DNA from: a virus | Length of the DNA: 64,000 nt | Reading direction: 5' to 3' (one strand) | IMG/VR virus record: IMGVR_UViG_3300020057_000035 | Span: 47,849 to 111,848 of that record | Program-made: the position numbers and the translations under genes | Notes under the pieces: model-generated | What the model saw: the letters and a program-made list of their open reading frames with translations, nothing else | The model's database searches: none | What the model was told of the DNA's origin: nothing | Shown: positions 1-64,000 of the stretch, in pieces | Layout: each line of letters starts with the position of its first letter | Numbering within the stretch: the first letter of the stretch is position 1

Positions 1-8
1 TAAGTAAT

Positions 9-28
9 GGCCCGCGATATCGGGCCAA
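9..28 (+). terminator. GC-rich hairpin upstream of nrdJ, possible terminator of the upstream gene
   Basis: TGGCCCG-cgatat-CGGGCCA inverted repeat followed by a weak ATTT tail. Confidence 0.35.
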
Positions 29-55
29 TTTAGATCAGATTAATAAGGAAAATAA

Positions 56-3000
56 ATGAAAACTGTAGATATTAAGTTAGGTGATTTTGAAAAAAAGGGA
101 ATATCAGCTCCAGATAGTTGGAGTGAAAAAGCAATAGGAATTGCAGCTAGAATATATATGACACCAGATGAATATTCTATATATGATTTAATTGATAGAG
201 TAGTAAATAGAATAGTAGAAACTGGTGAAAGATTAAATTATTTTCCTCAAGTCATCAAAAAAGAAGAGTTTAAATATAAATTAAGAGACATATTATTAGA
301 TCAAAAAGCAGCGTTTAATACACCAGTATGGTGTAACGTTGGTGTTCCACACAGAGATGAACAATCATGGGCTTGTATTCAATATGATACTAGAATGCTC
401 ACTAATAGGGGACTGGAGAAAATAGGAGAAATAGAAAACCTAAATAGACTGTTTTATACTCCTAATGGATGGTCCGATGGTTTTTCTTGGAAAACAGGTA
501 CTAAAAAAACAATAAATATATCCTTATCTAACGGAATGAATATTACTACCACACTAGATCATAAGTTTGTAGTAGGAGAAGCATTAGAAGAAGCGCAGTT
601 TTTAAATAATTTTAAACTTGAGCCTTTTTTAGGAAAAGGAAATTGGATTAATGGAAACGATTTAGATTTGTCTTTCATAGAATTAACTAAATTGGGATAC
701 ATACAAGGAGACGGATGCGTTAGTAATGAGGGGTGGGTTGGTTATTTCGGAGAGAAAGACAACGACGTTAGGGACTTTTTCGGAAACGAAGAAGGAACAA
801 TAAGATCATCTCAAGAAACTGGAATTTATTTTGGAAAATATACATCTCTCAATAAAGCGGCGGATTTATTAGGTTTAGAAAGAGTCTCGTTGCCAAATAG
901 AGATCTTCCTAAAAATTCTTTTACTTTAACACCAGAAGGCATGGCTGCTTTTCTTAGAGGACTATATAGCGCTAATGGATACGTGTTGGTTGATAAGAAA
1001 AATGCATCTAGGATATCCCTTAAGACGACTTCTATTTCTCTCGCTATAAACACTCAAAGAATGTTATTAGCCTTGGGAATTAGATCTTCTGTAAATTCAA
1101 AGAAATCAAAAAATATAATTTGGAAAAACGGAGAATATATATCTAAAAAAGCTTACGAGCTTAATATTTTATCTAATGAATATAAGGAAAAATTTCAAGA
1201 ATTAATTGGATTTATTCATGAATATAAAAATAATAAAATAAATACTGCTTTATCCACTACTAAGAGAGAATCACGATATATTAAAATACCAGTAGTTATA
1301 AATATCGAAGAGATGGAAGAACAAGAGGTTTACGATTTTAACGTAAAGGATAATTCTCATGTTGGGTGGGCAAATGGGTTTGCTGTTCATAACTGCCTGA
1401 TCCTTGATGTAAAGGATAGTATGAAATCTATCGAAGAAGGGTGGCTTATAGAATCTAAAACATTTCAAGGTGGAAGTGGAAGCGGTGTGAATGTTAGTAA
1501 GATTAGAGCAGATGGAGAACCTATAGTAGGTGGTGGATATGGAAGTGGACCTATTTCACTATGGATGCGCCCCACAGACTCTATAGCTGGTGTAGTAAAA
1601 TCTGGCGGGAAGTGTCTTGCTGGAAATCAAAAAGTCTATACAAATAATGGTCCAAAAGAAGTTAAAGAATTAGCAGATTCTAATGAGAAATTTATTGTTT
1701 TATCTTATGATCCTCCAGCTAAAAGATATAAAGCTAAATGGGCTTCGGCATGGAAAAGTGGACAAAAAGAAGTAATAAGAATAACTACAGATAAAGGATA
1801 TTTTGATCTTTCTTATGATCATCCTATACGTTTATCTGATACTACAGTAGTTAAAACAGAAGATTTAGTAGTTGGGCAATCTTTATTTGCTTGTTCTATA
1901 GATGAATCAGAAGGATATGTTCGTGTTCATTTAAGGGATGGAAAAAAAGGAAAAGAAAAACTACATAGATTATTAGCTAAAGATATATTAAATGAAAAAA
2001 TTGATGGAATGTCAGTTCATCATTTAGATTGTAATAAAACAAATAATTCTTTACATAATATCGCAGTTCTTACTCAAAAGGAACATTCTGCAATACACGC
2101 TACTATGCAAGTAGAAAATAATTCTCATGTTTTTCAAATATCTACTTTTTCTCATGCAGGAATAGATAATGGAATGCATTCTTCAGGAACTTTTTGGAGC
2201 AATGAAGAAAAAGCTAAAGAATTTAGAAAGAAAAAATCTGAAGAGCTACTAACTAGGGGTGATGCTGCTAATATGCAAAAAACAGCAGTTAAACAAAAAA
2301 TGATTAATACTGGATTTAAATTAATTAATTTAGGTTGTGATATATCTACATTTGATAGCTATGTTTCTGCTAGAAAAACTAATATTGGACCATTAGGGTG
2401 TTCCACTAAAAAAATAGAAGAAAAATTTATAAATCAATTCGGAGGATACAATAATTATATAAAAGAATTATCCAACCTTAATCATAGAGTAGTTTCTATA
2501 GAGTCTCTTGGTATTATGGATGTTTATAGTGTTGAAGTAGAGTGTCCAACTTTAGACGATAAAACATCTGAGTCTGGGCATAATTTCGTTATTTGGTCTA
2601 ATGCTTCTGATAGTGTTTATGGAAGTGGAATAGTTGTATTTAATACACGTAGAGCTGCCAAATTAATTTGTATGGATGTTGATCATCCAGAAATAATGGA
2701 TTTTATTAAATTAAAAGCAAAAGCAGAAAAAATGGCTAGAGATTTACTTAATCTTGATTATGATATTTCGATGACTGGTAAAGACTCAGCTAATATACCG
2801 TTTCAAAATGCAAATAATAGCGTCAGAGTAACTGATAAATTTATGAATGCAGTAGAAAATGACTTAGATTGGGAAACCACATATAGAACAACAGGCGAGG
2901 TAGCGAAGACATATAAAGCGAGAGATTTATGGTATGAAATAGCAAAAGCTTCGTGGGACTGCGGTGATCCAGGACTCCAGTTTCATGATACTACTAACGC

Positions 3001-6000
3001 TATGAATAGTTGTTTGAATGACGGAGAAATAGTAGCAAGTAACCCGTGCGTTACTGCTGACACGTTAGTTTCTACTGAAAAAGGGCTTATTAAGATAATT
3101 GATTTAATAAATCAAGATATTAAAATAACAGGAGCAGATGGTGAATTACATCATATGTCTCGTGCTTGGAAAACAGGTACAAAAGAAATATTTAAACTTA
3201 CTACTAAGAGTGGTTTTTCTATTAAATTAACATCTGATCATAAGGTTCTTACTTCTTCTGGAGACATTAAAGCAAAGGATCTTACTTCTGATATGAAAAT
3301 TAAACTTAATAGATTTAATTTTGGTAAAGAACACTTAGATATTAGAATTGCTGAATTTATTGGACTAGCTGTTGGTGATGGATGTAAAACAACAGATGGA
3401 GCAATAACAATTACTCTTTCTCCAGAAGAATATACAATGGCTAAACGAATACATGACAATCTTTCTTCTTTTAAATTAGAATTCTCAGAAGATAATTTAG
3501 GAAAAAGAAAAACAAGTATTCATCAGCCTCAAAAAACCCTAAGAATAACATGTAATACAAAATTAATTAATTCTATTTCAGATAAATTTGCTATATTAAA
3601 TGAAAAATCTGATAAGAAATTATTTACTGATTCTATTTATTCTTTAGATCAAGAATCAGTAGCTTCTTTATTAAGAGGGCTTTTTTCTGCTGATGCTACA
3701 GTAGCAAATTATGGACAAAAATCACAATATATTTCTCTTGATTCTACTTCTTTAATTCTTCTAGAACAAGTTCAACTTCTTCTTTTGGGGTTTGGAATTA
3801 AAGCTAAATTATATAAAAATAGAAAACTAGCTGGTTTTTCTTTACTTCCTGATGGAAAAGGTGGGCAAAAAAAGTATCCCACTAACTGTTTGAGAATTTC
3901 TAAAGCAGGAAGAAGATTATTTCAAGAGCACATAGGGTTTTTAGAGGGAAGTAAAAAGAACCTACAACTTAATGATATGAACTCTACCATTTCTTCATAT
4001 AGTGAACCATTAGAAGATAATTTTTCTTCACTAGAATATATTGGAGAAGAAGATGTATATGATTTAACTGAGGGAAGTACTAATCATTTTGTTGCTAATG
4101 GGCTAATAGTACATAATTGCAACGAGTATGTCTGGCATAATAATACAGTTTGTAATCTGGCTTCAATTAATTTAATAAAATATCTTAAAAATGATAATAG
4201 TTTTGATACTGAGACGTTTCTAAACGACTGTAAAATAATGATTATAGCCATGGATATACTTGTAGATTTGAGTTCATATCCAACAAAAACAATAGAAAAA
4301 ACCTCCAAAAGATATAGAACATTAGGATTAGGTTTTACTAATCTTGGTGCATTACTTATGTCTTTAGGAATAGCTTACGATAGTGATGAAGGTAGAGATA
4401 TAGCAACATCAATTATGTCTGCTATGCAAGTAGCAGCTATTAATCAAAGTCAAACTTTAGGTGAAGTATTGGGGTCTTATCCAGCATTAAAAAACAATGT
4501 AGATCATCAAGCTTCCGTATTACTGAAGCATTATAATTCGTGGAAAACTAAGAGTTCTATTTATTCTCTCTCTCAAGATATAGATGAGATTTCCTCATCA
4601 GAATGGGGAAACGTTATGCCATACAGTCCACGAAGAAATGCTCAATTAAGCGTGATAGCCCCGACTGGCACGATATCGTTTTTGATGGATTGCGAAACAA
4701 CAGGAATTGAACCAGTATTAGCTGTTAATGCTAAAAAAGATTTAGTTAACGGCGGTACATTAGACGTTGGTGTAGATGAATGTGTAAAAGCAGGGATCAA
4801 TAGCATTAGAAATAATACAATTAATGGAAAAACACTATCTGATCAATATATTTTGAATTCATACACAAAAATATTTCAAACTAGTCTTGGTGATAATTCT
4901 GTCAGCCCAGAAGGACACGTCAAAATGTTAGCTGCTGTGCAGCCTTTTGTGTCTGGTAGTATTAGTAAAACCTGTAACGTACCAGCAGAGTCCACAATAG
5001 AAGATATAGAAAATATCCATATGTTAGCTTGGAAACTAGGAGTTAAAAATATTGCTATATTCAGGGATGGAAGCAAGACATATCAACCAGTTAATCAAAT
5101 TAAAAAAGAAGAAAAACTTACAAGTGAGGCTACCAACGAAATGCACAAGCTCATAGAGGCCGCACGCGGAATCAAGATGTCCGCCGAGGAGAAAGAGCGG
5201 CAACGGCGGAGTTTCGCCTATGGCAACACTCACGCTGAGAACGAAAAGATAACCCGAGCGACAATAGATGATGCGGCTGACAGGCTGACTAATGCACAAG
5301 TTATTAGTGTTACACCTACATTAGATTGGAGTGCAATTACCAACACTACAAATACTTCTTCTCATGCCTCTATGGTTATTTCTAGTGTTGCTATTTTCCC
5401 TGAACCAAAGGGAACAGTAAGAAGAAAACCAAATGGAACAAGAGTAGGAGATACGCATAAGTTCAATATAGCAGAAGATGAATATTACTTAACTATGAAC
5501 TATTATGAGGATGGGCTACCTTGTGAGATATTCCTGAGAAATAATAAACACGGTTCTAATATCGGTGGTTGGGTTGATGCTTTTTCTATTGCAATTAGTT
5601 TTGGACTCCAACATGGTGTGCCTATAGAAAAATTCATAGAGCAATTTAGAAGAAGTAACTTCTTACCTAGTGGTTTAGTAGAAAGCGACTCCAGTATTAA
5701 AATGGCAGATAGTCCATTAGACTATGTGGTAAGATGGATAGAGCACAAACTACAACACAATAAAGAAGACAAGAGATTTAACAAGAATGTGACACAATTA
5801 GATACTAGTACAGTATCCGTAGTCCCTACTTATGTCTCTTCTTATTCTCATGAACCTGATATTTATCCTAGTTTAAAAACTAATACTAGATTAAGATCTG
5901 GAGCACCAACAGAGTGTCCTTTCTGTGCTAGTGATGATATTAGAGATACAGGAACTTGTTTCACTTGTGGTACTTGCGGAGAGTCTATAGGAGGATGCGC

Positions 6001-6004
6001 TTAG
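56..6004 (+). CDS. nrdJ: Class II (B12-dependent) ribonucleotide reductase with three inteins; about 941 aa after splicing
   Basis: AFNTPVWCN, GSGSGVNVSKIR, GGK|TRRAAK, FQNANNSVRV, GDPGLQF, SNP|CNE, IAPTGTIS, SGSISKTCN motifs; TSCPD-like domain and C-terminal Zn ribbon CPFC...CFTCGTCG. Confidence 0.95.
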   Translation: MKTVDIKLGDFEKKGISAPDSWSEKAIGIAARIYMTPDEYSIYDLIDRVVNRIVETGERLNYFPQVIKKEEFKYKLRDILLDQKAAFNTPVWCNVGVPHRDEQSWACIQYDTRMLTNRGLEKIGEIENLNRLFYTPNGWSDGFSWKTGTKKTINISLSNGMNITTTLDHKFVVGEALEEAQFLNNFKLEPFLGKGNWINGNDLDLSFIELTKLGYIQGDGCVSNEGWVGYFGEKDNDVRDFFGNEEGTIRSSQETGIYFGKYTSLNKAADLLGLERVSLPNRDLPKNSFTLTPEGMAAFLRGLYSANGYVLVDKKNASRISLKTTSISLAINTQRMLLALGIRSSVNSKKSKNIIWKNGEYISKKAYELNILSNEYKEKFQELIGFIHEYKNNKINTALSTTKRESRYIKIPVVINIEEMEEQEVYDFNVKDNSHVGWANGFAVHNCLILDVKDSMKSIEEGWLIESKTFQGGSGSGVNVSKIRADGEPIVGGGYGSGPISLWMRPTDSIAGVVKSGGKCLAGNQKVYTNNGPKEVKELADSNEKFIVLSYDPPAKRYKAKWASAWKSGQKEVIRITTDKGYFDLSYDHPIRLSDTTVVKTEDLVVGQSLFACSIDESEGYVRVHLRDGKKGKEKLHRLLAKDILNEKIDGMSVHHLDCNKTNNSLHNIAVLTQKEHSAIHATMQVENNSHVFQISTFSHAGIDNGMHSSGTFWSNEEKAKEFRKKKSEELLTRGDAANMQKTAVKQKMINTGFKLINLGCDISTFDSYVSARKTNIGPLGCSTKKIEEKFINQFGGYNNYIKELSNLNHRVVSIESLGIMDVYSVEVECPTLDDKTSESGHNFVIWSNASDSVYGSGIVVFNTRRAAKLICMDVDHPEIMDFIKLKAKAEKMARDLLNLDYDISMTGKDSANIPFQNANNSVRVTDKFMNAVENDLDWETTYRTTGEVAKTYKARDLWYEIAKASWDCGDPGLQFHDTTNAMNSCLNDGEIVASNPCVTADTLVSTEKGLIKIIDLINQDIKITGADGELHHMSRAWKTGTKEIFKLTTKSGFSIKLTSDHKVLTSSGDIKAKDLTSDMKIKLNRFNFGKEHLDIRIAEFIGLAVGDGCKTTDGAITITLSPEEYTMAKRIHDNLSSFKLEFSEDNLGKRKTSIHQPQKTLRITCNTKLINSISDKFAILNEKSDKKLFTDSIYSLDQESVASLLRGLFSADATVANYGQKSQYISLDSTSLILLEQVQLLLLGFGIKAKLYKNRKLAGFSLLPDGKGGQKKYPTNCLRISKAGRRLFQEHIGFLEGSKKNLQLNDMNSTISSYSEPLEDNFSSLEYIGEEDVYDLTEGSTNHFVANGLIVHNCNEYVWHNNTVCNLASINLIKYLKNDNSFDTETFLNDCKIMIIAMDILVDLSSYPTKTIEKTSKRYRTLGLGFTNLGALLMSLGIAYDSDEGRDIATSIMSAMQVAAINQSQTLGEVLGSYPALKNNVDHQASVLLKHYNSWKTKSSIYSLSQDIDEISSSEWGNVMPYSPRRNAQLSVIAPTGTISFLMDCETTGIEPVLAVNAKKDLVNGGTLDVGVDECVKAGINSIRNNTINGKTLSDQYILNSYTKIFQTSLGDNSVSPEGHVKMLAAVQPFVSGSISKTCNVPAESTIEDIENIHMLAWKLGVKNIAIFRDGSKTYQPVNQIKKEEKLTSEATNEMHKLIEAARGIKMSAEEKERQRRSFAYGNTHAENEKITRATIDDAADRLTNAQVISVTPTLDWSAITNTTNTSSHASMVISSVAIFPEPKGTVRRKPNGTRVGDTHKFNIAEDEYYLTMNYYEDGLPCEIFLRNNKHGSNIGGWVDAFSIAISFGLQHGVPIEKFIEQFRRSNFLPSGLVESDSSIKMADSPLDYVVRWIEHKLQHNKEDKRFNKNVTQLDTSTVSVVPTYVSSYSHEPDIYPSLKTNTRLRSGAPTECPFCASDDIRDTGTCFTCGTCGESIGGCA
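374..1393 (+). mobile_element. Intein 1 in NrdJ, LAGLIDADG type, 340 aa
   Basis: CIQYDT start, TLDH block B, LGYIQGDG and FLRGLYSANG, AVHN end, +1 Cys. Confidence 0.93.
1613..2644 (+). mobile_element. Intein 2 in NrdJ, HNH endonuclease type, 344 aa
   Basis: CLAGNQ start, SYDHP block B, VHHLDCNKTNN...H...H HNH motif, ends VVFN, +1 Thr restoring GGKTRRAAK. Confidence 0.9.
3047..4117 (+). mobile_element. Intein 3 in NrdJ, LAGLIDADG type, 357 aa
   Basis: CVTADT start, TSDH, IGLAVGDG and LLRGLFSADA, IVHN end, +1 Cys restoring NPCxE. Confidence 0.93.
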
Positions 6005-6078
6005 TATGATGGACCAAAAACTAATTCAGTGGTATTACTATTTGTACGATTCACAGATTGTTGACTTATTAGTAAAAC

Positions 6079-6107
6079 TTGACAAAGAAAATAAAAAGAA
6101 GTAATAT
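6079..6107 (+). promoter_or_regulatory. sigma70-type promoter
   Basis: TTGACA-17 bp-TAATAT. Confidence 0.5.
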
Positions 6108-6174
6108 AACAAACACATACATTATGATGTCTAAAAAAATTAATAAAATGACGATATGAAAATTTTGAGGAAAA

Positions 6175-6432
6175 ATGATAGAAGAAGAAACTGTTAAATA
6201 TTTAAATACAATTATTAAATGTGCAGAGTGTACAGGAGTAATACTTGTAGAAGAGTGCAACGTTTTGTTTCAACAACGAACATTACATATGAGATGTTTA
6301 CCTGTTAAAAGACCATCGTGGATTGTGTATACATGTAAACACAGTTTAAATTGTCATGATAGACCTGTAAATAGAGAAATTGAAAAAGCAAGATCAAATA
6401 GAGAAGATGATTCTCGGAAAGTACCAGCATGA
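6175..6432 (+). CDS. hypothetical protein (Cys/His-rich)
   Basis: ORF with GAGG RBS, overlapping the next gene. Confidence 0.55.
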   Translation: MIEEETVKYLNTIIKCAECTGVILVEECNVLFQQRTLHMRCLPVKRPSWIVYTCKHSLNCHDRPVNREIEKARSNREDDSRKVPA

Positions 6433-6629
6433 GATTAGTAGATTACATAGTATCAATAGGGTATATATTTATATTTATTATTTGCGCTATAGCATTAGTA
6501 AATCCAGATATTTTGCCATTATTTATAAGAATAGGATTAGCAATAGGATTATGTATACCAGCATTAGGGAACTTAATGTTCATGATAAATAATGGAAAAA
6601 ATAAAGAAACTAACACAGATAGTAGCTGA
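6429..6629 (+). CDS. small membrane protein
   Basis: two hydrophobic segments; ATGA overlap with the upstream gene. Confidence 0.55.
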   Translation: MRLVDYIVSIGYIFIFIICAIALVNPDILPLFIRIGLAIGLCIPALGNLMFMINNGKNKETNTDSS

Positions 6630-6789
6630 ATTAGGTTTAGATATTAAAGAGATAAACGCCTTAATAATTAATCTTGAATACTTTATTCCACAATTTGAGA
6701 ACTACATTCAAGATACAAATACACAAATAGAAATATTGAGAAAAGAAAAACAGATGATAGAAATGTACCTTCATGTCCAAAGAAATTAA
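6592..6789 (+). CDS. hypothetical coiled-coil protein
   Basis: ORF in a co-directional run. Confidence 0.5.
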   Translation: MEKIKKLTQIVAELGLDIKEINALIINLEYFIPQFENYIQDTNTQIEILRKEKQMIEMYLHVQRN

Positions 6790-6860
6790 GGGTCCATTTA
6801 TTCCAAAAGAGATATGCTCTTGTTCTTCTCCTAAAATAGAAAGCTATATAGATTTACTAG

Positions 6861-7133
6861 TTGGTTGGGGAAGAAGATGGTGTGTTTACTGCAACAAGCA
6901 CTATAAGTGGGGAGTCAAGGATGTTTAGAAGAGACGAAATCGCAAAAGGCACTAATAAAATGCCTTGGGTAGAAAGAGTACCGAACGATCTACTTAAGCA
7001 AAAACCAAAAACAATAGAAAAATGGTATAATAGAGATAGTACTATTAAATGCTTTATTTGTGCATTATCTATAGGTACACTAATTAAAGTTAAAGACGGG
7101 ATTTATACGCATAAAAATTGTCAAGTGAATTAA
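6861..7133 (+). CDS. hypothetical protein with C-terminal CxxC...HxxC motif
   Basis: ORF overlapping the terL start. Confidence 0.5.
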   Translation: MVGEEDGVFTATSTISGESRMFRRDEIAKGTNKMPWVERVPNDLLKQKPKTIEKWYNRDSTIKCFICALSIGTLIKVKDGIYTHKNCQVN

Positions 7134-9625
7134 GTCCAATTGACGCCATAAAACAAATGGCGAAAGACAACTTAGCAATATACATTAGTTTAGTTCATAA
7201 AACAGATAGTGGAGGAATGGCAATTCCTCCAGCGCATATCTTAAATAAAATAATTCCAGTACTAGAAGACGAAACTAACGGACATACACTAATTATTGCT
7301 CCTCCCGGTAGTGCAAAAACCAATACAATGATCGCTTACTGTTGTTGGTTATTAGGCAAAAATCCTAATTTACATATTGGGTATTTGAGTTCTACTTCTA
7401 CTCAAGCAACACAAAGATCTGTTGCTATTAGAGATATTATAGATTTAAGTAAAGAATATAGAGATATATTTCCTTTAACTTTGCCTGATAAAAGTAGAGG
7501 ATGGGCAGAAGCAGAATGGTTCGTTAAGAGAGCAGATGTAGGGGATAAAAATGCCTCTATGATTATATCTGGTACTCCGGGAAACATTCTTGGTTCTAGA
7601 TTAGACTTAATTGTGTTGGATGACATAGCGGATGAAGAAAATATGGCAACTGCTTTACAAAGAGCAAAGGTTATTAACTTTCTGCAAAAAACAGTAGATA
7701 CAAGACTAACTCCATTAGGTAGAATAGTACTAATCTGTGTTACTGGAGACAGTAAAGTATCTACTAATAAAGGACCAATAGAAATAAAGGATATAAAAAT
7801 TGGAGATCTAGTTTGGTCTTTAAATGAAAATAAACAATTTGAATTACAAAAAGTAACAGATCAATTTTCAACTGGGATAAATAAAGTATTTAAAGTATCT
7901 ACTAGATTGAAAGAAGTAAAGGCCACTGCATATCATCCATTTCTTTGTATTGAAGATGATGGATCTTTAGTATATAAAAAAGTAGAAGATCTTAAGAAAA
8001 GAGATAAATTAGTAGTTGAGCATGAATTACCTGAATATGGAACACCATATGAATTATCAGATGGAACATTTACAGACTCTGATTTTATGTGGTTATTTGG
8101 GTTTTTAACTGGAGACGGGTGGGTAACTGCTAGAAATAGAGCCGCCAAATGGCTTGTTTGTATGGCAAAAGGTGTGCATAAAGAAGTTAATGATAAAGCT
8201 TTTTCTCTGTTTACTAAATTCGGAAAAAAAGAACCATCCTATACTAGATTTGGGTATTGGAGATTAGATGATGCCCCTACTGGTAGATACGGATTCAAGA
8301 GAAACTTAGGACAGATACTAATAGATGCAGAATTTCAACAAGGAGCATGTAATAAATCTGTTCCTGATTGGATTTACACATTACCTAATGATCAACGTAA
8401 GGCTTTTATTCTTGGTCTTTTAGCGGCGGACGGACATAAAGGCACTTATTCTAATAATTCATATATATTATCCTCAGTAAGTAAGTGTTTAGTTGAGAAA
8501 ACAAGACTGTTAGCTATGACGTGTGGGATTACACCAGCTAAATTACGAGAAAGCACTAGAATAATACAAGCACCGCACTCTAAAGCCCCGTCTCTTCACA
8601 CAGAATTCTCTTGTTCTTTTAATTTTGATTATAATGTAAAAAAGAACCATATTATTCATAATAATGGTTTACATTATGAGTTTGTTAAAGAAATTGAGTA
8701 TTCAGGAGAGGAAGAAACTTTCGATATTACAGTAGAAAACACACATAACTTTGTTGTAGACGGTATGACAACCGCAAATTGTACGAGATGGTCAGAATCT
8801 GATCCAGCAGATTGGGCAATGAAGCAAGGCTGGAAAAAAGTACATATTAAAGCAATAGATGAAGAGGGCAGAGCTTACTGGCCTGATTATTGGCCTATTG
8901 AGAGATTAGCTTGTCCTGATAACATACATGGTAAGATTTTATTAACTGATGGGGGGAACGCATGCTACATGCAACCACTGCCTTCTGGTGGATTTAGACC
9001 AATTAACTGCAAGAAAAGAGCAGGTTCTGTTGCTTTTGCTCAACAGTATCAAGGTGAAGTATTTGACGAAGAAAGCAGTATAATCAAAAGAAGCTGGTGG
9101 AAATCATATGAAAAACTACCAGAAAGTACAATAGAAAAACCAATAGATTTAATAGGCGGTATCTTTATTGATACTGCACATACAGAAAAAACATATTCTG
9201 ATTACTCTGTAGCAACTGTCATGTATACAGATGGTAATAAGTTTTATATAGAAAACTTAATGAGAAAAAAATTAGAATTCCCTAGACTAAAAGATGAAAT
9301 TAAAATTATTAAATCAAGATATGACTTACCGCTCTATATTGAGTCAAGTGTTGGTTCCTTAGCTTTAATTTCTGAACTTAAACAAGATTTTCCAGACGTA
9401 ATAGCGTGGGAAAATAAAGGAAAAAGTAAAATGACCAGAGTACAATCTATTATAGGTAAAATAGAAGGCAATGGTGTGTATCTAAAACAAGATTCTCCTT
9501 GGGTAGAGGACTTTATATCAGAATGTGAAGCTTTTCCACACGGAAGACACGATGATCAAGTAGACGCTTTGTCTATGGGTTTAATGATTCTTGGTCCAAG
9601 TAAGATTGTTTGGACTACGATCTAA
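7118..9625 (+). CDS. terL: Terminase large subunit with intein
   Basis: Walker A APPGSAKT, Walker B LIVLDD, coupling motif VLI|CTRW, nuclease IDTA...SDYS and FPHGRHDDQVDALS. Confidence 0.92.
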   Translation: MSSELSPIDAIKQMAKDNLAIYISLVHKTDSGGMAIPPAHILNKIIPVLEDETNGHTLIIAPPGSAKTNTMIAYCCWLLGKNPNLHIGYLSSTSTQATQRSVAIRDIIDLSKEYRDIFPLTLPDKSRGWAEAEWFVKRADVGDKNASMIISGTPGNILGSRLDLIVLDDIADEENMATALQRAKVINFLQKTVDTRLTPLGRIVLICVTGDSKVSTNKGPIEIKDIKIGDLVWSLNENKQFELQKVTDQFSTGINKVFKVSTRLKEVKATAYHPFLCIEDDGSLVYKKVEDLKKRDKLVVEHELPEYGTPYELSDGTFTDSDFMWLFGFLTGDGWVTARNRAAKWLVCMAKGVHKEVNDKAFSLFTKFGKKEPSYTRFGYWRLDDAPTGRYGFKRNLGQILIDAEFQQGACNKSVPDWIYTLPNDQRKAFILGLLAADGHKGTYSNNSYILSSVSKCLVEKTRLLAMTCGITPAKLRESTRIIQAPHSKAPSLHTEFSCSFNFDYNVKKNHIIHNNGLHYEFVKEIEYSGEEETFDITVENTHNFVVDGMTTANCTRWSESDPADWAMKQGWKKVHIKAIDEEGRAYWPDYWPIERLACPDNIHGKILLTDGGNACYMQPLPSGGFRPINCKKRAGSVAFAQQYQGEVFDEESSIIKRSWWKSYEKLPESTIEKPIDLIGGIFIDTAHTEKTYSDYSVATVMYTDGNKFYIENLMRKKLEFPRLKDEIKIIKSRYDLPLYIESSVGSLALISELKQDFPDVIAWENKGKSKMTRVQSIIGKIEGNGVYLKQDSPWVEDFISECEAFPHGRHDDQVDALSMGLMILGPSKIVWTTI
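7736..8779 (+). mobile_element. Intein in TerL, LAGLIDADG type, 348 aa
   Basis: CVTGDS start, TAYHP, LFGFLTGDG and FILGLLAADG, ends MTTAN, +1 Cys. Confidence 0.9.
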
Positions 9626-10060
9626 ATGTCTTTTCCTATTTACGTGCGCTCTGGTAGCATTTCTATACGAGATATTCAATCACAAGATCTTATTCAATCT
9701 GTTGATCCGGCTTATATATTAGGAATAACAACTAAACTAATTGATAAACTGTATGTTGGATTAAATAAAACAATAAGAATAACAACAGAAAACAATCAAA
9801 TAGTTGTATCAGAAAATCAATTAATACTAACAACAGAATTTAATCCTATATTAGAAATAAAACACTATATTCTTAAAAAAATAACAGACTTATTATCTGG
9901 TGATGAGATTATTTGTATAGACATAGAAAACAAAATAACTGAACAAATAATAGAAGAAATTACACCAAATAAAATAGAGGAAACGTTTGATATAATAGTA
10001 GAAAGGAATAGATTATTTGTTTTGAATGAATTTGTTTTTTCAAATGAGGAAATAGAATAA
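9626..10060 (+). CDS. Stand-alone degenerate Hint (intein-like) domain protein
   Basis: GSISIRDIQSQDLI, KKITDLLSGDEI and EETFDIIVERNRLFVLNEFVFSN parallel intein blocks A, N3 and F/G; catalytic residues absent. Confidence 0.7.
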   Translation: MSFPIYVRSGSISIRDIQSQDLIQSVDPAYILGITTKLIDKLYVGLNKTIRITTENNQIVVSENQLILTTEFNPILEIKHYILKKITDLLSGDEIICIDIENKITEQIIEEITPNKIEETFDIIVERNRLFVLNEFVFSNEEIE

Positions 10061-10061
10061 T

Positions 10062-10391
10062 ATGAGTAATGACAGCAAACACAGCATTCCTTGTCCGGGT
10101 GTAGCACCTATTTTCGGTCATACTATTCCATGTAATAAAATATATCAACATAATGGAGCATGTTTAAATTATGAGTTAGTATCATATTGGTGTTGGCCGT
10201 GTGAGAGTTTTGGATGTGAACACTTAAGTTCAGAAGAAATTGTTTTTAACATAGATCAACAACTAACAACAAGTATGTACACATATATGGTAAATGAACG
10301 AGAGAGACAATCAAGAGAGAATATGTTGAATTCTTTCACAAAGACATTAGAGAAACTAGGAACTACACTTGACAATGAGCTTGAGATATAG
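10062..10391 (+). CDS. hypothetical Cys-rich protein
   Basis: ORF directly after the Hint gene. Confidence 0.55.
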   Translation: MSNDSKHSIPCPGVAPIFGHTIPCNKIYQHNGACLNYELVSYWCWPCESFGCEHLSSEEIVFNIDQQLTTSMYTYMVNERERQSRENMLNSFTKTLEKLGTTLDNELEI

Positions 10392-10397
10392 TATGCT
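10369..10397 (+). promoter_or_regulatory. sigma70-type promoter
   Basis: TTGACA-17 bp-TATGCT. Confidence 0.55.
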
Positions 10398-10423
10398 TGT
10401 GAAAACTAACGAAACAGGGTGTC

Positions 10424-10798
10424 ATGAGTAGTAAGGATATAGTCGGTTGGGTGGAAAAGGGGTGGCTCAATTATTGTAATGATTGCGAAAGAAATAAAGA
10501 ACCAATCTCTTTATATTTTGTAAAATCATCAGATATAAGTAGAAATCCCATGATAAGGTATAAGTCTAATCAATTTACAGAGCTACACAAATGTAATGAA
10601 ATTAGACCTATTTATATTAAACAAATCCAAGAAGTTGTAAAACAGAAATATCTTAAAGAAGGCAGTAAAGTTAAAATGAAAACTTCTGGTATAGAGGCAG
10701 TAGTACATAGAATATTTGCTAGTGGAAGTGTAACATTAAAGGTAGCTGGTCAAGCAGGTGTTTTAAGAGTAAGAAAGAACGAATTGGAATTAATTTGA
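10424..10798 (+). CDS. hypothetical protein, possible C-terminal SH3/KOW-like domain
   Basis: LKEGSKVKMKTSGIEAVV pattern. Confidence 0.5.
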   Translation: MSSKDIVGWVEKGWLNYCNDCERNKEPISLYFVKSSDISRNPMIRYKSNQFTELHKCNEIRPIYIKQIQEVVKQKYLKEGSKVKMKTSGIEAVVHRIFASGSVTLKVAGQAGVLRVRKNELELI

Positions 10799-10969
10799 AG
10801 AAATCACTAGAAGAAATATGGGCAGAAAAAACATACAAACTACTAAAGAAATACGAATGGGTAAATGACCACGAGTGTCTTACGTTTTGTATGAGTGGGT
10901 ATTTAAGTAGTCATGTTCTTAAACATTCTGAAAAATGTGAACTAAATTCTTTATTAAAAGAATGGGAAA

Positions 10970-11383
10970 ATGAATAATTTGGAAGAACGAGAACCAGAGA
11001 TAAAAGAATCAGGACATTATGATCCTAGTAATAAATTAAAAGAAGACACACCAGATAGTATTTTTCATAGAGCACAAATCTTATTAAAGAATGAAAGCAA
11101 ATGGTGTCAAAACTCTGTAGCTATAAACAGAAACGGAGAAAAAGTAAGTGCTTTACATAAAGATGCAGTAGCTTGGGATATCTACGGTGCTATTATGAAA
11201 ACATGTAACCAGTATAGACCAGATCTTCTTATAAAAACATTAGACTATTTAGAGACATTAAATCTAGGAAAGTTTAGTTCCATTATAGATCTAAATGATT
11301 ATGGTACTCATAGTGATGTTTATTGGTTATTGTCAAAAGCGGCAATAGATTATAAATTGTGGAAAAAACGTGTTAATTCTTAG
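10970..11383 (+). CDS. hypothetical phage protein (DUF6197-like)
   Basis: WCQ..A...G..V......AVAWDIYGA pattern. Confidence 0.5.
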   Translation: MNNLEEREPEIKESGHYDPSNKLKEDTPDSIFHRAQILLKNESKWCQNSVAINRNGEKVSALHKDAVAWDIYGAIMKTCNQYRPDLLIKTLDYLETLNLGKFSSIIDLNDYGTHSDVYWLLSKAAIDYKLWKKRVNS

Positions 11384-11448
11384 TTGGCAAATTTGGCTTG
11401 TTGTTTTGTTCATAGTTTTGTTTTTTCTTATTTTAAATGGGATTCGTA

Positions 11449-11616
11449 ATGACAGACATTGAATTAAATTTCGAGGGTTATTGTGAGATATGTGATGTTG
11501 CCCTCAGAGAAGATGCTATTAGAAAAGGTGAAAGTCTTTGTATAGAATGTGCATCAAGAAGAAAGAAATCGCAAAAAACTAAAAGAGAAAAAGATCCTTG
11601 GCCGGAGAAGTATTAA
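11449..11616 (+). CDS. small DksA/TraR-type C4 zinc-finger protein, 55 aa (not in the ORF track)
   Basis: MTDIELNFEGYCEICDVALREDAIRKGESLCIECASRRKK. Confidence 0.5.
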   Translation: MTDIELNFEGYCEICDVALREDAIRKGESLCIECASRRKKSQKTKREKDPWPEKY

Positions 11617-11911
11617 TATTAAAAGATCTATTGTTTTAGATGTTCTAGTTACTTACCAAAAAGAAATAGAAAAACGTAAACAAGAAGCAGTAGGGTATGA
11701 AACTTTATTAAAAGAGATAAAATTAAAAATAGGAAAAGTTTCTATTATGATAGCTGGCCCTTTACATTTAGCAGATAATTGTGTACAGTGTCAAGACGAC
11801 ATTATAGAGGCAAAACTAAATTTAAATTCTGCGTGGGCACTCTTGACAAATCATCAAAACAGTGGTCCGCTAGACTCAGACAAAGAAGATACTAGAATCG
11901 AACAGCATTAA
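11549..11911 (+). CDS. hypothetical protein
   Basis: ORF; true start may be downstream. Confidence 0.4.
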   Translation: MHQEERNRKKLKEKKILGRRSINIKRSIVLDVLVTYQKEIEKRKQEAVGYETLLKEIKLKIGKVSIMIAGPLHLADNCVQCQDDIIEAKLNLNSAWALLTNHQNSGPLDSDKEDTRIEQH

Positions 11912-12429
11912 GAGATTTACAAAATAGCGTAAGTGGACTTAGTTTGTATGTTGATCAAATACATTCGGGGATTAGGATTAACAATGATTGAAAAAATAGC
12001 TAAAATAGAAAAAACACAACTTGGAATTATGAAAAAGAAAGATTTATTACATTTAGCTGCGGAACTACTTCAGGGTAGGGGTTGGGACTACGACGACTCA
12101 GATGAAACTGTATATTGTCTTAATTGTTTAGGGGAAAAATATATTCACACTGATACATGTGAGTTAAAGAAATTTCAAGATCAATTTTTACTTAAATACC
12201 CAGATTCTTCCATTACTTTTTATAGATAATGATAAAAGAAAAATTCATGTGGGAAAAAGTTAATGAAAGAGTTTCTATAATAGAGGATTTAGCTCAATGG
12301 TACAAAGAAACAGAAAATAAGTTTTTAACTGGTGAAAATGTGAATAGACTAACAGAACTATGCGAAAGGGCACAAAAATTAGTAAATGTTAAATAAAATA
12401 ACTATTTATATTCCTGAGGGGAAAGCTTA

Positions 12430-12735
12430 ATGAGTGCAGAAGAAGGATCAATATGTCTTACATATATTGGTCAAGTAACATGCTACGGATCAGAAGAGTG
12501 TTTATTACCGCCTACTTTTAGATTAGATATTGGTGAGTACTCTGATTGGAATGGTGGGGTATACTTGTGTCATGCCCATGCCACTATCGCAATAGAGGAA
12601 GCAATTAAAAATAGGTATCAATGGCTTGATTTAGATTATTATAATAAACTTAACAAAGAAACAATAGATGGATTCAAACTAGAGCGAGATAATTTTTACT
12701 CTGCTGTTAATATAGAGTTGGAAAAAGGAAAGTAA
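12430..12735 (+). CDS. hypothetical protein
   Basis: ORF with GAGGGG RBS. Confidence 0.55.
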   Translation: MSAEEGSICLTYIGQVTCYGSEECLLPPTFRLDIGEYSDWNGGVYLCHAHATIAIEEAIKNRYQWLDLDYYNKLNKETIDGFKLERDNFYSAVNIELEKGK

Positions 12736-12804
12736 GTATAATGATGGCTTTATTAAATGGTCCTTTTAATTGAAATGCAGAAAATACTACGTGCGATAAA
12801 TGTA

Positions 12805-13009
12805 ATGAATAGTGTACGAGTGCTTTCACTTTTCGACGGAATGTCTGTCGCATACACAAGTCCGTAAACTAACTCCTATAGAGTGTGAGAGACTTCAAGG
12901 ACTTGAGGACAATTTCACAAAAGGTGTTTCAAATACTCAACGTTATAAAATGTTGGGTAACGCATTTAATGCAGATATAATAGCACATATACTTTCGAAT
13001 ATTAAATAA
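12805..13009 (+). pseudogene. internally deleted C5-cytosine methyltransferase
   Basis: N-terminal MNSVRVLSLFDGMS joined out of frame to C-terminal RKLTPIECERLQG...YKMLGNAF. Confidence 0.75.
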
Positions 13010-13017
13010 GGAAAATA

Positions 13018-13686
13018 ATGATTGATTTTGAGTACAAAGAATATACACTAACAGAAGTGACAATAAATGAAGGTGGTATAGATCTTAGATTTGGGTGGTC
13101 TTTTTTTGCAGAAGAAAACAGAGATAATATAACTCCAGAAGTTGGAGATACTGTTCGTATTTATGGAAAAGGAATTGGTTTCTCTGTTCGTGGTGTAGAA
13201 ATTGTAAATAAAGGGTTTCTTTTCTATAGAACAAAAGATCAGGAAGAAGGAAAAAGAGATCTCGAACAGCAAGAACGTATACAAGAAAAAGAAGATAATT
13301 TAACTAAAACCATGGAAATAAGAAACTTAAATTGGTCTAAGCTTCCATATTCTTTTCAAGAGCGTAAAAAAAGATTTGAAAAGAATAATCCAAACTGGAG
13401 AAGAGACCACGAAGAGTATGAATTATTTGTGTGTCAAGAAGCATTTAATTTTAGTAATCATTTTTCTACCTCTGCTGATCTATTAAGATGGCAAAAGCTA
13501 CCCTACGAAAAACAACAAGAAGCTTTTACATTTAGTGATTCTCATTCTGGAAATACTTTCGAAGCTTCTTGTTTCTTTGCTTCTTTATTTTTAGAAGAAA
13601 AAGAAGTAGAATTAGTTGCACAACATGGCTCTATTTGTCCATTAGTTGGGTGTATTGAGTATGGGTGTGTGAAAACAGATAATTAA
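13018..13686 (+). CDS. hypothetical phage protein
   Basis: 222-aa ORF with AAGGA RBS. Confidence 0.7.
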   Translation: MIDFEYKEYTLTEVTINEGGIDLRFGWSFFAEENRDNITPEVGDTVRIYGKGIGFSVRGVEIVNKGFLFYRTKDQEEGKRDLEQQERIQEKEDNLTKTMEIRNLNWSKLPYSFQERKKRFEKNNPNWRRDHEEYELFVCQEAFNFSNHFSTSADLLRWQKLPYEKQQEAFTFSDSHSGNTFEASCFFASLFLEEKEVELVAQHGSICPLVGCIEYGCVKTDN

Positions 13687-13846
13687 CTCTACAGAAAAAT
13701 TATATGTAATATTGGTATAGGATATCCTATACAACAAGAAGAAGAAGAGCGCGTTCGTAAGAACATATATAACACTGAATTTCATTCTATTATGTTAAAG
13801 GATATTTAAGCGATTGATAATGTTATTAAATTAATTGAAAAAACAC

Positions 13847-13875
13847 TTGACATATAGACAGAAACAAAGTAAGAT
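13847..13875 (+). promoter_or_regulatory. sigma70-type promoter
   Basis: TTGACA-17 bp-TAAGAT. Confidence 0.55.
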
Positions 13876-13909
13876 TAAATAAAAAAGAGTAATAATAGGT
13901 TCTAATAAA

Positions 13910-14434
13910 ATGAAGATAGCATTTGTAGGTCCAATTTTCAGTGGTAAAACCCGTACAGCACTAGCATTAGGCTATGTTACTAAAATAGAAACACTGGCTT
14001 TTGGTGATTTAGTTAAAGAAGAAGTTGCTAGGGCAGTTTCAGATAATGATCCAATAGAAAGATCTAGAGTACTACATGAAATGCACACCCCAGAACTAAA
14101 ATACAAATGGAGAGAAATACTTCAAGTGTGGGGTACTGAAGTTAGACGTAGACATTATGGTGATGATTATTGGGTTAAAAAAATGGAAAATGAGTTACTT
14201 GATTTCTCTTCCATTATAGTAGATGATTGTAGATTTTGGAATGAATATGACATGCTTAAAGAGCATGATTTTTGGTTTGTAAGATGTATGCCAAAAGAGG
14301 CAAATACTTCATTAACAGCACTGCATGAGAGCGAAATGTATTGGGCACAGTTTCCAGTAGATTTAACTTTAGAGTGGAAACCAGTCGAGAAAAGAGTTAA
14401 AGATATAATTAAGAAGTTTAATTATCACATATAA
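13910..14434 (+). CDS. deoxynucleoside monophosphate kinase
   Basis: GPIFSGKT P-loop, REILQVWGTEVRR, DDCRFWNE, HESE. Confidence 0.85.
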   Translation: MKIAFVGPIFSGKTRTALALGYVTKIETLAFGDLVKEEVARAVSDNDPIERSRVLHEMHTPELKYKWREILQVWGTEVRRRHYGDDYWVKKMENELLDFSSIIVDDCRFWNEYDMLKEHDFWFVRCMPKEANTSLTALHESEMYWAQFPVDLTLEWKPVEKRVKDIIKKFNYHI

Positions 14435-14476
14435 AGCAACTGACTGTTTTATAGAAAAGTGTGATATAATAAACAT

Positions 14477-15625
14477 ATGCCAAATAAAATAAAAACAAGA
14501 AAGCATATGATAAAAACATACCAATATAGATTACAAACAAGAAAAAATACAGAAGAGAAATTATTATTCACTCTTGAGCAGTGTAGATTGCTTTACAATA
14601 AGATATTAGAAACAAAAATTAAATATTATGAAATAGAAATTAAATCATTATCTATGTTTGATTGTAATAATTTAATTAAAACTTGGGAAATAAAAAATGT
14701 TAATGCTCAAGTATTGCAAAATGTTTCAGCAAGAGTAGATAATGCATTTAAAGGCTTTTTCAGAAGACTAAAAACAAAAGAAAAAAAAGCTGGTTTTCCT
14801 AGATTTAGGGGATTTAATAGATATGATTCTTTTACCTTTCCTCAATATGGATTTAAATTGAATGGAAAATATCTCAAACTACAAAATATTGGAATTGTTA
14901 AAGTAATTTTACATAGACCAATTGAAGGTAGAATTAAAACATGTACAATTAAACGAAATGGATTAAATCAATGGTTTGTTAGTTTTGTTTGTGAAATAGA
15001 TAAAGAAATAATTATTAGTGATAATAAAAAAGCAATAGGTATTGATGTTGGGTGTAATAAATTTGCAGTAACAAGTGATAATACAATAATTGAGCACCCA
15101 CATTATTACAGACAATCAGAAAAAAAACTAAAAGAACTTCAATCAAACTTTAATGAAGTAATCAATTTATCAAATGATAATAAAAAGAAAATAAATATAA
15201 GGAAAAAACTAACAAGAACACATATTAAAGTAAAGAATCAAAGAAAAGATTTCTTACACAAAACAAGTAGAAGTATAGTAAATGAAAATGGTATTATTTG
15301 TGTAGAAAAACTAAATATTAAGAAAATGACTTCTGATAACTGGAAGTCACTAAACAAAAGCATGCTTGATGGTGGTTGGTATAACTTCAAACAAATGCTA
15401 ACTTACAAGGCAGAATGGGCCGGTAAGAAAGTAGTTGAAGTAAATCCAGCATTCACCAGTCAAACATGTAGTAAATGTGGAAATATTAAAAAGAAAGAAT
15501 TAAATGAAAGAGTACATAATTGTTCATTTTGTGGATTAATATGTGATCGAGATTTTAATGCTTCTTTAAATATATTAAGAGTTGGGATGAACTCTTTGAG
15601 TAGAAATATTCTAAATGCTGTTTAA
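14477..15625 (+). CDS. tnpB: IS200/IS605-family RNA-guided nuclease TnpB; no tnpA in window
   Basis: TYQYRL N-terminus, GFPRF, RuvC IGIDVG / ICVEKL / DRDFNAS intact, TSQTCSKCG...CSFCG zinc finger. Confidence 0.93.
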   Translation: MPNKIKTRKHMIKTYQYRLQTRKNTEEKLLFTLEQCRLLYNKILETKIKYYEIEIKSLSMFDCNNLIKTWEIKNVNAQVLQNVSARVDNAFKGFFRRLKTKEKKAGFPRFRGFNRYDSFTFPQYGFKLNGKYLKLQNIGIVKVILHRPIEGRIKTCTIKRNGLNQWFVSFVCEIDKEIIISDNKKAIGIDVGCNKFAVTSDNTIIEHPHYYRQSEKKLKELQSNFNEVINLSNDNKKKINIRKKLTRTHIKVKNQRKDFLHKTSRSIVNENGIICVEKLNIKKMTSDNWKSLNKSMLDGGWYNFKQMLTYKAEWAGKKVVEVNPAFTSQTCSKCGNIKKKELNERVHNCSFCGLICDRDFNASLNILRVGMNSLSRNILNAV

Positions 15626-15980
15626 TAAACAAGCGCATTCGTACAGACGAATAATAGAAACGTTTGGTTACGAAATATTATTCTGGAGAGAATTTGGAAT
15701 ATTACAAGGAGATAGTTTTGTTCTTTTAAAAAAAGATTCTGATTTTGGATATTTAGTCATTGGTTGGGGCAGTTGTTTGGGGTGTGATGTGTTGATGAGA
15801 ACTACTACAGCGAAAGAATTTATAGAATTAGAAAATATCTTACAAAATAAGATATTTTGGGGAACTGCAAGTGGAATCATCAAACATATTGCAGAAGACT
15901 GTTATGATTGGTACCTTTATGAGGAAGATTTTGTTGATCTATTTAAAGAGGCAGTTGAAATAATTAAGGAAAATATCTGA
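15615..15980 (+). CDS. hypothetical phage protein
   Basis: GYLVIGWGSCLGCD motif. Confidence 0.6.
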   Translation: MLFNKQAHSYRRIIETFGYEILFWREFGILQGDSFVLLKKDSDFGYLVIGWGSCLGCDVLMRTTTAKEFIELENILQNKIFWGTASGIIKHIAEDCYDWYLYEEDFVDLFKEAVEIIKENI

Positions 15981-16031
15981 TTCTACTGCCACAATGCCGC
16001 TGAGAAGCTGTAGGAACGCGCTGAGACAGCT

Positions 16032-16493
16032 TTGTGGTTAAAAAGCTGTCTAACTACTACTTTTCTAAATGAGGGCGGAAAACGTGTTTCTGCTATACTT
16101 AGTATATCGGAGTATACAATTATTTATACAGATTGTGTTGGAATGTCGGGGGGAAAAAGAAAAAAGACATGTATGCGATGTTCTTCTGCTTTACCTCCAC
16201 GTAGAATAAAGTGGTGCTCTAATAAGTGCAGCAATTGGTGGTTCGATAATCATTGGTATTTTAAAGCCAGACGTAAGGTAGTATTAAAAGCGCGGGTACT
16301 TGACAAAAGAAAAGTTTTAGGGTACACGTGTGCTATATGTAATACTTTAGTACAAATAATAGAAGTCGATCATATAATTAGAGCAATGGGAACGCATAAT
16401 ATATTAAGCTGTCTACATCATCAAGATAATCTTAGGGTATTATGCATTCCCTGCCATAGAATAATAACCAAGGAACAAAGGAAAACAAAGTAG
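16032..16493 (+). CDS. HNH endonuclease (true start probably near 16143)
   Basis: CAIC...EVDHII...NLRVLCIPCH. Confidence 0.8.
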   Translation: MWLKSCLTTTFLNEGGKRVSAILSISEYTIIYTDCVGMSGGKRKKTCMRCSSALPPRRIKWCSNKCSNWWFDNHWYFKARRKVVLKARVLDKRKVLGYTCAICNTLVQIIEVDHIIRAMGTHNILSCLHHQDNLRVLCIPCHRIITKEQRKTK

Positions 16494-17209
16494 AAAATCA
16501 AGTAATACAAGATGATTGTTTAGCTGTTCTAAAAACTCTTCAAGATAAATGTGTTGATTTAGTTGTAACAAGTCCACCATATAATATGCGAACTCGTATT
16601 AGAAATGGTAAATATACTACGAGAGAAAAGACAGAACACTTTAGTAAAAAATATAAACACTTTGATGATGCATTATCAATAGAAGATTTTTATGAATTTC
16701 ATAGCTTTGTATTAAAAGAATTATTGCGTGTATCAAAGATAGTTTGTTACAACTTTCAAATAGTAACTGGCAGTAAAGAAGCATTTTTTAAGATCATTGG
16801 AGATTTTAACAAAGACATAAAAGATATTATTATTTGGGATAAAAACACAGGTCAACCAGCAATGCATCAGCAGGTATTAAATAGTTGTTATGAGATGATT
16901 TTAGTATTAGAAGATGATAAAAAAGCAGGTAGACTTATACAAAACGCAAAATTTAAAAGAGGAGAAATGAATAATATTTTGCGTATAGGTAGAGGTAAAA
17001 AAATATCTGATATTCATGGTGCTATTTTTCCAGAAGAGTTACCAGATATTTTAATAAAAGCATTTTCAAACGAGGGCGATGTTGTTTTAGATCCTTTTGC
17101 TGGAAGCGGAACCACTTTAGTATCCGCAAAGAAAAACAACAGGAAGTATGTAGGGATTGAAATAAGTTCAGAATATGTAAACAGTATCAATAAGAGACTA
17201 GAGGAATAA
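16490..17209 (+). CDS. N4C/N6A DNA methyltransferase; frame extends upstream of the annotated ATG
   Basis: in-frame DDCL...VDLVVTSPPYN upstream of 16586; HGAIFPE and LDPFAGSGTT. Confidence 0.85.
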   Translation, partial: VENQVIQDDCLAVLKTLQDKCVDLVVTSPPYNMRTRIRNGKYTTREKTEHFSKKYKHFDDALSIEDFYEFHSFVLKELLRVSKIVCYNFQIVTGSKEAFFKIIGDFNKDIKDIIIWDKNTGQPAMHQQVLNSCYEMILVLEDDKKAGRLIQNAKFKRGEMNNILRIGRGKKISDIHGAIFPEELPDILIKAFSNEGDVVLDPFAGSGTTLVSAKKNNRKYVGIEISSEYVNSINKRLEE

Positions 17210-17210
17210 T

Positions 17211-17921
17211 TTGGAAAAAAACACAGTTACACAAGGAGATTGTCTTTTAGTAATGAAGGACATACCTAATAAATCAATAGATATGATTTTATGCGATCTT
17301 CCTTATCAAATTACTAAATTAAAATGGGATATCATTATACCTTTTGATTTATTGTGGGAACAGTACAAAAGAATTATTAAAGACAACGGCGCAATAGTTT
17401 TGACAGCAAGTCAACCATTTACTAGTGCTTTAATTATGAGCAATATCAAAATGTTTAAATATGAATGGATATGGCAAAAGTCAAAAGCAACAGGATTTCT
17501 TGATTGTAAATTAAAACCACTCAACAACTATGAAGACATAGTGATCTTCTCTAATGGAAAAACAACCTACAACCCACAAATGATTAAGGGAAAATTACAT
17601 AAGAACGGTGGTGGGAAAACTGGACCAGCAGAAGTTTATGGTAACTTTGCAGATAGAAAGTCTAGTGAGACTGATTTGTATTATCCAAAGAGAATTATTC
17701 AATTTACAACTGAACACGGTCTTCATCCCACCCAAAAGCCAGTAAAACTATTTGAGTATCTTATCAAGACCTACACAAATGAAGGAGATCTTGTATTAGA
17801 TAATTGTGCAGGCTCAGGGACTACTGGTGTAGCTGCTATAAATACTGGTAGAAATTATATGCTTATTGAAAAAGAGCAAAAATATGTAAACAGTATCAAC
17901 AAGAGATTAAATACGACATGA
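17211..17921 (+). CDS. N4C/N6A DNA methyltransferase
   Basis: CDLPY, HPTQKPV, LDNCAGSGTT. Confidence 0.92.
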   Translation: MEKNTVTQGDCLLVMKDIPNKSIDMILCDLPYQITKLKWDIIIPFDLLWEQYKRIIKDNGAIVLTASQPFTSALIMSNIKMFKYEWIWQKSKATGFLDCKLKPLNNYEDIVIFSNGKTTYNPQMIKGKLHKNGGGKTGPAEVYGNFADRKSSETDLYYPKRIIQFTTEHGLHPTQKPVKLFEYLIKTYTNEGDLVLDNCAGSGTTGVAAINTGRNYMLIEKEQKYVNSINKRLNTT

Positions 17922-18370
17922 GAAGAATTTTATTCAATGAATTAATAGAAGGAGCAAAGAAACTAAAAGAAAAACGTATAGATAACGAAGAATTACGCGA
18001 AATTGATAAAAATATAGCAGAACTTTTAGGATATGATGTATCAGATGGTTTTTATTACAGAGGAGGAGATCCAGAAGAAGGAGTACCAGCACACAAAGTA
18101 AGCAGAGCTATACAAATAAAACCAAAAGGAAGCGCATCATGGTTCTACAAAAACTGCCCTTATTACACGGTAGACATAAAAGCAGCATTAGAGTTAATGA
18201 ATGAAATGAAGGAGTTAAATCCTTTTCTTGGTTTTTCCGCTCATTTTTCTCGCGAGTGGGTATACACGTGGTATCCAGAAAACAGTTCTGTACCAGAAAA
18301 CAGCATCTCAGATGAACCTGCTCATGCAATAGCTTTGGGATGGCTGAAATGGAAAACTAAAGGAGAATAA
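17918..18370 (+). CDS. phage ABA-sandwich-domain-like protein
   Basis: IAELLG...PYYTVDIKAALEL...AHAIALGWL pattern. Confidence 0.55.
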   Translation: MRRILFNELIEGAKKLKEKRIDNEELREIDKNIAELLGYDVSDGFYYRGGDPEEGVPAHKVSRAIQIKPKGSASWFYKNCPYYTVDIKAALELMNEMKELNPFLGFSAHFSREWVYTWYPENSSVPENSISDEPAHAIALGWLKWKTKGE

Positions 18371-18436
18371 GTGAAAATATTAGAATTATTTGCAGGAAGT
18401 TGTTCTATTGGTAAAGAAGCTAAAACCACCCTCTAG
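18371..18436 (+). pseudogene. N-terminal fragment of a C5-cytosine methyltransferase
   Basis: GGAG RBS, MKILELFAGSCSIGK (motif I) then a stop at the strand-switch point. Confidence 0.6.
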
Positions 18437-18457
18437 GACTTTAAATTCTATTAACAT

Positions 18458-18790
18458 TCAATGTATTTCCCATTCATTTATCTCTGCCATCACATGTGGT
18501 TCAGAATGATACCAGAACGTTTCATCATTTTTGATCCATGTTCCTGTGTGATTTTCCCAAGACTTCATTGCAGCTTCAGGAGAAGAAAATACTCCTTCTA
18601 TATATCTAACCTCAATGAAAGTTGTTAGTATATATACTTTTTTATTAAATAGTTGATTAGCTCTAATCATTCTTTGATCTAAAGAGCCATATGAGACACA
18701 CATAGAACAACCATAAGAAGAAAAATTATCAACACAAGAACAAGAAGGATCACATTGCTGTAAAACTGAGCAAGGACAAGATCTATTCAT
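18458..18790 (-). CDS. hypothetical Cys-rich protein
   Basis: CPC...CDPSCSC...CSMC. Confidence 0.55.
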   Translation of the reverse strand: MNRSCPCSVLQQCDPSCSCVDNFSSYGCSMCVSYGSLDQRMIRANQLFNKKVYILTTFIEVRYIEGVFSSPEAAMKSWENHTGTWIKNDETFWYHSEPHVMAEINEWEIH

Positions 18791-18991
18791 GAGTTATTGG
18801 GTGCTTTACTTTTAGTACTTTATATCCCATGTGACTAGCTAATTTAAATGTTTCAGTGTCATTATCTGTTGCATGAACTAAACTTGGTGAACTACCAATA
18901 TCATAATCATCTATTCCTTTATTTTTATATACTAAGTACATTATTTACATCTTCTGCATTTCTTTGGTTCTTCATTGCTTTCCCAATCATA

Positions 18992-19041
18992 AGTGAACAA
19001 AGTTGTTCGCAAGCTCACTAATTAATTAGTGAGTACTTGAC
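18992..19041 (+). mobile_element. solo IS200/IS605 right end / omegaRNA 3' remnant
   Basis: hairpin plus CAAGCTCACTAATTAATTAGTGAGTACTTGAC; near-identical copy at 25681-25730. Confidence 0.6.
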
Positions 19042-19047
19042 ACATGA

Positions 19048-19076
19048 AGTATATCAGAAAAGTGTCAGTTTGTCAA
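19048..19076 (-). promoter_or_regulatory. sigma70-type promoter
   Basis: TTGACA-17 bp (ending TGA)-TATACT. Confidence 0.6.
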
Positions 19077-19084
19077 TAGGTTAA

Positions 19085-19387
19085 TTATGGTATTTTTAAA
19101 TCTGATGCACTCGGCATAGAGCTTGATGATGGGTTAGGGGGCGCGGGTAATGGATAGTTTGATGATCGATCTGCTGCCGACTGAGCTACTTGATGTGATC
19201 CCGTTATTAAGGTTACGATTGAAGTCATAAGAGCGCCTAGTGTTGCAAATAAACTCTCTGGTAAACCCCAGATAGCGATAGATGGGATAGCAATAATTGC
19301 CAATATAAGTATTGATCCTACTCCTATAGATAAACCAATAATGAGACCAGATAGTTTACGAGACTCTGCTGGATCATAAAGTTTCAT
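19085..19387 (-). CDS. membrane protein, holin-like
   Basis: two TM segments; paralog of the next gene. Confidence 0.55.
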   Translation of the reverse strand: MKLYDPAESRKLSGLIIGLSIGVGSILILAIIAIPSIAIWGLPESLFATLGALMTSIVTLITGSHQVAQSAADRSSNYPLPAPPNPSSSSMPSASDLKIP

Positions 19388-19641
19388 TATCTAATCCTGT
19401 TATCTTTTTTAGGACGTGATTCAGACGGTTGATAGTTTGGAGATCTATCCGCCATAGTTTGTCCAACCTGGTGACCAATACCAATTCCCGTAATCAAGGC
19501 ACCAATCTGCTCAAACAATCCCGTATCCATACCAAAAACAGACACTGCTACTATAGCAAGGATACAAAGAAGTAACAACGCACATAATACAACAATAAGA
19601 CTAATGAGTTTTCTACTAGGGGGTATGGTTGGTAAATTCAA
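19387..19641 (-). CDS. membrane protein, holin-like
   Basis: two TM segments; shared HQVxQxxADRSxNY motif. Confidence 0.55.
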   Translation of the reverse strand: MNLPTIPPSRKLISLIVVLCALLLLCILAIVAVSVFGMDTGLFEQIGALITGIGIGHQVGQTMADRSPNYQPSESRPKKDNRIR

Positions 19642-19826
19642 AAATTATCTCAGATTATATTGCGCCACTAGCTGTTGTTATTGCATATAAAAATACCCAT
19701 GCGGCAAAAACAACGCCTGCAATTAAAATAAGCCATTTACGACGAGTCATTTTATTCCTTCTCCTAACATACCAACTACAAGAAATATTGATATTAGTAT
19801 TAGTATAAACCACACAACTGGTGTTT

Positions 19827-20165
19827 TCATTTGAGAATCCCTAGGATACCATTTACAAATATCCCTCCTGTAACAAATAAAGCACCTCCTAGTAAAAACC
19901 AAATAAAAGCATTATCTAATTTATTAAGTGTTACTATTACAGCATTAATTGGTCCAACAACACCATCATGCTTTCCTTTTCTGTATGCCTTTTTTTCTAT
20001 TACTTCAATATCATCTAATGAATGTATTGTTTCATGGGAAGCACGCCACAGCTTTATTCCTGCAAGTGTGCCATTCATGGCTTTGAATTGATTTTCAAGT
20101 CCAGTAGTACGTTCTATAATAACAGTTAACTGCTTTAATACTTCTACTTCAAAAGCTTCTGCCAT
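19827..20165 (-). CDS. coiled-coil protein with C-terminal TM helix
   Basis: GGAG RBS; hydrophobic C-terminus. Confidence 0.55.
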   Translation of the reverse strand: MAEAFEVEVLKQLTVIIERTTGLENQFKAMNGTLAGIKLWRASHETIHSLDDIEVIEKKAYRKGKHDGVVGPINAVIVTLNKLDNAFIWFLLGGALFVTGGIFVNGILGILK

Positions 20166-20393
20166 CTAATCCGCTCCTTTTAGTCATTTTGGTTCTTGTT
20201 TTCGTGTAGGAATTGAAAAGCCAAAATGCTCTGATGGTAATTGTACCATAGGAGTTAATCCCTTGAGACGTACTATCTCTTCTTCAAGCATAATAATGCG
20301 TAATTTATATTGCCCAAGAGCAAGCATAAGTCTACCTATTGGTAGACTCATAGACTCGTCTTCTGGAGGAGATTCTGTATTACTCATATCAGG

Positions 20394-20651
20394 TTAAGGG
20401 AGGTGCTGGGTTACGGCATCAACCAAGTCATGTGCTACTCTCATGAAACTATCTTTTAATACACGTAATTCTTCAAGACAAGCATCAATGGTTTTTCCAC
20501 CTACATTAATAGGAGCTTGAACCGCTGCTTGTGCAGCATCAGCAGCACTACCAACTACTTTGATAGTGCTATCAAGTGTACTGTCAGCAAGATCAACTAC
20601 AACATTTGAGGTATTTTGGACTATATCAGACATTTTTTCTTTTCCTTTCAA
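20394..20651 (-). CDS. hypothetical Ala/Val-rich helical protein
   Basis: ORF in the minus-strand run. Confidence 0.55.
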   Translation of the reverse strand: MKGKEKMSDIVQNTSNVVVDLADSTLDSTIKVVGSAADAAQAAVQAPINVGGKTIDACLEELRVLKDSFMRVAHDLVDAVTQHLP

Positions 20652-21131
20652 TGACAGATAAAATATTATCTTGTTTCGTTAATTACTTGTCACTATTAGT
20701 TTTTCTTAAAGAAACAGATCCCTGTACTAAAGAAGTTAATAGTGTAGAACCAGAGGCAGCAAAGCTTGTAATTGTTAAAGTAAGTATACTTAGCCAGTAC
20801 TGAGTAGAAGTAATATCAATAAGCTGTAGTGCTTGTAGTGCCACTAGTGGTGGACTAAGTGTTCCAGCTATTATTGAGAAAAACATACGACGTATTGACA
20901 TATTAAACTACTTATTTTCCTTATAAGCTAAAAATTTCTCCAGCCTCTTATAAGTATATTATACCACGAAACAATTACACAAAAGCTGTAATTGTATATA
21001 TTTTATAACAGTTTTGAACTTATTGTTTCGGTTAAGATTTCATTAAGTCTTTGCAATATACAGTGTTGTTCCCACTGATTTGTTTCTGCCACAATAATAA
21101 ACAATAGCTTTTCTTAATTCTTCTAATTAAG

Positions 21132-21494
21132 TCATAACGTGTTCGCAACAAAATACCACGTTGGAGAAACATATTTAATACTTAACGTTTCGCAGAATTC
21201 CTTAATGTCTTTTTCCCATCTAATTAGATTATTGTTTGATGGTATTTTAATTTGAACCATTTGATAATTATTTGTTAAGGTTGATGATTCTATATGATAC
21301 AAATAATATACAGTAGCTTCTTTATTTTCAGTAGGTATATTGATACTTACTTTGCAGTTTTTCCATGGTGGTTTATTTGTTACTTCTTCCCACACTTCTT
21401 CCCAATCTACCTCTTTTTGTGTCACTTTATCCTTAAAGTAAATTTGATCTTTTCTTAATGGGAAACCATAAAAAGTTGAAGCCAAAGAATCCAT
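21132..21494 (-). CDS. hypothetical protein
   Basis: ORF downstream of tRNA-Gly. Confidence 0.55.
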   Translation of the reverse strand: MDSLASTFYGFPLRKDQIYFKDKVTQKEVDWEEVWEEVTNKPPWKNCKVSINIPTENKEATVYYLYHIESSTLTNNYQMVQIKIPSNNNLIRWEKDIKEFCETLSIKYVSPTWYFVANTL

Positions 21495-21513
21495 GTGATA
21501 CCGCCTTATTTAG

Positions 21514-22367
<854 letters not shown>

Positions 22368-22517
22368 AGTTAAAATCATAATAAATATTCATTTATATTT
22401 TGTTTTAATATATCCCATTCAAGTTGTGTCATTGCGTGCTTGGCTATATTCTCAAACCAAGTCTTCTGATGCCCTAATTGTCACTGGTTATTTGATCATC
22501 CCCTAAAATAGAATACT

Positions 22518-22593
22518 TGGAGCAGACAGGAGGCCATGATCCCCCAACCTCTTCATTACAAATGAAGTGCTCTACCACTTGAGCTATGCCTGC
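22518..22593 (-). tRNA. tRNA-Thr(TGT) with atypical T-loop
   Basis: GCAGGCA/TGTCTGC acceptor stem, CTTCA-TTTGTAA-TGAAG anticodon arm, T-loop ATCATGG, TCCA end. Confidence 0.85.
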
Positions 22594-22626
22594 AAAATCG
22601 CACTCTGCCAACTGAGTTACACTAGC
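22594..22626 (-). pseudogene. 5' half of a tRNA
   Basis: GCTAGTG-TA-ACTCAGTTGGCAGAGT-GCGATTTT ends at the anticodon loop, abutting tRNA-Thr. Confidence 0.6.
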
Positions 22627-22698
22627 CATTATATTATTCTAGCGAAAATACTGTAATAATCAGTATAGTTGAGTGGCATGCTAACAATCTACTGTCTC

Positions 22699-22727
22699 AG
22701 TATAACAGATTGAGTCCGTATTGTCAA
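22699..22727 (-). promoter_or_regulatory. sigma70-type promoter for the tRNAs
   Basis: TTGACA-17 bp-TATACT. Confidence 0.65.
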
Positions 22728-22962
22728 GAGATGTCTAAAAAATCAAAACCTCTTTATTTCTCATTTTAATCTTTTTTGCTTTAATTGTTATATTGTCTTG
22801 ATATGCTGCATATCCGTACGCAATATTAAAATGATCATATGCAAAATTTATAGCTTCTGACAAATAAAACCCATAGTGAATATATGAATACAATTTAATA
22901 ATAGAAAAATCATCTTTTTTTGTGTAAAAATCTACTATACATTCTTCTGGTTTATTAATTTT

Positions 22963-23292
22963 TTAACTCCATATTATGCTAAGTTCTGGTGTTAAACCAG
23001 AAGTTCTCCAATAAGGTTTATTATATTCTTCTTCTATAATAGTTACTTCTGGTGTTTCTATTCCTGTGAAAGTATTATTTAAATAATTGAATAATTCGCT
23101 TAATTTTTCTAATGTATGCGAATCAATTTTTACTCTCAAAAAAGCACACCAATAAACACTAGTTACATTTACTATTTTTCCGCACCCTAACATATTTAAT
23201 TTATTATGTAAGTCTTCGAATGTCTCTAATATCTCTGACTCATCTATGTCTTCTACTGTAATGTTTATTTTAAATTCTAATTCTTTTGTCAT
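22963..23292 (-). CDS. hypothetical protein
   Basis: ORF downstream of the ligase C half. Confidence 0.55.
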   Translation of the reverse strand: MTKELEFKINITVEDIDESEILETFEDLHNKLNMLGCGKIVNVTSVYWCAFLRVKIDSHTLEKLSELFNYLNNTFTGIETPEVTIIEEEYNKPYWRTSGLTPELSIIWS

Positions 23293-23301
23293 ATTTTTCT
23301 C

Positions 23302-23916
23302 TTATTCTTTAAAGTATAAAATGAATTCTGGATTTATTATTTTGAAACTAAGTCTACCTAGTTCTTTGTCTCTAATAGTATTGTCTTCTGATCTAATTAC
23401 AATACCCTCTGCCCACACATTATTATTTATTGTTGATTTAATTGTTGCTTTTGCAACTAATTCATCTATAGTAAATAATAATAAATCAGTACCTAAAAAG
23501 GGTACGTGTCTTAAGTCATTTATTTCACAAAAGACAAGCATCTCAAGAAAATCTAAATATCTATTTTCTTTTCTTGAGTATACGTTAAATACATATAGAT
23601 CTTGTTTAGAGAGTTTTAGTTTATTTCCTTGTATTCCCGGCCCTACTAATTCTCCTTGAACTACATAGTCATCAGAATATTTAGTTAGAATTGATTTAAG
23701 ATTTAATAGTTTTGCTATTCTCCAATAAGAATTATCTTCTGTTTCTTTTATATCTAAGTTTTTACTACACACATGTAATTCACTGTCTTCTACAAATGCA
23801 GTCATACTTGAGTTATGCACTAATATACCATTTGCAAAAAAACTATGAGTATGTTTTGTTTCTATATCATACTTATTTGAACTACAAGAAATCCTAGTTA
23901 TTTTTTTAATTTTCAT
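23302..23916 (-). CDS. Split RNA ligase, C half: 35-aa C-intein plus ligase motifs III-V
   Basis: YDIETKHTHSFFANGILVHN|SSMT; VQGELVGPGIQGN, LYVFNV, EGIVIR, SFKIINPEF. Confidence 0.92.
   Translation of the reverse strand: MKIKKITRISCSSNKYDIETKHTHSFFANGILVHNSSMTAFVEDSELHVCSKNLDIKETEDNSYWRIAKLLNLKSILTKYSDDYVVQGELVGPGIQGNKLKLSKQDLYVFNVYSRKENRYLDFLEMLVFCEINDLRHVPFLGTDLLLFTIDELVAKATIKSTINNNVWAEGIVIRSEDNTIRDKELGRLSFKIINPEFILYFKE
23812..23916 (-). mobile_element. C-intein of a naturally split intein
   Basis: blocks F/G ending HN, +1 Ser; Lys-rich. Confidence 0.92.
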
Positions 23917-24050
23917 TTATTCATTTTTCCTATTTCTTCTAAAATAAAACTATCTAACTCTTCATTGTGATATTAATTGAACCTCACTCGAATTAATCCA
24001 ACCTGTACTAATTACTTTAATATTAGATGTACTCAGGTTACTCCCTTGTG

Positions 24051-24569
24051 CTAGTATATCACCTTTGACTGAGAAATGTCAATAGAGGAGCTTTGCTCGC
24101 GCAAGACAGTAGGAAATGTCCAAGAAGCCGCAGTTAAACGAAAAACAATTTTAGTAGGAACATGGGTTACCCCCCTCTCCCACCTAGATACACTACTTTG
24201 ACTCACCCCTAGTGCTTTAGCGAATCCGCGCTGAGTTTGATGATTTTTTGTTAGGCCAGATGCTCTTAGTTCTATTAACTCTTCTGGCATCATTGGAGGA
24301 AGCAAACAATATTCTCTATTTCTCTCTGCATTAGCACGTTTATATTCTTCCATGCCGTTTATTTGTTCCTTATGGCTTTTCTTTATTAGATTATTGTACA
24401 AATGAAATATATCATAGTTAAATTTACGTGTTGCAAGTATCATCGGCGTAGTTGTGCCTTTTTTATTAGGAAATTGTTCTTCTATGCTCAAGCTACGCTG
24501 TCTCCAAGTTATTAATTTTCTCTTGGAAAAATACCCCATAAGCATACCATCATTGTCTTTAGTCATCAT
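24051..24569 (-). CDS. XRE-family HTH protein (HTH in the C-terminal part)
   Basis: TQRGFAKALGVSQSSVSRWERG. Confidence 0.7.
   Translation of the reverse strand: MMTKDNDGMLMGYFSKRKLITWRQRSLSIEEQFPNKKGTTTPMILATRKFNYDIFHLYNNLIKKSHKEQINGMEEYKRANAERNREYCLLPPMMPEELIELRASGLTKNHQTQRGFAKALGVSQSSVSRWERGVTHVPTKIVFRLTAASWTFPTVLREQSSSIDISQSKVIY
24053..24082 (-). promoter_or_regulatory. sigma70-type promoter upstream of the ligase C half
   Basis: TTGACA-18 bp (ending TGA)-TATACT. Confidence 0.6.
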
Positions 24570-24581
24570 TATTAGTTTGTC

Positions 24582-25481
24582 CTAATCCTTCGATATAAGC
24601 GGTATTTTAATGCACTTTACTGCTGGTCGTATGCCGCAAAGTGGCAGTTGGGTAGGTGTTGAAATAGGAGTCAGTGATCCCACTGGAATTAATGTTTCTG
24701 GTGTCCTAGTAGGTGTGAAAGAAAAAGTAGGTGTTCTAGTAGGGGTAGAGGTGCTAAGTGCTATTGTGGATGTTCCTACTGTGCCTGGAGGCGTATTTGC
24801 GGGAGTTCCCGAGCATACATAAACAGCACACACACCAGCAATATCATCAGAATGTGGCACTGTCATAATACCATGATATGAAGCAAACATTACTGCATTT
24901 GTATCTAAAGAATGTCCAAGTCCTGCGCAATGCCCTATTTCGTGCCATAGAACTGTTTTAAGATCTATTCCACCTGATCCCCAATTAGCATTAGAGGATA
25001 TCTCTATATCACATTCATCTGCTCCTGTCCACCAACAAGCAGTAGCTAATACAGTACCAGATATAGGATACCAATTTATAGTATTTTCTCCGTTAGAAGC
25101 AGCACCTCTACATAAATTAGCATTATCTGAAATAGAAGACAATCCTCCATATTGTAAAGATAGGTTTGGTGTTATTCCATTCCAGCTAGTAGTTACTGCG
25201 TTTGATACAACAGCTTCGTCATTTACTATAGTTAGAGATTTTCCTTCTGGATTATATCTAGTTACTATAGGCATTTTACTTCTCACAAAACCAGTTAACA
25301 CATAATTTTCTATGTTTATTTCTTCTTTTTCTAAAGAATAAACATCTATATTAAAAGTAGATCCATCTGCAAATGTTTTAGAGAATGTGTTAAAGTGTGC
25401 TTCTGCTTTAGTCATATTACTAAAAGTAATAAACACACCAAAAAACATAAACAAACTTAATAATAAATAAATATATCTCAT
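24582..25481 (-). CDS. secreted matrixin-family (M10) metalloprotease
   Basis: signal peptide, HEIGHCAGLGHS, Met-turn AVMFA, DDIAG, Pro/Thr linker. Confidence 0.88.
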   Translation of the reverse strand: MRYIYLLLSLFMFFGVFITFSNMTKAEAHFNTFSKTFADGSTFNIDVYSLEKEEINIENYVLTGFVRSKMPIVTRYNPEGKSLTIVNDEAVVSNAVTTSWNGITPNLSLQYGGLSSISDNANLCRGAASNGENTINWYPISGTVLATACWWTGADECDIEISSNANWGSGGIDLKTVLWHEIGHCAGLGHSLDTNAVMFASYHGIMTVPHSDDIAGVCAVYVCSGTPANTPPGTVGTSTIALSTSTPTRTPTFSFTPTRTPETLIPVGSLTPISTPTQLPLCGIRPAVKCIKIPLISKD

Positions 25482-25506
25482 ATTATTATTCTATCATGTT
25501 GTTTTT

Positions 25507-25730
25507 GTCAATTACTCACTAATTAATTCTACCTCTTACGTCTACTGTATATTACTTTAATGCCCAACCACCACCAACTAATGTTGTTATTGCTAAAATA
25601 ACTCATTGCTTTGCGCGTTCCAAACACCCATGCTCAATAAGAAATTATTATGTGTGGCAGGCGATTGTCAATTCGCCAATAGTGGGAAAAACTTCTCACA
25701 AGCTCACTAATTTATTAGTGAGTAATTGAC
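25507..25730. mobile_element. non-autonomous IS605/tnpB remnant bounded by inverted end copies
   Basis: GTCAATTACTCACTAATTAATT at left, ATTAGTGAGTAATTGAC at right; internal frame ARSKHP...WQAIVNSPIV resembles a TnpB C-terminal tail. Confidence 0.55.
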
Positions 25731-25731
25731 A

Positions 25732-26175
25732 TTAGTGTTCTCCAAAAGCTAATCTGAAATTATTTGGTTTGTATACAGATTCTCTCTGCATCATTCTCTC
25801 CTCTAATTCTGGATTGTGTTTTCTTATCAAAGATAAATACTCTTTGTAAAATACAGAATTGTGTTTTTCTTGTATTCCTACTTTGTAATGAGCTAGTTCA
25901 TGCAAACAAACTATCATTGCATCAATATGATCTTTTCCTATTCTTATAATTATATGTCCATCTCCGAAAGTTGTTCCACTAGAAAAAAACCCGCGTTCTT
26001 CTAATTTTCTAGTTTTAGTTATTGGTCTTATTTTTAGCTCTCTGTTTCCCTCTGATTTCCATTCTATTACAGGAGCAAAGGACTCATTATCAAATTCTTT
26101 TTCCAACAATATATACATAAATTTTTTAATTTTGTAATCGTGAAGCTTACTTACTAATATTTCTTTACTTATCAT
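25732..26175 (-). CDS. SprT-like zinc metallopeptidase
   Basis: HELAH...HNSVF. Confidence 0.65.
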   Translation of the reverse strand: MISKEILVSKLHDYKIKKFMYILLEKEFDNESFAPVIEWKSEGNRELKIRPITKTRKLEERGFFSSGTTFGDGHIIIRIGKDHIDAMIVCLHELAHYKVGIQEKHNSVFYKEYLSLIRKHNPELEERMMQRESVYKPNNFRLAFGEH

Positions 26176-26534
26176 TAAAATCCATAATTTGGATTAATGT
26201 ATATTATTTTTTTAGATCGTATATTCATGTCTATTAACGTATTCCAATATTTAATTTCTTCTGTTACACCAACACTATAATTCCATCCATCTAGTTTAAG
26301 TATCCACAACTCATCTGCTAAATTAAGCATATGAAAATCGTGCTTTTCCCATAGCTTAAATCCATGTACATCTGGTTCTTTAATAAATGGAACTAGACCA
26401 TGTGAGTGAGAAATAGGGGAATAAATGAAATACCCTTTACTAACATAATAAGCAGCAACTTCACATACTGCTTTTATCCTGTAATCTCTAGTTTCTTGTG
26501 ATTTATGTGAATATGGACTTGCCAAATAAATCAA
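26175..26534 (-). CDS. DUF1937-like (nucleoside deoxyribosyltransferase fold) protein
   Basis: IYLASPYSH, YSPISHSH, GWNYSVGVTEE. Confidence 0.75.
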   Translation of the reverse strand: MIYLASPYSHKSQETRDYRIKAVCEVAAYYVSKGYFIYSPISHSHGLVPFIKEPDVHGFKLWEKHDFHMLNLADELWILKLDGWNYSVGVTEEIKYWNTLIDMNIRSKKIIYINPNYGF

Positions 26535-28040
26535 GTATTTTTTACAGCTAACTGTAGTGCATTCTCAACGCGATCCCAACCTACACCATAGAGATCTCCA
26601 TAAGTCTTTCGAATGTATCTCCATTCTGATAAAGTATCAGCGAGCATCGTTATCAACTCTTCGTGGGTATTGAGGATACGAAACATCTCCCTCAGTATGT
26701 CATCACAAAAGTCTCCATCATCGCGAACAACCTCACATAGTAAAGTGTTTCCTTGTACTATGTATTGAACACCAAATGTAGTAGACTTATAAAGCTTCCA
26801 TACTGTATCATTTTGTTCACTCACTTGGTATTTATCACCTTTAATAGCTGAGAGTAAAGATACTCTTGTCTTGAAATTAATTGTTGAAAATCTAAAACTC
26901 TACCTTGATTAGTATATCCATACTTTAGAATGGCTTTAAGGCAATTAGGTAAATCGCTGTAATATCCAATAAAGGACTCTACAGTACCCTCAAGAGCCTC
27001 TTTTGTTTTTAGATTTCTTCTTTGTCTATCGTTTTTTCTGTTTACTTGCCAACCTGTTCCCTCTACTGAACATTCAAATATTACCCACTCATCAATTTCT
27101 AATCTAGTTGCATCTCTTGTTGTTTTCATAAGTTTATGTTACTCTCTCTTATTCTGTTTGTCAAGCGGCTCAAAGAATCTTCCATCTTGGCCGCAATATC
27201 CTAGTCTATTTTGTCGTTGTATTTTTGCAAAATTATAAATTTCTGTAATTTCTCCTGTTGATTTATCTATCTCTTCTTTAATCGCAGAAATATGAGTACA
27301 AAAACTCCATCTGTCTCTGTTTCTAGGCTCTATTTTATAATGTTTACATTCTATACAGATTTTTACCAATCTTTTATATTCTCCGGTTCTAAATCAATCA
27401 TTTATTCTATCATTTATTCTATTCACTGCTTCTAAGTATTCACTTACTATTCGCGCCCAATAAAAGTATCTTTTTTTAACATATAATATTGCTATATTAA
27501 AATATTCTGTATTATGTAATCTAACAATATATGCTGCTATTTCCACATCATTAGGATTGTATTTATTTTTACTATTCCATCCCATTTTTTTAACCCAATT
27601 AAACACTACTACATCAGATTTATTTAATAGAAACTCATATACTTCTGATTGTTTTATTTTTTCTATTGCATCATTGGCGTGTCTACAATTTAATACTAGC
27701 TTATTAAGTTTCTTAACATCTGTTCTCGGGGCTAGTACTATAGCACTCATATTATTTAATCCTCTGGGAGGATATAATTATTATCGTTTGCTTTAAGTTG
27801 CGCTAGCATTTCTGCTATCTTAGGGTTTTTGTGCTTCATAAGAGGACTATTATGGTTAGTCTTAGAGTACCACGCTTGAAAACCTCCAGTTACTGTAGTA
27901 GATATATGGAAGGCAATATACCCTTTATCTAATAACTGTTTAGGTATATACCAAAATATGTCATTGTTTTCTAATGAATCAAAAGCGGTAAGAGGGAGAA
28001 ATTTCTCTAAATCTTCGTATAGTTTTTCAATATTAATCAT
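26531..28040 (-). other. run of five small hypothetical genes (26531-26824, 26821-27129, 27139-27369, 27394-27750, 27756-28040)
   Basis: tightly packed co-directional ORFs with no recognisable motifs. Confidence 0.55.
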
Positions 28041-28158
28041 AAATATATATTCTTAATTCTAAACCATGTTTGTTTAGTTTCCCACACTCAGGACAAAGTT
28101 GTGTTGAAGGAAAACTTCTTGAAACGAGTATTGTCTCTGATTTCTTTTGTAAATCATT
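28033..28158 (-). pseudogene. tnpB fragment (zinc-finger region)
   Basis: translates as ETILVSRSFPSTQLCPECGKLNKHGLELRIY. Confidence 0.55.
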
Positions 28159-29014
28159 AAAATTCCTTACCGCTTTGATTTACGTCAAACACAAATAAAC
28201 CCATCCTTCTCCACATTCTCACAACTCTTGGTCGATCATCAATTACAAACAAAACATTCCAAAAATCTTTAATATAGTTATTAAAAATTTCTCTTTTTAC
28301 AATATCATCTGCTCTATGATCTCCTTCTTTTCTCATAAACAAAGCTAAATATTCTACATTGTGTTTCTTGAGCCATTGTTCTGTCTCTTCTCTGAATTCA
28401 GAAGTTCTACCAGACAAAAGTATTATTTCATATGGTAAAGCAGAAATAATATTGTATACAGGCAAATTTAATTCATCATTTATGAAATCTCTCTTGTAGG
28501 GATTTTTATCTCCACCAAAAATCGAGAGTGTGCCGTCGATGTCCACAGTTACGGCTTTTTCTAGTTCTGTGTTTGGTACATATTGTTTTAGTTCTTGAAC
28601 CTGATCTCCATATCGTTTATCATAATCTCTAATTACTTTTTCCCCTACTGATTTATCTCTTAACGAATCGCGTCTGATTGCTTCTTCTACTTCAATAGGT
28701 ACTTGAATAATTTGCATTCCAATATTAGGGTCAATCAATTGTGCAAGCGCAGAAATATGAATAATAGCGTTACCAAAATTAGTATTATCTACTACTACTG
28801 TTTGATTATTCTCAATACCAATTCTGATAATCTCATCTTGAATAAGATTTACAATACGTTCATTTGGTTTACTGTGTCTGGAGTCATGAAGCATGGATCT
28901 TATGTCGTCTTTTGAAACCCTGAGTGATGTGTCTGGTAATTTACTTACTATTTCTCTTGCTTTAGTACTTTTTCCTGCGGCAATTCCCCCTTGCATTACA
29001 ATTATAGTAGACAT
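28157..29014 (-). CDS. pseT: polynucleotide 5'-kinase/3'-phosphatase (T4 PNK-like)
   Basis: GGIAAGKST, DDIR, VDNTN kinase motifs; DIDGTL, LSGR, IDDRP HAD phosphatase motifs. Confidence 0.93.
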   Translation of the reverse strand: MSTIIVMQGGIAAGKSTKAREIVSKLPDTSLRVSKDDIRSMLHDSRHSKPNERIVNLIQDEIIRIGIENNQTVVVDNTNFGNAIIHISALAQLIDPNIGMQIIQVPIEVEEAIRRDSLRDKSVGEKVIRDYDKRYGDQVQELKQYVPNTELEKAVTVDIDGTLSIFGGDKNPYKRDFINDELNLPVYNIISALPYEIILLSGRTSEFREETEQWLKKHNVEYLALFMRKEGDHRADDIVKREIFNNYIKDFWNVLFVIDDRPRVVRMWRRMGLFVFDVNQSGKEF

Positions 29015-29137
29015 TTCTTATATTCCTCATATTTTTTTAAATCTTTATCTAAAAATTTCATTGTTTTATTCTCTAGTAGTTCGTCTTATTTGTCCTATCC
29101 CCGGAAGGTATTCCATTTAGATATATTATTGTTTCCA

Positions 29138-29443
29138 CTATAATTGATCAACTAACATTAAAAGATCCCCCACCTTTAAAAGATCTGCTCTCCTATAACA
29201 ATTCAATTCAGGAACCCAGACCTTGTGATTACCAGTTAAGGTTATATTTGTTCCGTTCTCTAATTCAATTTCATACCAATCATTTGATTTTGAACCTATT
29301 GAATGCCCAACAACATCATCCCAGAACACTTCTTCTTTTTCAGTGTCAAAAGACTTTATTTTACCAGTATATTTAATATCACAAACTTCTTTTATAGTCT
29401 TTGGTCCATCCTCTGTATCTATTACAGCACAGTCCGAAAGACA
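29138..29443 (-). mobile_element. N-intein of a naturally split intein
   Basis: Cys1, block B TLTGNHKVW, RADLLKVGD then stop; acidic; no endonuclease domain. Confidence 0.92.
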
Positions 29444-29992
29444 GCCATCAACTTTCTCTGTGACGTAGATAGGAACGCCAGAATGCCTCTGTAGCACAGT
29501 AGGAACACTCTGTATTCGTGTTTCGTCTGTTTTCGATATGAAACTAGGGAAAGATCCTCGCACGAGTCCAGAGAGCGATCCAATTAAAGGTATCTCATAT
29601 TTATGAATCCCCATTAACTCGGTTACATCCGTTCCTTCTTCAAGAATATCTTGTGTAAATCCATAATTAGACATGAAACTTGATAAATCAGAAATAGGTA
29701 AACATAAGCCTTGTGACACAGATCCGCGCAAGCGAACCGTACGTAATCTGTATCCTTCTTTTGTTTCTCCATTTACATTCATAGTTTTTCTTCCGTCTTT
29801 TTCCATGAATTCAAATAGGGTGTGTATAGGTAAAAAAGCATCAGGTTCAATAAATACAACTGTATCATTTACATTAAATTTGCCTTTTTGTACGCACAAA
29901 TTCCAGCCCAAAACAACCGCTATTTCTAGCAGATCAGCGTTGGGGTGTTTTTTTATTTCTTTAATTTTCTGGATGCTTGCGATTTTTCTCAA
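29138..29992 (-). CDS. Split RNA ligase (DRB0094/Rnl2-like), N half plus 101-aa N-intein
   Basis: RKIASIQKI...HPNAD OB-like domain, LRGSVSQGL, FISKTDETRIQ, motif I EKVDG then CLSDCA intein start. Confidence 0.93.
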   Translation of the reverse strand: MRKIASIQKIKEIKKHPNADLLEIAVVLGWNLCVQKGKFNVNDTVVFIEPDAFLPIHTLFEFMEKDGRKTMNVNGETKEGYRLRTVRLRGSVSQGLCLPISDLSSFMSNYGFTQDILEEGTDVTELMGIHKYEIPLIGSLSGLVRGSFPSFISKTDETRIQSVPTVLQRHSGVPIYVTEKVDGCLSDCAVIDTEDGPKTIKEVCDIKYTGKIKSFDTEKEEVFWDDVVGHSIGSKSNDWYEIELENGTNITLTGNHKVWVPELNCYRRADLLKVGDLLMLVDQL

Positions 29993-30219
29993 AATTAAGA
30001 TGCTCCTTGTTTGTATCTTAACTGAAACTTAGTATTTTGTCAAGCGGTCGGTGACATTTATTTTCCCAACACGCCATCGTAACTTTCTTTCCTTTTTCCC
30101 CCTGCGTTATGTGCCAATGATCAAATGATAAATAAGTATGATAATCTTCTTTTTCATCTTTACACATGTTGCAATATCTTTTTGAACCATCTACTTTAGG
30201 ATAATGGAAATGTCTCATT

Positions 30220-30591
30220 CTAACTCTGCTTTTTGAAAACCCTTACATCTCCTACTTGAACATATTGAACTAGTCTTTTTTTACACCTACTACATATTTC
30301 TATTTTTTCTGTCCACAAACATGCCCACCCAGGATTCCCAGGAAATGCTTCATTGCAATTAGTTGTTACATCTACTCCATTTATTTCAACATATAATTCT
30401 GTACTTTGTATATCTACTCCGTCTACTTCTATATATAATCCAGACATACCATGAGTTTTATCTATTCTAATAGGAAAATCAAATCTATTACATTTTAAAC
30501 ACAATAACTGATTATTCATCCATGATCGATCTACTAATTTAGCTTTTTCTGGATCTGCATTAATTGTTTTAAATCTATTGTTTCTATTCAT
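30220..30591 (-). CDS. hypothetical protein
   Basis: ORF with a short internal duplication LYIEVDGVD/LYVEINGVD. Confidence 0.55.
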   Translation of the reverse strand: MNRNNRFKTINADPEKAKLVDRSWMNNQLLCLKCNRFDFPIRIDKTHGMSGLYIEVDGVDIQSTELYVEINGVDVTTNCNEAFPGNPGWACLWTEKIEICSRCKKRLVQYVQVGDVRVFKKQS

Positions 30592-30643
30592 TTGGTACTA
30601 ATATTGCTCCTTCTACTTAAACTGCATATTAACATTTATTGCC

Positions 30644-33133
30644 TTAGCCAACAGATCCATCCATTTGTAGCTCTATTAATCTATTTAGTTCTACAGCATA
30701 TTCCATTGGTAGTTGTTTTACGATTGGTTCTATAAAGCCATTAACAATCATTTTTGCGGCGGAATCTTCACTCATACCTCTACTCATAAGATAAAATAAT
30801 TGATCTTCACCAAGTTTCGAGACATACGCTTCGTGCTGAATATGTACATCTGATGAATCTATTTCCATCGTCGGATACGTGTCCGAGCGAGAAGTTTCAC
30901 CTACGAGAAGCGCATCACATCTTACATTCGATTTAATGTTTTCACAATTATCATATACTTTAAGTAATCCACGATAACTCGTTCTTCCACCATCAATACT
31001 TACTGATTTTGAAACAACTGTTGAAGTAGTATTAGATGCGCTATGAATTACTTTTCCACCAGCGTCTAAATGTTGTCCTTTTCCAGCAACAGCAAGAGAA
31101 AGTATTTCTCCGTGTGCTCTTTCTCCCATTAAATAAATGCTGGGATACTTTAGAGTTAAGCAACTTCCTCCGTTGAAATCTGTCCATTCCATAACTGAAT
31201 CTTCATATGCAACTGCGCGTTTAGTAACAAGATTATATACATTATTAGACCAATTTTGAATTGTTGTATACCTTACTCTTGCGCCTTTTTTAACTATTAT
31301 TTCTACTACAGCACTGTGTAATGATTCAGAACTATACACGGGGCTGGAACAGTTGTGAACAACAAAACCAGAAGCTAAATAACTATTAGGAAAATCAACA
31401 TTTAAATTATAAACAGGCTCTGAAATATCTCTAGTAGATATTTTTTTAATAGGAACTAGAAAATATTCTCCAGCGTCCCGTACTTCTCGTGAACCATTAC
31501 CCCCTTCTGTCCATTGAACTTGATACAATGCGTGACGCATTATATGCCTACCTAAAATTTCTCCTGACCCAGCTACTCGTGACATACTAATAGTAGAATA
31601 AATATCTAATGTAGCCATAATTGATTGAAGCTGAAGTGCCCACGTTCGAGAGGTAGTGTGTGCTCTTTTCCAATCTACATTTTTTCTTTTGATAACATTA
31701 CCATCACCATACATATATGTTTCTACCAAATTTTTAAGAAATTCTTTATTTTGTCCCATTAAGACAGAAGATAGTTTTTTGCTATATGATCTAGTTCCAA
31801 TATGATTTTTCATTGCATCATATCCTTCGTTTGTATAAACAAGAACTCTTCCCTCATGTTTTTTCTTGTCATAATAAACTGATCCGCTAGATCCATATAA
31901 ATATTTACAAATACTTTGAACTTCTTCAATATATTGTGTTTCATTAATATGAAAGGAGAAACTCAAAGCTTTGTATTTATTACATAATTGCGCAGATCCT
32001 TCAGCAAGATAATATCCAGCTAATCTAGCAAACTCTATAGGCATGTTAATATTTGACTTAATGTGTTTTGGTTTAGGGAACACTAAAAAGTCTCCATCAA
32101 GTACATCTTTTGCTTTAACCCATTCAGGAATAGAATTTATTAGTGATGGGCTATTAACTTCAGGTTTATTTTGCTTACGTTGTTTACGTTTTATTAACAC
32201 TTTAAGTCTTGGAACAATCAACAAGGGGTGTTCTCCCGTAACTGAAAAAGCACTATTTGGTGATATTGGTTTAAATGTAAATAGTGTTCCAGAAAAATCT
32301 CGTACTTGTGTAGCATTAACTCGGACAGGGCTACCGTTTTGATCTAATACATGATCTCCGACTTTTACATCTTCAATTCCAGACCAACTACCGTCCGCCA
32401 TGGATATTGATTCTCCCGCTATAAGACACCCTTCAAGGTAGTGGACTTGACTATCTTCATCAGCAATAATCAATGTTCTTTCGAATTGTCCCATTACTTC
32501 TGTATTGATTCTAAAATATGCCTGTAAAGGAATATCCACTTTTACACCTTTTGGTATATAAATAAAACTGCCCCCTGACCAACAGGCGCTATTAAGTGCG
32601 GCGTATTTATTATCTCCGGGAGGTATTATTGTACTAAAATATTCTCTAAGTAAATCTGGATATTCTATTAGTGCTTGATCTGTACTTAAAAATATAACAC
32701 CAAGTTTTTCAAGATCTTCCCTTAATTTATGATAAATAACAGTAGAATCCATTTGCGCTCCAACGCCAGCCAAATACTTCTTTTCTGCTTCTGGTACCCC
32801 TAATTTATCAAAAGTTGTTTTGATATATTCTGGTACATCTTCCCAAGAACTTTCGTCTTTATCAGAAGCTGTTACATAATACCTTATGTTATCAAAGTCG
32901 ATATTTTCTAGTTGATTTGTGCTTGTCCACGTTGGATTTTTTTGTTTATAAAATAAATCAAGTGATTTAAGTCTAAATTTTCTCATCCACTCCGGTTCAT
33001 TTTTCATATCAGATATTGTATTAATAATATCAGAACTTAAACCCTTATTAGATTTAAATACAGGAGGGGTGTCATCGTGGAAACCATACTTGGTTTCGTA
33101 ATTTTCTTCTTTTACTAATGTAGCACTGTTCAT
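30644..33133 (-). CDS. sufB: Fe-S cluster assembly scaffold SufB with intein
   Basis: WSGGSFIYIPKGV, PLQAYFRIN, GQFERTLII, HYLEG|CSSPVY, LHSAVVE, RYTTIQNW, FYLMSRG. Confidence 0.96.
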   Translation of the reverse strand: MNSATLVKEENYETKYGFHDDTPPVFKSNKGLSSDIINTISDMKNEPEWMRKFRLKSLDLFYKQKNPTWTSTNQLENIDFDNIRYYVTASDKDESSWEDVPEYIKTTFDKLGVPEAEKKYLAGVGAQMDSTVIYHKLREDLEKLGVIFLSTDQALIEYPDLLREYFSTIIPPGDNKYAALNSACWSGGSFIYIPKGVKVDIPLQAYFRINTEVMGQFERTLIIADEDSQVHYLEGCLIAGESISMADGSWSGIEDVKVGDHVLDQNGSPVRVNATQVRDFSGTLFTFKPISPNSAFSVTGEHPLLIVPRLKVLIKRKQRKQNKPEVNSPSLINSIPEWVKAKDVLDGDFLVFPKPKHIKSNINMPIEFARLAGYYLAEGSAQLCNKYKALSFSFHINETQYIEEVQSICKYLYGSSGSVYYDKKKHEGRVLVYTNEGYDAMKNHIGTRSYSKKLSSVLMGQNKEFLKNLVETYMYGDGNVIKRKNVDWKRAHTTSRTWALQLQSIMATLDIYSTISMSRVAGSGEILGRHIMRHALYQVQWTEGGNGSREVRDAGEYFLVPIKKISTRDISEPVYNLNVDFPNSYLASGFVVHNCSSPVYSSESLHSAVVEIIVKKGARVRYTTIQNWSNNVYNLVTKRAVAYEDSVMEWTDFNGGSCLTLKYPSIYLMGERAHGEILSLAVAGKGQHLDAGGKVIHSASNTTSTVVSKSVSIDGGRTSYRGLLKVYDNCENIKSNVRCDALLVGETSRSDTYPTMEIDSSDVHIQHEAYVSKLGEDQLFYLMSRGMSEDSAAKMIVNGFIEPIVKQLPMEYAVELNRLIELQMDGSVG
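31352..32428 (-). mobile_element. Intein in SufB, LAGLIDADG type, 359 aa
   Basis: CLIAGE start, TGEHP, LAGYYLAEG and YMYGDG, VVHN end, +1 Cys. Confidence 0.94.
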
Positions 33134-33137
33134 TTCA

Positions 33138-33503
33138 CTAACCTACTATTTCTCTAAGTCTGTCTAAAGCTTTTGGATCTATTAGTAGTCCATTAACTTT
33201 TATATTCATATCATCTACTATAATGTCATCTTTTGTTGGGTATGTCAAGTTTTTATCTAAAACTAAAATACCAGAAAGATGATTTAATATTCTTCTTTTC
33301 CACATATCTGCATAGTCTATACCACCACCAGACCAAACAACAATTAAACCTAGATTTTTATTATGCCATTTTTCTACTAAGTCTACAAGTTCTGTATTTA
33401 CTGTGTAATGATCACCTTTCCACACTGTAGTCCCTTCAGGAATGTGATTGGGTGGATCATGCCAAATTATCAACGTATTATCACAATCGCAGTATAGTAT
33501 CAT
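33138..33503 (-). CDS. HAD-superfamily hydrolase
   Basis: DCDNTL, WSGGG, IVDD. Confidence 0.75.
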   Translation of the reverse strand: MILYCDCDNTLIIWHDPPNHIPEGTTVWKGDHYTVNTELVDLVEKWHNKNLGLIVVWSGGGIDYADMWKRRILNHLSGILVLDKNLTYPTKDDIIVDDMNIKVNGLLIDPKALDRLREIVG

Positions 33504-33537
33504 TTTAAGAAAGGTGAAATCAATTCCTCACCTGTCT

Positions 33538-33566
33538 ACTATATCACACATGTAGGTGAATGTCAA
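33538..33566 (-). promoter_or_regulatory. sigma70-type promoter upstream of the HAD-sufB-ligase(N)-pseT run
   Basis: TTGACA-17 bp (ending TGA)-TATAGT. Confidence 0.6.
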
Positions 33567-34001
33567 TCACTCCCACCAATCGTACCAATGTTTCTTAAAG
33601 CTATTATTTCCGTCTTTCCATTTTTTATAGCCTTGATACATACATGTTTCTGGGTTAAATATTCCTTCATATGTTGGATATTGTTGAATCCAACAAGAAG
33701 CACCAGACGTAGGATTTATTGCACATAAATCTCCGCCGCTCTCATTATGTATAATATAAGCAAGTTCATCTAAAGGCCAATCATATTTTTCTGCATATTT
33801 CATCCAATTAAATCTATCTGGATGTTCATAGCAAGTATTATATACTGGTTTGGTTTCTCCTACAGAAGAAGCTATTACTTTTGATTGTTGTATTTCTGTT
33901 ATCGATGGGAAAAACTCTTCAAAGATATAAACTGTTGAGTTTGATGTTTGATTAAACATTGATAAAATCAATAATATAAAAAACAGTAATATGCTAAACA
34001 T
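33567..34001 (-). CDS. secreted lytic transglycosylase-like protein
   Basis: signal/TM segment, IIHNESGG...AINPTSGA..WIQ. Confidence 0.6.
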   Translation of the reverse strand: MFSILLFFILLILSMFNQTSNSTVYIFEEFFPSITEIQQSKVIASSVGETKPVYNTCYEHPDRFNWMKYAEKYDWPLDELAYIIHNESGGDLCAINPTSGASCWIQQYPTYEGIFNPETCMYQGYKKWKDGNNSFKKHWYDWWE

Positions 34002-34024
34002 AATACGCTCCTTATATGTAATTT

Positions 34025-34110
34025 TGGCTGAAAGTAAGTGATTCGCACACTTGAGGCTTTAACACCCGCTTGTTTTCAAGACAAGTTCTTCGTCTATCCA
34101 GTCACTTTCA
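34025..34110 (-). tRNA. tRNA-Ser(TGA) with atypical D- and T-loops
   Basis: TGAAAGT/ACTTTCA acceptor stem, CTTGT-CTTGAAA-ACAAG anticodon arm, long variable arm, GCCA end. Confidence 0.8.
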
Positions 34111-34114
34111 ATTT

Positions 34115-34188
34115 TGGCTCCCCCACTAGGTCTCGAACCTAGCCCAAATTTTTAACAGAAATTTATACTGCTACTATACTATGGAGGA
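34115..34188 (-). tRNA. tRNA-Asn(GTT)
   Basis: TCCTCCA/TGGGGGA acceptor stem, AATTT-CTGTTAA-AAATT anticodon arm, GTTCGAG, GCCA end. Confidence 0.85.
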
Positions 34189-34270
34189 ACTATATAAAAC
34201 TAAAATAATTCTTAAACTATTTTAACTGAGCATGTAAACTCAGACCTAAGAATTATTAATTTATTAAATT

Positions 34271-34346
34271 TGGCAAGGGTGACAGGAATCGAACCTGTAT
34301 TATGGGGTCTGGAAGCCCATGTGTTTATCCATTACACTACACCCCC
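34271..34346 (-). tRNA. tRNA-Trp(CCA)
   Basis: GGGGGTG/CACCCTT acceptor stem, loop TTCCAGA, GTTCGATT, GCCA end. Confidence 0.85.
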
Positions 34347-34374
34347 GCACTATATCTATTATACCACAAACTGA

Positions 34375-34959
34375 TCAATCCCAAAGCTGGGGTAGTAAAA
34401 CTCCTAATTGAACTACACACCATGGCACAAAGTTTTGTCCATAAAGTGCTTCTGGATCTTTTTTCTTTTGCATTGCTTTATAAGCAACAATAGAACTAAA
34501 TAACTGCTCTACTCCTTTTAGTTCTTCATGTTTTGCCATAAAGTTCATGTCGTGTTTACATGCCCATATATATCCAGCAAGGAATTGAGACATAAACTCT
34601 AATATTGTTTCTTCATTTTCCCAATATTTCTTTACAGATATTTTTATTTCTTTATATGGATTATCTTTATGAAAATGCCAACCTCTGGCTAGATTTTCTG
34701 CATCTTCTATAGATCTATATTTAGTCCATATGTTTTTAGTATTATATTTAAGATTATCATAATCATCTATGATTAATATATCAGACTTAATCCACGATAA
34801 AACTTTACTTCTTGCGTCATCTTCTCTTTGATCTTCGTCTCCCTTAGAACACGTAATGTAGTTAGAATTTATTAATTCAGTACATAGTTCACTAAAAACT
34901 ACTGCTTTATCGTCTTTCATATACTCTTTTAGATCAAATTTGCTTTTTATTTTTTTCAT
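34375..34959 (-). CDS. hypothetical protein
   Basis: 194-aa ORF with GAGG RBS. Confidence 0.65.
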   Translation of the reverse strand: MKKIKSKFDLKEYMKDDKAVVFSELCTELINSNYITCSKGDEDQREDDARSKVLSWIKSDILIIDDYDNLKYNTKNIWTKYRSIEDAENLARGWHFHKDNPYKEIKISVKKYWENEETILEFMSQFLAGYIWACKHDMNFMAKHEELKGVEQLFSSIVAYKAMQKKKDPEALYGQNFVPWCVVQLGVLLPQLWD

Positions 34960-34980
34960 ATTTGCCTCTTATTTTAATTA

Positions 34981-35054
34981 TGGAGTGTAGTTCAAGAATC
35001 GAACTTGATCCAGTTCGGCCACAACGAACCATTCTGCCAATAAACTAACCACAC
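34981..35054 (-). tRNA. tRNA-His(GTG)
   Basis: GTGTGGT/ACTACAC acceptor stem, GTTCG-TTGTGGC-CGAAC anticodon arm, TTCGATT, TCCA end. Confidence 0.85.
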
Positions 35055-35089
35055 AAAATCTCGTGCTACCCCCACAACGATACTAGTTA

Positions 35090-35452
35090 TCAACTACCGC
35101 AGGAGCGAGCTTTACCAGAACCATCTGCTGTCTGAAAACTTGAGCCACAAGAGCAACTTTTTGTTGCATTTGGATTGAAAATAGAAAAACCACTCTTCAT
35201 AATGTCTTCTACATAGTCTATCTCTACTCCATCTATGTGTTTAATAGAGTCTGGGTCGATAACTATCCTAACATCCTTTATTGATAATACAATATCATCA
35301 TCTTCTGCTTCTTTACTTAAAGCCATTGCATATTGGTACCCAGAACACCCACCACCAGATACGAACACACGAAATAATCCGTCTGGCATTTCTTTGTGAA
35401 TAAGTATCTCTTTAACTTTGTTTGCTGCCGTTGCTGTTAGTGTTAATTCCAT
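35090..35452 (-). CDS. iscA: A-type Fe-S carrier (IscA/SufA/ErpA, HesB family)
   Basis: GGGCSGYQY, NPNATKSCSCGSSF. Confidence 0.93.
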   Translation of the reverse strand: MELTLTATAANKVKEILIHKEMPDGLFRVFVSGGGCSGYQYAMALSKEAEDDDIVLSIKDVRIVIDPDSIKHIDGVEIDYVEDIMKSGFSIFNPNATKSCSCGSSFQTADGSGKARSCGS

Positions 35453-35458
35453 GTCTTA

Positions 35459-35488
35459 AGTATACATTACCTTTCCGTTAGTTGTCAA
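35459..35488 (-). promoter_or_regulatory. sigma70-type promoter, likely leaderless, for iscA
   Basis: TTGACA-18 bp-TATACT, ATG 6 nt downstream. Confidence 0.55.
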
Positions 35489-35695
35489 CCCTGTTGGGTA
35501 ATATGTCTGTTGGTTTACACTGTGTACAATTTATCGTTTTTGGTGACATTATTGAATTGCATTTTGGGCACTCCCAGCCATAGTTAGTTGAGGGCTGATT
35601 ACTATTACCCCAATCTACAACAACTTTTTCTAAATGATGATGTAATGCTGTCCCTTGTTCTTCTCCACATCCCTTACACATACGTCCGTAATTAC

Positions 35696-35986
35696 TCATT
35701 TATTCACTATTTCTTTCTTATTATGATTAATTTTTGCATAAATAGCCGTCTCTAGATCTATTCTATAGAATGCACATATATCAGCTATATATATAAATAT
35801 GTCTGCCAATTCTATTGAAAATCCTACAGGCTTCCCATCCTTAAAATAGAATCCGGGATAAAGATTAGGACTATCTGTTTCTGAATCTTTATAGCACTGA
35901 TATGCTTCTATTACTTCTTTATTTATATTTAAAAGTATTTCTTCTATTGATCTTTCTTTATTCCATTTTCCTTTTGCAGTGGACAA
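35696..35986 (-). CDS. MazG-like NTP pyrophosphohydrolase
   Basis: EVIEA...IELADIFI...IDLETAI. Confidence 0.7.
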   Translation of the reverse strand: MSTAKGKWNKERSIEEILLNINKEVIEAYQCYKDSETDSPNLYPGFYFKDGKPVGFSIELADIFIYIADICAFYRIDLETAIYAKINHNKKEIVNK

Positions 35987-36017
35987 AGAGTGAACATCCT
36001 GAATTAGTTCTTGTATG

Positions 36018-36392
36018 TTAATCTACGTCTTTCCCATCTTGGCTTCCACCTATATCTCCATTCCAAACATTAGTAGCTAATTCAAGTAATTTTCCAACAT
36101 CATCTCTAGAGTAATTACTGAGATCTATGTTATTAGTAGTAATTGTGCTTTCTACCTCAACCCTAGTTGTGACTTTTCCCCTAGTTCTTTCTAGAAGTAA
36201 TTTAATAGCTTCGATTGATGGTTTCTCTCTATATATTCTAATTGTTCCACCATTACCAAGTGGTTCTTCTCTCCAAAGACCCTCTATTAATTCTGTTAAT
36301 GCGATTGGAGTTTTAGACAATAAAGCATGTAGTTCTCTATCATTAGAGTCGTACATCTCTCCATATATTTCTTCTCTTGATTTTCTTGCCAT
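36018..36392 (-). CDS. hypothetical protein, possibly terminase small subunit
   Basis: AIKLLLERTRGKV and C-terminal IDLS pattern seen in TerS-like proteins. Confidence 0.35.
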   Translation of the reverse strand: MARKSREEIYGEMYDSNDRELHALLSKTPIALTELIEGLWREEPLGNGGTIRIYREKPSIEAIKLLLERTRGKVTTRVEVESTITTNNIDLSNYSRDDVGKLLELATNVWNGDIGGSQDGKDVD

Positions 36393-36430
36393 TTGATTTC
36401 TCCAAAACGTTTGTTTATATTCTAATTATA

Positions 36431-36979
36431 TCATGTAGGGTTGTTATTATTTAATAAAGCACTTTGAGCTATCCATAGTGCGTCTGCTGTATTGTCGTCT
36501 TCTGGAATTATTCCCCATTTTTTTATGGCGGAATCTATCATATCTTGTTTTGACGCCTTACCACTACCTATTGCTAACTTTTTAATACTCATAACGTATA
36601 CACAGGCACAGTGTATATTTCTATTTGCACAAATTAACTGTATGATTGCTATAATACCACCATACATATGCGCCGCTGCTGTTCCTATGTGTCTTGATAC
36701 CTTCTCATAACATATCAACAATTCTTTTGTTATATCTATATTTAATATTTGTAAAATAATCCAATCAATAAGCTCATTTATCTTATTATAAATTGCCAAA
36801 AACTGATCTTTTGTTTCTTCATTTTTTTTTCTTGTGAAGTTACTAGTCTTAGCATATAATATGTTTGAGTTTTTGTCAAGTACCGCTATTCCCATATGTG
36901 TTCCGGGATCTATACCAACATAGATCATCCATCCCACCTCAGGCCATATCTCTCTTTTAGTATCTTCTCCTCGCCACAT
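36431..36979 (-). CDS. ruvC: RuvC-like Holliday junction resolvase
   Basis: VGIDPG, CYEK, IKKLAIGSGKASK, DDNTADAL. Confidence 0.88.
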   Translation of the reverse strand: MWRGEDTKREIWPEVGWMIYVGIDPGTHMGIAVLDKNSNILYAKTSNFTRKKNEETKDQFLAIYNKINELIDWIILQILNIDITKELLICYEKVSRHIGTAAAHMYGGIIAIIQLICANRNIHCACVYVMSIKKLAIGSGKASKQDMIDSAIKKWGIIPEDDNTADALWIAQSALLNNNNPT

Positions 36980-37048
36980 TTTTTACATACAGATCTTCTA
37001 CCAAACAATAATTTATTTTTTATTTCTTCTTTAGAGAATTGAACAGCC

Positions 37049-37708
37049 TCAGTTGTCTCTATTATCCAATGATGAATACAGTTTTGGGTTTGCTCCATTT
37101 AGTATTTCCGCAATCGGTTTAGTGTTTTTCCTATGAACATTGGTTACTCCAAATTTCAATATCGCATCCATGTGTTGTGGTGTACCGTATCCTTTATGTG
37201 TTCCAAATCCGTATTCAGGATAAACAGAATCTAAAGAATGCATATACCTGTCTCTCACGACTTTTGCACAAATAGAAGCTGCCGAAACCTCTTTAATTTT
37301 AACATCAGCTTTAATTATTGGATAGCCTATGTCAAAATCGTGCGTTCCGTCTATAATAACACATATTTCAGATGGTAAGGAAAACTCTTTTTTAATTTTT
37401 AAAATTACTTCTTGAAATGCTTTTTTAAGAGAGTTTGTGTGTCCAATACTTTCTATTTCATCTGGGTATATAAAAAAGGTCGCCCAAGGAATACCAGATA
37501 GAGCTATTTTAGTAAAAAGATATTCTCTTTTTTTCTCTGATAATTTCTTACTGTCTCTCAGGTCTGACCAAAACTCTGGGATTTTTATTGGTGTTGCAAC
37601 TGCCCCACAAACGATAGGGCCAGCAAGTGGGCCAGTTCCTACTTCATCCGTTCCAATGATTCTTCCCTCTAATAATGCTTTAATTCGTGAAGAATATTTC
37701 AAATACAA
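37049..37708 (-). CDS. rnhB: ribonuclease HII
   Basis: GTDEVGTGPLAGP, DSKKL, IDG, AASICAKVVRD, HKGYGT. Confidence 0.93.
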   Translation of the reverse strand: MYLKYSSRIKALLEGRIIGTDEVGTGPLAGPIVCGAVATPIKIPEFWSDLRDSKKLSEKKREYLFTKIALSGIPWATFFIYPDEIESIGHTNSLKKAFQEVILKIKKEFSLPSEICVIIDGTHDFDIGYPIIKADVKIKEVSAASICAKVVRDRYMHSLDSVYPEYGFGTHKGYGTPQHMDAILKFGVTNVHRKNTKPIAEILNGANPKLYSSLDNRDN

Positions 37709-37882
37709 ATACAGTTTCTGTGTATTGCAGCAATTAGATTATTCTCTTTATCCAACACATAATATATATATTCTTCTCCACCATCATTATCCGGGACATT
37801 CACCTTTTCTCGTTGAAATAAAAGTGAATTTCTAAATAGATCTATATTATATTGTTTAGGTAATATATATCCGTTTTGGTTA

Positions 37883-38326
37883 TTAAACACAGACAATAAA
37901 CCTGCCATCTAGTATATTTTCTAACATCGGTTTTACTTGTATTTCCCAATTTAATCCACCTAAACCGCATCCTAACTTTGGTAATGCAATTTTATCGTCT
38001 TTTGAAACATGCTCACTTACTAAAATAGCATTTTGTTTAATTAGTTCAATAGAAGAAGAGTCTTTCCAATGTATTTTAGTAGGAAAGCATATTAAGGATT
38101 TTGGTTTTCCGTTTATATCAGAAGTGGTTATTGCTTTAGGCTTATCTTTTTTATATTGTATCGCCTTGCCATATAAGTACTGTAGTCTTGAATATTTATC
38201 AGATGCTTGCTTAGCCAAACCTGCTCCCATAACAGCAGTTCCATCTTTTCTGATTTGACAATTTGTGGGTATTATGATATAGTCACAATCTATTTCCCAA
38301 ATATCTATCCCAGCTACAGTAATCAA
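37883..38326 (-). CDS. macro-domain (ADP-ribose processing) protein
   Basis: VMGAGLAKQ, FPTKIHW, ALPKLGCGLGGLNW. Confidence 0.88.
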   Translation of the reverse strand: MITVAGIDIWEIDCDYIIIPTNCQIRKDGTAVMGAGLAKQASDKYSRLQYLYGKAIQYKKDKPKAITTSDINGKPKSLICFPTKIHWKDSSSIELIKQNAILVSEHVSKDDKIALPKLGCGLGGLNWEIQVKPMLENILDGRFIVCV

Positions 38327-40875
38327 TTAGAAAAATAAACAGGATACAGGGCCTCCAGACCTCTTTTTTCGCTCATCACAAGCACAGTTTGTGATGGTTT
38401 ACTTATTTTACCATATGCCTTAAGGTACCAGTTGCTTCCGCCGTCAATCGTGCCATTCTGACATACTGTGATTCCTCCGACTCTGAAACTAGCGAAATCA
38501 TGCCTGTGTCCCGTAAGTACTAACTCGGGTGTGCATTTAAATATGTTTGATAAAGCCCATTGTGGTAGTAATCTTTGTAGATCCCACACTGGTCCTCTCC
38601 ATTGATCTCCATGCATCATTACTACATCGTGACTTAATGAGTTAAGTTTACCCCACCAATTTTCGTGTATATTCCATTTTATATTTGATTGATTTATACA
38701 TTTATCTTGCGCCCACCAAGCTAACATTGTATCAAAGTTGTCTTCTGGATCAGCATAATCATTTTTACCATTTGGTCTACCATGATTACCGGGAACACTA
38801 TCTACTATTACTTCTGGAAAATAACTTGCCATGTCCATAGCTAATGATGCTACTAATCTTGCTGCCATTGGTATTTGTCTTGTTATTCTATGTGAATTAG
38901 CTGTCTTATCTAACCCAGAAACGTTTTGTCCAGCGTAAATAAAACAGTTATGAGTAACAACACCATCTGCTATAAAGGTATGATCTTGATCGACGGTTAT
39001 GTTATACACAGGCTCTGCTATTTCACTTTTGTTTATCTCTAACACCTTAGAATATCTACACCCTAAAGGAGGATCTACGACTCTTCCTTTATCACAAACT
39101 GGATAAGTGGTAACTCTCCTAGTCCTTTTTTTGTTGCCCCACCTTTTATTATATATAGGTGTATAAGAGCCTACTTTCATATTTAAATCTGAGGAGTTAC
39201 ACATAGAAACCCACAACACAGACTCCATTGATCCTCCTTGTGGAAGAGGACATATTCTAGTTTGTGATCTAATTCTAGATGTTAATAATCCCGAAGTGAC
39301 ACACAATTCATTAATATCTCTAATAAGATCTTTATTAGTAGAGCTATAAACTATTTGTCCTAGTTTATTAACGTATCCATCTGAATCTAAATATCCCCTA
39401 AGAAATGCTAATTTATACTCATTAGATAAATTAAATACCCATTTTGGAACCCGTTTAGTTCTAGCATATCCAGCTACACCAGCATTAACCATTATCTCTG
39501 CTGCTTGTTTTGAACTAAACCTAGATCCGCTTTCATTTAGACCAATGTGTATTTGTTCTCCGTTGTGTTTTATAAATAATTGTTTACATATATCCCAATA
39601 TCTATCCATGTATCCAATATTTTTATTATCATGAGATAAATAAATACCAGAAGGATTTCCTTTTATGTCTCTTGTTAAACACCCATTCCCTAAGTAAAAA
39701 CCCAATATTTCCATTAACTCAATAGATGCTGTTCCAACCGGAGTATAATTACTTTCAGATTTAACATCATCAACTATACATAATAAATCCCCCTCTCTAA
39801 CATCAGAGGCTCTGATGTATTCATGTGTGGTTATGTATCTATTTCTCTTTGGAAGAACATGAGTAGATATTTTAGTTCTTCGTTGTACCAAAATAGGATG
39901 TTCTGCATTAGCTTTAATTGTTTTCTCTATAGATCCAATTGTATATATTGGATCTATCCCAGTCATTTCAGAAGCAATTACTTCTCTTGCTTTAAACCCA
40001 CTCCCTGTATATGCCCAAACATAATCTCCTTTTTGTATATTTTGAATTTCTATTGGACCTGTCGGCGTAGACACTATAGATCCAGCAGGTAAGCATCCTT
40101 CGACGAGATCTCCAAGTAAGACTAACCTACCAGTATTGATTGGACAACCAGACGCTTTGAAGTGTTCTGTGATTTTTCTTGCTGCGTCCATTAGTCTAGG
40201 TATTCTTTCTTCTTCCATTATTTTAATACCTATCCCATTTTCCATTTTTCCTATTTGCCAATCAGAAGCCACTACAATAATTTCTCTCTCACTCTTTGAA
40301 GAATTATTTTTATTAGGAATTGGAACGATAGGAAATCTTAATTCTGGGGTTGAGTCATGTAGGTCTTTTAATTCGAATCTCATAAAGTCTCGTAATGAGG
40401 TTAAGTATGTATTTTTTCTTATTAATTGATTTTTTTGTTCAAATGCTCTTTTTGCCATTTCAAGATTAGTAGCATCGGGCAACAGAGATCCCTCTTCTTG
40501 AAGTATCTCTTCTGTAGTCCATTCTAAATCAGAATTATGGCACACAGAAGAACAAAAGAAGTTATTAGCATTTACTGGAACAAATCTATTTATGCAAAGT
40601 TTATTTTTACATCGTCTTGTTATTGATGTTTCTGTAATTTCTTCTTTTATTATTTTTGAAATTCCTGCTCCCTTTCCTCTAGAAATAAACTTACCATGTA
40701 CTCTTTTTACATATTCTGATACGGATTTTGCACTCTTAATTACACCGAAATTTGTAGCTATACTTTCAGATATGTTTTTTCCTATATGTACATCATCACT
40801 ATTATTGATCTCTTGATCAATAAAATCAGATATAAGTTTTTTTGTTTCTTTATCACACTCTTTATAAAGAATCAA
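38323..40875 (-). CDS. calcineurin-like metallophosphoesterase with intein
   Basis: SDWQIG, LGDLVEG|C, VPGNHGR, MHGD, TGHRH. Confidence 0.88.
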   Translation of the reverse strand: MILYKECDKETKKLISDFIDQEINNSDDVHIGKNISESIATNFGVIKSAKSVSEYVKRVHGKFISRGKGAGISKIIKEEITETSITRRCKNKLCINRFVPVNANNFFCSSVCHNSDLEWTTEEILQEEGSLLPDATNLEMAKRAFEQKNQLIRKNTYLTSLRDFMRFELKDLHDSTPELRFPIVPIPNKNNSSKSEREIIVVASDWQIGKMENGIGIKIMEEERIPRLMDAARKITEHFKASGCPINTGRLVLLGDLVEGCLPAGSIVSTPTGPIEIQNIQKGDYVWAYTGSGFKAREVIASEMTGIDPIYTIGSIEKTIKANAEHPILVQRRTKISTHVLPKRNRYITTHEYIRASDVREGDLLCIVDDVKSESNYTPVGTASIELMEILGFYLGNGCLTRDIKGNPSGIYLSHDNKNIGYMDRYWDICKQLFIKHNGEQIHIGLNESGSRFSSKQAAEIMVNAGVAGYARTKRVPKWVFNLSNEYKLAFLRGYLDSDGYVNKLGQIVYSSTNKDLIRDINELCVTSGLLTSRIRSQTRICPLPQGGSMESVLWVSMCNSSDLNMKVGSYTPIYNKRWGNKKRTRRVTTYPVCDKGRVVDPPLGCRYSKVLEINKSEIAEPVYNITVDQDHTFIADGVVTHNCFIYAGQNVSGLDKTANSHRITRQIPMAARLVASLAMDMASYFPEVIVDSVPGNHGRPNGKNDYADPEDNFDTMLAWWAQDKCINQSNIKWNIHENWWGKLNSLSHDVVMMHGDQWRGPVWDLQRLLPQWALSNIFKCTPELVLTGHRHDFASFRVGGITVCQNGTIDGGSNWYLKAYGKISKPSQTVLVMSEKRGLEALYPVYFSN
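38947..40095 (-). mobile_element. Intein in metallophosphoesterase, LAGLIDADG type, 383 aa
   Basis: CLPAGS start, NAEHP, LGFYLGNG and FLRGYLDSDG, VTHN end, +1 Cys. Confidence 0.92.
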
Positions 40876-41375
40876 CGTACCAACCTAATCTCTGCGTCTC
40901 TTCTGCTTTGCTCTCTGCTTAGTGTGTTAATTTGTTTTTCATATATTTTCAATTGCGTTTCCAATCTTGTCACTCTTGCTTTTCTATAAATTAAATTAAG
41001 TGCCATTGCTTTTAAATTATCATTATCTTTAATTGTTGCACCCTCTATCATTTCTTTAGGAATAGATCCCTTAGTGTCAAGTAGTGTTTTTTTGTAATCT
41101 AACATAGAAGAATTTAAGGTTATAGAATATGCTGTTTCAAATGCATTTAGCTCAAACTCCTCTCTTCCCAATTCTTCTATAACATAAGTAGCAAATGCTG
41201 TTAGTTTTAGTTGTAATGAACCTAACTCTATTGAATTAACTTGCTTTACTTCTGTGGGAAAAGAGTAATTTTTCTCTACTAATTCTGGTTTTGTTTGCCT
41301 CATTATTTGTAATGAATCTATAAAACCTTCTGTTTTTTGAATAAGATCAGTTAAGCTAAACCACTGTACCACCAA
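40872..41375 (-). CDS. coiled-coil protein, possibly a UvsY-like recombination mediator
   Basis: helical, located in the recA/nuclease cluster. Confidence 0.35.
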   Translation of the reverse strand: MVVQWFSLTDLIQKTEGFIDSLQIMRQTKPELVEKNYSFPTEVKQVNSIELGSLQLKLTAFATYVIEELGREEFELNAFETAYSITLNSSMLDYKKTLLDTKGSIPKEMIEGATIKDNDNLKAMALNLIYRKARVTRLETQLKIYEKQINTLSREQSRRDAEIRLVR

Positions 41376-42185
41376 CTAATCCTTTACCATATCTAAAGCA
41401 TACTCTACTGCTTTAAGTGTTTCTGGGTCTTTATCTTGTACTCTGTAACACAAAGACTCTTTATAGCAGGCTCTACACTGTTTACTTGTTCTAACAAAAG
41501 GTGGCTCTATTAGTTCACCCCTCTTACTGTATTCTCTTGCTACCATTGGAAGAGCAAACAAATCATTCATTAGCTTTGTATCAGGCTTAACATATCTTAT
41601 TTTATACTCTTGAGTATCTGTATTCTCAAATAAGAATATTCCTACATCTGATGTCTTATACTCTGTGTCTTTGAATATTTTAATATATTGAGCTAATTGA
41701 TACATATATGATCTTTCTTGTATAGCAAACATTCTAGCCATTTGTTCTAGATCTTCTGTTTGTTCTGGAAGACTTTTATATCTAAATGCGTTCATTGTTT
41801 TTATTTCTAAAATAAAATTTTCATCAGTGAGTGGATTTTTTACTATGACATCGCACTCTCCACTCCAACCTATTTCTTCTACTTTCAGTCTAACATTTTT
41901 GGCTACCAGTATTCCTGATGCTTCAAATTCATCATTCCATCTATCGTGTGCGGCTGTACCGTTTCTTGTTCTTCTTAGGTTTTGTGGTTTCATTTTTTCT
42001 CTGAAACCTAACATAGAAAATTGAATAGCTCTTGAGCAATTACCACCAGAACTAGATGGTCTAATAGATAACACGGGTGGAGAATTTAGACCATTTTTAT
42101 TGCCTTCTCTAAATAGTTGTTGATCTAAGTTTTCTCCTACCCAATCTTTGTCTCTTATTTGTTTTAGAAACCTACTTATTCCCAT
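41376..42185 (-). CDS. Cas4-like PD-(D/E)xK exonuclease
   Basis: C...GTAAH...GECD...LEIKT, QLAQY, CRACYKESLC. Confidence 0.8.
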   Translation of the reverse strand: MGISRFLKQIRDKDWVGENLDQQLFREGNKNGLNSPPVLSIRPSSSGGNCSRAIQFSMLGFREKMKPQNLRRTRNGTAAHDRWNDEFEASGILVAKNVRLKVEEIGWSGECDVIVKNPLTDENFILEIKTMNAFRYKSLPEQTEDLEQMARMFAIQERSYMYQLAQYIKIFKDTEYKTSDVGIFLFENTDTQEYKIRYVKPDTKLMNDLFALPMVAREYSKRGELIEPPFVRTSKQCRACYKESLCYRVQDKDPETLKAVEYALDMVKD

Positions 42186-42534
42186 TAAATTTATCCATTC
42201 TGTCTGAGATCGTCCACATATGCTCTTCTACAAAACTTTCTATAATCAACAGAAGCTGTTCTTTATCTTTTAATTGTACTTCATTTATTCTCAAAATAGG
42301 AACACCGGCTATTTCTAAAAACCAAAGATCTCTATTTTTGTCATGAAGTTTTTGTTTCGGAGAATCATGCATTGGTCCATCATATTCAAACCCTAAATGC
42401 ACTTCTTCTACATAACAATCAAGAGTGTATTTTCCTATTTGCTTCTCGTCTTCTACACCAAACCCTATGTCAGAAATAATAGAATGTAATTCTCTATGTG
42501 GTTTAGTTAAAGATGTTGGTTGTGTGACAGACAT
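42172..42534 (-). CDS. DUF559/Vsr-like endonuclease
   Basis: YTLDCY...FEYDGPMH...DKNRD. Confidence 0.8.
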   Translation of the reverse strand: MSVTQPTSLTKPHRELHSIISDIGFGVEDEKQIGKYTLDCYVEEVHLGFEYDGPMHDSPKQKLHDKNRDLWFLEIAGVPILRINEVQLKDKEQLLLIIESFVEEHMWTISDRMDKFNGNK

Positions 42535-43592
42535 TAAAAAGAAGACTCTTCTATAGGAAGACTTAAATCATCTTTTAAATATTGCTCTAACTCTGGAGTA
42601 GATTTAATAAGATCTATAAAACCAGCTTTTCCCATAATCTTATTTTCTTTATAATCATAGTATGCTCCGCGTTTAATTATGATACCTCTTTCTACTGCCT
42701 CTGTTACCATACTCCAAATATAATCAATTTTACCTGTTGCGAACATAAAAGGTATTTCTGTTTTTTGAAAAGGAACTCCTTGTTTGTTTTTTTCAACAAT
42801 CAATTCAAGCATATATCCAACTTTAGCTTTACTAGCTCCTACACCTTCCTCAATCCATTCTCCTCTCTTAACTCTAATTTTTTGCCAAGCCCAATAAGCA
42901 GAAGAACGCCCCCCTGGTTGTGTTTCTGGATTACCATACATAGTTGGTGAAACTCTTGTTTGATTTATAATCAAAAGCATGGTACCTTCATTCTCAGCCA
43001 TTGCATTGTTTAATCCCATTTGATTCAAAGAAGCATTAGCCATAGGTTGAGGTTTTTCAAACATCTCATTTAAATCTTTATTTAAAGACTTAGAGGAAGC
43101 TATAGAAGCAAGAGAATCTATAACAATTACACCTACTCTCTTTCTTATCCAGAAAATTACAGCTTCCCAGACCTCTTCTCCTGTTTTTGGTCTTACAACA
43201 AGGACATCATTTGAGTTTACCCCAACCTTAGCTGACCACTCAGGAACCCAAGAATGCTCTACATCTATGTAGATAATGCTTAGATTTTGATCCTGTGCTG
43301 CCTTCATAGCTAATAATGCTACTACTGTTTTTCCAGCAGAGGCATCTCCAAATATCATATTTACTCTATCGAACGCTAAGCCACCATCTAAAAGATTATC
43401 TAGGGTTGGAATACCAAAAGGAAGTAACTTAAGCTCAAACTTTTCATTGTCTCCCCAGTTTAATTTAGAATTAAGTTCTTGTTCAATTTGTTTTTGTTGT
43501 TCTTTAAGATTTTCGATTGAAAGCAGGTGAGAAGAACCCTCACCCACTTCTTTATTTTTAGATTTAACCACGAACTGCTTTTGATAGTTCAC
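42534..43592 (-). CDS. recA: RecA/UvsX recombinase
   Basis: GDASAGKT, IDVEH, VIDSLAS, INQTR, GNPETQPGG, KNK. Confidence 0.92.
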   Translation of the reverse strand: MNYQKQFVVKSKNKEVGEGSSHLLSIENLKEQQKQIEQELNSKLNWGDNEKFELKLLPFGIPTLDNLLDGGLAFDRVNMIFGDASAGKTVVALLAMKAAQDQNLSIIYIDVEHSWVPEWSAKVGVNSNDVLVVRPKTGEEVWEAVIFWIRKRVGVIVIDSLASIASSKSLNKDLNEMFEKPQPMANASLNQMGLNNAMAENEGTMLLIINQTRVSPTMYGNPETQPGGRSSAYWAWQKIRVKRGEWIEEGVGASKAKVGYMLELIVEKNKQGVPFQKTEIPFMFATGKIDYIWSMVTEAVERGIIIKRGAYYDYKENKIMGKAGFIDLIKSTPELEQYLKDDLSLPIEESSF

Positions 43593-43947
43593 TAATTAAA
43601 TTAGTTTGTTCTTTAATCTTGTCTACCATGAGTTTATTATTAGATCTCATTGTTTCCATGTTTCTCAAAGTATTACTTAATATCTCTTCAACTTCAGTTA
43701 CTCTATCAGTGACACCTTTTGTTCCTAGTGCCCCACCTATTAAGTTAGAGACAGCAATTTCCATATGCTTATCAATAGCTACCCACATTGCAGTAGCTGC
43801 ACTTAATGCTAAGGATATTTGAGTCTCTACGTCACCACTTGGATCTAACCCATCTATTTTTATTAGAGGTTTTATATTTCCGAAGCCTTTTTCAGAGAGA
43901 GGCATTACTGCCCCCAACTCTACTGAAACTGTTAATTTATCTGTCAT
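43564..43947 (-). CDS. hypothetical protein
   Basis: ORF in the replication operon. Confidence 0.6.
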   Translation of the reverse strand: MTDKLTVSVELGAVMPLSEKGFGNIKPLIKIDGLDPSGDVETQISLALSAATAMWVAIDKHMEIAVSNLIGGALGTKGVTDRVTEVEEILSNTLRNMETMRSNNKLMVDKIKEQTNLISELSKAVRG

Positions 43948-44727
43948 TTAGTCGAACGAAACTATTTCATCACTAGGAACGTTTCCAAAAGAAAGCAAGT
44001 CATCATTGTCGTCTGTATTTCTAGCAACCACTGTTCTAGGTTTAAATGAAGCAAATTCAGCTAAAATTACTTCTTCTAAATCAGGTGCGTTTTTTCTAGC
44101 TTCTATGACTTCTGGTGTTATTACTGAATTAGCAAGCTCTCGTAAAGTTTCCATTGTATTTACTCCAGAACCAGTTCTTTCTAAAGCAAAAGCTCTATCA
44201 AGCAGTGTAGGGTTTTCTTTTGGCTGTAAATCAGAACCTTGATATGCTCCAATTAATTGAGGTATAAGTTTAGGTTTTGCTACTAATAACCAAACATCTT
44301 TTACTTCCTCAACATATACAAATCCAGAAACGCTTTTAGGAGACTTTTTCTTTTCCCAGACAACACCCTCTCTATCAGAAGGCGATACGTGTAGAATACT
44401 ATCTACATAAACTAAGCAGCACCCTCTACCCCAAGGACCGGGAAGTCCATCAGTACAATACTGACACTTTTCATCATCATCTTCTGGTGTTGCTTTTTCG
44501 CAAAGTACGTCTTTCTTCCATACCCCGCCAGACTTTTTATTAACTTCTATCAGGTGTACATTAGGAATTAATAAATCTTCTGCGTCAGTTACGAAATAAA
44601 TCTTTGCTGTTTCATTTTCTTTTAACCACAGCTTAAATATCTTATTGCTTTGTTGCGCTCTTTTTTCTGCTTGTTCATTCTGTTGTTCTTGTAGGAATCT
44701 TAGTCCTTTTGAAAATCCACTTATCAT
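43948..44727 (-). CDS. putative single-stranded DNA-binding protein (Zn-binding, acidic tail)
   Basis: H...C...CxxC motif, acidic C-terminus ending in FD, position in the operon. Confidence 0.6.
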   Translation of the reverse strand: MISGFSKGLRFLQEQQNEQAEKRAQQSNKIFKLWLKENETAKIYFVTDAEDLLIPNVHLIEVNKKSGGVWKKDVLCEKATPEDDDEKCQYCTDGLPGPWGRGCCLVYVDSILHVSPSDREGVVWEKKKSPKSVSGFVYVEEVKDVWLLVAKPKLIPQLIGAYQGSDLQPKENPTLLDRAFALERTGSGVNTMETLRELANSVITPEVIEARKNAPDLEEVILAEFASFKPRTVVARNTDDNDDLLSFGNVPSDEIVSFD

Positions 44728-45314
44728 AATGTTAAATACCTCTTTATTGAATTTAGTTGTTTTTTGTTTCTTTGAATCTGTTTGTAATCTGCTGATTCTA
44801 GTTTTTGATCATTTATTATTTTAATCACTGTTCTCTGTAGCCCTTTATTTAATTTAGTTAAGAATAAATTTACTCCTGTTTTATCTTCTATTTCTTGAGC
44901 AGCAGAATATATTTCTATATTTAAATATTCTGTTTGTCCATAAATTATTTTTCGCTCTGTTTTTCCACACTCAACACATTTTTTATGTTTTGTATATATA
45001 GGGATTATAGCACTACAAAACAAACATGTCAAGTGTTTTATTGGTCTATTAATAAGATAATTTTTTAGTAGGGATTTGTATGTATTATTTAAACAATACT
45101 CATAAAATACTGTTTCATATACGCCGTGAGTTGGAGAAAAAGAAATATAGCTTTTCCATAGTGTTATACATAATTCTTGAAAGCAATCTTCTTGTTCAAG
45201 ACCTACTTTTTCAAGTGCAATGGTTTTTTTATGTATTAAATCTTTATATTTATAAAACACTATACTAAAATCTTTTGTCTCTGTAGTTTGTAGTAAATTA
45301 TTCCATCTACTCAA
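44724..45314 (-). CDS. sigma-factor-like protein with a Zn-ribbon insertion
   Basis: EQEDCFQELCITLWKS resembles region 2; CLFC...CVECG. Confidence 0.55.
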   Translation of the reverse strand: MSRWNNLLQTTETKDFSIVFYKYKDLIHKKTIALEKVGLEQEDCFQELCITLWKSYISFSPTHGVYETVFYEYCLNNTYKSLLKNYLINRPIKHLTCLFCSAIIPIYTKHKKCVECGKTERKIIYGQTEYLNIEIYSAAQEIEDKTGVNLFLTKLNKGLQRTVIKIINDQKLESADYKQIQRNKKQLNSIKRYLTL

Positions 45315-45319
45315 TTACA

Positions 45320-46255
45320 TTATACCATAGCAGAGGCCCACTCCCACGCTTTAATTTTGTTTTTATATGCCTTTTCTATTTCTATTTTATTTAAATTCTG
45401 TACATCCCTACCTACTGGTAGTGGTAATATACTACACTCTATTCCTTTAAGCTCTTGTATTACTTTTTTTGTAGCCCTTATTCCCGGAGATTCTAGTTTT
45501 CCAGAAGACATCATTATAGGAACGTCATTATCTAAAGCCAATACTATTTCAGAAAATCTGCCCAATAATTTATTTTTCTGTATTCTAGATATATCTAATC
45601 CCATTAAAGCAATTGCTGGATACCCTAGTTGATTTAACCAAACAGCATTTAATGGTCCTTCAACTACAAACGTCCATTTACTTGAAGGATCTACATGGTC
45701 TATTCCAAATAAATAATTACTTTTAATAAACCCAGTAGAAGTAATATATTTCATTGGTTTACCTGTAATTGTTCTTGTTATTAATCCTACTAATCTACCG
45801 TCTTCTTTTACTGGTATAGCTATTCCATGTAGCTCTGGCTCATATCCTATTTGCCATTTTTTTGCTGTCTCAACAGTAAACCCTCTATCGAGAAAATATT
45901 TTGGTAGTTTATTTCTATCATAAAAGATTGGCTCTTGCTTTTTATAAACAATCTCCGTCGGTGCTAACATATCAGCTAACGCTCTTGGATCACTTGCCAC
46001 TTTCCAAAACAAATCTTTTCTTGCTTGCGCAAAAGATGTTTTATTAACTGTTGCTATTAATACAGCCAAGTCTTTATTGCCTCCACACCCAGACCAACAT
46101 CTCCATTCTCCAGTATTAATATTTATAGAGAAACTAGGAGATTTATCATCATGTAATGGGCACTTCGCTTTCATCCACCCTTGGTAATTTGAGTTTCCTT
46201 GTCTTATTCCCAGCGATCTTAATGTTTCTTGTACTATTGTCGGGCCATAGTTCAT
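45320..46255 (-). CDS. dnaG: DNA primase (CHC2 zinc finger plus TOPRIM)
   Basis: CPLHDDKSPSF...WRCWSGC, VVEGPLN, LALDND. Confidence 0.9.
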   Translation of the reverse strand: MNYGPTIVQETLRSLGIRQGNSNYQGWMKAKCPLHDDKSPSFSININTGEWRCWSGCGGNKDLAVLIATVNKTSFAQARKDLFWKVASDPRALADMLAPTEIVYKKQEPIFYDRNKLPKYFLDRGFTVETAKKWQIGYEPELHGIAIPVKEDGRLVGLITRTITGKPMKYITSTGFIKSNYLFGIDHVDPSSKWTFVVEGPLNAVWLNQLGYPAIALMGLDISRIQKNKLLGRFSEIVLALDNDVPIMMSSGKLESPGIRATKKVIQELKGIECSILPLPVGRDVQNLNKIEIEKAYKNKIKAWEWASAMV

Positions 46256-46477
46256 TTATAATTTTTCCTTCCTTGAGTATGTTAATACTTTCTTTTATTT
46301 CTTTTATAGTATGAAGTAAGTCCTCATATTGATCCGTTAATTGTTTAATACTATCTAAGTATTCTTTAATTAATAAACCGACAGCTATAGATTGTCCTTC
46401 AAAGTCTGTAAGAACTTTTTCTAAAAGAATCAGAGAAGCACTATGTGTATCTCTTGTAAACTCTACTGTTTCTATAT

Positions 46478-47020
46478 TTATGCTAATGCTTGATCTCCCC
46501 AACTAGAGAAATTTTCTGCTGTGTTCCTAGCAAAAAGCTCCAATCTCGGTTCTGGCGAAGAAGCTCTAATGTAATCGTACATCTGTGCTGGCTTCTTAGA
46601 ATGAATATTTCTTTCTGCCATAATTACATTTGGTATATTATTTTGCGAAGTCATTAATTTTCCTTTAACTCCAAATAAACATATCTCTGTAGAATTTCTA
46701 AAATATCTACCCATTCCTATTCTTACATTTCCGTTTTTTGCAGTTTTTACCCACACTATGTTTGTTTTCGGAGTGAAGCCCCACGCTCTCATTACCTCAA
46801 AACCTAGTTCAAGGAAACTATTTGTTGTCCATAAATATAAATGAGCGTTTGGTGCCGTTATCTCACTTACTGGCATATTCACTATGTCTTGATTACTCAT
46901 TACTCTATAATGTTTTTCCGCCCCTCTCCCGGGGCCGGGTAGTCGATCGGAAAATTGCCACGGACAATCGGCTAATATGGTTTTCCATCCTCCGTCTACA
47001 ACAGGGAAAGGCTCACACAT
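46478..47020 (-). CDS. MT-A70-family adenine methyltransferase
   Basis: ADCPW, HLYLWTTN, AWGF, HSKKP, RLELFAR. Confidence 0.9.
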   Translation of the reverse strand: MCEPFPVVDGGWKTILADCPWQFSDRLPGPGRGAEKHYRVMSNQDIVNMPVSEITAPNAHLYLWTTNSFLELGFEVMRAWGFTPKTNIVWVKTAKNGNVRIGMGRYFRNSTEICLFGVKGKLMTSQNNIPNVIMAERNIHSKKPAQMYDYIRASSPEPRLELFARNTAENFSSWGDQALA

Positions 47021-47407
47021 TTAAATACCCAACACCTTTCGTAAGTCTGGTTTTCTATAATTTGGACCTTTAAGGATCTTTCCATCACTTCTGACTATTG
47101 GTTTTCCATCGACATCTAGTTTTGAGAGATTGGATTTTTGAATTTCTAATAAAACAGCGCATAGATCTATTCCATGTGCTAATGCAGCGCCATACACAAC
47201 ATAGATTATATCTCCCATGGCGTCCGCCATCGCCGTGAGATCTCCTTCTTTTTCTGCATCTACATACTCTTGACATTCTTCTACAATAAGATCTACTCTT
47301 AGTTGTCTTTCTGGTATATCTAAGATTGGTGTAGATCTTATTAGATGATTGAATACTACATGAAACTCTGTTACTAAATCCGTTGGATCAACTTTCATAC
47401 AAAACAA
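47021..47407 (-). CDS. all-alpha NTP pyrophosphohydrolase (MazG/PRA-PH-like)
   Basis: EECQE...ADAMGDIIYV...SNLSK...DGKILKGPNY. Confidence 0.85.
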   Translation of the reverse strand: MFCMKVDPTDLVTEFHVVFNHLIRSTPILDIPERQLRVDLIVEECQEYVDAEKEGDLTAMADAMGDIIYVVYGAALAHGIDLCAVLLEIQKSNLSKLDVDGKPIVRSDGKILKGPNYRKPDLRKVLGI

Positions 47408-47488
47408 CCTCTTTTATGTTCCATCTATCTTTAATTATTTTTCCATTTTTAATTATTAAAATTGCTTTTTCTTCTTTATCTGAACTTC

Positions 47489-48781
47489 CTACCACTGTAT
47501 TTCTCCTACTTCGTCTATTTCATCTTCAAAATCTGGCATTATTTGAAATATATTTCCTGTATCTACATCAAAGTGTAAATATTGTTTAGTTAGGATTTGT
47601 TCTCCATCTCTGTGTTTAACCACTCTGAATATCCTTTGATCTTTTACTCCTCTTTTTGCGGCTAAAGATATTACTCTGTTTGCTGCTTCTGATAAACCCA
47701 TGCCATATGCTTCTTGTCCTAGCTCTGCTGTTTCGTCTGCTGCTAGTACTGCTTCTCTTTTAACCTGAGATCCAGCTATAACAGTACACCCTTGATATTG
47801 AGCTAGCCCTTTAATTTGTTCTGCGGAAGATTTCATATTTTCCCAAGTTTTACCCCCATTTGATATCAAATGAAATCCGTCTACAAAAACTAGATCTGGT
47901 TTATATTCTCGCATTAAGGAGGTAATATCATCAATAGTAAAAGCTCCTTTATCCCCAGAGTCTCTAATAATAAAATCTTTTCTTCCTTTTGCTGCTATTT
48001 CTCTTAAATATTTTTCATATGCTTTTGGCTCTTGTGTTCCATTCCTAATTCCCCTGTTGGACAAGGTATATCCCATAAATCTACCTATAACTGGGTCTAG
48101 TCTCGCATTAATGTCACTTATTGTATTCTCTGGAGACATAAACAATACTTTAGCATTACTATAATAATACGCATATGCAGCAAAATATATGAGAAGCCAA
48201 GACTTACCTGTATTTAGTGGCCCATATACTCCTACTACTTCTCCAGGTTTCCACGTATCTCCTTTTTTATCAAACACACCTAAACCAGTAGGTATTCCTA
48301 TAGACTCTCCATTATCTATTTTTATTCTTTTCTGTAAATAATCTTCAAATCTAGCTAAAGCATCTGCGTCAAAGAAAGATTGTCTAGTATTTACTGGGCG
48401 ATGTAAATCAGATAACGCTAGGATTAGTTTTTGAATGGTGTTTAGGGGATCTATGGATAATTTATCACTTAAGGTCAACAAGGCTATTTGAGCGCGTTTT
48501 GAGACTGTCCTGAGAGACAATTCAGTTAGATACACATCAGAATCTTCAAGATTTTCTTTAAGCACAACATTAAAACTTGAATTAATGTCTTCTGTTGATA
48601 CTTTTCTATTTTCCTTAAATCTAGAAACTAAATATTCCCATATTTGAGAATTAATATCTAGATTAAAACTATCTTCTTTAATTCCACTTTCTAATGCAAA
48701 ATTAATTCTCTCTGTAGTTAAATGTGTTGATATAAAACATATTTCTAATTCTTCTGGTGTTATATTGTTAAGTCTGATAAT
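47489..48781 (-). CDS. dnaB: DnaB-like replicative helicase; frame open to an ATT codon at 48781
   Basis: GIPTG, GPLNTGKS, SPE, VFVDG, SQVKRE, VKHRDG. Confidence 0.88.
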   Translation of the reverse strand: MIRLNNITPEELEICFISTHLTTERINFALESGIKEDSFNLDINSQIWEYLVSRFKENRKVSTEDINSSFNVVLKENLEDSDVYLTELSLRTVSKRAQIALLTLSDKLSIDPLNTIQKLILALSDLHRPVNTRQSFFDADALARFEDYLQKRIKIDNGESIGIPTGLGVFDKKGDTWKPGEVVGVYGPLNTGKSWLLIYFAAYAYYYSNAKVLFMSPENTISDINARLDPVIGRFMGYTLSNRGIRNGTQEPKAYEKYLREIAAKGRKDFIIRDSGDKGAFTIDDITSLMREYKPDLVFVDGFHLISNGGKTWENMKSSAEQIKGLAQYQGCTVIAGSQVKREAVLAADETAELGQEAYGMGLSEAANRVISLAAKRGVKDQRIFRVVKHRDGEQILTKQYLHFDVDTGNIFQIMPDFEDEIDEVGEIQW

Positions 48782-49214
48782 CTTCTACCTCCTCTGGATC
48801 TAATTTCTCTAGCATCCTAATTGCTTTATCACTGTCGTCTGTGTCTATCCAATATCCTATCCAATAATCAATAGCTTGCTGTAATCTTGATCCATCTTTT
48901 TCTTTATATGCTATTAATGAATACTTTAACGCTCTGTCTGGTACAGGAACTTTTGATCTAATAGATGAGATAGTTCCTATGTGTAATGCTGTTTGTGGTT
49001 TAAACCTCTCTTTATACATATCTACTGTTAATAAACACAATAGTTCTATTTGATGTTTATCTGGTATTAATTTAATTAATTCTTTTACCTTACTTCTAGT
49101 TACTGCATACTCTAATTGTAACAATTTTCTATTATATTTTTGCAATAATCTATCATAAATAATATCAGCTAGTTCTTGGTCTTGTGGTTTAGTTTTTTTG
49201 GACGAGACTGCCAT
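48768..49214 (-). CDS. hypothetical protein
   Basis: ORF between polA and dnaB. Confidence 0.6.
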   Translation of the reverse strand: MAVSSKKTKPQDQELADIIYDRLLQKYNRKLLQLEYAVTRSKVKELIKLIPDKHQIELLCLLTVDMYKERFKPQTALHIGTISSIRSKVPVPDRALKYSLIAYKEKDGSRLQQAIDYWIGYWIDTDDSDKAIRMLEKLDPEEVEDYQT

Positions 49215-52200
49215 TTTCCACCGTGTATTCTATTCCTTCTCCCCAATACTGTCCTATTTTAACATTAGCTACAAGCTTTACCGGAGGTACTATGTTGTAT
49301 TTCTTAAAGATTGCTGGGTTTTCCATTATCTCTGCTATTTTTATTCCCCACTCTTCTGCTTTGTCTTCACGTATTTGATAAAGAACAGCATCGTGAATAT
49401 CTCCTACTAATAAACCTTCGGATAATGGCATTATTTTATGTAGTTCATTCATAGCATTTAATGTTAAGTCTCCACCTAATCCTTGTACCGGTGAATTACC
49501 TGTTATAAACACTGAACCTCTTCTTCTAGCTACCCAGAAAGAATTTTCAACAGTAGGACACCAAACTCCTATTTTTTCATTTCTTTTTTCGAACTGTCCT
49601 TCAACTATTTGTGTTTTGTTTCTTTTAAGTAAGGAAACTAAATTAACTATACTAGGCTTAGGGATGTTTTTCATATTTTCAGACAACTTTCTTTCATATT
49701 TTGAATTATCTTTAGTGTATACCGTAGTAGCTATACCTAATAATGAGCATAAAATCTGAAAAAGATCTGTTTGTTCTTTATCTGCACATATAAATCTTCT
49801 GCCTTCTGTTCCATCACCCAGCATCATTGCTTCTAATAATAACTCTGCTTGTTTTCTAGTAAGAGAACAAATAAAATCTATATTTAGTCTCTTATTTGGT
49901 AATAGTTGTCTTATCTGCTTAGCTGTTTCATCAGTAAATGACCAGATGAAACAATCACTCCATTTAATATGAGATTTTTTATGTTTAATGTTTAATGATT
50001 TAAATATATTATCTATTATTTTTACTTTTTCTGAATTCGCTCGATTACTTTGAGTGAGAGATATAGTGGATAGATTATATTTTGGATCAGTTTTAAAGTG
50101 TCCGTCTGTTAAAATCCACCCACATAATGATATAAAATAATCATTATATATAGATATTTCTGGAAAAACATAATTACCAGTTCTGTGTATTCTATTATCT
50201 CCCCATATACCTATATTCTCTGAAGTAACTTCCCTATTTTTACCTGTACTTTTACTTGTAGTCAACCATCTATGATTTGACGTAGTTAATGCATTAAAGG
50301 ATTTAGATTTAAATTCTATTATCTCCCCTTCATATTCCGGGTAAATATTTATTTTTTCAACTTTTTCCCACTCTAATTCATTTGAGATGAAGTTTTTAGT
50401 AAGAACTAAGTCCTCATTGTTTAGTTGATTATAATATAACCACCCTCTCTTAGAAAGAATTTCAGTTTCAAAATCAACACAATTTATTCCTTGGGCTTTA
50501 GCTAACCACTGTTGATAAGAATCATCAGACAGTACTCTAATAAGGTTTCTATTTCTTCCTATAGGGCTCTCTATACTTCTATGTTTAATTACATATCTCT
50601 TAGTTCTCTCGTGCCATCGAACGAGATCGGGAAAAGCTTCGAAGAATCTATCCTTAAATAACTTGGCTTCTTCTATAGTAACTTCTACTCCGAACATATC
50701 TCTTGCATATTCTTTGAATGAAGTATGACTCATTCCATAAATAAAACCAAGAACAATAGCTTTTCCTTTTTGTCTATCTTCTTTTGTTACGTTTTCTTCT
50801 TTTATTCCTAAAACTAAAGATGCAATTTTTCTATACGCATCTCCACCTTCTTTAAAAATAGCCAGTAGGTTTTCTTCTTCTGAAAACCAAGCAGCAATTC
50901 GTACTTCGACCATACTGAAGTCAACCTCTATCAGCTTCCAACCTTTTGGAGCACCTAAACAACCACGTAATCGTGCGTCTCTGGGTACTTGTTGAAGATT
51001 TGGTCTATCACAAGATCTTCTTCCTGTTACAGTTCCAGTTAAATTAAAATACGGATGTATTCTATTGTCGTTATCTATAAACTCTTGCCATTGAACAAAG
51101 AATTGTAATAATTTAGTTACTTTCTTCAATTCTAATAAACTTTTAATTGCCGGATGAACAAGCCTCTTTAATGTTGCTTCATTTACTTGAGCTTGTCCTG
51201 TTTTTTCTGTTGTGCTTATCGGAACGAGACCTAATCCATCTGGTGTAGGACTAAATAGCCATTTCCTAAGAAAGAAAGCATTATCAATATCTGCTGTTTC
51301 TCTAAAATCTTCTGGAATAAAACTTAATACTTTATTTTTAAGTTCTATTTGATCTAATAGTAGTTGTTTTCTTTCTATAGATACCTTTTCTGGATCTACC
51401 CAAATACCATTTAGTTGCATCTGTAATACAGACTTCATTGCAGGAAGTATTAGGTTTTTCATCAATAAAGCTTGAGATTGTCTATTTCGTAACTTACCAG
51501 CTAATTTTTCATAAAGTAAATGAGTGTAACCAACATCGAATCCACAGTAGGATCCCATTCCATTTTCACCCCAAAGATCAGACGGTGGTTTGCCATCATC
51601 TCCCCATTGTTGAATACCTTTACCCCAATTATCTACCCCTAACTCGCTTCCGGCCACATTAAGAAGACTTAACGGTAGTTCTTCATTAAGAAGATGAGCA
51701 GCAACCATAGTATCAAATGCAATAGTGAAATTAATAGGTAAAGTATAATTATATCTTTCAGATAGACGTATTAGGTGTCTTAAATCGAACACAACATTAT
51801 GATTATTTATTTTATTATTAAATAAAACATCACATAGTTTAGTTACTACTTTTTTCATTAATTCTCTATCTTCGCTAAACGGAGATTGAGGATGTTCTAA
51901 AGGTATATGAAAAACCCGTATACCTTTTTCATCTCTATCACCAACAGTAATAGCCATTGTCCACATTTTAGAGTACTCAGGCAAGTAGTCCTTAAATCCT
52001 CTTGTTTCTGTATCAAAAGTAAATACTTTCTTTTTACTATTAACTAGTTCTGTTATTGCGCTATTAAATTGATCTATATTCTCTACATGAATGATGTTTA
52101 CTTTAGGAGCAATGTTTTCTCCTTTAATTATTCTTGCAAATTTTGCAATATCACTAATAAAAAGATCATGATATTGTGGGTTAGTAAGTATATATTCTGA

Positions 52201-52713
52201 TGTAAAAGTAGGTACTACTTTTACATTTCTTGTTTCTGTAAGCAACGGATATTCTATAATCTGTCCTCTACGCTTATCTAATCCTGCTCTGTGCTGAAAG
52301 AAATAAAAAGGAAGTTTACCTAAAGATAATATAGCTATTGGTTTAATATCTTCTATTTCTTTATCTAAATATAAAGAAGTGCATGTTTTCATCGCCGCCT
52401 CTTCTTTTCCTGTATAAAACTCAGAAACTCTGCACTTTGTAGAATAAGTACTATATAAACTACTTAATTCTATTCCCTCATCAGCTAGTACCTGCTCTAA
52501 GTATTGTCTTGCTTTCGTAGGAATAATTCTTCCATAAACATCATCTACATCATTTGGGCTATCAAAAACAATCATACCTTTTGTTTGTAATTTACCTTCT
52601 CCATAAATACATACGTTTTTTGTATATTTATGCAGCTCGCAATTGGTACAATCTTTATTTCTTTTTTCTTTTGAATATTGAATTATTTCATTACTGAGAG
52701 GATCTAGTTCCAC
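49189..52713 (-). CDS. polA: Family A DNA polymerase with N-terminal UDG-like domain, 3'-5' exonuclease and intein
   Basis: CTNCELH UDG4-like N-terminus, FDTET ExoI, TVTGRRS, DFSMVEVR, KAIVLGFIYG, IN|SPVQG, IHDA. Confidence 0.95.
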   Translation of the reverse strand: MELDPLSNEIIQYSKEKRNKDCTNCELHKYTKNVCIYGEGKLQTKGMIVFDSPNDVDDVYGRIIPTKARQYLEQVLADEGIELSSLYSTYSTKCRVSEFYTGKEEAAMKTCTSLYLDKEIEDIKPIAILSLGKLPFYFFQHRAGLDKRRGQIIEYPLLTETRNVKVVPTFTSEYILTNPQYHDLFISDIAKFARIIKGENIAPKVNIIHVENIDQFNSAITELVNSKKKVFTFDTETRGFKDYLPEYSKMWTMAITVGDRDEKGIRVFHIPLEHPQSPFSEDRELMKKVVTKLCDVLFNNKINNHNVVFDLRHLIRLSERYNYTLPINFTIAFDTMVAAHLLNEELPLSLLNVAGSELGVDNWGKGIQQWGDDGKPPSDLWGENGMGSYCGFDVGYTHLLYEKLAGKLRNRQSQALLMKNLILPAMKSVLQMQLNGIWVDPEKVSIERKQLLLDQIELKNKVLSFIPEDFRETADIDNAFFLRKWLFSPTPDGLGLVPISTTEKTGQAQVNEATLKRLVHPAIKSLLELKKVTKLLQFFVQWQEFIDNDNRIHPYFNLTGTVTGRRSCDRPNLQQVPRDARLRGCLGAPKGWKLIEVDFSMVEVRIAAWFSEEENLLAIFKEGGDAYRKIASLVLGIKEENVTKEDRQKGKAIVLGFIYGMSHTSFKEYARDMFGVEVTIEEAKLFKDRFFEAFPDLVRWHERTKRYVIKHRSIESPIGRNRNLIRVLSDDSYQQWLAKAQGINCVDFETEILSKRGWLYYNQLNNEDLVLTKNFISNELEWEKVEKINIYPEYEGEIIEFKSKSFNALTTSNHRWLTTSKSTGKNREVTSENIGIWGDNRIHRTGNYVFPEISIYNDYFISLCGWILTDGHFKTDPKYNLSTISLTQSNRANSEKVKIIDNIFKSLNIKHKKSHIKWSDCFIWSFTDETAKQIRQLLPNKRLNIDFICSLTRKQAELLLEAMMLGDGTEGRRFICADKEQTDLFQILCSLLGIATTVYTKDNSKYERKLSENMKNIPKPSIVNLVSLLKRNKTQIVEGQFEKRNEKIGVWCPTVENSFWVARRRGSVFITGNSPVQGLGGDLTLNAMNELHKIMPLSEGLLVGDIHDAVLYQIREDKAEEWGIKIAEIMENPAIFKKYNIVPPVKLVANVKIGQYWGEGIEYTVENGSLVQKN
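49495..50481 (-). mobile_element. Intein in PolA, LAGLIDADG type, 329 aa
   Basis: CVDFET start, TSNHR, CGWILTDG and MMLGDG, ends FITGN, +1 Ser. Confidence 0.92.
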
Positions 52714-53618
52714 GTGTCTAAAACCTCAGAAACTAACTCAAATGGGCCTCCATTAATGAAATGTATATCTGATCCATTAAATGCTTTTTTATTCACTGTG
52801 TTTCCTATTTTTGTTTTATTAAAATGTATTATCATGAGTGGTGCTTGTTTATTAGTATCTTTACATGTTCCTTTTATTGTTTCAGAAACTGCTTTCAATG
52901 TATGTGGTGTATCCTTGGCTCCATATGGCCTCCAAACAAGATATGTGTCATCTGCTTTAGCTCTACTTTTAATTCTATACCACGATATTTTATCTATAGA
53001 AGGAACTACTTCCCTGTTCTCATTTACCGTGAAGAATGGTAGTATAGCAAATCTTGCTTTGTTTGTCAATACGAAGCCAGACTCTATAGAAAAATCAATA
53101 TTTCTATTGTATAATTCTAAGCCTAAATCTAGTGCTACTTTTCTAATTGGATTTTGTTTTTTGATAACATCTGCTCTATTTTGCAGATGTTGAGTTACTA
53201 GATAGTGTGCGGGCTTAACAAAAGCTCTCGGTACCCACTGATAAATAACTTCTGTAAATAAACATTCTATTTTTTTTATTTGAATCACATACTTTGTTAG
53301 TGCTTTATTTTGTACAATACACATACCATTTAAATGATCTACAGCTAGTTTACTATCGGAGTTAACTACAACAGATTTTGATCCTGCCAATAAAGCAGTT
53401 TGTAAACCCAAAAGAATTGCTGCATGTTCTGCAATATTATTGCTAATATTTAATCCTAAATAAATACATTTATTCCCAAGTTGTTTTAACCCGTCTTGGG
53501 TGAATAGAACAGCCGCTGCTGCTCCGTGTCCGGGGTTTGGTCTTGCTCCACCATCTGTTTTTATTAAAACTTTGTTGAATGCTTCTGTCGGTAAAGACAG
53601 AACATCGGAATTACTCAT
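52704..53618 (-). CDS. rnhA: ribonuclease HI domain fused to an unknown C-terminal domain
   Basis: TDGGARPNPG, NNIAE, SDSKL, WVPR. Confidence 0.8.
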   Translation of the reverse strand: MSNSDVLSLPTEAFNKVLIKTDGGARPNPGHGAAAAVLFTQDGLKQLGNKCIYLGLNISNNIAEHAAILLGLQTALLAGSKSVVVNSDSKLAVDHLNGMCIVQNKALTKYVIQIKKIECLFTEVIYQWVPRAFVKPAHYLVTQHLQNRADVIKKQNPIRKVALDLGLELYNRNIDFSIESGFVLTNKARFAILPFFTVNENREVVPSIDKISWYRIKSRAKADDTYLVWRPYGAKDTPHTLKAVSETIKGTCKDTNKQAPLMIIHFNKTKIGNTVNKKAFNGSDIHFINGGPFELVSEVLDTWN

Positions 53619-54075
53619 ATTCCTCTTTTCGTCCTGTGATTGCTATTGTTAGTGATCTTTCTGTCGAAGGAAGAATAGCTAGATCAAGCATAGAATTAGT
53701 TACTAATTCTTTATCCAAAGCTATTCTCCATTCCTTTTCGTTTAATTCTATTGATTTAACTGATATCACCCGAAGAAAAACCTCGGGGTCTTTAACTTGC
53801 TCTAATAATAACATAGCACATAGCTGAGGGTTTGTCTCTCCTCTGGTTACTCGTAATGCCACACTGTCATTAGGAAGATTCATGTAACTAGATTTTCCCT
53901 CTTGAATTGGTAAAGAATATTTATTTACTATGACTGATATGTCTCTCTTTATTCTATCTTCTTCTTTTTTTAAATAAGATAATGCGTTCTTGGTTTCTTT
54001 CATTTCATCAATAAGAACGTACAGAATCTCTCTCGTTGTGTCATCTAATTCTTCGGTTTCGGGGGATTGGTTCAA
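53611..54075 (-). CDS. hypothetical protein
   Basis: GAGGAG RBS, coiled-coil N-terminus. Confidence 0.6.
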   Translation of the reverse strand: MNQSPETEELDDTTREILYVLIDEMKETKNALSYLKKEEDRIKRDISVIVNKYSLPIQEGKSSYMNLPNDSVALRVTRGETNPQLCAMLLLEQVKDPEVFLRVISVKSIELNEKEWRIALDKELVTNSMLDLAILPSTERSLTIAITGRKEEYE

Positions 54076-54393
54076 TGTTCTCCTCGATCAATTTTTATTT
54101 CGTGTCTGCGAAGCCGTAGAAACACGTTTTCGGCTTCTTTTAGAAAAAAGTAGTAGTTAGGTAGCTCTAGGTGCCCTAATGCCCTTTCCACGCGATTGTG
54201 GACTTCCTCAGAGGCATTAGGACGAGTGCTCGCTAACTACATTTAGCCAAACCCACTATCAGGTCTGTTCTTATGCCCAAAGTAAAGACAAGGTAAAGAT
54301 TTTGCTCTTTTCAAAAGTTTTGTCCACAGATCTGGCTCAACCTCTGTATTATATAGGATACCAGTTTTATTCCTTTAGTATTTTCCGTAGGAA

Positions 54394-55389
54394 TTAAAAC
54401 CCTTCGGTCACTTCTATTAGTTTTGAGATATTAGTGATCGATTTGAACCCACCACGCTCAAAGGTCTCTTTTATCTTCAAATCGGAAGAATCTCTTCCTA
54501 ATCGAGTTAAAGCATTGTACCAACCAAAAAGACTATTTTCCTCAGATCTGAGTGCTTCACTCACTGATCCAACAAAAGAAGTAGGCACCGAGGACTGTCT
54601 TAACAGTTTTTTAATGAAAGCATTTCTTTCATCATCTAATAATTCAGAAAAAGGAACACTTACCTGTGCCATAATCGGTAAAGTGTTTCCATATTCTTCC
54701 ATTAAAGCACATGTATCTCTTGCTGCATTAGCAGCTATTATTGATCTTTCGTTTTGATTAATCCAATCAATATTTCTAACATCTCTTCTTGCATTAATAT
54801 TTTCATTAGCTACTGCACCATTAGTGCAGATTAATCTAAATAATAAACCCCTGATGCCTAATCCAACTTCTGAATTTTCTCTTATCATTATTTCAGATCC
54901 ATATTTAACAATGTCATTGACTTTTGGTGTAACAATATTAGAATCTGAGATAATTCTTAGTTTAATTCCAGTTTCTGACACATTCCATTTTGTTAATGGA
55001 TAAGTAGAATTAATATCTGATAATTTATCAACTAATGTTTTGGGATCAATATTGTTTTTGTTTTCATTAATGATAGAAACAATTCTCTCTTGTTCTATAG
55101 TTAGGATTACATTACCACTTGCTGTGGGTAGTAGTTTATTGAAGTTGTATGCACTTATTTCATTAGTGGTATTAATAATGAATTGTGGTGGTATTCCTAC
55201 TTTTTTAGCTAATTGTTTTGCAGAAAAAGAAGTTAAAGGAAGATTATATGTATTTAGTTGTCCAGTATTTTCATCTATGGATAGATTGCTTATTGGTATT
55301 GTTATTTCTTCTCTAACTCTTGAATTTATTAAAGAGTATAAAGAATTGTAATCTTCTCCTGAAGACTGTAAACTAGGAGATACTTGCAT
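54394..55389 (-). CDS. DUF932-like phage protein
   Basis: FRLICTNG, WYNALT. Confidence 0.55.
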   Translation of the reverse strand: MQVSPSLQSSGEDYNSLYSLINSRVREEITIPISNLSIDENTGQLNTYNLPLTSFSAKQLAKKVGIPPQFIINTTNEISAYNFNKLLPTASGNVILTIEQERIVSIINENKNNIDPKTLVDKLSDINSTYPLTKWNVSETGIKLRIISDSNIVTPKVNDIVKYGSEIMIRENSEVGLGIRGLLFRLICTNGAVANENINARRDVRNIDWINQNERSIIAANAARDTCALMEEYGNTLPIMAQVSVPFSELLDDERNAFIKKLLRQSSVPTSFVGSVSEALRSEENSLFGWYNALTRLGRDSSDLKIKETFERGGFKSITNISKLIEVTEGF

Positions 55390-55591
55390 TATTTTTTGCC
55401 TCTAAAGTTTAATGTTTTTTTCGAATAATTGTTTGCTGGTATGTCTATGGACAGAGCTATTTTAGAAATTCTGCTTCTGGACAAATTGTATTGTAAAGAT
55501 ATTTCTGTAGCAAACCCGCGCGGATATGTTCCGTCTGGTAGTGTGTTTTGTCTTATTTTATTTTCTATTTCTAGTGTATTAAGTGATTTTT

Positions 55592-55924
55592 TCAGTTTAG
55601 TCCTAACTTTTCTTTTAAACTTAATCTGTGTGTGGGGACTACCTCTGTTCCTTTTTGCAATCTATTTGCAAGTAATTTAAGAATTGAAAATGCTAATAGT
55701 TTTGGGTGTGTTCCTGCTGTTTCTACATCTAGTATTCTAACTAACATCCCATTTACTTTTTCTTTTGCAGTACAAGTAGAAGAGTAGAAACTACACTCCC
55801 ATGTTCGTTTTGCTGTGCCTTCTATTACTAAAAAGAATGTTTGTCCTGACGAATCTATATGGCAATTTAATCCTATAGCCCTAAGATATTCAGAAACAGC
55901 GCCGACTGTTACATTATCTTGCAT
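55592..55924 (-). CDS. hypothetical protein
   Basis: ORF. Confidence 0.5.
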   Translation of the reverse strand: MQDNVTVGAVSEYLRAIGLNCHIDSSGQTFFLVIEGTAKRTWECSFYSSTCTAKEKVNGMLVRILDVETAGTHPKLLAFSILKLLANRLQKGTEVVPTHRLSLKEKLGLN

Positions 55925-56049
55925 TAACTTCTTCCTTCAACCATTTCGTAACCTACTTTGTCCAGAAGCGTAAATTCGGGCAATGCCTGCCCTATTTGTT
56001 CTTTTTGTTTTTCGTCTGGGTACAGTCTATATTTGTAAGATTTAAGCAA
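55924..56049 (-). pseudogene. internally deleted tnpB
   Basis: MLKSYKYRLYPDEKQKEQ (TnpB N-terminus) fused to IGQALPEFTLLD (TnpB C-terminal tail). Confidence 0.7.
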
Positions 56050-56427
56050 AGCACCTACCTATACATTATTATATTATATTTGATCATTCATGTATGCAGT
56101 GTATCACGTTTTTGATTATTTGTCAATATCATAAGGGTTAATTCTTGGAAAAAAATCTATTTCTGGCCAACACAAAGGGCACCAAAACTTGCCGGAACAT
56201 TTGTCCCACCAAGTAATTTTACATGACAAACATTTATATTTTGGGTGATCTCTTTGTTTTTGAACAAGAATTGTTTTACTATTTAAACAATTACACGGTT
56301 TTAAAAACATATATTATTGCGAACGAACATTTCCTGTTAATTCTACTTTTGCCTGAACAGAGCCTTGTAATATAACTATTTCTTTGTTGGATCCAATAAG
56401 GTATATTATTTTTGGTGTTGGCACTTA

Positions 56428-56790
56428 TTACTGTCCAGCAACAAGTGTTAGGTATGCTTGCCCGAAAGACAACACAGTATCATTAGGATCATTAGTTCTC
56501 CATAAAGAAAACCAATACCAACCCTCGACCAATGTTAGTGTATCTGCTCTAACTGTTGTTACGTTGGCTCTATCATTAGTTCCTGCTCCATTTACTATTT
56601 GTATATCAGAAGTAGTTGTTTTAGAAAAAACAATTGATCCTTTTGCTGATTTTGATCTAATAATAAACTTTAAAGCCCATCCAGTCATGTCTTGTGCTGT
56701 AACTTTATCTTCTTGTTTTATATTAAAGCGCCAAACAAGATCTGCACCAGCAAACCATTGTCCTCTATTAATTGTAGTCTCAATAGCCAT
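56428..56790 (-). CDS. putative virion structural (baseplate/tail-associated) protein
   Basis: DMTGW.LKFII...DT.TL..G.YW pattern of BppU-like beta domains. Confidence 0.5.
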   Translation of the reverse strand: MAIETTINRGQWFAGADLVWRFNIKQEDKVTAQDMTGWALKFIIRSKSAKGSIVFSKTTTSDIQIVNGAGTNDRANVTTVRADTLTLVEGWYWFSLWRTNDPNDTVLSFGQAYLTLVAGQ

Positions 56791-56807
56791 ATTTTTCTAC
56801 GAAATCC

Positions 56808-59405
56808 TTAATTCGGTTTAAACGAACCTACTATAGTTATTATACCAGCATTTGATCCTAAAATAGTTATTGTTGAAGTATTAGATCCTACTATATCTAT
56901 ATGCTTAGGATCGTAAGTAGGTATATGAGAAGAAAGTCCTAACCATGACAAAATAGCAGTACTTATTTTTCCTGGAATTCTTTTAAGATCTCCGATTGTA
57001 GAAAAAGAACCACTAAAGAATAAAAATCTAGTATTTCCATAATTTCCTATCAAAAACGGAAACCCATTAAATATTCTAGATATTGTTATTATCTTAGTTC
57101 CTGCTAATTGAATAGCCCCTTCTTTTGGTAATTGCGGTGTTTTTATTAACAGGCTGCTGATAAGTAGGGTAGCTAATACAGATAAGGGAGTATTTTTTAT
57201 AACAGTTCCTATAGATGTAAGTGTTCCGGCTATTGTTTTATTTGATTGATTATATATGTATCCCAAAAGAATTATAAACTGACCAGCTAGATATTTATTA
57301 GTAACAGGAGATAAGACAGAAGATAAAGTTAGCACCCCATTTAAAGATCTGGTCATTGCTTTTTGAGTAGCGCCAACAGAAGAAAAAATACCAGTAAGTA
57401 GTTTTGTAAGAGATTGTGTTATATTTGAACCAATTAAATTAATACTTGCAGTTTGTGTTTTATTTATTATTTTTGTTAGATTTCCGATTATATTTAATGT
57501 TGAAGTAAGTAAAACACTACTAACAAAACTCAAAGTACCACTAGTAGTTATTATTCCTGTTTTAGTAAAAAATATAGATCTGCTAGACATTGTTCCAACT
57601 GAAGAAAAACTAGCCAATAATAGTTTAAGAGTATTATTATATATTATAGAATTAAGTGTTATTGTTCCTGCTCGTGATATAAAGTGTCCAAATATTACTT
57701 GAGAAGCAGAAATAGATAAAGAAGATATCATTTTAGTATTTATCTCTTTTATAATTGTTGATGAATTATTTAATATACCAATAATAGACATAAGTTTTAG
57801 GGGAAAATGAGAAACACTACTTGATGTAGATAAAGATGAAACTAGTAATCTAGATATTGATTTAACTATAGAAGAAAAAGTGGTTAATATAGCTATAATG
57901 TTTTTCTCTATAGTATATCTAATAATTGAAGTAAAAGATAAGACTGAAGAAAGTATTTTTCCTCTTGTGCCAATAGTAATAGATGAAGTAGACAAGGAAG
58001 AAAATAAAGATCTATTTATTGTTTTATACAAAGAACCAATACTAGACAGAGATGCAATAATAGTTTTAGTAATAGATCTATTAGATATTATTCCAGAAGA
58101 TATTAGTGTTCCTATTAAATACTTTAGGGGGCTAAGTGTGTTTATTCCTGATGTAGTTAATGATCCAATATATGTTTTATTTATGTTTTCATTTAATGCG
58201 CCATTAAATGAAAAAGAACCAATAATAGATCCAGTAATAGATTTTAATACACTACTTGATGTTGATAAAGAGCCAATTAGTATTTTGCTAACATTACGAA
58301 GTGAAATTACACCAGAAGTAGATAATGATGCAATGAGTGTCTGTAAAAACACACGTATTATAGTAGAAGTGCCAGATGATATTAGTGTACCTAAAAATGA
58401 TCTATTTGTTTCTTTAATTAAAGTGCCAATAGAAGACAGAGTACCAACTACATATTTTTCTATTGTCCACGATCCCAAAACACCGGAAGAAGTAAATACA
58501 CCAGAAAATAGTTTATTTAATGTTTTTATTAAAGTAGAAGTTGACGCAACTGTTACTGATTTTATAGTAGAATATAGTTTTGTTATTGTGCTAGATAGAC
58601 CCAACGTACCAACTATTATTTTATTATTTGTAAATGCAAATAAAGAACTAAAAGAAACAGTTGATGATAATAGTTTAATGTTATTTTTAATTAGATTTGC
58701 AGAAAAAGACAAAGAAGAAAATAGGGATCTAGTTATTGATGTATTTACTATTGAAGACGTGTTTAGTGCTCCTATTAGTGTTTTAGTTAAGTCTCTAAGT
58801 GAAATAACACCAGAAGAGTCAAGAACACTAGAAAAATATTTACCATAAGAACGAAAAACTAATGATCCAGAAGAAATTAATATACCAGTTAATATCACAG
58901 ATAAATTATATAATCTAGTCATAGAAGATGTAGAAGTAGAAACAGTAATTAAACTTTTTATGCTATTTTTTATTAGATTTGATGCACTAGTAACCGCACC
59001 AGAAAATATTCTAGCTATTTTTTTAATCATATCTCCAGATAATGTTAGTGTGCCAGAATAAAAAGAATTACTATTAATTAACTTAACTACAGAAGAAGTA
59101 GTATATAAAACAGAAGACCAAACAAATGGATTTTTTGGACTAATTGTTTTTATAATATTGGCGAAAGTGGATAATGTAGCCGTGTTTATTTTATTTGCTG
59201 TTTTAAGGGTAGATACAATAGAGATAACACTAGTAGATAAAATATTTGCAAATATTTTATTTACAATTAGTGTAGGAGTAGAGACAGAAACTAAGGATAA
59301 AATTTTATTTATTGTTTTAATCAAAGAAGAAGTAGATACAGAAGTGACAGATAATGTACTTAAAAAAGTTTCATTTTTGTTTTTAAATAAAAGAAGAAGA
59401 CTCAA
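56808..59405 (-). CDS. Ser/Thr/Ile-rich repeat protein, putative virion fibre
   Basis: repeated ~19-20 aa units (K.L.GxLSxSGxL). Confidence 0.65.
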   Translation of the reverse strand: MSLLLLFKNKNETFLSTLSVTSVSTSSLIKTINKILSLVSVSTPTLIVNKIFANILSTSVISIVSTLKTANKINTATLSTFANIIKTISPKNPFVWSSVLYTTSSVVKLINSNSFYSGTLTLSGDMIKKIARIFSGAVTSASNLIKNSIKSLITVSTSTSSMTRLYNLSVILTGILISSGSLVFRSYGKYFSSVLDSSGVISLRDLTKTLIGALNTSSIVNTSITRSLFSSLSFSANLIKNNIKLLSSTVSFSSLFAFTNNKIIVGTLGLSSTITKLYSTIKSVTVASTSTLIKTLNKLFSGVFTSSGVLGSWTIEKYVVGTLSSIGTLIKETNRSFLGTLISSGTSTIIRVFLQTLIASLSTSGVISLRNVSKILIGSLSTSSSVLKSITGSIIGSFSFNGALNENINKTYIGSLTTSGINTLSPLKYLIGTLISSGIISNRSITKTIIASLSSIGSLYKTINRSLFSSLSTSSITIGTRGKILSSVLSFTSIIRYTIEKNIIAILTTFSSIVKSISRLLVSSLSTSSSVSHFPLKLMSIIGILNNSSTIIKEINTKMISSLSISASQVIFGHFISRAGTITLNSIIYNNTLKLLLASFSSVGTMSSRSIFFTKTGIITTSGTLSFVSSVLLTSTLNIIGNLTKIINKTQTASINLIGSNITQSLTKLLTGIFSSVGATQKAMTRSLNGVLTLSSVLSPVTNKYLAGQFIILLGYIYNQSNKTIAGTLTSIGTVIKNTPLSVLATLLISSLLIKTPQLPKEGAIQLAGTKIITISRIFNGFPFLIGNYGNTRFLFFSGSFSTIGDLKRIPGKISTAILSWLGLSSHIPTYDPKHIDIVGSNTSTITILGSNAGIITIVGSFKPN

Positions 59406-59503
59406 ATTATTATTTTATCACTTTACATCAAACTTTATATATATTATACCAAAGAGCAGATGATATAATTTAAGTAAGAATATATATAATTAGGATTTAA
59501 TAT

Positions 59504-60769
59504 TTGGCAGACTCAGTTGGAACAAAAGATAATACAGACAATACTAATAAGCTAGTATCTACTGATGAAGTAACTAGAAACGCTCAACAAGAACACATTC
59601 AACTAATGAAAATAGCTCTTGGGGCAGAAAATGCTTTAGATTTAGTATTAGATTCTGCTCAGCAAACTATGGCTAATTCTTTACCAGTAGTTATTGCGTC
59701 TGATCAATCAGCGTTAAGTATTTCTACTTTAACTACATCAATAGTGCCGGGAACAGGAGCAACGCATTTAGGAAAAGCCGAAGATGCTGCCCACACTACC
59801 GGTGATACTGGTATATCTGTACTCGCTGTTAGAAATGATGGCGGTGCTGCTCTAGCTGGTACTACTGGTGACTATATACCACTAACAACCGACTCTCTAG
59901 GTAGACTATATGTTACTGGAGCATCAACTACACAACCAGTATCAATAGCAGCTACTGTTAGTACAACAGGAACCAACAGTGTGCCAACGGATGGAAGTAC
60001 CTTTTCTTCTACTTTAATATTTGATGCCGGAGTTTTATATAATTATAATGGCGCTACTTGGGATAGAGTTAGAGGAGGAACTACAAATGGTCTTTTTGTT
60101 GATGTTAAACAACAAGTTCCTGGTGTTGGTGCTACTAATCTAGGTAAAGCGGAAGATGCTGTAGCAGCAAGTGGAGATACTGGCGTTGCTTTATTAGCAG
60201 TAAGAACAGATACACCAGCAGATAGTACTAGTGCAACCGGTGATTATGCAATTCTTCACACTAATTCTATGGGAGAACTACAGATTGGTGGTGTAGCTAA
60301 TGACGCCGTAGATGCTGGTAATCCAATAAAAATAGGCGCTCAAGCTAGAGCTACCGATCCTGTTGCTGTTGTTGATGCTGATAGAGTAAATATACTTGCT
60401 GATGTTCTAGGTAAAGTAATACAATTACCGTATGCCATTTCCCCAAGACATTTTCAATATGCTGCTGCATCTGGTGGTGAAACTGGTACTGGAGACATAG
60501 CAATTAAAGCTGCTGGTTCAGCAGGAATTAGAAATTATATCACTTCTGTAGACGCTGTTAATCAACATGCAAGTGTTGATACAGAAGTAGTTATTAAAGA
60601 TGGTGCTACTGTTATTTGGAGAGGATATTGTCGTGCTGGTGGTGGTGGTTATTCTCTTGTTTTTCCTACTCCTTTGCGCGGAACTGCTGCTACTGCAATG
60701 AATTTTGCAAATATTACTACTGGCTCTAAAGTGTACTTAAATGCTCGTGGTTATCAGGCAATAGATTAA
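59504..60769 (+). CDS. putative virion/tail protein
   Basis: Gly/Ala/Thr-rich with duplicated VPGxGATxLGKAEDA...GDTG unit. Confidence 0.6.
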   Translation: MADSVGTKDNTDNTNKLVSTDEVTRNAQQEHIQLMKIALGAENALDLVLDSAQQTMANSLPVVIASDQSALSISTLTTSIVPGTGATHLGKAEDAAHTTGDTGISVLAVRNDGGAALAGTTGDYIPLTTDSLGRLYVTGASTTQPVSIAATVSTTGTNSVPTDGSTFSSTLIFDAGVLYNYNGATWDRVRGGTTNGLFVDVKQQVPGVGATNLGKAEDAVAASGDTGVALLAVRTDTPADSTSATGDYAILHTNSMGELQIGGVANDAVDAGNPIKIGAQARATDPVAVVDADRVNILADVLGKVIQLPYAISPRHFQYAAASGGETGTGDIAIKAAGSAGIRNYITSVDAVNQHASVDTEVVIKDGATVIWRGYCRAGGGGYSLVFPTPLRGTAATAMNFANITTGSKVYLNARGYQAID

Positions 60770-61867
60770 GTGGCAATATTAAATTTCTATGGTATGGAAA
60801 CTGGTAATTTATTAGAATTTGCTTCTACTGTTGCTGGAGGAACTATATCAAACGTTACCACATCTCCCTTAACGGGATCTAGATGCTTAGAAGCAGTTAC
60901 AGGTGGGGGTTTTTCTTCTTATGCAGAGATTAAAAAAATAGCAGCAGATGGAACAAGCAACACTAATATAGGATTAACCACAGTATATATGAGCTTTGGG
61001 TATTATCATGCAGGTGGTACTGGAAATCATGGCATAGTACAATTTATGGATAGTGCTGGTAATATAGCTGTTTCCTTTGAAAGAAATAATAGTAGTGGAA
61101 ATTATTGGCTTAACGGAGCTACTGCATCAGGGTCAATAACATTAAGTGATTCTACGTGGTATGATATTTTACTAAAAATAACTCAAAATGGAACATGTGA
61201 GTTATCTATAAATAATGCGTCCGGGGGAGGAATAACGACCTGCACTGCTAGTAATTTTATTATAGATAAAATTAGAGTTGGATCATTTGCTAATGGGGCA
61301 ACAGTGTGGACGGAAAGATTTGATGATATTGTAGTTAGTGATACTGGTATACCTTCTGGATTAAAAGTTAATATATTAACACCGAATGGAGTAGGTAGCA
61401 ACTCTTTTACTTCTGGAACATATACAGATGTAGATGAAATACCACATGATTCTGATACTACGTATGTAGAGGCAGTAAACTTAGCTAGTGCCACTATAAA
61501 CATTGCTATGACATCCTCTTCCTCTATTTCTGCACAAAATACAAAAATATTAGCTATTAAAGCAACAGCAATAGGAAGAAAAGTATCAGGTACAGCAACA
61601 AGCATTCTTTCTTTTAGACAAGAAAGTTCTGAACTTCAAACAGGAAGTAGAACACTAGGCGCAAGTTTCGAGTCTACGAGTAAAATAATAGAAACACAAG
61701 TAGTTAATACATCCTTTCCTTTGACTGGACCCTCATTAGATGACATTAGTGTAAGCATAGATCATACTGGAGCAGCAGGAACTACCAGACACACACAAGG
61801 TATGATAGAAGTATTATATGATCCATTCTCACCAAAAAGAAGAAATTTAACCGGTGTTGGTTACTAG
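60770..61867 (+). CDS. putative virion protein with a concanavalin/LamG-like domain
   Basis: beta-rich, LSDSTWYDI...FDDIVV. Confidence 0.55.
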   Translation: MAILNFYGMETGNLLEFASTVAGGTISNVTTSPLTGSRCLEAVTGGGFSSYAEIKKIAADGTSNTNIGLTTVYMSFGYYHAGGTGNHGIVQFMDSAGNIAVSFERNNSSGNYWLNGATASGSITLSDSTWYDILLKITQNGTCELSINNASGGGITTCTASNFIIDKIRVGSFANGATVWTERFDDIVVSDTGIPSGLKVNILTPNGVGSNSFTSGTYTDVDEIPHDSDTTYVEAVNLASATINIAMTSSSSISAQNTKILAIKATAIGRKVSGTATSILSFRQESSELQTGSRTLGASFESTSKIIETQVVNTSFPLTGPSLDDISVSIDHTGAAGTTRHTQGMIEVLYDPFSPKRRNLTGVGY

Positions 61868-61956
61868 GTTGCTCTTGTTGAAGATGTGGTACTTAGGGCG
61901 GTATAACATTAATTTCCAAAACCTTAGTCGATTACTGTACTTATTATATAACAAAG

Positions 61957-63999
61957 TTAATATTCTCCGATGATAGCAATAAAGTTTTTGTACATACCAG
62001 TAATAGATACACTACTAGAATAATTACCTAAAATATTTAGTACTTCAAGAATAGGTAATTTTAAGAATCCACTTAAAGCTATTGATCCAGTTAATATTCT
62101 AGCATATATTATATTTTTAGTTAATATAGAAGTGTTTGTTGATGTAATAGTTAATATCTTTATCACTATTTTATTAACTATTAAAGTATAGACGGATGTA
62201 ATAGTTACAGACAAACTCTTTAGAATAGATCTAATTATTAGTGGTATTGAAATAGATATTATAGATATTAATTTATTTATATTGCGAATCATTAGGGCAG
62301 AGGCCGTTGATGTAGTAATTAAATCAATTAGGTATATAGTCGCACCATCACTAATATTAGATAAAATGGATGATAAATTTAGTACTGCTGATAGTGTTCT
62401 ACTTATTTCGCGTTTTAAGACAGAAAATGAAGAAACAATACCTGTAAACATGCTCTGAATAGCTCTAGAAACAGCCACAGAGGCGCTTACAGAGATAATC
62501 AGTACTTTACTACTACTTTTTATTAAAGTGCCTTGAAAAGCGAATGTACCGCTAATTGTCTTATTTATCGACTTAAATAATATAACAGTTGAAATTATAT
62601 TTATAGATAGTGGTTTTCCTACAGATCTCATCATACTGCTTGTTGAAGCGGAAACAACACTTAGGATTTTATTTACGCTTCTACTTAATATTGAAGATGA
62701 GGAAGATATAACTGAAAAAGTCTTATTTATAGATTTAAGCATTGAAGACAAAGAAACAATTATTAAAGACAAAGTTTTATTTATTGATTTAAGTAATGTA
62801 ACAGCAGAAGTTACTGTAATAGTCAAAACAACAAGAATAACTTTAATAGAAGACATAGTAGATGTGTTGTTTACTATAATTGATAAAGTTTTGTTTACAG
62901 ATTTTATAATAGTAGGAATTGAAACATTTGTAATATTTAATGTTTTACTAATAGATTTAATTATATTTGAAGTTGAGTTTACTGTAATATTTAAGACTAC
63001 ACGGATAACCTTTATGGAAGTCAAGGTAGAGATATTAGTTACTGTAACTAATAAAATTTTGCCTATAGATTTAATAAAAGTTGGCGTTGTAACAGAAATA
63101 ATACTAAAAGACTTATTTATAGATCTGATAGTGGATATGGTTGAGATACTAATTAAAGATAAAACCTTACCAATGGATTTAATAATTGTTACAGTAGACA
63201 GACTTGTTACTATTAAGGACATAAGAATTACTTTAATTGATGTTAGTGTTGAGACATTATTGACTACTACACTAATAATCTTACTTACCGGTTTTATTAT
63301 TAACGAAGCAGAAGAGGATACTATATTTAGTGTTTTATTAGTAGACCTTACTATAGTTGAAGACGTAGTTGATATAACAGACAAGGCTTTAGCAAACACA
63401 CCAGATCTAACTAATGTAGCCACAGATATAACAGCTACGCTTAGAGGTTTACCTACGGATTTAATTAGTGCAACTGTAGATATTACAGTTACAGACAATG
63501 ATAGTATTTTACCAGTAGACCGTATCATATTCAAGGTAGTGTTTGATACTAAAGATAAACCTTTACCAATAGACTTAATTAATATAGGTGTAGATATCAC
63601 TATTACACTCAATGTTTTATTAATAATAAACGAAGCTATTAAAGCAACAACTGAAATAACTGTTACAGATAAAGTTTTACTTGCGTCTTTAATAACTGAG
63701 GGTGTTGATGTAGAAATAGCAGATATTATTTTGCTGATAGATCTTATAAATGAAGTCGAAGAAATAGATGCTATAGATAAATTCTTTCCAATAGATTTAA
63801 TGACGGTTGGAGTAGTAATAGATACTACAGTTAATATTTTAACAAAAGACTTTACTATTGATTTAGTGGAAGCAGAAGTAATACTTAATAATTTACCAAC
63901 ATTTTTAATAAAAATAGGGGTGGAAGTAGAAACTAAAAATAAAGGTTTATTTACAGACTTAATTATTGTCGGAGTAGAGATAGAGGTAATACTTAATAA
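61957..63999 (-). CDS. Ser/Thr/Ile-rich repeat protein, 5'-truncated by the window edge
   Basis: frame stays open from 63612 to the window end; ~19-aa IKSIxKxLSxxSxST repeats. Confidence 0.65.
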   Translation of the reverse strand, partial: LLSITSISTPTIIKSVNKPLFLVSTSTPIFIKNVGKLLSITSASTKSIVKSFVKILTVVSITTPTVIKSIGKNLSIASISSTSFIRSISKIISAISTSTPSVIKDASKTLSVTVISVVALIASFIINKTLSVIVISTPILIKSIGKGLSLVSNTTLNMIRSTGKILSLSVTVISTVALIKSVGKPLSVAVISVATLVRSGVFAKALSVISTTSSTIVRSTNKTLNIVSSSASLIIKPVSKIISVVVNNVSTLTSIKVILMSLIVTSLSTVTIIKSIGKVLSLISISTISTIRSINKSFSIISVTTPTFIKSIGKILLVTVTNISTLTSIKVIRVVLNITVNSTSNIIKSISKTLNITNVSIPTIIKSVNKTLSIIVNNTSTMSSIKVILVVLTITVTSAVTLLKSINKTLSLIIVSLSSMLKSINKTFSVISSSSSILSRSVNKILSVVSASTSSMMRSVGKPLSINIISTVILFKSINKTISGTFAFQGTLIKSSSKVLIISVSASVAVSRAIQSMFTGIVSSFSVLKREISRTLSAVLNLSSILSNISDGATIYLIDLITTSTASALMIRNINKLISIISISIPLIIRSILKSLSVTITSVYTLIVNKIVIKILTITSTNTSILTKNIIYARILTGSIALSGFLKLPILEVLNILGNYSSSVSITGMYKNFIAIIGEY

Positions 64000-64000
64000 T

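Follow-up and report, generated by a model that had tools for sequence, protein, structure and literature searches.

How can a phage obtain a working RNA ligase from two gene fragments that are separated by ten other genes? This question is raised by the DNA of an uncultured phage (IMG/VR record IMGVR_UViG_3300020057_000035), of which we analysed a stretch of 64,000 nucleotides, here called the window. An initial annotation had proposed that the ligase is split at motif I by a natural intein. This was confirmed: the phage encodes the RNA ligase as two genes that carry natural split-intein halves at motif I, both ORFs lie where they had been placed, and the intein profiles TIGR01445 and TIGR01443 score over their cut-offs. 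The reading that we consider likely is that a single ligase of the Rnl5 type is made as two polypeptides, which would be joined by class-1 protein trans-splicing and would act in RNA repair together with a polynucleotide kinase-phosphatase (Pnkp), and that the locus descends from a fractured gene.

The gene for the N-terminal half (N-half) is an ORF of 284 aa on the minus strand (29138..29992), with a TTG start preceded at 8 nt by an AAGGAG ribosome-binding site, and codes for a 32-kDa protein. A promoter-like site, TTGACA-N17-TAAGAT, lies upstream (30015..30043, minus strand); it is a consensus match only, and the pattern was found twice in the window versus 0.15 matches expected by chance. 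Residues 1-183 form the N-extein (29444..29992, minus strand), which comprises the OB domain and the start of the nucleotidyltransferase domain and ends with motif I (...TEKVDG), so that the lysine nucleophile of KVDG is located in this half. In profile searches, residues 5-100 matched the OB fold (PHA02142 / PF21189, E 2e-25), and the N-half matched positions 2-218 of TIGR02306 (RNA_lig_DRB0094, E 2.5e-35). Residues 1-183 also align to residues 4-174 of the Naegleria NgrRnl chain, the structure of which has been solved (E 5e-27).

The C-half is encoded by an ORF of 204 aa (23302..23916, minus strand; 24 kDa) that starts with ATG at 23916 behind a weak ribosome-binding site and reads MKIKK...FFANGILVHN, followed by SSMTAF.... 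Its promoter-like site, TTGACA-N18-(TG)TATACT, is located 137 nt upstream of the start (24053..24082, minus strand) and is likewise a consensus match only. The C-extein, residues 36-204 (23305..23811, minus strand; stop codon 23302-23304), begins with the +1 Ser (SSMT...) and ends its motif series with LSFKIINPEF. Profile searches matched the C-half to PF09414 (RNA_ligase, E 1.2e-20) and to positions 179-339 of TIGR02306, and from Ser36 it aligns to NgrRnl chain residues 175-326 (E 2e-19), with QGELVG, EGIVIR and LSFKIIN aligning with motifs III, IV and V.

The two exteins are collinear on NgrRnl, with neither gap nor overlap at residues 174/175, which agrees with the earlier claim that joining them restores a 352-aa ligase. 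The predicted spliced product has a mass of 40.1 kDa, and its 352 aa compare with 340 aa for the NgrRnl chain. The ligase type had been given as DRB0094/Rnl2, of which the DRB0094 (Rnl5) part stood; Rnl2 was rejected, as TIGR02307 gave only E 4e-6 and an N-terminal OB domain is present, as in DraRnl and NgrRnl. In the phage protein the OB domain lies N-terminal to the nucleotidyltransferase domain (PF21189, TIGR02306), as the Rnl5 class demands and as is found in Deinococcus DraRnl (DRB0094) and Naegleria NgrRnl (PDB 5cot, 6vt*), and the KVDGSS predicted after splicing would match their motif I, KxDGSS. However, DraRnl and NgrRnl are single uninterrupted chains, whereas in the phage ligase the interruption falls four residues past the lysine of motif I. 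The halves separately score 121.9 and 49.8 bits against TIGR02306, and only their simple sum is above the whole-protein cut-off of 151 bits. A search of the whole 111.8-kb record found a single N domain and a single C domain of a ligase; this count covers the record, which is ~73% complete, and the remainder of the genome might encode another, intact ligase.

The N-intein consists of 101 aa (29141..29443, minus strand; stop codon 29138-29140), running from Cys1 (CLSDC) through block B (LTGNH) to ...LVDQL and including the conserved WYEIELENG and LNCYRR, and the C-intein consists of 35 aa (23812..23916, minus strand), MKIKKITRISCSSNKYDIETKHTHSFFANGILVHN, with a penultimate His and a terminal Asn. 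The profile check suggested in the initial annotation was run, and both halves matched intein as well as ligase profiles: TIGR01445 (intein_Nterm) scored 33.3 bits on the N-half (cut-off 24.5) and TIGR01443 (intein_Cterm) 29.1 bits on the C-half (cut-off 15.6), while Pfam PF14890 stayed below its cut-off on either half taken alone. HMMs of the intein family itself scored 126 for the N-intein and 66.8 for the C-intein. Cys1 is Cys184 of the N-half, directly after ...EKVDG, and is invariant in the N-intein family alignment, as are a Trp, the Cys-x-Arg and the Thr of block B (Thr-x-x-His, LTGNH at N-intein residues 69-73; TGNN in some relatives). In the C-intein family alignment the penultimate His and the terminal Asn are invariant, and the +1 residue, Ser here, varies among S, C and T within the family. 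All class-1 splicing residues are thus present, at columns that are invariant or nearly invariant among 41 family members. The N-half stop (29138-29140) and the C-half ATG (23916) match the end and start positions of 70 relatives, and pairing is unambiguous, since the 111.8-kb record contains a single N-intein and a single C-intein of the family. An acidic N-intein and a basic C-intein had been noted before, and the calculated values agree (net charge -9 and pI 4.5 versus +4 and pI 9.7); the same polarity has been described for NrdJ-1, IMPDH-1 and NrdA-2 (PMC2677866).

A complex model of the N-intein with the C-intein scored 0.72, versus 0.01 for the best of three controls, with a contact agreement between runs of at least 94% and a partner pLDDT of at least 70. 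Among solved complexes 58 of 80 reached this score mark, and among mismatched pairs 2 of 110; because we used our own alignments, these counts are approximate. Since similar complexes have already been solved (NrdJ-1, 8ubs, and DnaE), this pass may reflect those known structures, and we take the model as likeness to known intein complexes, not as proof of binding by this pair.

From the conserved residues and the model we infer that the ligase halves are spliced. The two genes lie in one long leftward array with a promoter-like site ahead of each, and would yield a 32-kDa polypeptide with the OB domain and motif I fused to the acidic N-intein, and a 24-kDa polypeptide with the basic C-intein fused to the remainder of the nucleotidyltransferase domain. 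The intein halves would attract each other and fold as one HINT domain, after which an acyl shift at Cys1, transfer to the +1 Ser, cyclisation of the terminal Asn and an O-to-N shift would release a continuous ligase of 352 aa in which motif I again reads KVDGSS. Since the split separates motif I from motifs III-V, adenylation by either half alone is not expected.

The N-half stop and the C-half start are 5221 bp apart, and the gap contains ten ORFs, all on the same strand as the halves. The first, directly after the N-half, encodes Pnkp with a P-loop kinase and a HAD phosphatase domain (28157..29014, minus strand; PF25109 HAD_PNKP, E 8e-37; AAA_33, E 8e-10). The ORF list and profile searches gave nine more genes (24051..28040, minus strand), namely small ORFs of 94, 118, 76, 102 and 97 aa, a DUF1937 gene (26175-26534), and genes for a HExxH protein of 147 aa (25732-26175), a secreted matrixin-like metalloprotease (24582-25481) and an Xre-type HTH protein (24051-24569). 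No homing endonuclease or remnant of one was found among the ten gap genes with the family endonuclease HMM and proteins, so that the earlier description of halves 5.2 kb and about ten genes apart, with no endonuclease between them, holds. The Xre-type HTH protein was considered as an endonuclease remnant and rejected (hhalign probability 0.5%).

Pnkp and the ligase most likely work as partners in RNA repair, and the two enzymes would heal and seal RNA breaks, most likely in tRNA that host anticodon nucleases have cleaved. Pnkp genes adjoin split ligases in the related loci L039 and L053/L054 as well. In phage T4, Pnkp and Rnl1 form a tRNA repair pathway that counters host tRNA nucleases. Here too a phage kinase-phosphatase gene adjoins an RNA ligase gene, and a similar role against host tRNA nucleases is likely; the T4 ligase is, however, Rnl1 and not Rnl5, and the ligase in the window is split. 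The pairing of a split ligase with Pnkp points to phage RNA repair, probably directed against tRNA-cutting host defences.

By sequence comparison, the intein is a member of a large split-intein family related to NrdJ-1. Among solved inteins NrdJ-1 comes closest, with profile E-values of 3e-11 (N part) and 6e-11 (C part), although a single-sequence search of the N-intein against it, from which it has diverged too far, gave no match. The initial annotation had seen in the two halves a possible new orthogonal pair; with such relatives, cross-reaction with NrdJ-1 or sister inteins is conceivable. In 76 IMG/VR loci and 2 MAG contigs, an RNA or DNA ligase is interrupted by an intein of this family immediately behind motif I (KxDG). 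RNA-ligase-type exteins are present in ~45 of the IMG/VR loci, thus the split RNA-ligase allele is not unique. At least five ligase classes carry the intein at KxDG (Rnl5, Rnl1-like, other PF09414 RNA ligases, and ATP-dependent and NAD-dependent DNA ligases), a distribution that hints at, without proving, homing to a motif common to the entire ligase superfamily. The C-half lies 15-1759 bp downstream of the N-half in 72 of the 78 loci, usually with a Vsr-like (DUF7487) homing endonuclease gene in the gap; in ~15 related loci the endonuclease is gone, and the gaps there are 15-400 bp. The contrast that had been drawn with adjacent fractured genes was therefore well founded, with the C-half within 1.8 kb in 72 of 78 loci, and the 5221-bp spacing in the window is unique among the 78, an outlier. 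Ligase genes cut by split inteins are common in phages, whereas spacing this wide without an endonuclease gene is rare.

The fractured genes described by Dassa 2009 (gp41-1, NrdJ-1, IMPDH-1, NrdA-2 and one DNA ligase locus; PMC2677866) do not have an Rnl5 RNA ligase among the listed host proteins, yet resemble the locus in their phage origin and in having a class-1 intein that is split and sits within a conserved motif of the active site. The free-standing endonuclease between adjacent halves that defines them is found in relatives of the window intein, which flank Vsr-like endonuclease genes, but the window has no such gene, and 5.2 kb with ten unrelated genes separate its halves. In cyanobacterial DnaE, over 700 kb of a cellular chromosome lie between the two halves (PMC2874743). 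As in Ssp and Npu DnaE, the halves occupy separate loci with unrelated genes and no endonuclease between them; DnaE, with its intein fixed in an essential-type enzyme, offers a likeness to the window ligase, and both inteins are of the HINT fold family (profile E-values from 1e-8 to 1e-5). In contrast to DnaE, the window halves are only 5.2 kb apart, on the same strand, in order and in a phage, and the host protein and insertion site differ.

For the history of the locus we infer an ordinary fractured ligase gene as ancestor, consisting of the N-half, a Vsr-like endonuclease gene and the C-half. The endonuclease would then have been lost, and a 5.2-kb block of ten genes acquired or rearranged in, so that simple conversion by an intein-free allele would not suffice any more to remove the intein. 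Flanking repeats or another scar of endonuclease loss or insertion were not found at the locus. We consider it unlikely that this dispersed layout was selected rather than accidental. In that reading, the capture of Pnkp and the nine other genes would have locked the intein into an RNA-repair module, as an intein-free allele could replace it only by deleting the gene block, and trans-splicing would serve as a timing or dosage switch for phage RNA repair. If true, a working ligase would require that two genes under separate control are expressed together and that their products pair, and this would be the first regulatory use of a natural split intein as such a switch in a virus.

Alternatively, the locus could be a decaying relic, in which a fractured ligase was torn by rearrangement, the halves are no longer co-expressed or spliced, and no working ligase is produced. 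The loss of the endonuclease and the spacing unique among 78 loci are consistent with this, and disruptive rearrangements do occur, as follows from a related locus (L052) in which a DNA-ligase N-half lies beside an inverted endonuclease gene and the C-half is absent within 3.1 kb and from the whole 112-kb record. In addition, a contig from a second metagenome (L084) carries a D156G change in the conserved KTDETR motif, which could reflect relaxed constraint in that strain. Yet both ORFs in the window are intact and their starts agree with the family consensus, all splicing residues and ligase motifs are kept, each half has its promoter-like site, strand and order are preserved, and the intact Pnkp next door would be of little use without a ligase, all of which makes a relic quite improbable. 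Even less credible is a non-covalent assembly, in which the intein halves only clamp the ligase pieces and the heterodimer works without splicing. It would account for the strong predicted interface in the complex model, but not for the conservation of all catalytic splicing residues, and a HINT domain of ~136 aa within motif I, four residues past the lysine nucleophile, would probably block the active site.

The independent contig L084 reproduces window positions 30485-28098, with the N-half stop and the Pnkp start, a support that covers the N-half/Pnkp junction. An assembly artefact, in which 5.2 kb were wrongly joined into an ordinary adjacent fractured gene, is hardly credible, since in L084 the N-half stop is followed by Pnkp and by neither an endonuclease gene nor the C-half, strand, G+C and skew are smooth across 18-56 kb, and the exact C-half protein occurs on 3 contigs. 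This outweighs, in our opinion, that the contig is a metagenome assembly, that the region is mosaic, with L084 diverging sharply inside Pnkp, and that the C-half junction was seen in one assembly only.

With trans-splicing of a dispersed but functional ligase as the preferred reading, the locus would be intermediate between phage fractured genes, which are compact, and the cyanobacterial DnaE type, which is widely dispersed and free of an endonuclease. It would imply that a phage split intein can persist after its endonuclease is lost and can bear the insertion of genes between the halves, a dispersed state in which loss by gene conversion becomes hard. Many further halves of the family are present in metagenome protein sets, and protein engineering could draw on dozens of natural pairs from the family, in which the +1 residue is Ser, Cys or Thr.

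Within the minus-strand ORF at 29138-29992 (284 aa), profile searches recognized an OB fold (PHA02142, E 2e-25) and a match to TIGR02306 (RNA_lig_DRB0094, E 2.5e-35) that covers the profile's first 218 positions; the ligase part ends in ...YVTEKVDG. It is followed in frame by an N-intein (CLSDC...LTGNH...LNCYRR...LVDQL, then a stop codon) that scores 33.3 bits with TIGR01445 against a cut-off of 24.5. The C-half, a 204-aa ORF on the same strand at 23302-23916, starts with a C-intein (MKIKK...FFANGILVHN; TIGR01443, 29.1 bits against a cut-off of 15.6) and continues as SSMTAF... with the ligase remainder (PF09414, E 1.2e-20). These profile matches bear out the initial annotation, which had placed an N-intein directly behind EKVDG and a C-intein before SSMT. 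As had also been noted, the N-intein is acidic (101 aa, pI 4.5, net charge -9) and the C-intein basic (35 aa, pI 9.7, net charge +4). Alignment with the solved Naegleria gruberi ligase assigned chain residues 4-174 to the N-extein, and the C-extein begins at 175, so the two pieces are exactly collinear and their joining would restore KVDGSS, as proposed. The break lies four residues past the motif I lysine, and the predicted spliced ligase has 352 aa and a mass of 40.1 kDa. The ligase had been described as DRB0094/Rnl2-type, and the first half of this label stands by virtue of the TIGR02306 match; the second does not, since the predicted domain order, with the OB domain first, assigns the extein to Rnl5.

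In the whole IMG/VR record (111.8 kb, about 73% complete), a single N-intein and a single C-intein belong to this family of NrdJ-1-related split inteins at ligase motif I, and there is only one N domain and one C domain of a ligase. This leaves a single possible pairing of the halves, and no other ligase of such kind is present in the record. Pattern matching placed a promoter-like site upstream of each half, and a strong AAGGAG site in front of the TTG start codon of the N-half.

A split of this kind might be produced by misassembly. The part of the window from 18 to 56 kb is a single uniform gene array on the minus strand with smooth composition. Moreover, a separate metagenome contig of 2388 bp, L084, is collinear with window positions 30485-28098, and there too the N-half stop is followed by the polynucleotide kinase-phosphatase gene (Pnkp), thus this junction is no artefact of a single assembly, a support that covers the N-half side only. 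The contig shows three differences from the window down to about position 28600, after which the 3' half of Pnkp is about 30% divergent; the N-half gene itself is nearly identical, with 2 changes, and divergence is confined to Pnkp. The breakpoint inside Pnkp (window 28098-28600) is sharp, and the divergent stretch spans the phosphatase domain. The region around Pnkp is a mosaic. When the N-half, Pnkp and the C-half were each scanned singly against IMG/VR, no close relative of the phage came up; the only find was an intein-free ligase (L087).

From the stop of the N-half to the start of the C-half the distance is 5221 bp, and the intervening stretch contains ten ORFs, all on the same strand, in agreement with the earlier estimate of 5.2 kb and about ten genes. 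Pnkp comes directly after the N-half (HAD_PNKP, E 8e-37); four others encode a DUF1937 protein, a 147-aa HExxH protein, a matrixin-like protease and an Xre-type HTH protein, and the five remaining small ORFs gave no informative match. None of the ten resembles a homing endonuclease, in line with the initial annotation, which had seen no intact one. When the gap proteins of related loci, and the HMM built from them, were searched against 22000-31000 of the window, no remnant of such a gene was detected either. The HTH protein directly upstream of the C-half was considered as a remnant, and proved unrelated (hhalign probability 0.5%). No meaningful direct or inverted repeats that could be insertion scars flank the 5.2-kb block. 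Inside it, a 23-nt inverted repeat (25506-25731, 96% complementary, arms 180 nt apart, with TTGACA in each arm) lies in the intergenic sequence that separates the genes for the matrixin-like and the 147-aa protein, and may mark a module boundary or serve in regulation. The sole weak endonuclease match is a stand-alone 120-aa DUF559/Vsr-like nuclease domain at 42172-42534 (-) (Pfam E 7e-6), 12 kb off the split ligase; its similarity to the nuclease end of the homing endonucleases in this family is weak (hhalign probability 48%).

Protein searches showed that many other ligase N-halves end in the same N-intein and many C-halves start with the same C-intein. A pattern scan of IMG/VR gave 76 loci, and in 70 of these the C-intein lies downstream on the same strand at a distance of 15-1759 bp, in most cases 900-1100 bp. 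One further locus, L068, was examined as a possible second dispersed case and turned out to have the standard layout; L043 is a contiguous mini-intein, and L015, L055 and L074 are cut off by contig ends. Two MAG contigs also have the standard layout, one of them ending before the C-half. A nearby C-half was thus confirmed in 72 of the 78 loci (76 from IMG/VR and 2 from MAGs), which upholds the contrast drawn earlier with adjacent fractured genes. The gaps in the family encode proteins of 290-340 aa that combine DUF7487 with a Vsr/DUF559-like end, and which are the Vsr-like endonucleases described by Dassa 2009 (PMC2677866). About 15 loci have already lost the endonuclease, and their gaps measure 15-400 bp. 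The 5.2-kb gap of the window is a clear outlier among these loci. In L052 (9539-13562), behind an ATP DNA ligase N-half with its N-intein come a Vsr-like endonuclease gene in inverted orientation and two unrelated genes; a C-half was found neither in the adjoining 3.1 kb nor in the rest of the 112-kb record. The locus is either broken or a second case of non-adjacent halves. Additional C-intein matches in the records of L052 and L055 were rejected as dispersed partners, as they belong to a terminase cis-intein and a fractured DNA polymerase. The latter, a family B enzyme (L086, 737-2442, in the record of L055), carries a related C-intein (...FFANDILAHN^S) preceded by a short Vsr-like ORF.

At least five ligase classes host the family: Rnl5 (12 loci, including the window), Rnl1-like ligases (18 loci), other PF09414 RNA ligases (4 loci), and ATP- and NAD-dependent DNA ligases (21 loci and one locus, respectively); a second OB-first group accounts for 9 loci. 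Nearly all are cut directly past motif I (KxDG^C or KxHG^C), with KxDGEN^C and KTDExR^C as minor sites, and the +1 residue is Ser, Cys or Thr. The gene for one Rnl5 ligase (L010, 9923-13292) is divided into at least three or four pieces: two split inteins of this family interrupt it, behind KTDEPR and behind EKID, and there is a further break between 12256 and 12738. For this ligase to be functional, cross-reaction between its two related inteins would have to be avoided. Among solved inteins, NrdJ-1 (8ubs) comes closest (profile E 3e-11 with the N part, 6e-11 with the C part); in single-sequence searches against NrdJ-1, the window C-intein alone gave E 4e-4 and the window N-intein alone gave no match. 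In the intein tree, DNA-ligase inteins form one group (support 91/91); the short tree gives no resolved grouping of RNA-ligase inteins by which extein switching could be judged. The branch that leads to the window intein is long, and its identity to other family members does not exceed 54%.

None of the class-1 splicing residues is missing, and each occupies a column in which the family shows little or no variation. A model of the complex of the intein halves reached 0.72 against 0.01 for the best of 3 controls, with at least 94% contact agreement between runs and a partner pLDDT of at least 70. Of 80 solved complexes, 58 reached this mark, as did 2 of 110 mismatched pairs; the counts are rough, since own alignments were used. 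As solved split inteins exist, the model may have passed because the window pair resembles them and not because it binds. From the residues and the model we infer that the halves would associate, probably steered electrostatically, and then trans-splice into a seamless KVDGSS ligase. Once spliced, the ligase would act alongside Pnkp in RNA repair; a Pnkp gene is also found close to the split ligases of L039 and L053/L054.

[quoted passage not shown] Dassa 2009 (PMC2677866) lists one DNA-ligase split intein and no RNA ligase, and among ligases in an actinobacteriophage survey, cis inteins occurred only in RtcB-like and tRNA-splicing ones. Widely separated halves are known from cyanobacterial DnaE, where the distance exceeds 700 kb (PMC2874743), compared to 5221 bp in the window. 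What is unusual here is a phage split intein without an endonuclease and with ten genes separating its halves.

Contiguous inteins are abundant in the window (56-6004, 7118-9625, 30644-33133 and 38323-40875). Ribonucleotide reductase contains at least two (LAGLIDADG-type, plus an HNH domain), and the terminase large subunit, SufB and an unassigned 850-aa protein contain one LAGLIDADG-type intein each. The phage genome also carries a TnpB/OrfB_IS605 (Cas12f-like TNB) gene at 14477-15625 (+). Finally, five tRNA genes (Gly, Thr, Asn, Trp and His) flank the split-ligase region at 21515-22593 and 34115-35054, in keeping with a phage that protects its translation from host defences directed at tRNAs.

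Follow-up and report, generated by a model that had tools for sequence, protein, structure and literature searches.

A sufB gene interrupted in frame by an intein is located 30 kb inside the window (the whole 64,000-nucleotide stretch analysed here, from virus record IMGVR_UViG_3300020057_000035, a large uncultured phage). It is part of a tight row of genes on the same strand, with RNA ligase and PNKP on one side and a tRNA, RuvC and an exonuclease on the other. Another gene for Fe-S biogenesis, the second in this phage, encodes an A-type carrier. The main features are:

30644..33133, minus strand: sufB precursor open reading frame, 829 aa, with the stop codon within the coordinates (ORF list, Pfam and alignment to 5awf)
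32429..33133, minus strand: N-extein, residues 1-235, ending in QVHYLEG, with His at -5 and Lys at -38
31352..32428, minus strand: class 1 intein, 359 aa, precursor residues 236-594, from Cys1 to His358-Asn359
31529..32056, minus strand: approximate endonuclease domain, intein residues about 125-300, placed from Pfam LAGLIDADG_3, the model helices and structural matches
30647..31351, minus strand: C-extein, residues 595-829, beginning CSSPVY, with Cys595 as the +1 residue
35090..35452, minus strand: A-type Fe-S carrier gene (SufA/IscA/ErpA-like, 120 aa), 2 kb upstream of sufB on the same strand

The precursor contains the Pfam domains SUFBD_core (PF01458; 259.5 bits, cut-off 27) and SufBD_N (34 bits, cut-off 23.5), and its PHROG match is phrog_12033 (E 4e-165). 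Two segments of the precursor, residues 28-236 and 594-829, align with Escherichia coli SufB (5awf; E 2.4e-104) and flank the insertion. In this alignment, the +1 residue Cys595 corresponds to C254 of E. coli SufB. The C405-equivalent Cys is kept in the C-extein (context NVRCDALLVG) and the Y224/R226/N228-equivalent patch is kept in the N-extein as YFRIN. C254 is the persulfide acceptor according to the available part of a preprint (bioRxiv 10.64898/2026.05.18.725997), which is also the source for the roles of C405 and the Y224/R226/N228 patch. The intein junctions are HYLEG|CLIAG on the N side and VVHN|CSSP on the C side. The reading frame, Pfam domains, 5awf alignment and junctions bear out the preliminary description of this locus as a full-length sufB with a 359-aa intein at HYLEG|C.

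Three Pfam families, LAGLIDADG_3 (33.2 bits, cut-off 22.5), Hom_end_hint and Intein_splicing, are found within the insertion. The block A nucleophile is Cys236 (C1), immediately after HYLEG, and the block B TxxH motif is present as T64-G-E-H67. The C-terminal splicing residues are the penultimate His358, the terminal Asn359 and the +1 Cys595. C1, T64, H67, H358 and N359 are invariant in 46 aligned inteins. The two LAGLIDADG helices have acidic residues (E143 in LAGYYLAEG and D242 in YMYGDGN), both of which are at least 90% conserved in the same 46 inteins. Judged from its sequence, the insertion is a class 1 intein with a LAGLIDADG homing-endonuclease domain in which the splicing residues and both acidic residues are intact. 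The precursor is probably competent to splice, and the intein probably has endonuclease activity.

The AlphaFold2 model of the intein has a pLDDT of 94.9 and a pTM of 0.92, without any segment under pLDDT 50. Model helices 131-143 and 228-242 correspond to the LAGLIDADG helix positions. Foldseek matches to PI-SceI-type structures range from E 1.5e-19 (PI-SceI) to 3e-13, with TM scores up to 0.73 (TliVMA intein), and I-DmoI and I-Tsp061I match the endonuclease part of the model. The predicted structure has a Hint fold and its top structural matches are intein endonucleases. The solved structures of PI-SceI, the Tli and Pho VMA inteins, PI-TkoII and PI-PfuI share the architecture predicted for the phage intein, a Hint domain with an inserted double-motif LAGLIDADG endonuclease. 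They differ from it in sequence (11-17% identity) and in host protein. The phage has further inteins in TerL, RNR, the exonuclease and the RNA ligase. These are not copies of the SufB intein, the best match being the exonuclease intein at 22% identity.

The phage intein and the Mycobacterium tuberculosis SufB (Pps1) intein share 198/359 identities (55%) and 254/359 positives with 0 gaps (E 4e-144). The comparison protein is P0240, so named by its source, and its residues 253-611 were aligned. Both inteins are 359 aa long and share one insertion site, HYxEG|C, in front of the counterpart of E. coli C254, and both C-exteins are 235 aa. The homology, site and length previously proposed are thus confirmed by pairwise alignment, and the motifs quoted in support are present (AFSVTGEHPLL, EFARLAGYYLAEG, WKRAHTTSRTWALQLQSI and YQVQWTEGG). 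The residue preceding EFARLAGYYLAEG is I in the phage intein and L in M. tuberculosis. The label "M. tuberculosis-like" is correct in that the two inteins are homologous and allelic, but it is too narrow, as the allele occurs in many phyla and the nearest relative belongs to an Acidimicrobiales MAG.

Cys1, the block-B Thr and His67, His358-Asn359, Cys+1, His-5 and an intact LAGLIDADG domain are common to the two systems (PMC8891592, available sections). The same sections name His67 as the block-B His of the M. tuberculosis intein and report that N-extein His-5 and His-38 aid N-cleavage. This pair is incomplete in the phage N-extein, in which His-5 is kept and position -38 is Lys. The +2/+3 residues are SS in the phage SufB and TA in all compared SufBs, including that of M. 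tuberculosis. Because of the Lys at -38 and the SS at +2/+3, splicing kinetics could differ from those in M. tuberculosis. The systems also differ in the carrier, which is here a phage, in the extein, which is of Dehalococcoidia type and about 57-64% identical to the mycobacterial extein, and in intein GC3 (0.18 in the phage, about 0.8 in M. tuberculosis). The available part of PMC8529194 describes the M. tuberculosis SufB intein as sensitive to oxidative and nitrosative stress, gives an inhibitory disulfide mechanism via Cys1 and Cys+1, and states that SufC/SufD binding by SufB is blocked before splicing. Both members of this disulfide pair, Cys1 and Cys+1, are present in the phage precursor. 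By analogy with M. tuberculosis, splicing of the phage SufB might be redox-conditional through this pair.

The A-type carrier contains the Fe-S_biosyn domain (PF01521; E 2e-18, 67 bits, cut-off 26.3) and matches phrog_17776. Pfam searches found no SufC, SufD, SufS, SufE or SufU among 120 ORFs, on a contig that is about 73% complete. PHROGs searches found no sufC or sufD among 62 ORFs, and there is no further PF01458 match in six frames. Because none was found in the 112-kb contig, the phage SufB presumably works with SufC and SufD of the host and with the phage A-type carrier. Nearby sufC and sufD genes are typical of the operon and are not defining for the SufB protein itself.

Genes for TerL, PolA, primase, DnaB, a RecA-like protein, PNKP and RNA ligase flank sufB on its two sides. 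A 21.6-kb contig of another run spans the whole of sufB together with the neighbouring genes; it shows 10 differences and aligns without gaps. Each junction is also bridged by contigs from two further runs. The contig represents a genuine phage and not a chimera. The preliminary description had named chimerism with host DNA as a threat to its reading, and this is contradicted by the phage flanks, the uniform GC3 of about 0.2 and the junction-bridging contigs of other runs. It is scarcely credible that the locus is a phage/host chimera or a mis-binned cellular fragment. Most sufB matches in the phage collection are at record ends or on unannotated fragments, where they resemble the host flanks of prophages, and four IMG/VR loci have the same end-of-record pattern. 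The sufB of the window, however, lies far from the ends within its same-strand row, its GC and GC3 match phage genes and are far from those of any close cellular sufB, and the same arrangement recurs in independent contigs, up to 21.6 kb long, of other runs.

A 24-kb Megablast query had no match among 50,697 phage records, and PNKP and the RecA-like protein, used as scan queries, retrieved no relative. For PolA and TerL, identity to any cultured phage does not exceed 31%. Thirty-four phage records match SufB, none of which (0/34) covers 80% or more of the query. The SufB scan of IMG/VR returned four loci, each at the end of a contig; they lack the intein and have 58-66% identity. Microcystis phage MaAM05 (annotated sufB) also has a phage auxiliary sufB, with 42.7% identity and both exteins matched, but it has no intein.

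In host tracing, the TnpB homologues are at most 69% identical, and the one Chloroflexi name among them is at 47%. Eight GAAC-N4-GTTC boxes and five perfect parS sites are present, and these do not discriminate between phyla. Among the Chloroflexota genomes sampled, 376/401 gave a match. The C-extein reaches its two highest identities (82% and 79%) in genomes with a GC content of about 66%, which makes them unlikely hosts of a phage with 32.5% GC.

The intein has a GC content of 33.6% and a GC3 of 0.18, and the exteins have a GC3 of 0.21-0.22. These values are similar to those of twelve other phage genes (GC3 0.11-0.23) and different from those of Actinomycetota-type inteins (GC3 0.72-0.92). 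The earlier proposal that the intein is AT-rich like the phage and long resident is congruent with these values, and the recoding of both intein and extein to AT-rich phage usage indicates an old, stable residence. Two other approaches to the history of the insertion were uninformative. The 12-codon windows at the junctions, considered as a possible co-conversion tract, have unremarkable GC3 values of 0.33 and 0.42, as 25% and 11% of windows are equally high. The amino-acid flanks of the intein are too conserved across all groups to discriminate donor from recipient.

In a scan of species genomes for the intein, 80 loci were kept. All 80 bear the intein allele within sufB and are spread over many phyla. 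The site is xYxEG|C...HN|C at 76/80 loci, and the remaining four are cut or partial. A search of 5.8 billion proteins found 206 homologues. Among the matches listed, the nearest relative is in the SufB of an uncultured Acidimicrobiales MAG (L034 = P0002), with 63% identity over 359 aa. Outside the cluster of the phage itself, no intein above 63% identity is present among the best 120 of the 206 matches. The Acidimicrobiales SufB has the same intein allele as the phage SufB but differs in having a second intein (1250 aa), an Actinomycetota-type extein that is 59-63% identical to that of the phage, and a GC-rich cellular genome with an intein GC3 of 0.72.

The phage intein is 52-63% identical to Actinomycetota-type inteins versus 34-42% to all others. 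Path lengths from the phage intein are 0.83 to the nearest Actinomycetota-type row and 2.35 to the nearest row of another type. In the 92-row intein tree (like the extein tree, a "quick" IQ-TREE search with support by SH-aLRT only), the phage copy falls inside the Actinomycetota type (SH-aLRT 96-100), in a 47-row clade of this type with SH-aLRT 100. The rows from the window have an unusual amino-acid composition and long branches (0.35-0.45) in the trees. In an AU test for which the groups were defined after the trees were inspected, placement of the phage intein outside 15 Actinomycetota-type rows is not rejected and is even preferred by 11.9 lnL (p 0.745). On the sequences compared, the phage intein probably forms a deep sister lineage of the Actinomycetota-type inteins, splitting off at the base of that group or below it. 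It would then not be a nested member of the group, and it does not lie inside Mycobacterium. AT-rich inteins of other types (CPR and cyanobacteria; GC3 0.30-0.37) are no nearer to the phage intein, and base composition is therefore not the explanation of its placement.

The placement of the extein is not congruent with that of the intein. The phage extein reaches 78% identity to intein-less SufBs (469 columns), versus at most 64.4% to full-length intein-bearing SufBs, the exteins of which were aligned with MAFFT --add --keeplength. In the extein tree, the phage is nested in a 36-row intein-less clade with SH-aLRT 100, the named members of which are Tepidiformaceae, Tepidiforma and Dehalococcoidia. 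An AU test with groups likewise chosen after inspection rejects a clade of the extein with Actinomycetota (delta lnL 65.4, p 2e-11). The close cellular SufBs are from GC-rich sequences, and the closest cellular sufB genes have a GC3 of 0.88-0.95. Although completely recoded, the extein has retained 78-85% identity to cellular SufBs, an argument for purifying selection. Separate phylogenies of intein and extein, recommended in the preliminary description, thus yield an intein of Actinomycetota-type affinity and an extein from a Dehalococcoidia/Tepidiformaceae-type intein-less clade, and the two therefore have different ancestries.

The reading that we prefer, with a probability of roughly 0.65, is that the locus is a spliced auxiliary sufB of the phage in which a Dehalococcoidia-type extein gained the SufB-allele intein sideways, and that the intein is long resident. 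The gene would serve iron-sulfur cluster assembly as a complete sufB that requires protein splicing for its maturation. The intein directly precedes the equivalent of the persulfide-acceptor Cys (C254). Only the spliced 470-aa product would be able to act as a scaffold. Because intein and extein belong to different types, the intein would not have been inherited vertically in this gene lineage but would have entered it at the conserved HYxEG|C(T/S)(A/S)P site, through homing or recombination. After entry, intein and extein would both have been recoded to the AT-rich usage of the phage.

A possible but doubtful alternative is that sufB was taken together with its intein from an unsampled AT-rich bacterium, possibly the host, the Dehalococcoidia-type sufB of which had acquired or anciently kept the intein. 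The phage would then be a passive carrier and the discordance would have arisen in cells. The equal recoding of intein (GC3 0.18) and exteins (0.21-0.22) is consistent with this, as it gives no indication of separate arrival times. The branching of the intein at or below the Actinomycetota-type base is as expected of an old, separate lineage. The site DNA of a GC-rich, intein-less Dehalococcoidia-type gene is nearly identical to Actinomycetota flanks (L087 versus L009), and homing between cells is therefore feasible. However, 0/35 close intein-less relatives in the extein tree have the intein. The 119 non-self C-extein matches listed have lengths of 466-482 aa, which is too short for an intein, and the absence of inteins above 63% identity among the best 120 matches outside the phage cluster also stands against capture of the two together.

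Strain variation bears on whether the intein and the gene are still functional. The X4/X5 strain (identical to P0001) has two amino-acid changes in the exteins and three differences in the intein, all of which are amino-acid changes (W488R, D510G and H530Q). W488 is a Trp conserved in the close clade. A strain variant with CAT TAT TTG at codons -5 to -3 also occurs. An intein-less joint was not seen in contigs of four runs, although contigs drop rare variants and absence is not implied. It is very unlikely that the intein is a decaying passenger with a dead endonuclease, persisting since precise loss is rare, or that sufB itself is a relic. The three replacements in the intein, with a conserved Trp among them, would fit such decay, as would the loss of His-38 and the lack, in these contigs, of an intein-less allele to indicate ongoing homing cycles. 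Against this, the 829-codon frame is uninterrupted in at least three strain variants, and no loss is seen among the residues needed for splicing, the two acidic LAGLIDADG positions or the key residues of SufB. The intein model is confident throughout, and the extein has kept its high identity to cellular SufBs through complete recoding.

The preliminary description suggested spread of the intein across phyla by the phage. This is plausible and agrees with the different ancestries of intein and extein. A more specific version, which appears improbable, is that the phage is a shuttle, with the endonuclease homing into intein-less host or phage sufB upon infection or co-infection and with redox-gated splicing through Cys1/Cys+1 perhaps co-opted. 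In that case, the combination of an Actinomycetota-type intein and a Chloroflexota-type extein would be the trace of an element moved between phyla, and redox-gated splicing may restrict activation of the Fe-S assembly gene to suitable conditions inside the cell.

The proposal that phages act as intein vehicles among bacteria is an old one, and in the available part of Kelley et al. 2016 (PMC5050341) mycobacteriophage inteins are put forward as vehicles for spreading inteins. Like the intein described here, these are phage-borne and have homing endonucleases. They and other phage inteins described so far are mostly in phage-specific genes, unlike the phage SufB intein, which is at the homing site of cellular sufB, and the same part of that paper reports their similarity to a mycobacterial SufB intein as 30% or less. 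With the spliced auxiliary sufB as the preferred reading, the phage gene and cellular sufB of many phyla have the exact homing site and the intein allele in common, with discordant ancestries. This makes the sufB locus a concrete, testable candidate for phage-mediated intein transfer between cellular lineages. The phage intein is also useful for mechanistic work, being a 55%-identity homologue, not from a pathogen, of a mycobacterial intein that has been studied extensively. The product of this viral auxiliary metabolic gene would be formed only after splicing at the persulfide-acceptor Cys, which may allow post-translational gating.

The phage sufB carries a real and intact intein whose allele, like the protein that holds it, is already known. 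What stands out is its chimeric ancestry, and the phage is unusually rich in inteins. E. coli SufB (PDB 5awf) matches the encoded precursor in two blocks, residues 28-236 and 594-829, with an insertion between them.

30644..33133, minus strand: sufB precursor ORF, 829 aa (ORF listing)
31352..32428, minus strand: intein of exactly 359 aa, residues 236-594, junctions HYLEG|CLIAG and VVHN|CSSP

In the Pfam search of the 829-aa ORF, the SufBD core scores 259.5 bits (cut-off 27) and SufBD_N is also detected. Within the insertion, LAGLIDADG_3 is over its cut-off and Hom_end_hint and Intein_splicing are both under theirs. A protein search with the intein region matched 206 proteins, the best 120 of which were listed. 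In an alignment of 46 inteins of the SufB allele, C1, T64, H67, H358 and N359 are invariant. The LAGLIDADG acidic residues E143 (LAGYYLAEG) and D242 (YMYGDGN) are at least 90% conserved, and both are kept in the phage copy. The AlphaFold2 model built on this alignment is confident (mean pLDDT 94.9, pTM 0.92, no segments below 50). Structurally it comes closest to intein homing endonucleases (PI-SceI, E 1.5e-19; Tli VMA intein, TM 0.73; PI-TkoII; PI-PfuI), and its middle domain is matched by free-standing LAGLIDADG enzymes. Together, the residues and the model mark the phage SufB intein as a canonical class-1 intein with a predicted, apparently intact endonuclease.

The preliminary description had noted a likeness to the M. 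tuberculosis SufB intein, and this is correct in site, length, residues and alignment. The phage intein aligns to residues 253-611 of the M. tuberculosis protein over its full length (198/359 identities, 254/359 positives, no gaps, E 4e-144). According to the available text of PMC8891592, an N-extein of 252 aa and a C-extein of 235 aa flank a 359-aa intein in M. tuberculosis, with Cys1, His67, His358, Asn359 and Cys+1; the phage copy shares these residues, the intein length and the C-extein length. The "M. tuberculosis-like" label is nevertheless too narrow, because sufB of many phyla carries the same allele. A scan with the intein alignment, using one genome per prokaryote species, gave at least 600 pattern matches; among the matches listed, 279 encode a relative and 80 were kept. 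All 80 kept loci lie in sufB, with the junction xYxEG|C...HN|C in 76 and the other four cut or partial. Among the matches listed, Actinomycetota SufB inteins are 52-63% identical to the phage intein, the best (63%) being from an Acidimicrobiales MAG. Those of Chloroflexota (Anaerolineae, Thermoflexus), Armatimonadota, Acidobacteriota, Bipolaricaulota, CPR groups, Cyanobacteriota, Eisenbacteria, Thermoplasmata and others are 34-42% identical. In the collections searched, the intein is found in none of the sufB genes of 34 matching phage records and four IMG/VR loci. An intein-bearing phage sufB is not described in the accessible portions of the literature on SufB inteins with phages or Chloroflexi and on phage sufB as an auxiliary gene.

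In the intein tree (92 rows, quick IQ-TREE, SH-aLRT support), the phage intein falls within a 47-row Actinomycetota-type clade with support of 100 and a stem of 0.86, where 43 of those rows form its sister group (97). Path lengths from the phage intein are 0.83 to its nearest Actinomycetota-type row and 2.35 to its nearest other-type row. Composition does not account for the placement, since other-type inteins that are AT-rich (GC3 0.30-0.37) are no nearer. In an AU test on a 31-row subset, a phage intein outside all 15 Actinomycetota-type rows is not rejected (11.9 lnL better, p = 0.745). This argues that the phage intein is a deep lineage joined at or near the base of the Actinomycetota-type group and not a recent mycobacterial derivative.

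The extein phylogeny is discordant with that of the intein. The 119 non-self matches listed in the C-extein search are 466-482 aa, too short to contain an intein, and 77-85% identical; names among them include Tepidiformaceae, Tepidiforma, Dehalococcoidia and other Chloroflexota. Counted across the complete extein, identity peaks at 78%, and no full-length SufB with an intein exceeds 64.4%. In the 119-row extein tree, the phage SufB is nested in a 36-row clade (support 100) in which every other member is intein-less, and a 39-row Actinomycetota extein clade (99) is separate from it. Grouping the phage extein with Actinomycetota exteins is rejected by the AU test (delta lnL 65.4, p = 2e-11), the group having been defined after the tree was seen. 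The sampled intein-bearing Chloroflexota have the other intein type and are placed elsewhere in the extein tree. On these phylogenies, the intein and its sufB have no common history in any sampled lineage, and lateral intein entry at the conserved homing site is the simplest account. Intein-less, GC-rich sites of Dehalococcoidia type have almost the same DNA sequence as Actinomycetota flanks (for example, the intein-less cellular locus L087 and the intein-bearing Actinomycetota locus L009), so homing between such genomes is feasible.

A chimera of phage with host DNA, which the preliminary description had raised against its own reading, is very unlikely given the flanking phage genes, the uniform composition and bridging contigs from other runs. 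The virus record is 111,848 bases long (estimated completeness 73%), and the window covers its bases 47849-111848. By PHROGs and Pfam, the genes on the two sides of sufB encode a large terminase, a DNA polymerase of family A, primase, a helicase of DnaB type, a RecA/UvsX-like recombinase, a Cas4-like nuclease, RuvC, RNase HII, PNKP, RNA ligase, ribonucleotide reductase and a number of methyltransferases. sufB begins 4 bases past the upstream gene's stop and belongs to a long row of same-strand genes. GC is even (~0.32) over the whole window, and GC3 of the intein (0.18) and exteins (0.21-0.22) is within the 0.11-0.23 of twelve other phage genes. The sufB stretch is present in 10 microbial-mat sequencing runs, four of which were compared. 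A 21.6-kb contig of run X4 spans 30240-34500 with 10 differences and no gaps, and each intein junction is bridged by contigs of X5 and X6. No close cultured phage was found: PolA identity is at most 31% to any, and megablast (24 kb against 50,697 phage records) gave no match.

The closest cellular sufB genes, from 401 sampled Chloroflexota genomes (match in 376), have 82% and 79% C-extein identity, GC3 of 0.93-0.95 and loci of ~66% GC. GC3 is 0.72-0.92 in Actinomycetota-type inteins, against ~0.2 in intein and extein of the phage gene alike. Intein and extein have therefore both been completely recoded, which supports the proposal of long residence. These GC-rich relatives are therefore unlikely as host or direct donor. 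The TnpB, parS and LexA-box leads were uninformative as to the host.

Contigs of the four runs contain two strain variants, both with the intein. The X4/X5 variant (identical to database protein P0001) has intein changes W488R, D510G and H530Q and two changes in the exteins. The X6/X7 variant has four synonymous changes in 7 bases (32435, 32437, 32438, 32441; CAC TAC CTT to CAT TAT TTG). This cluster (32435..32441) lies at N-extein codons -5 to -3, adjoining the N-terminal intein junction; elsewhere in the 5-kb stretch differences are scattered. Gene conversion or co-conversion may have left it as a scar. Across these contigs no intein-less joint appeared, but contigs cannot show absence.

Other inteins and features of the phage are as follows.

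56..6004, plus strand: ribonucleotide reductase large subunit, 1982 aa; two LAGLIDADG-type intein stretches, HN|C/S/T at residues 445 and 1353; HNH endonuclease domain at ~residues 618-727
7118..9625, plus strand: large terminase, 835 aa; intein at ~residues 207-555, ending ...MTTAN|C
38323..40875, minus strand: exonuclease (phrog_284), 850 aa; LAGLIDADG intein at ~residues 261-643, LVEG|CLPAG ... VVTHN|C
29138..29992, minus strand: RNA ligase N piece, 284 aa; OB domain and ligase to motif KVDG, then ~100-aa Hint N-half (CLSDCAVID...)
23302..23916, minus strand: RNA ligase C piece, 204 aa; 35-aa Hint C-half ending GILVHN|S, then the remaining ligase
14477..15625, plus strand: IS200/IS605-type TnpB, 382 aa (PF12323, PF01385, PF07282); closest homologues 69% identical
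49189..52713, minus strand: DNA polymerase A ORF, 1174 aa; uracil-DNA-glycosylase-family domain (residues 38-180) fused N-terminally to 3'-5' exonuclease and polymerase; no Pfam match in ~430 C-terminal residues
21515..35054: five tRNA genes (Gly-tcc, Thr-tgt, Asn-gtt, Trp-cca, His-gtg)
G000:C1 182..35797, left of the window, early arm: five perfect parS sites (TGTTTCACGTGAAACA) and eight GAAC-N4-GTTC boxes
L104:6586-6888, just left of the window: thioredoxin gene
L104:8633-9448, just left of the window: ThyX gene

The exonuclease intein is the nearest within-phage paralogue of the SufB intein, yet only 22% identical. The penultimate residue of the terminase intein is Ala, not His; such non-canonical residues have been noted for phage inteins (Kelley et al. 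2016). The two RNA ligase pieces cover complementary stretches of phrog_968 (7-218 and 248-391 of 398); ~5.2 kb, holding PNKP among other genes, separates them. The RNA ligase gene appears to be divided by a naturally split intein, which makes the two pieces a candidate trans-splicing pair.

After splicing, Cys595 joins Gly235. In the alignment to 5awf, Cys595 corresponds to C254 of E. coli SufB, which is accepted as the first residue of the SufBC2D scaffold to take up persulfide; Y224, R226, N228 and C405 are also described as functionally important (bioRxiv 10.64898/2026.05.18.725997, available text). All five equivalents are conserved in the phage extein. By this alignment, the SufB catalytic cysteine serves as the intein's +1 nucleophile, so the precursor would be non-functional before splicing. 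In a review (PMC8529194, available text), the unspliced M. tuberculosis intein prevents SufB from binding SufC and SufD, and splicing is inhibited by oxidants via a Cys1-Cys+1 disulfide. The phage copy keeps Cys1, Cys+1 and His-5, but position -38 is Lys, where M. tuberculosis has a His that helps N-cleavage (PMC8891592), and residues +2/+3 are SS, where every SufB compared has TA. Redox gating of phage SufB splicing is therefore a reasonable prediction.

An A-type Fe-S carrier gene lies on the same strand as sufB.

35090..35452, minus strand: A-type Fe-S carrier (PF01521, E 2e-18)

Three of the five tRNA genes sit between it and sufB. Scans of 120 ORFs with Pfam and of 62 with PHROGs, and a PF01458 six-frame search, detected no sufC, sufD, sufS, sufE or sufU in the ~73% complete record. 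The phage scaffold subunit and A-type carrier would likely couple to the host's Suf machinery in infected cells, and the Cas4-like nuclease may be among the phage's own Fe-S clients.
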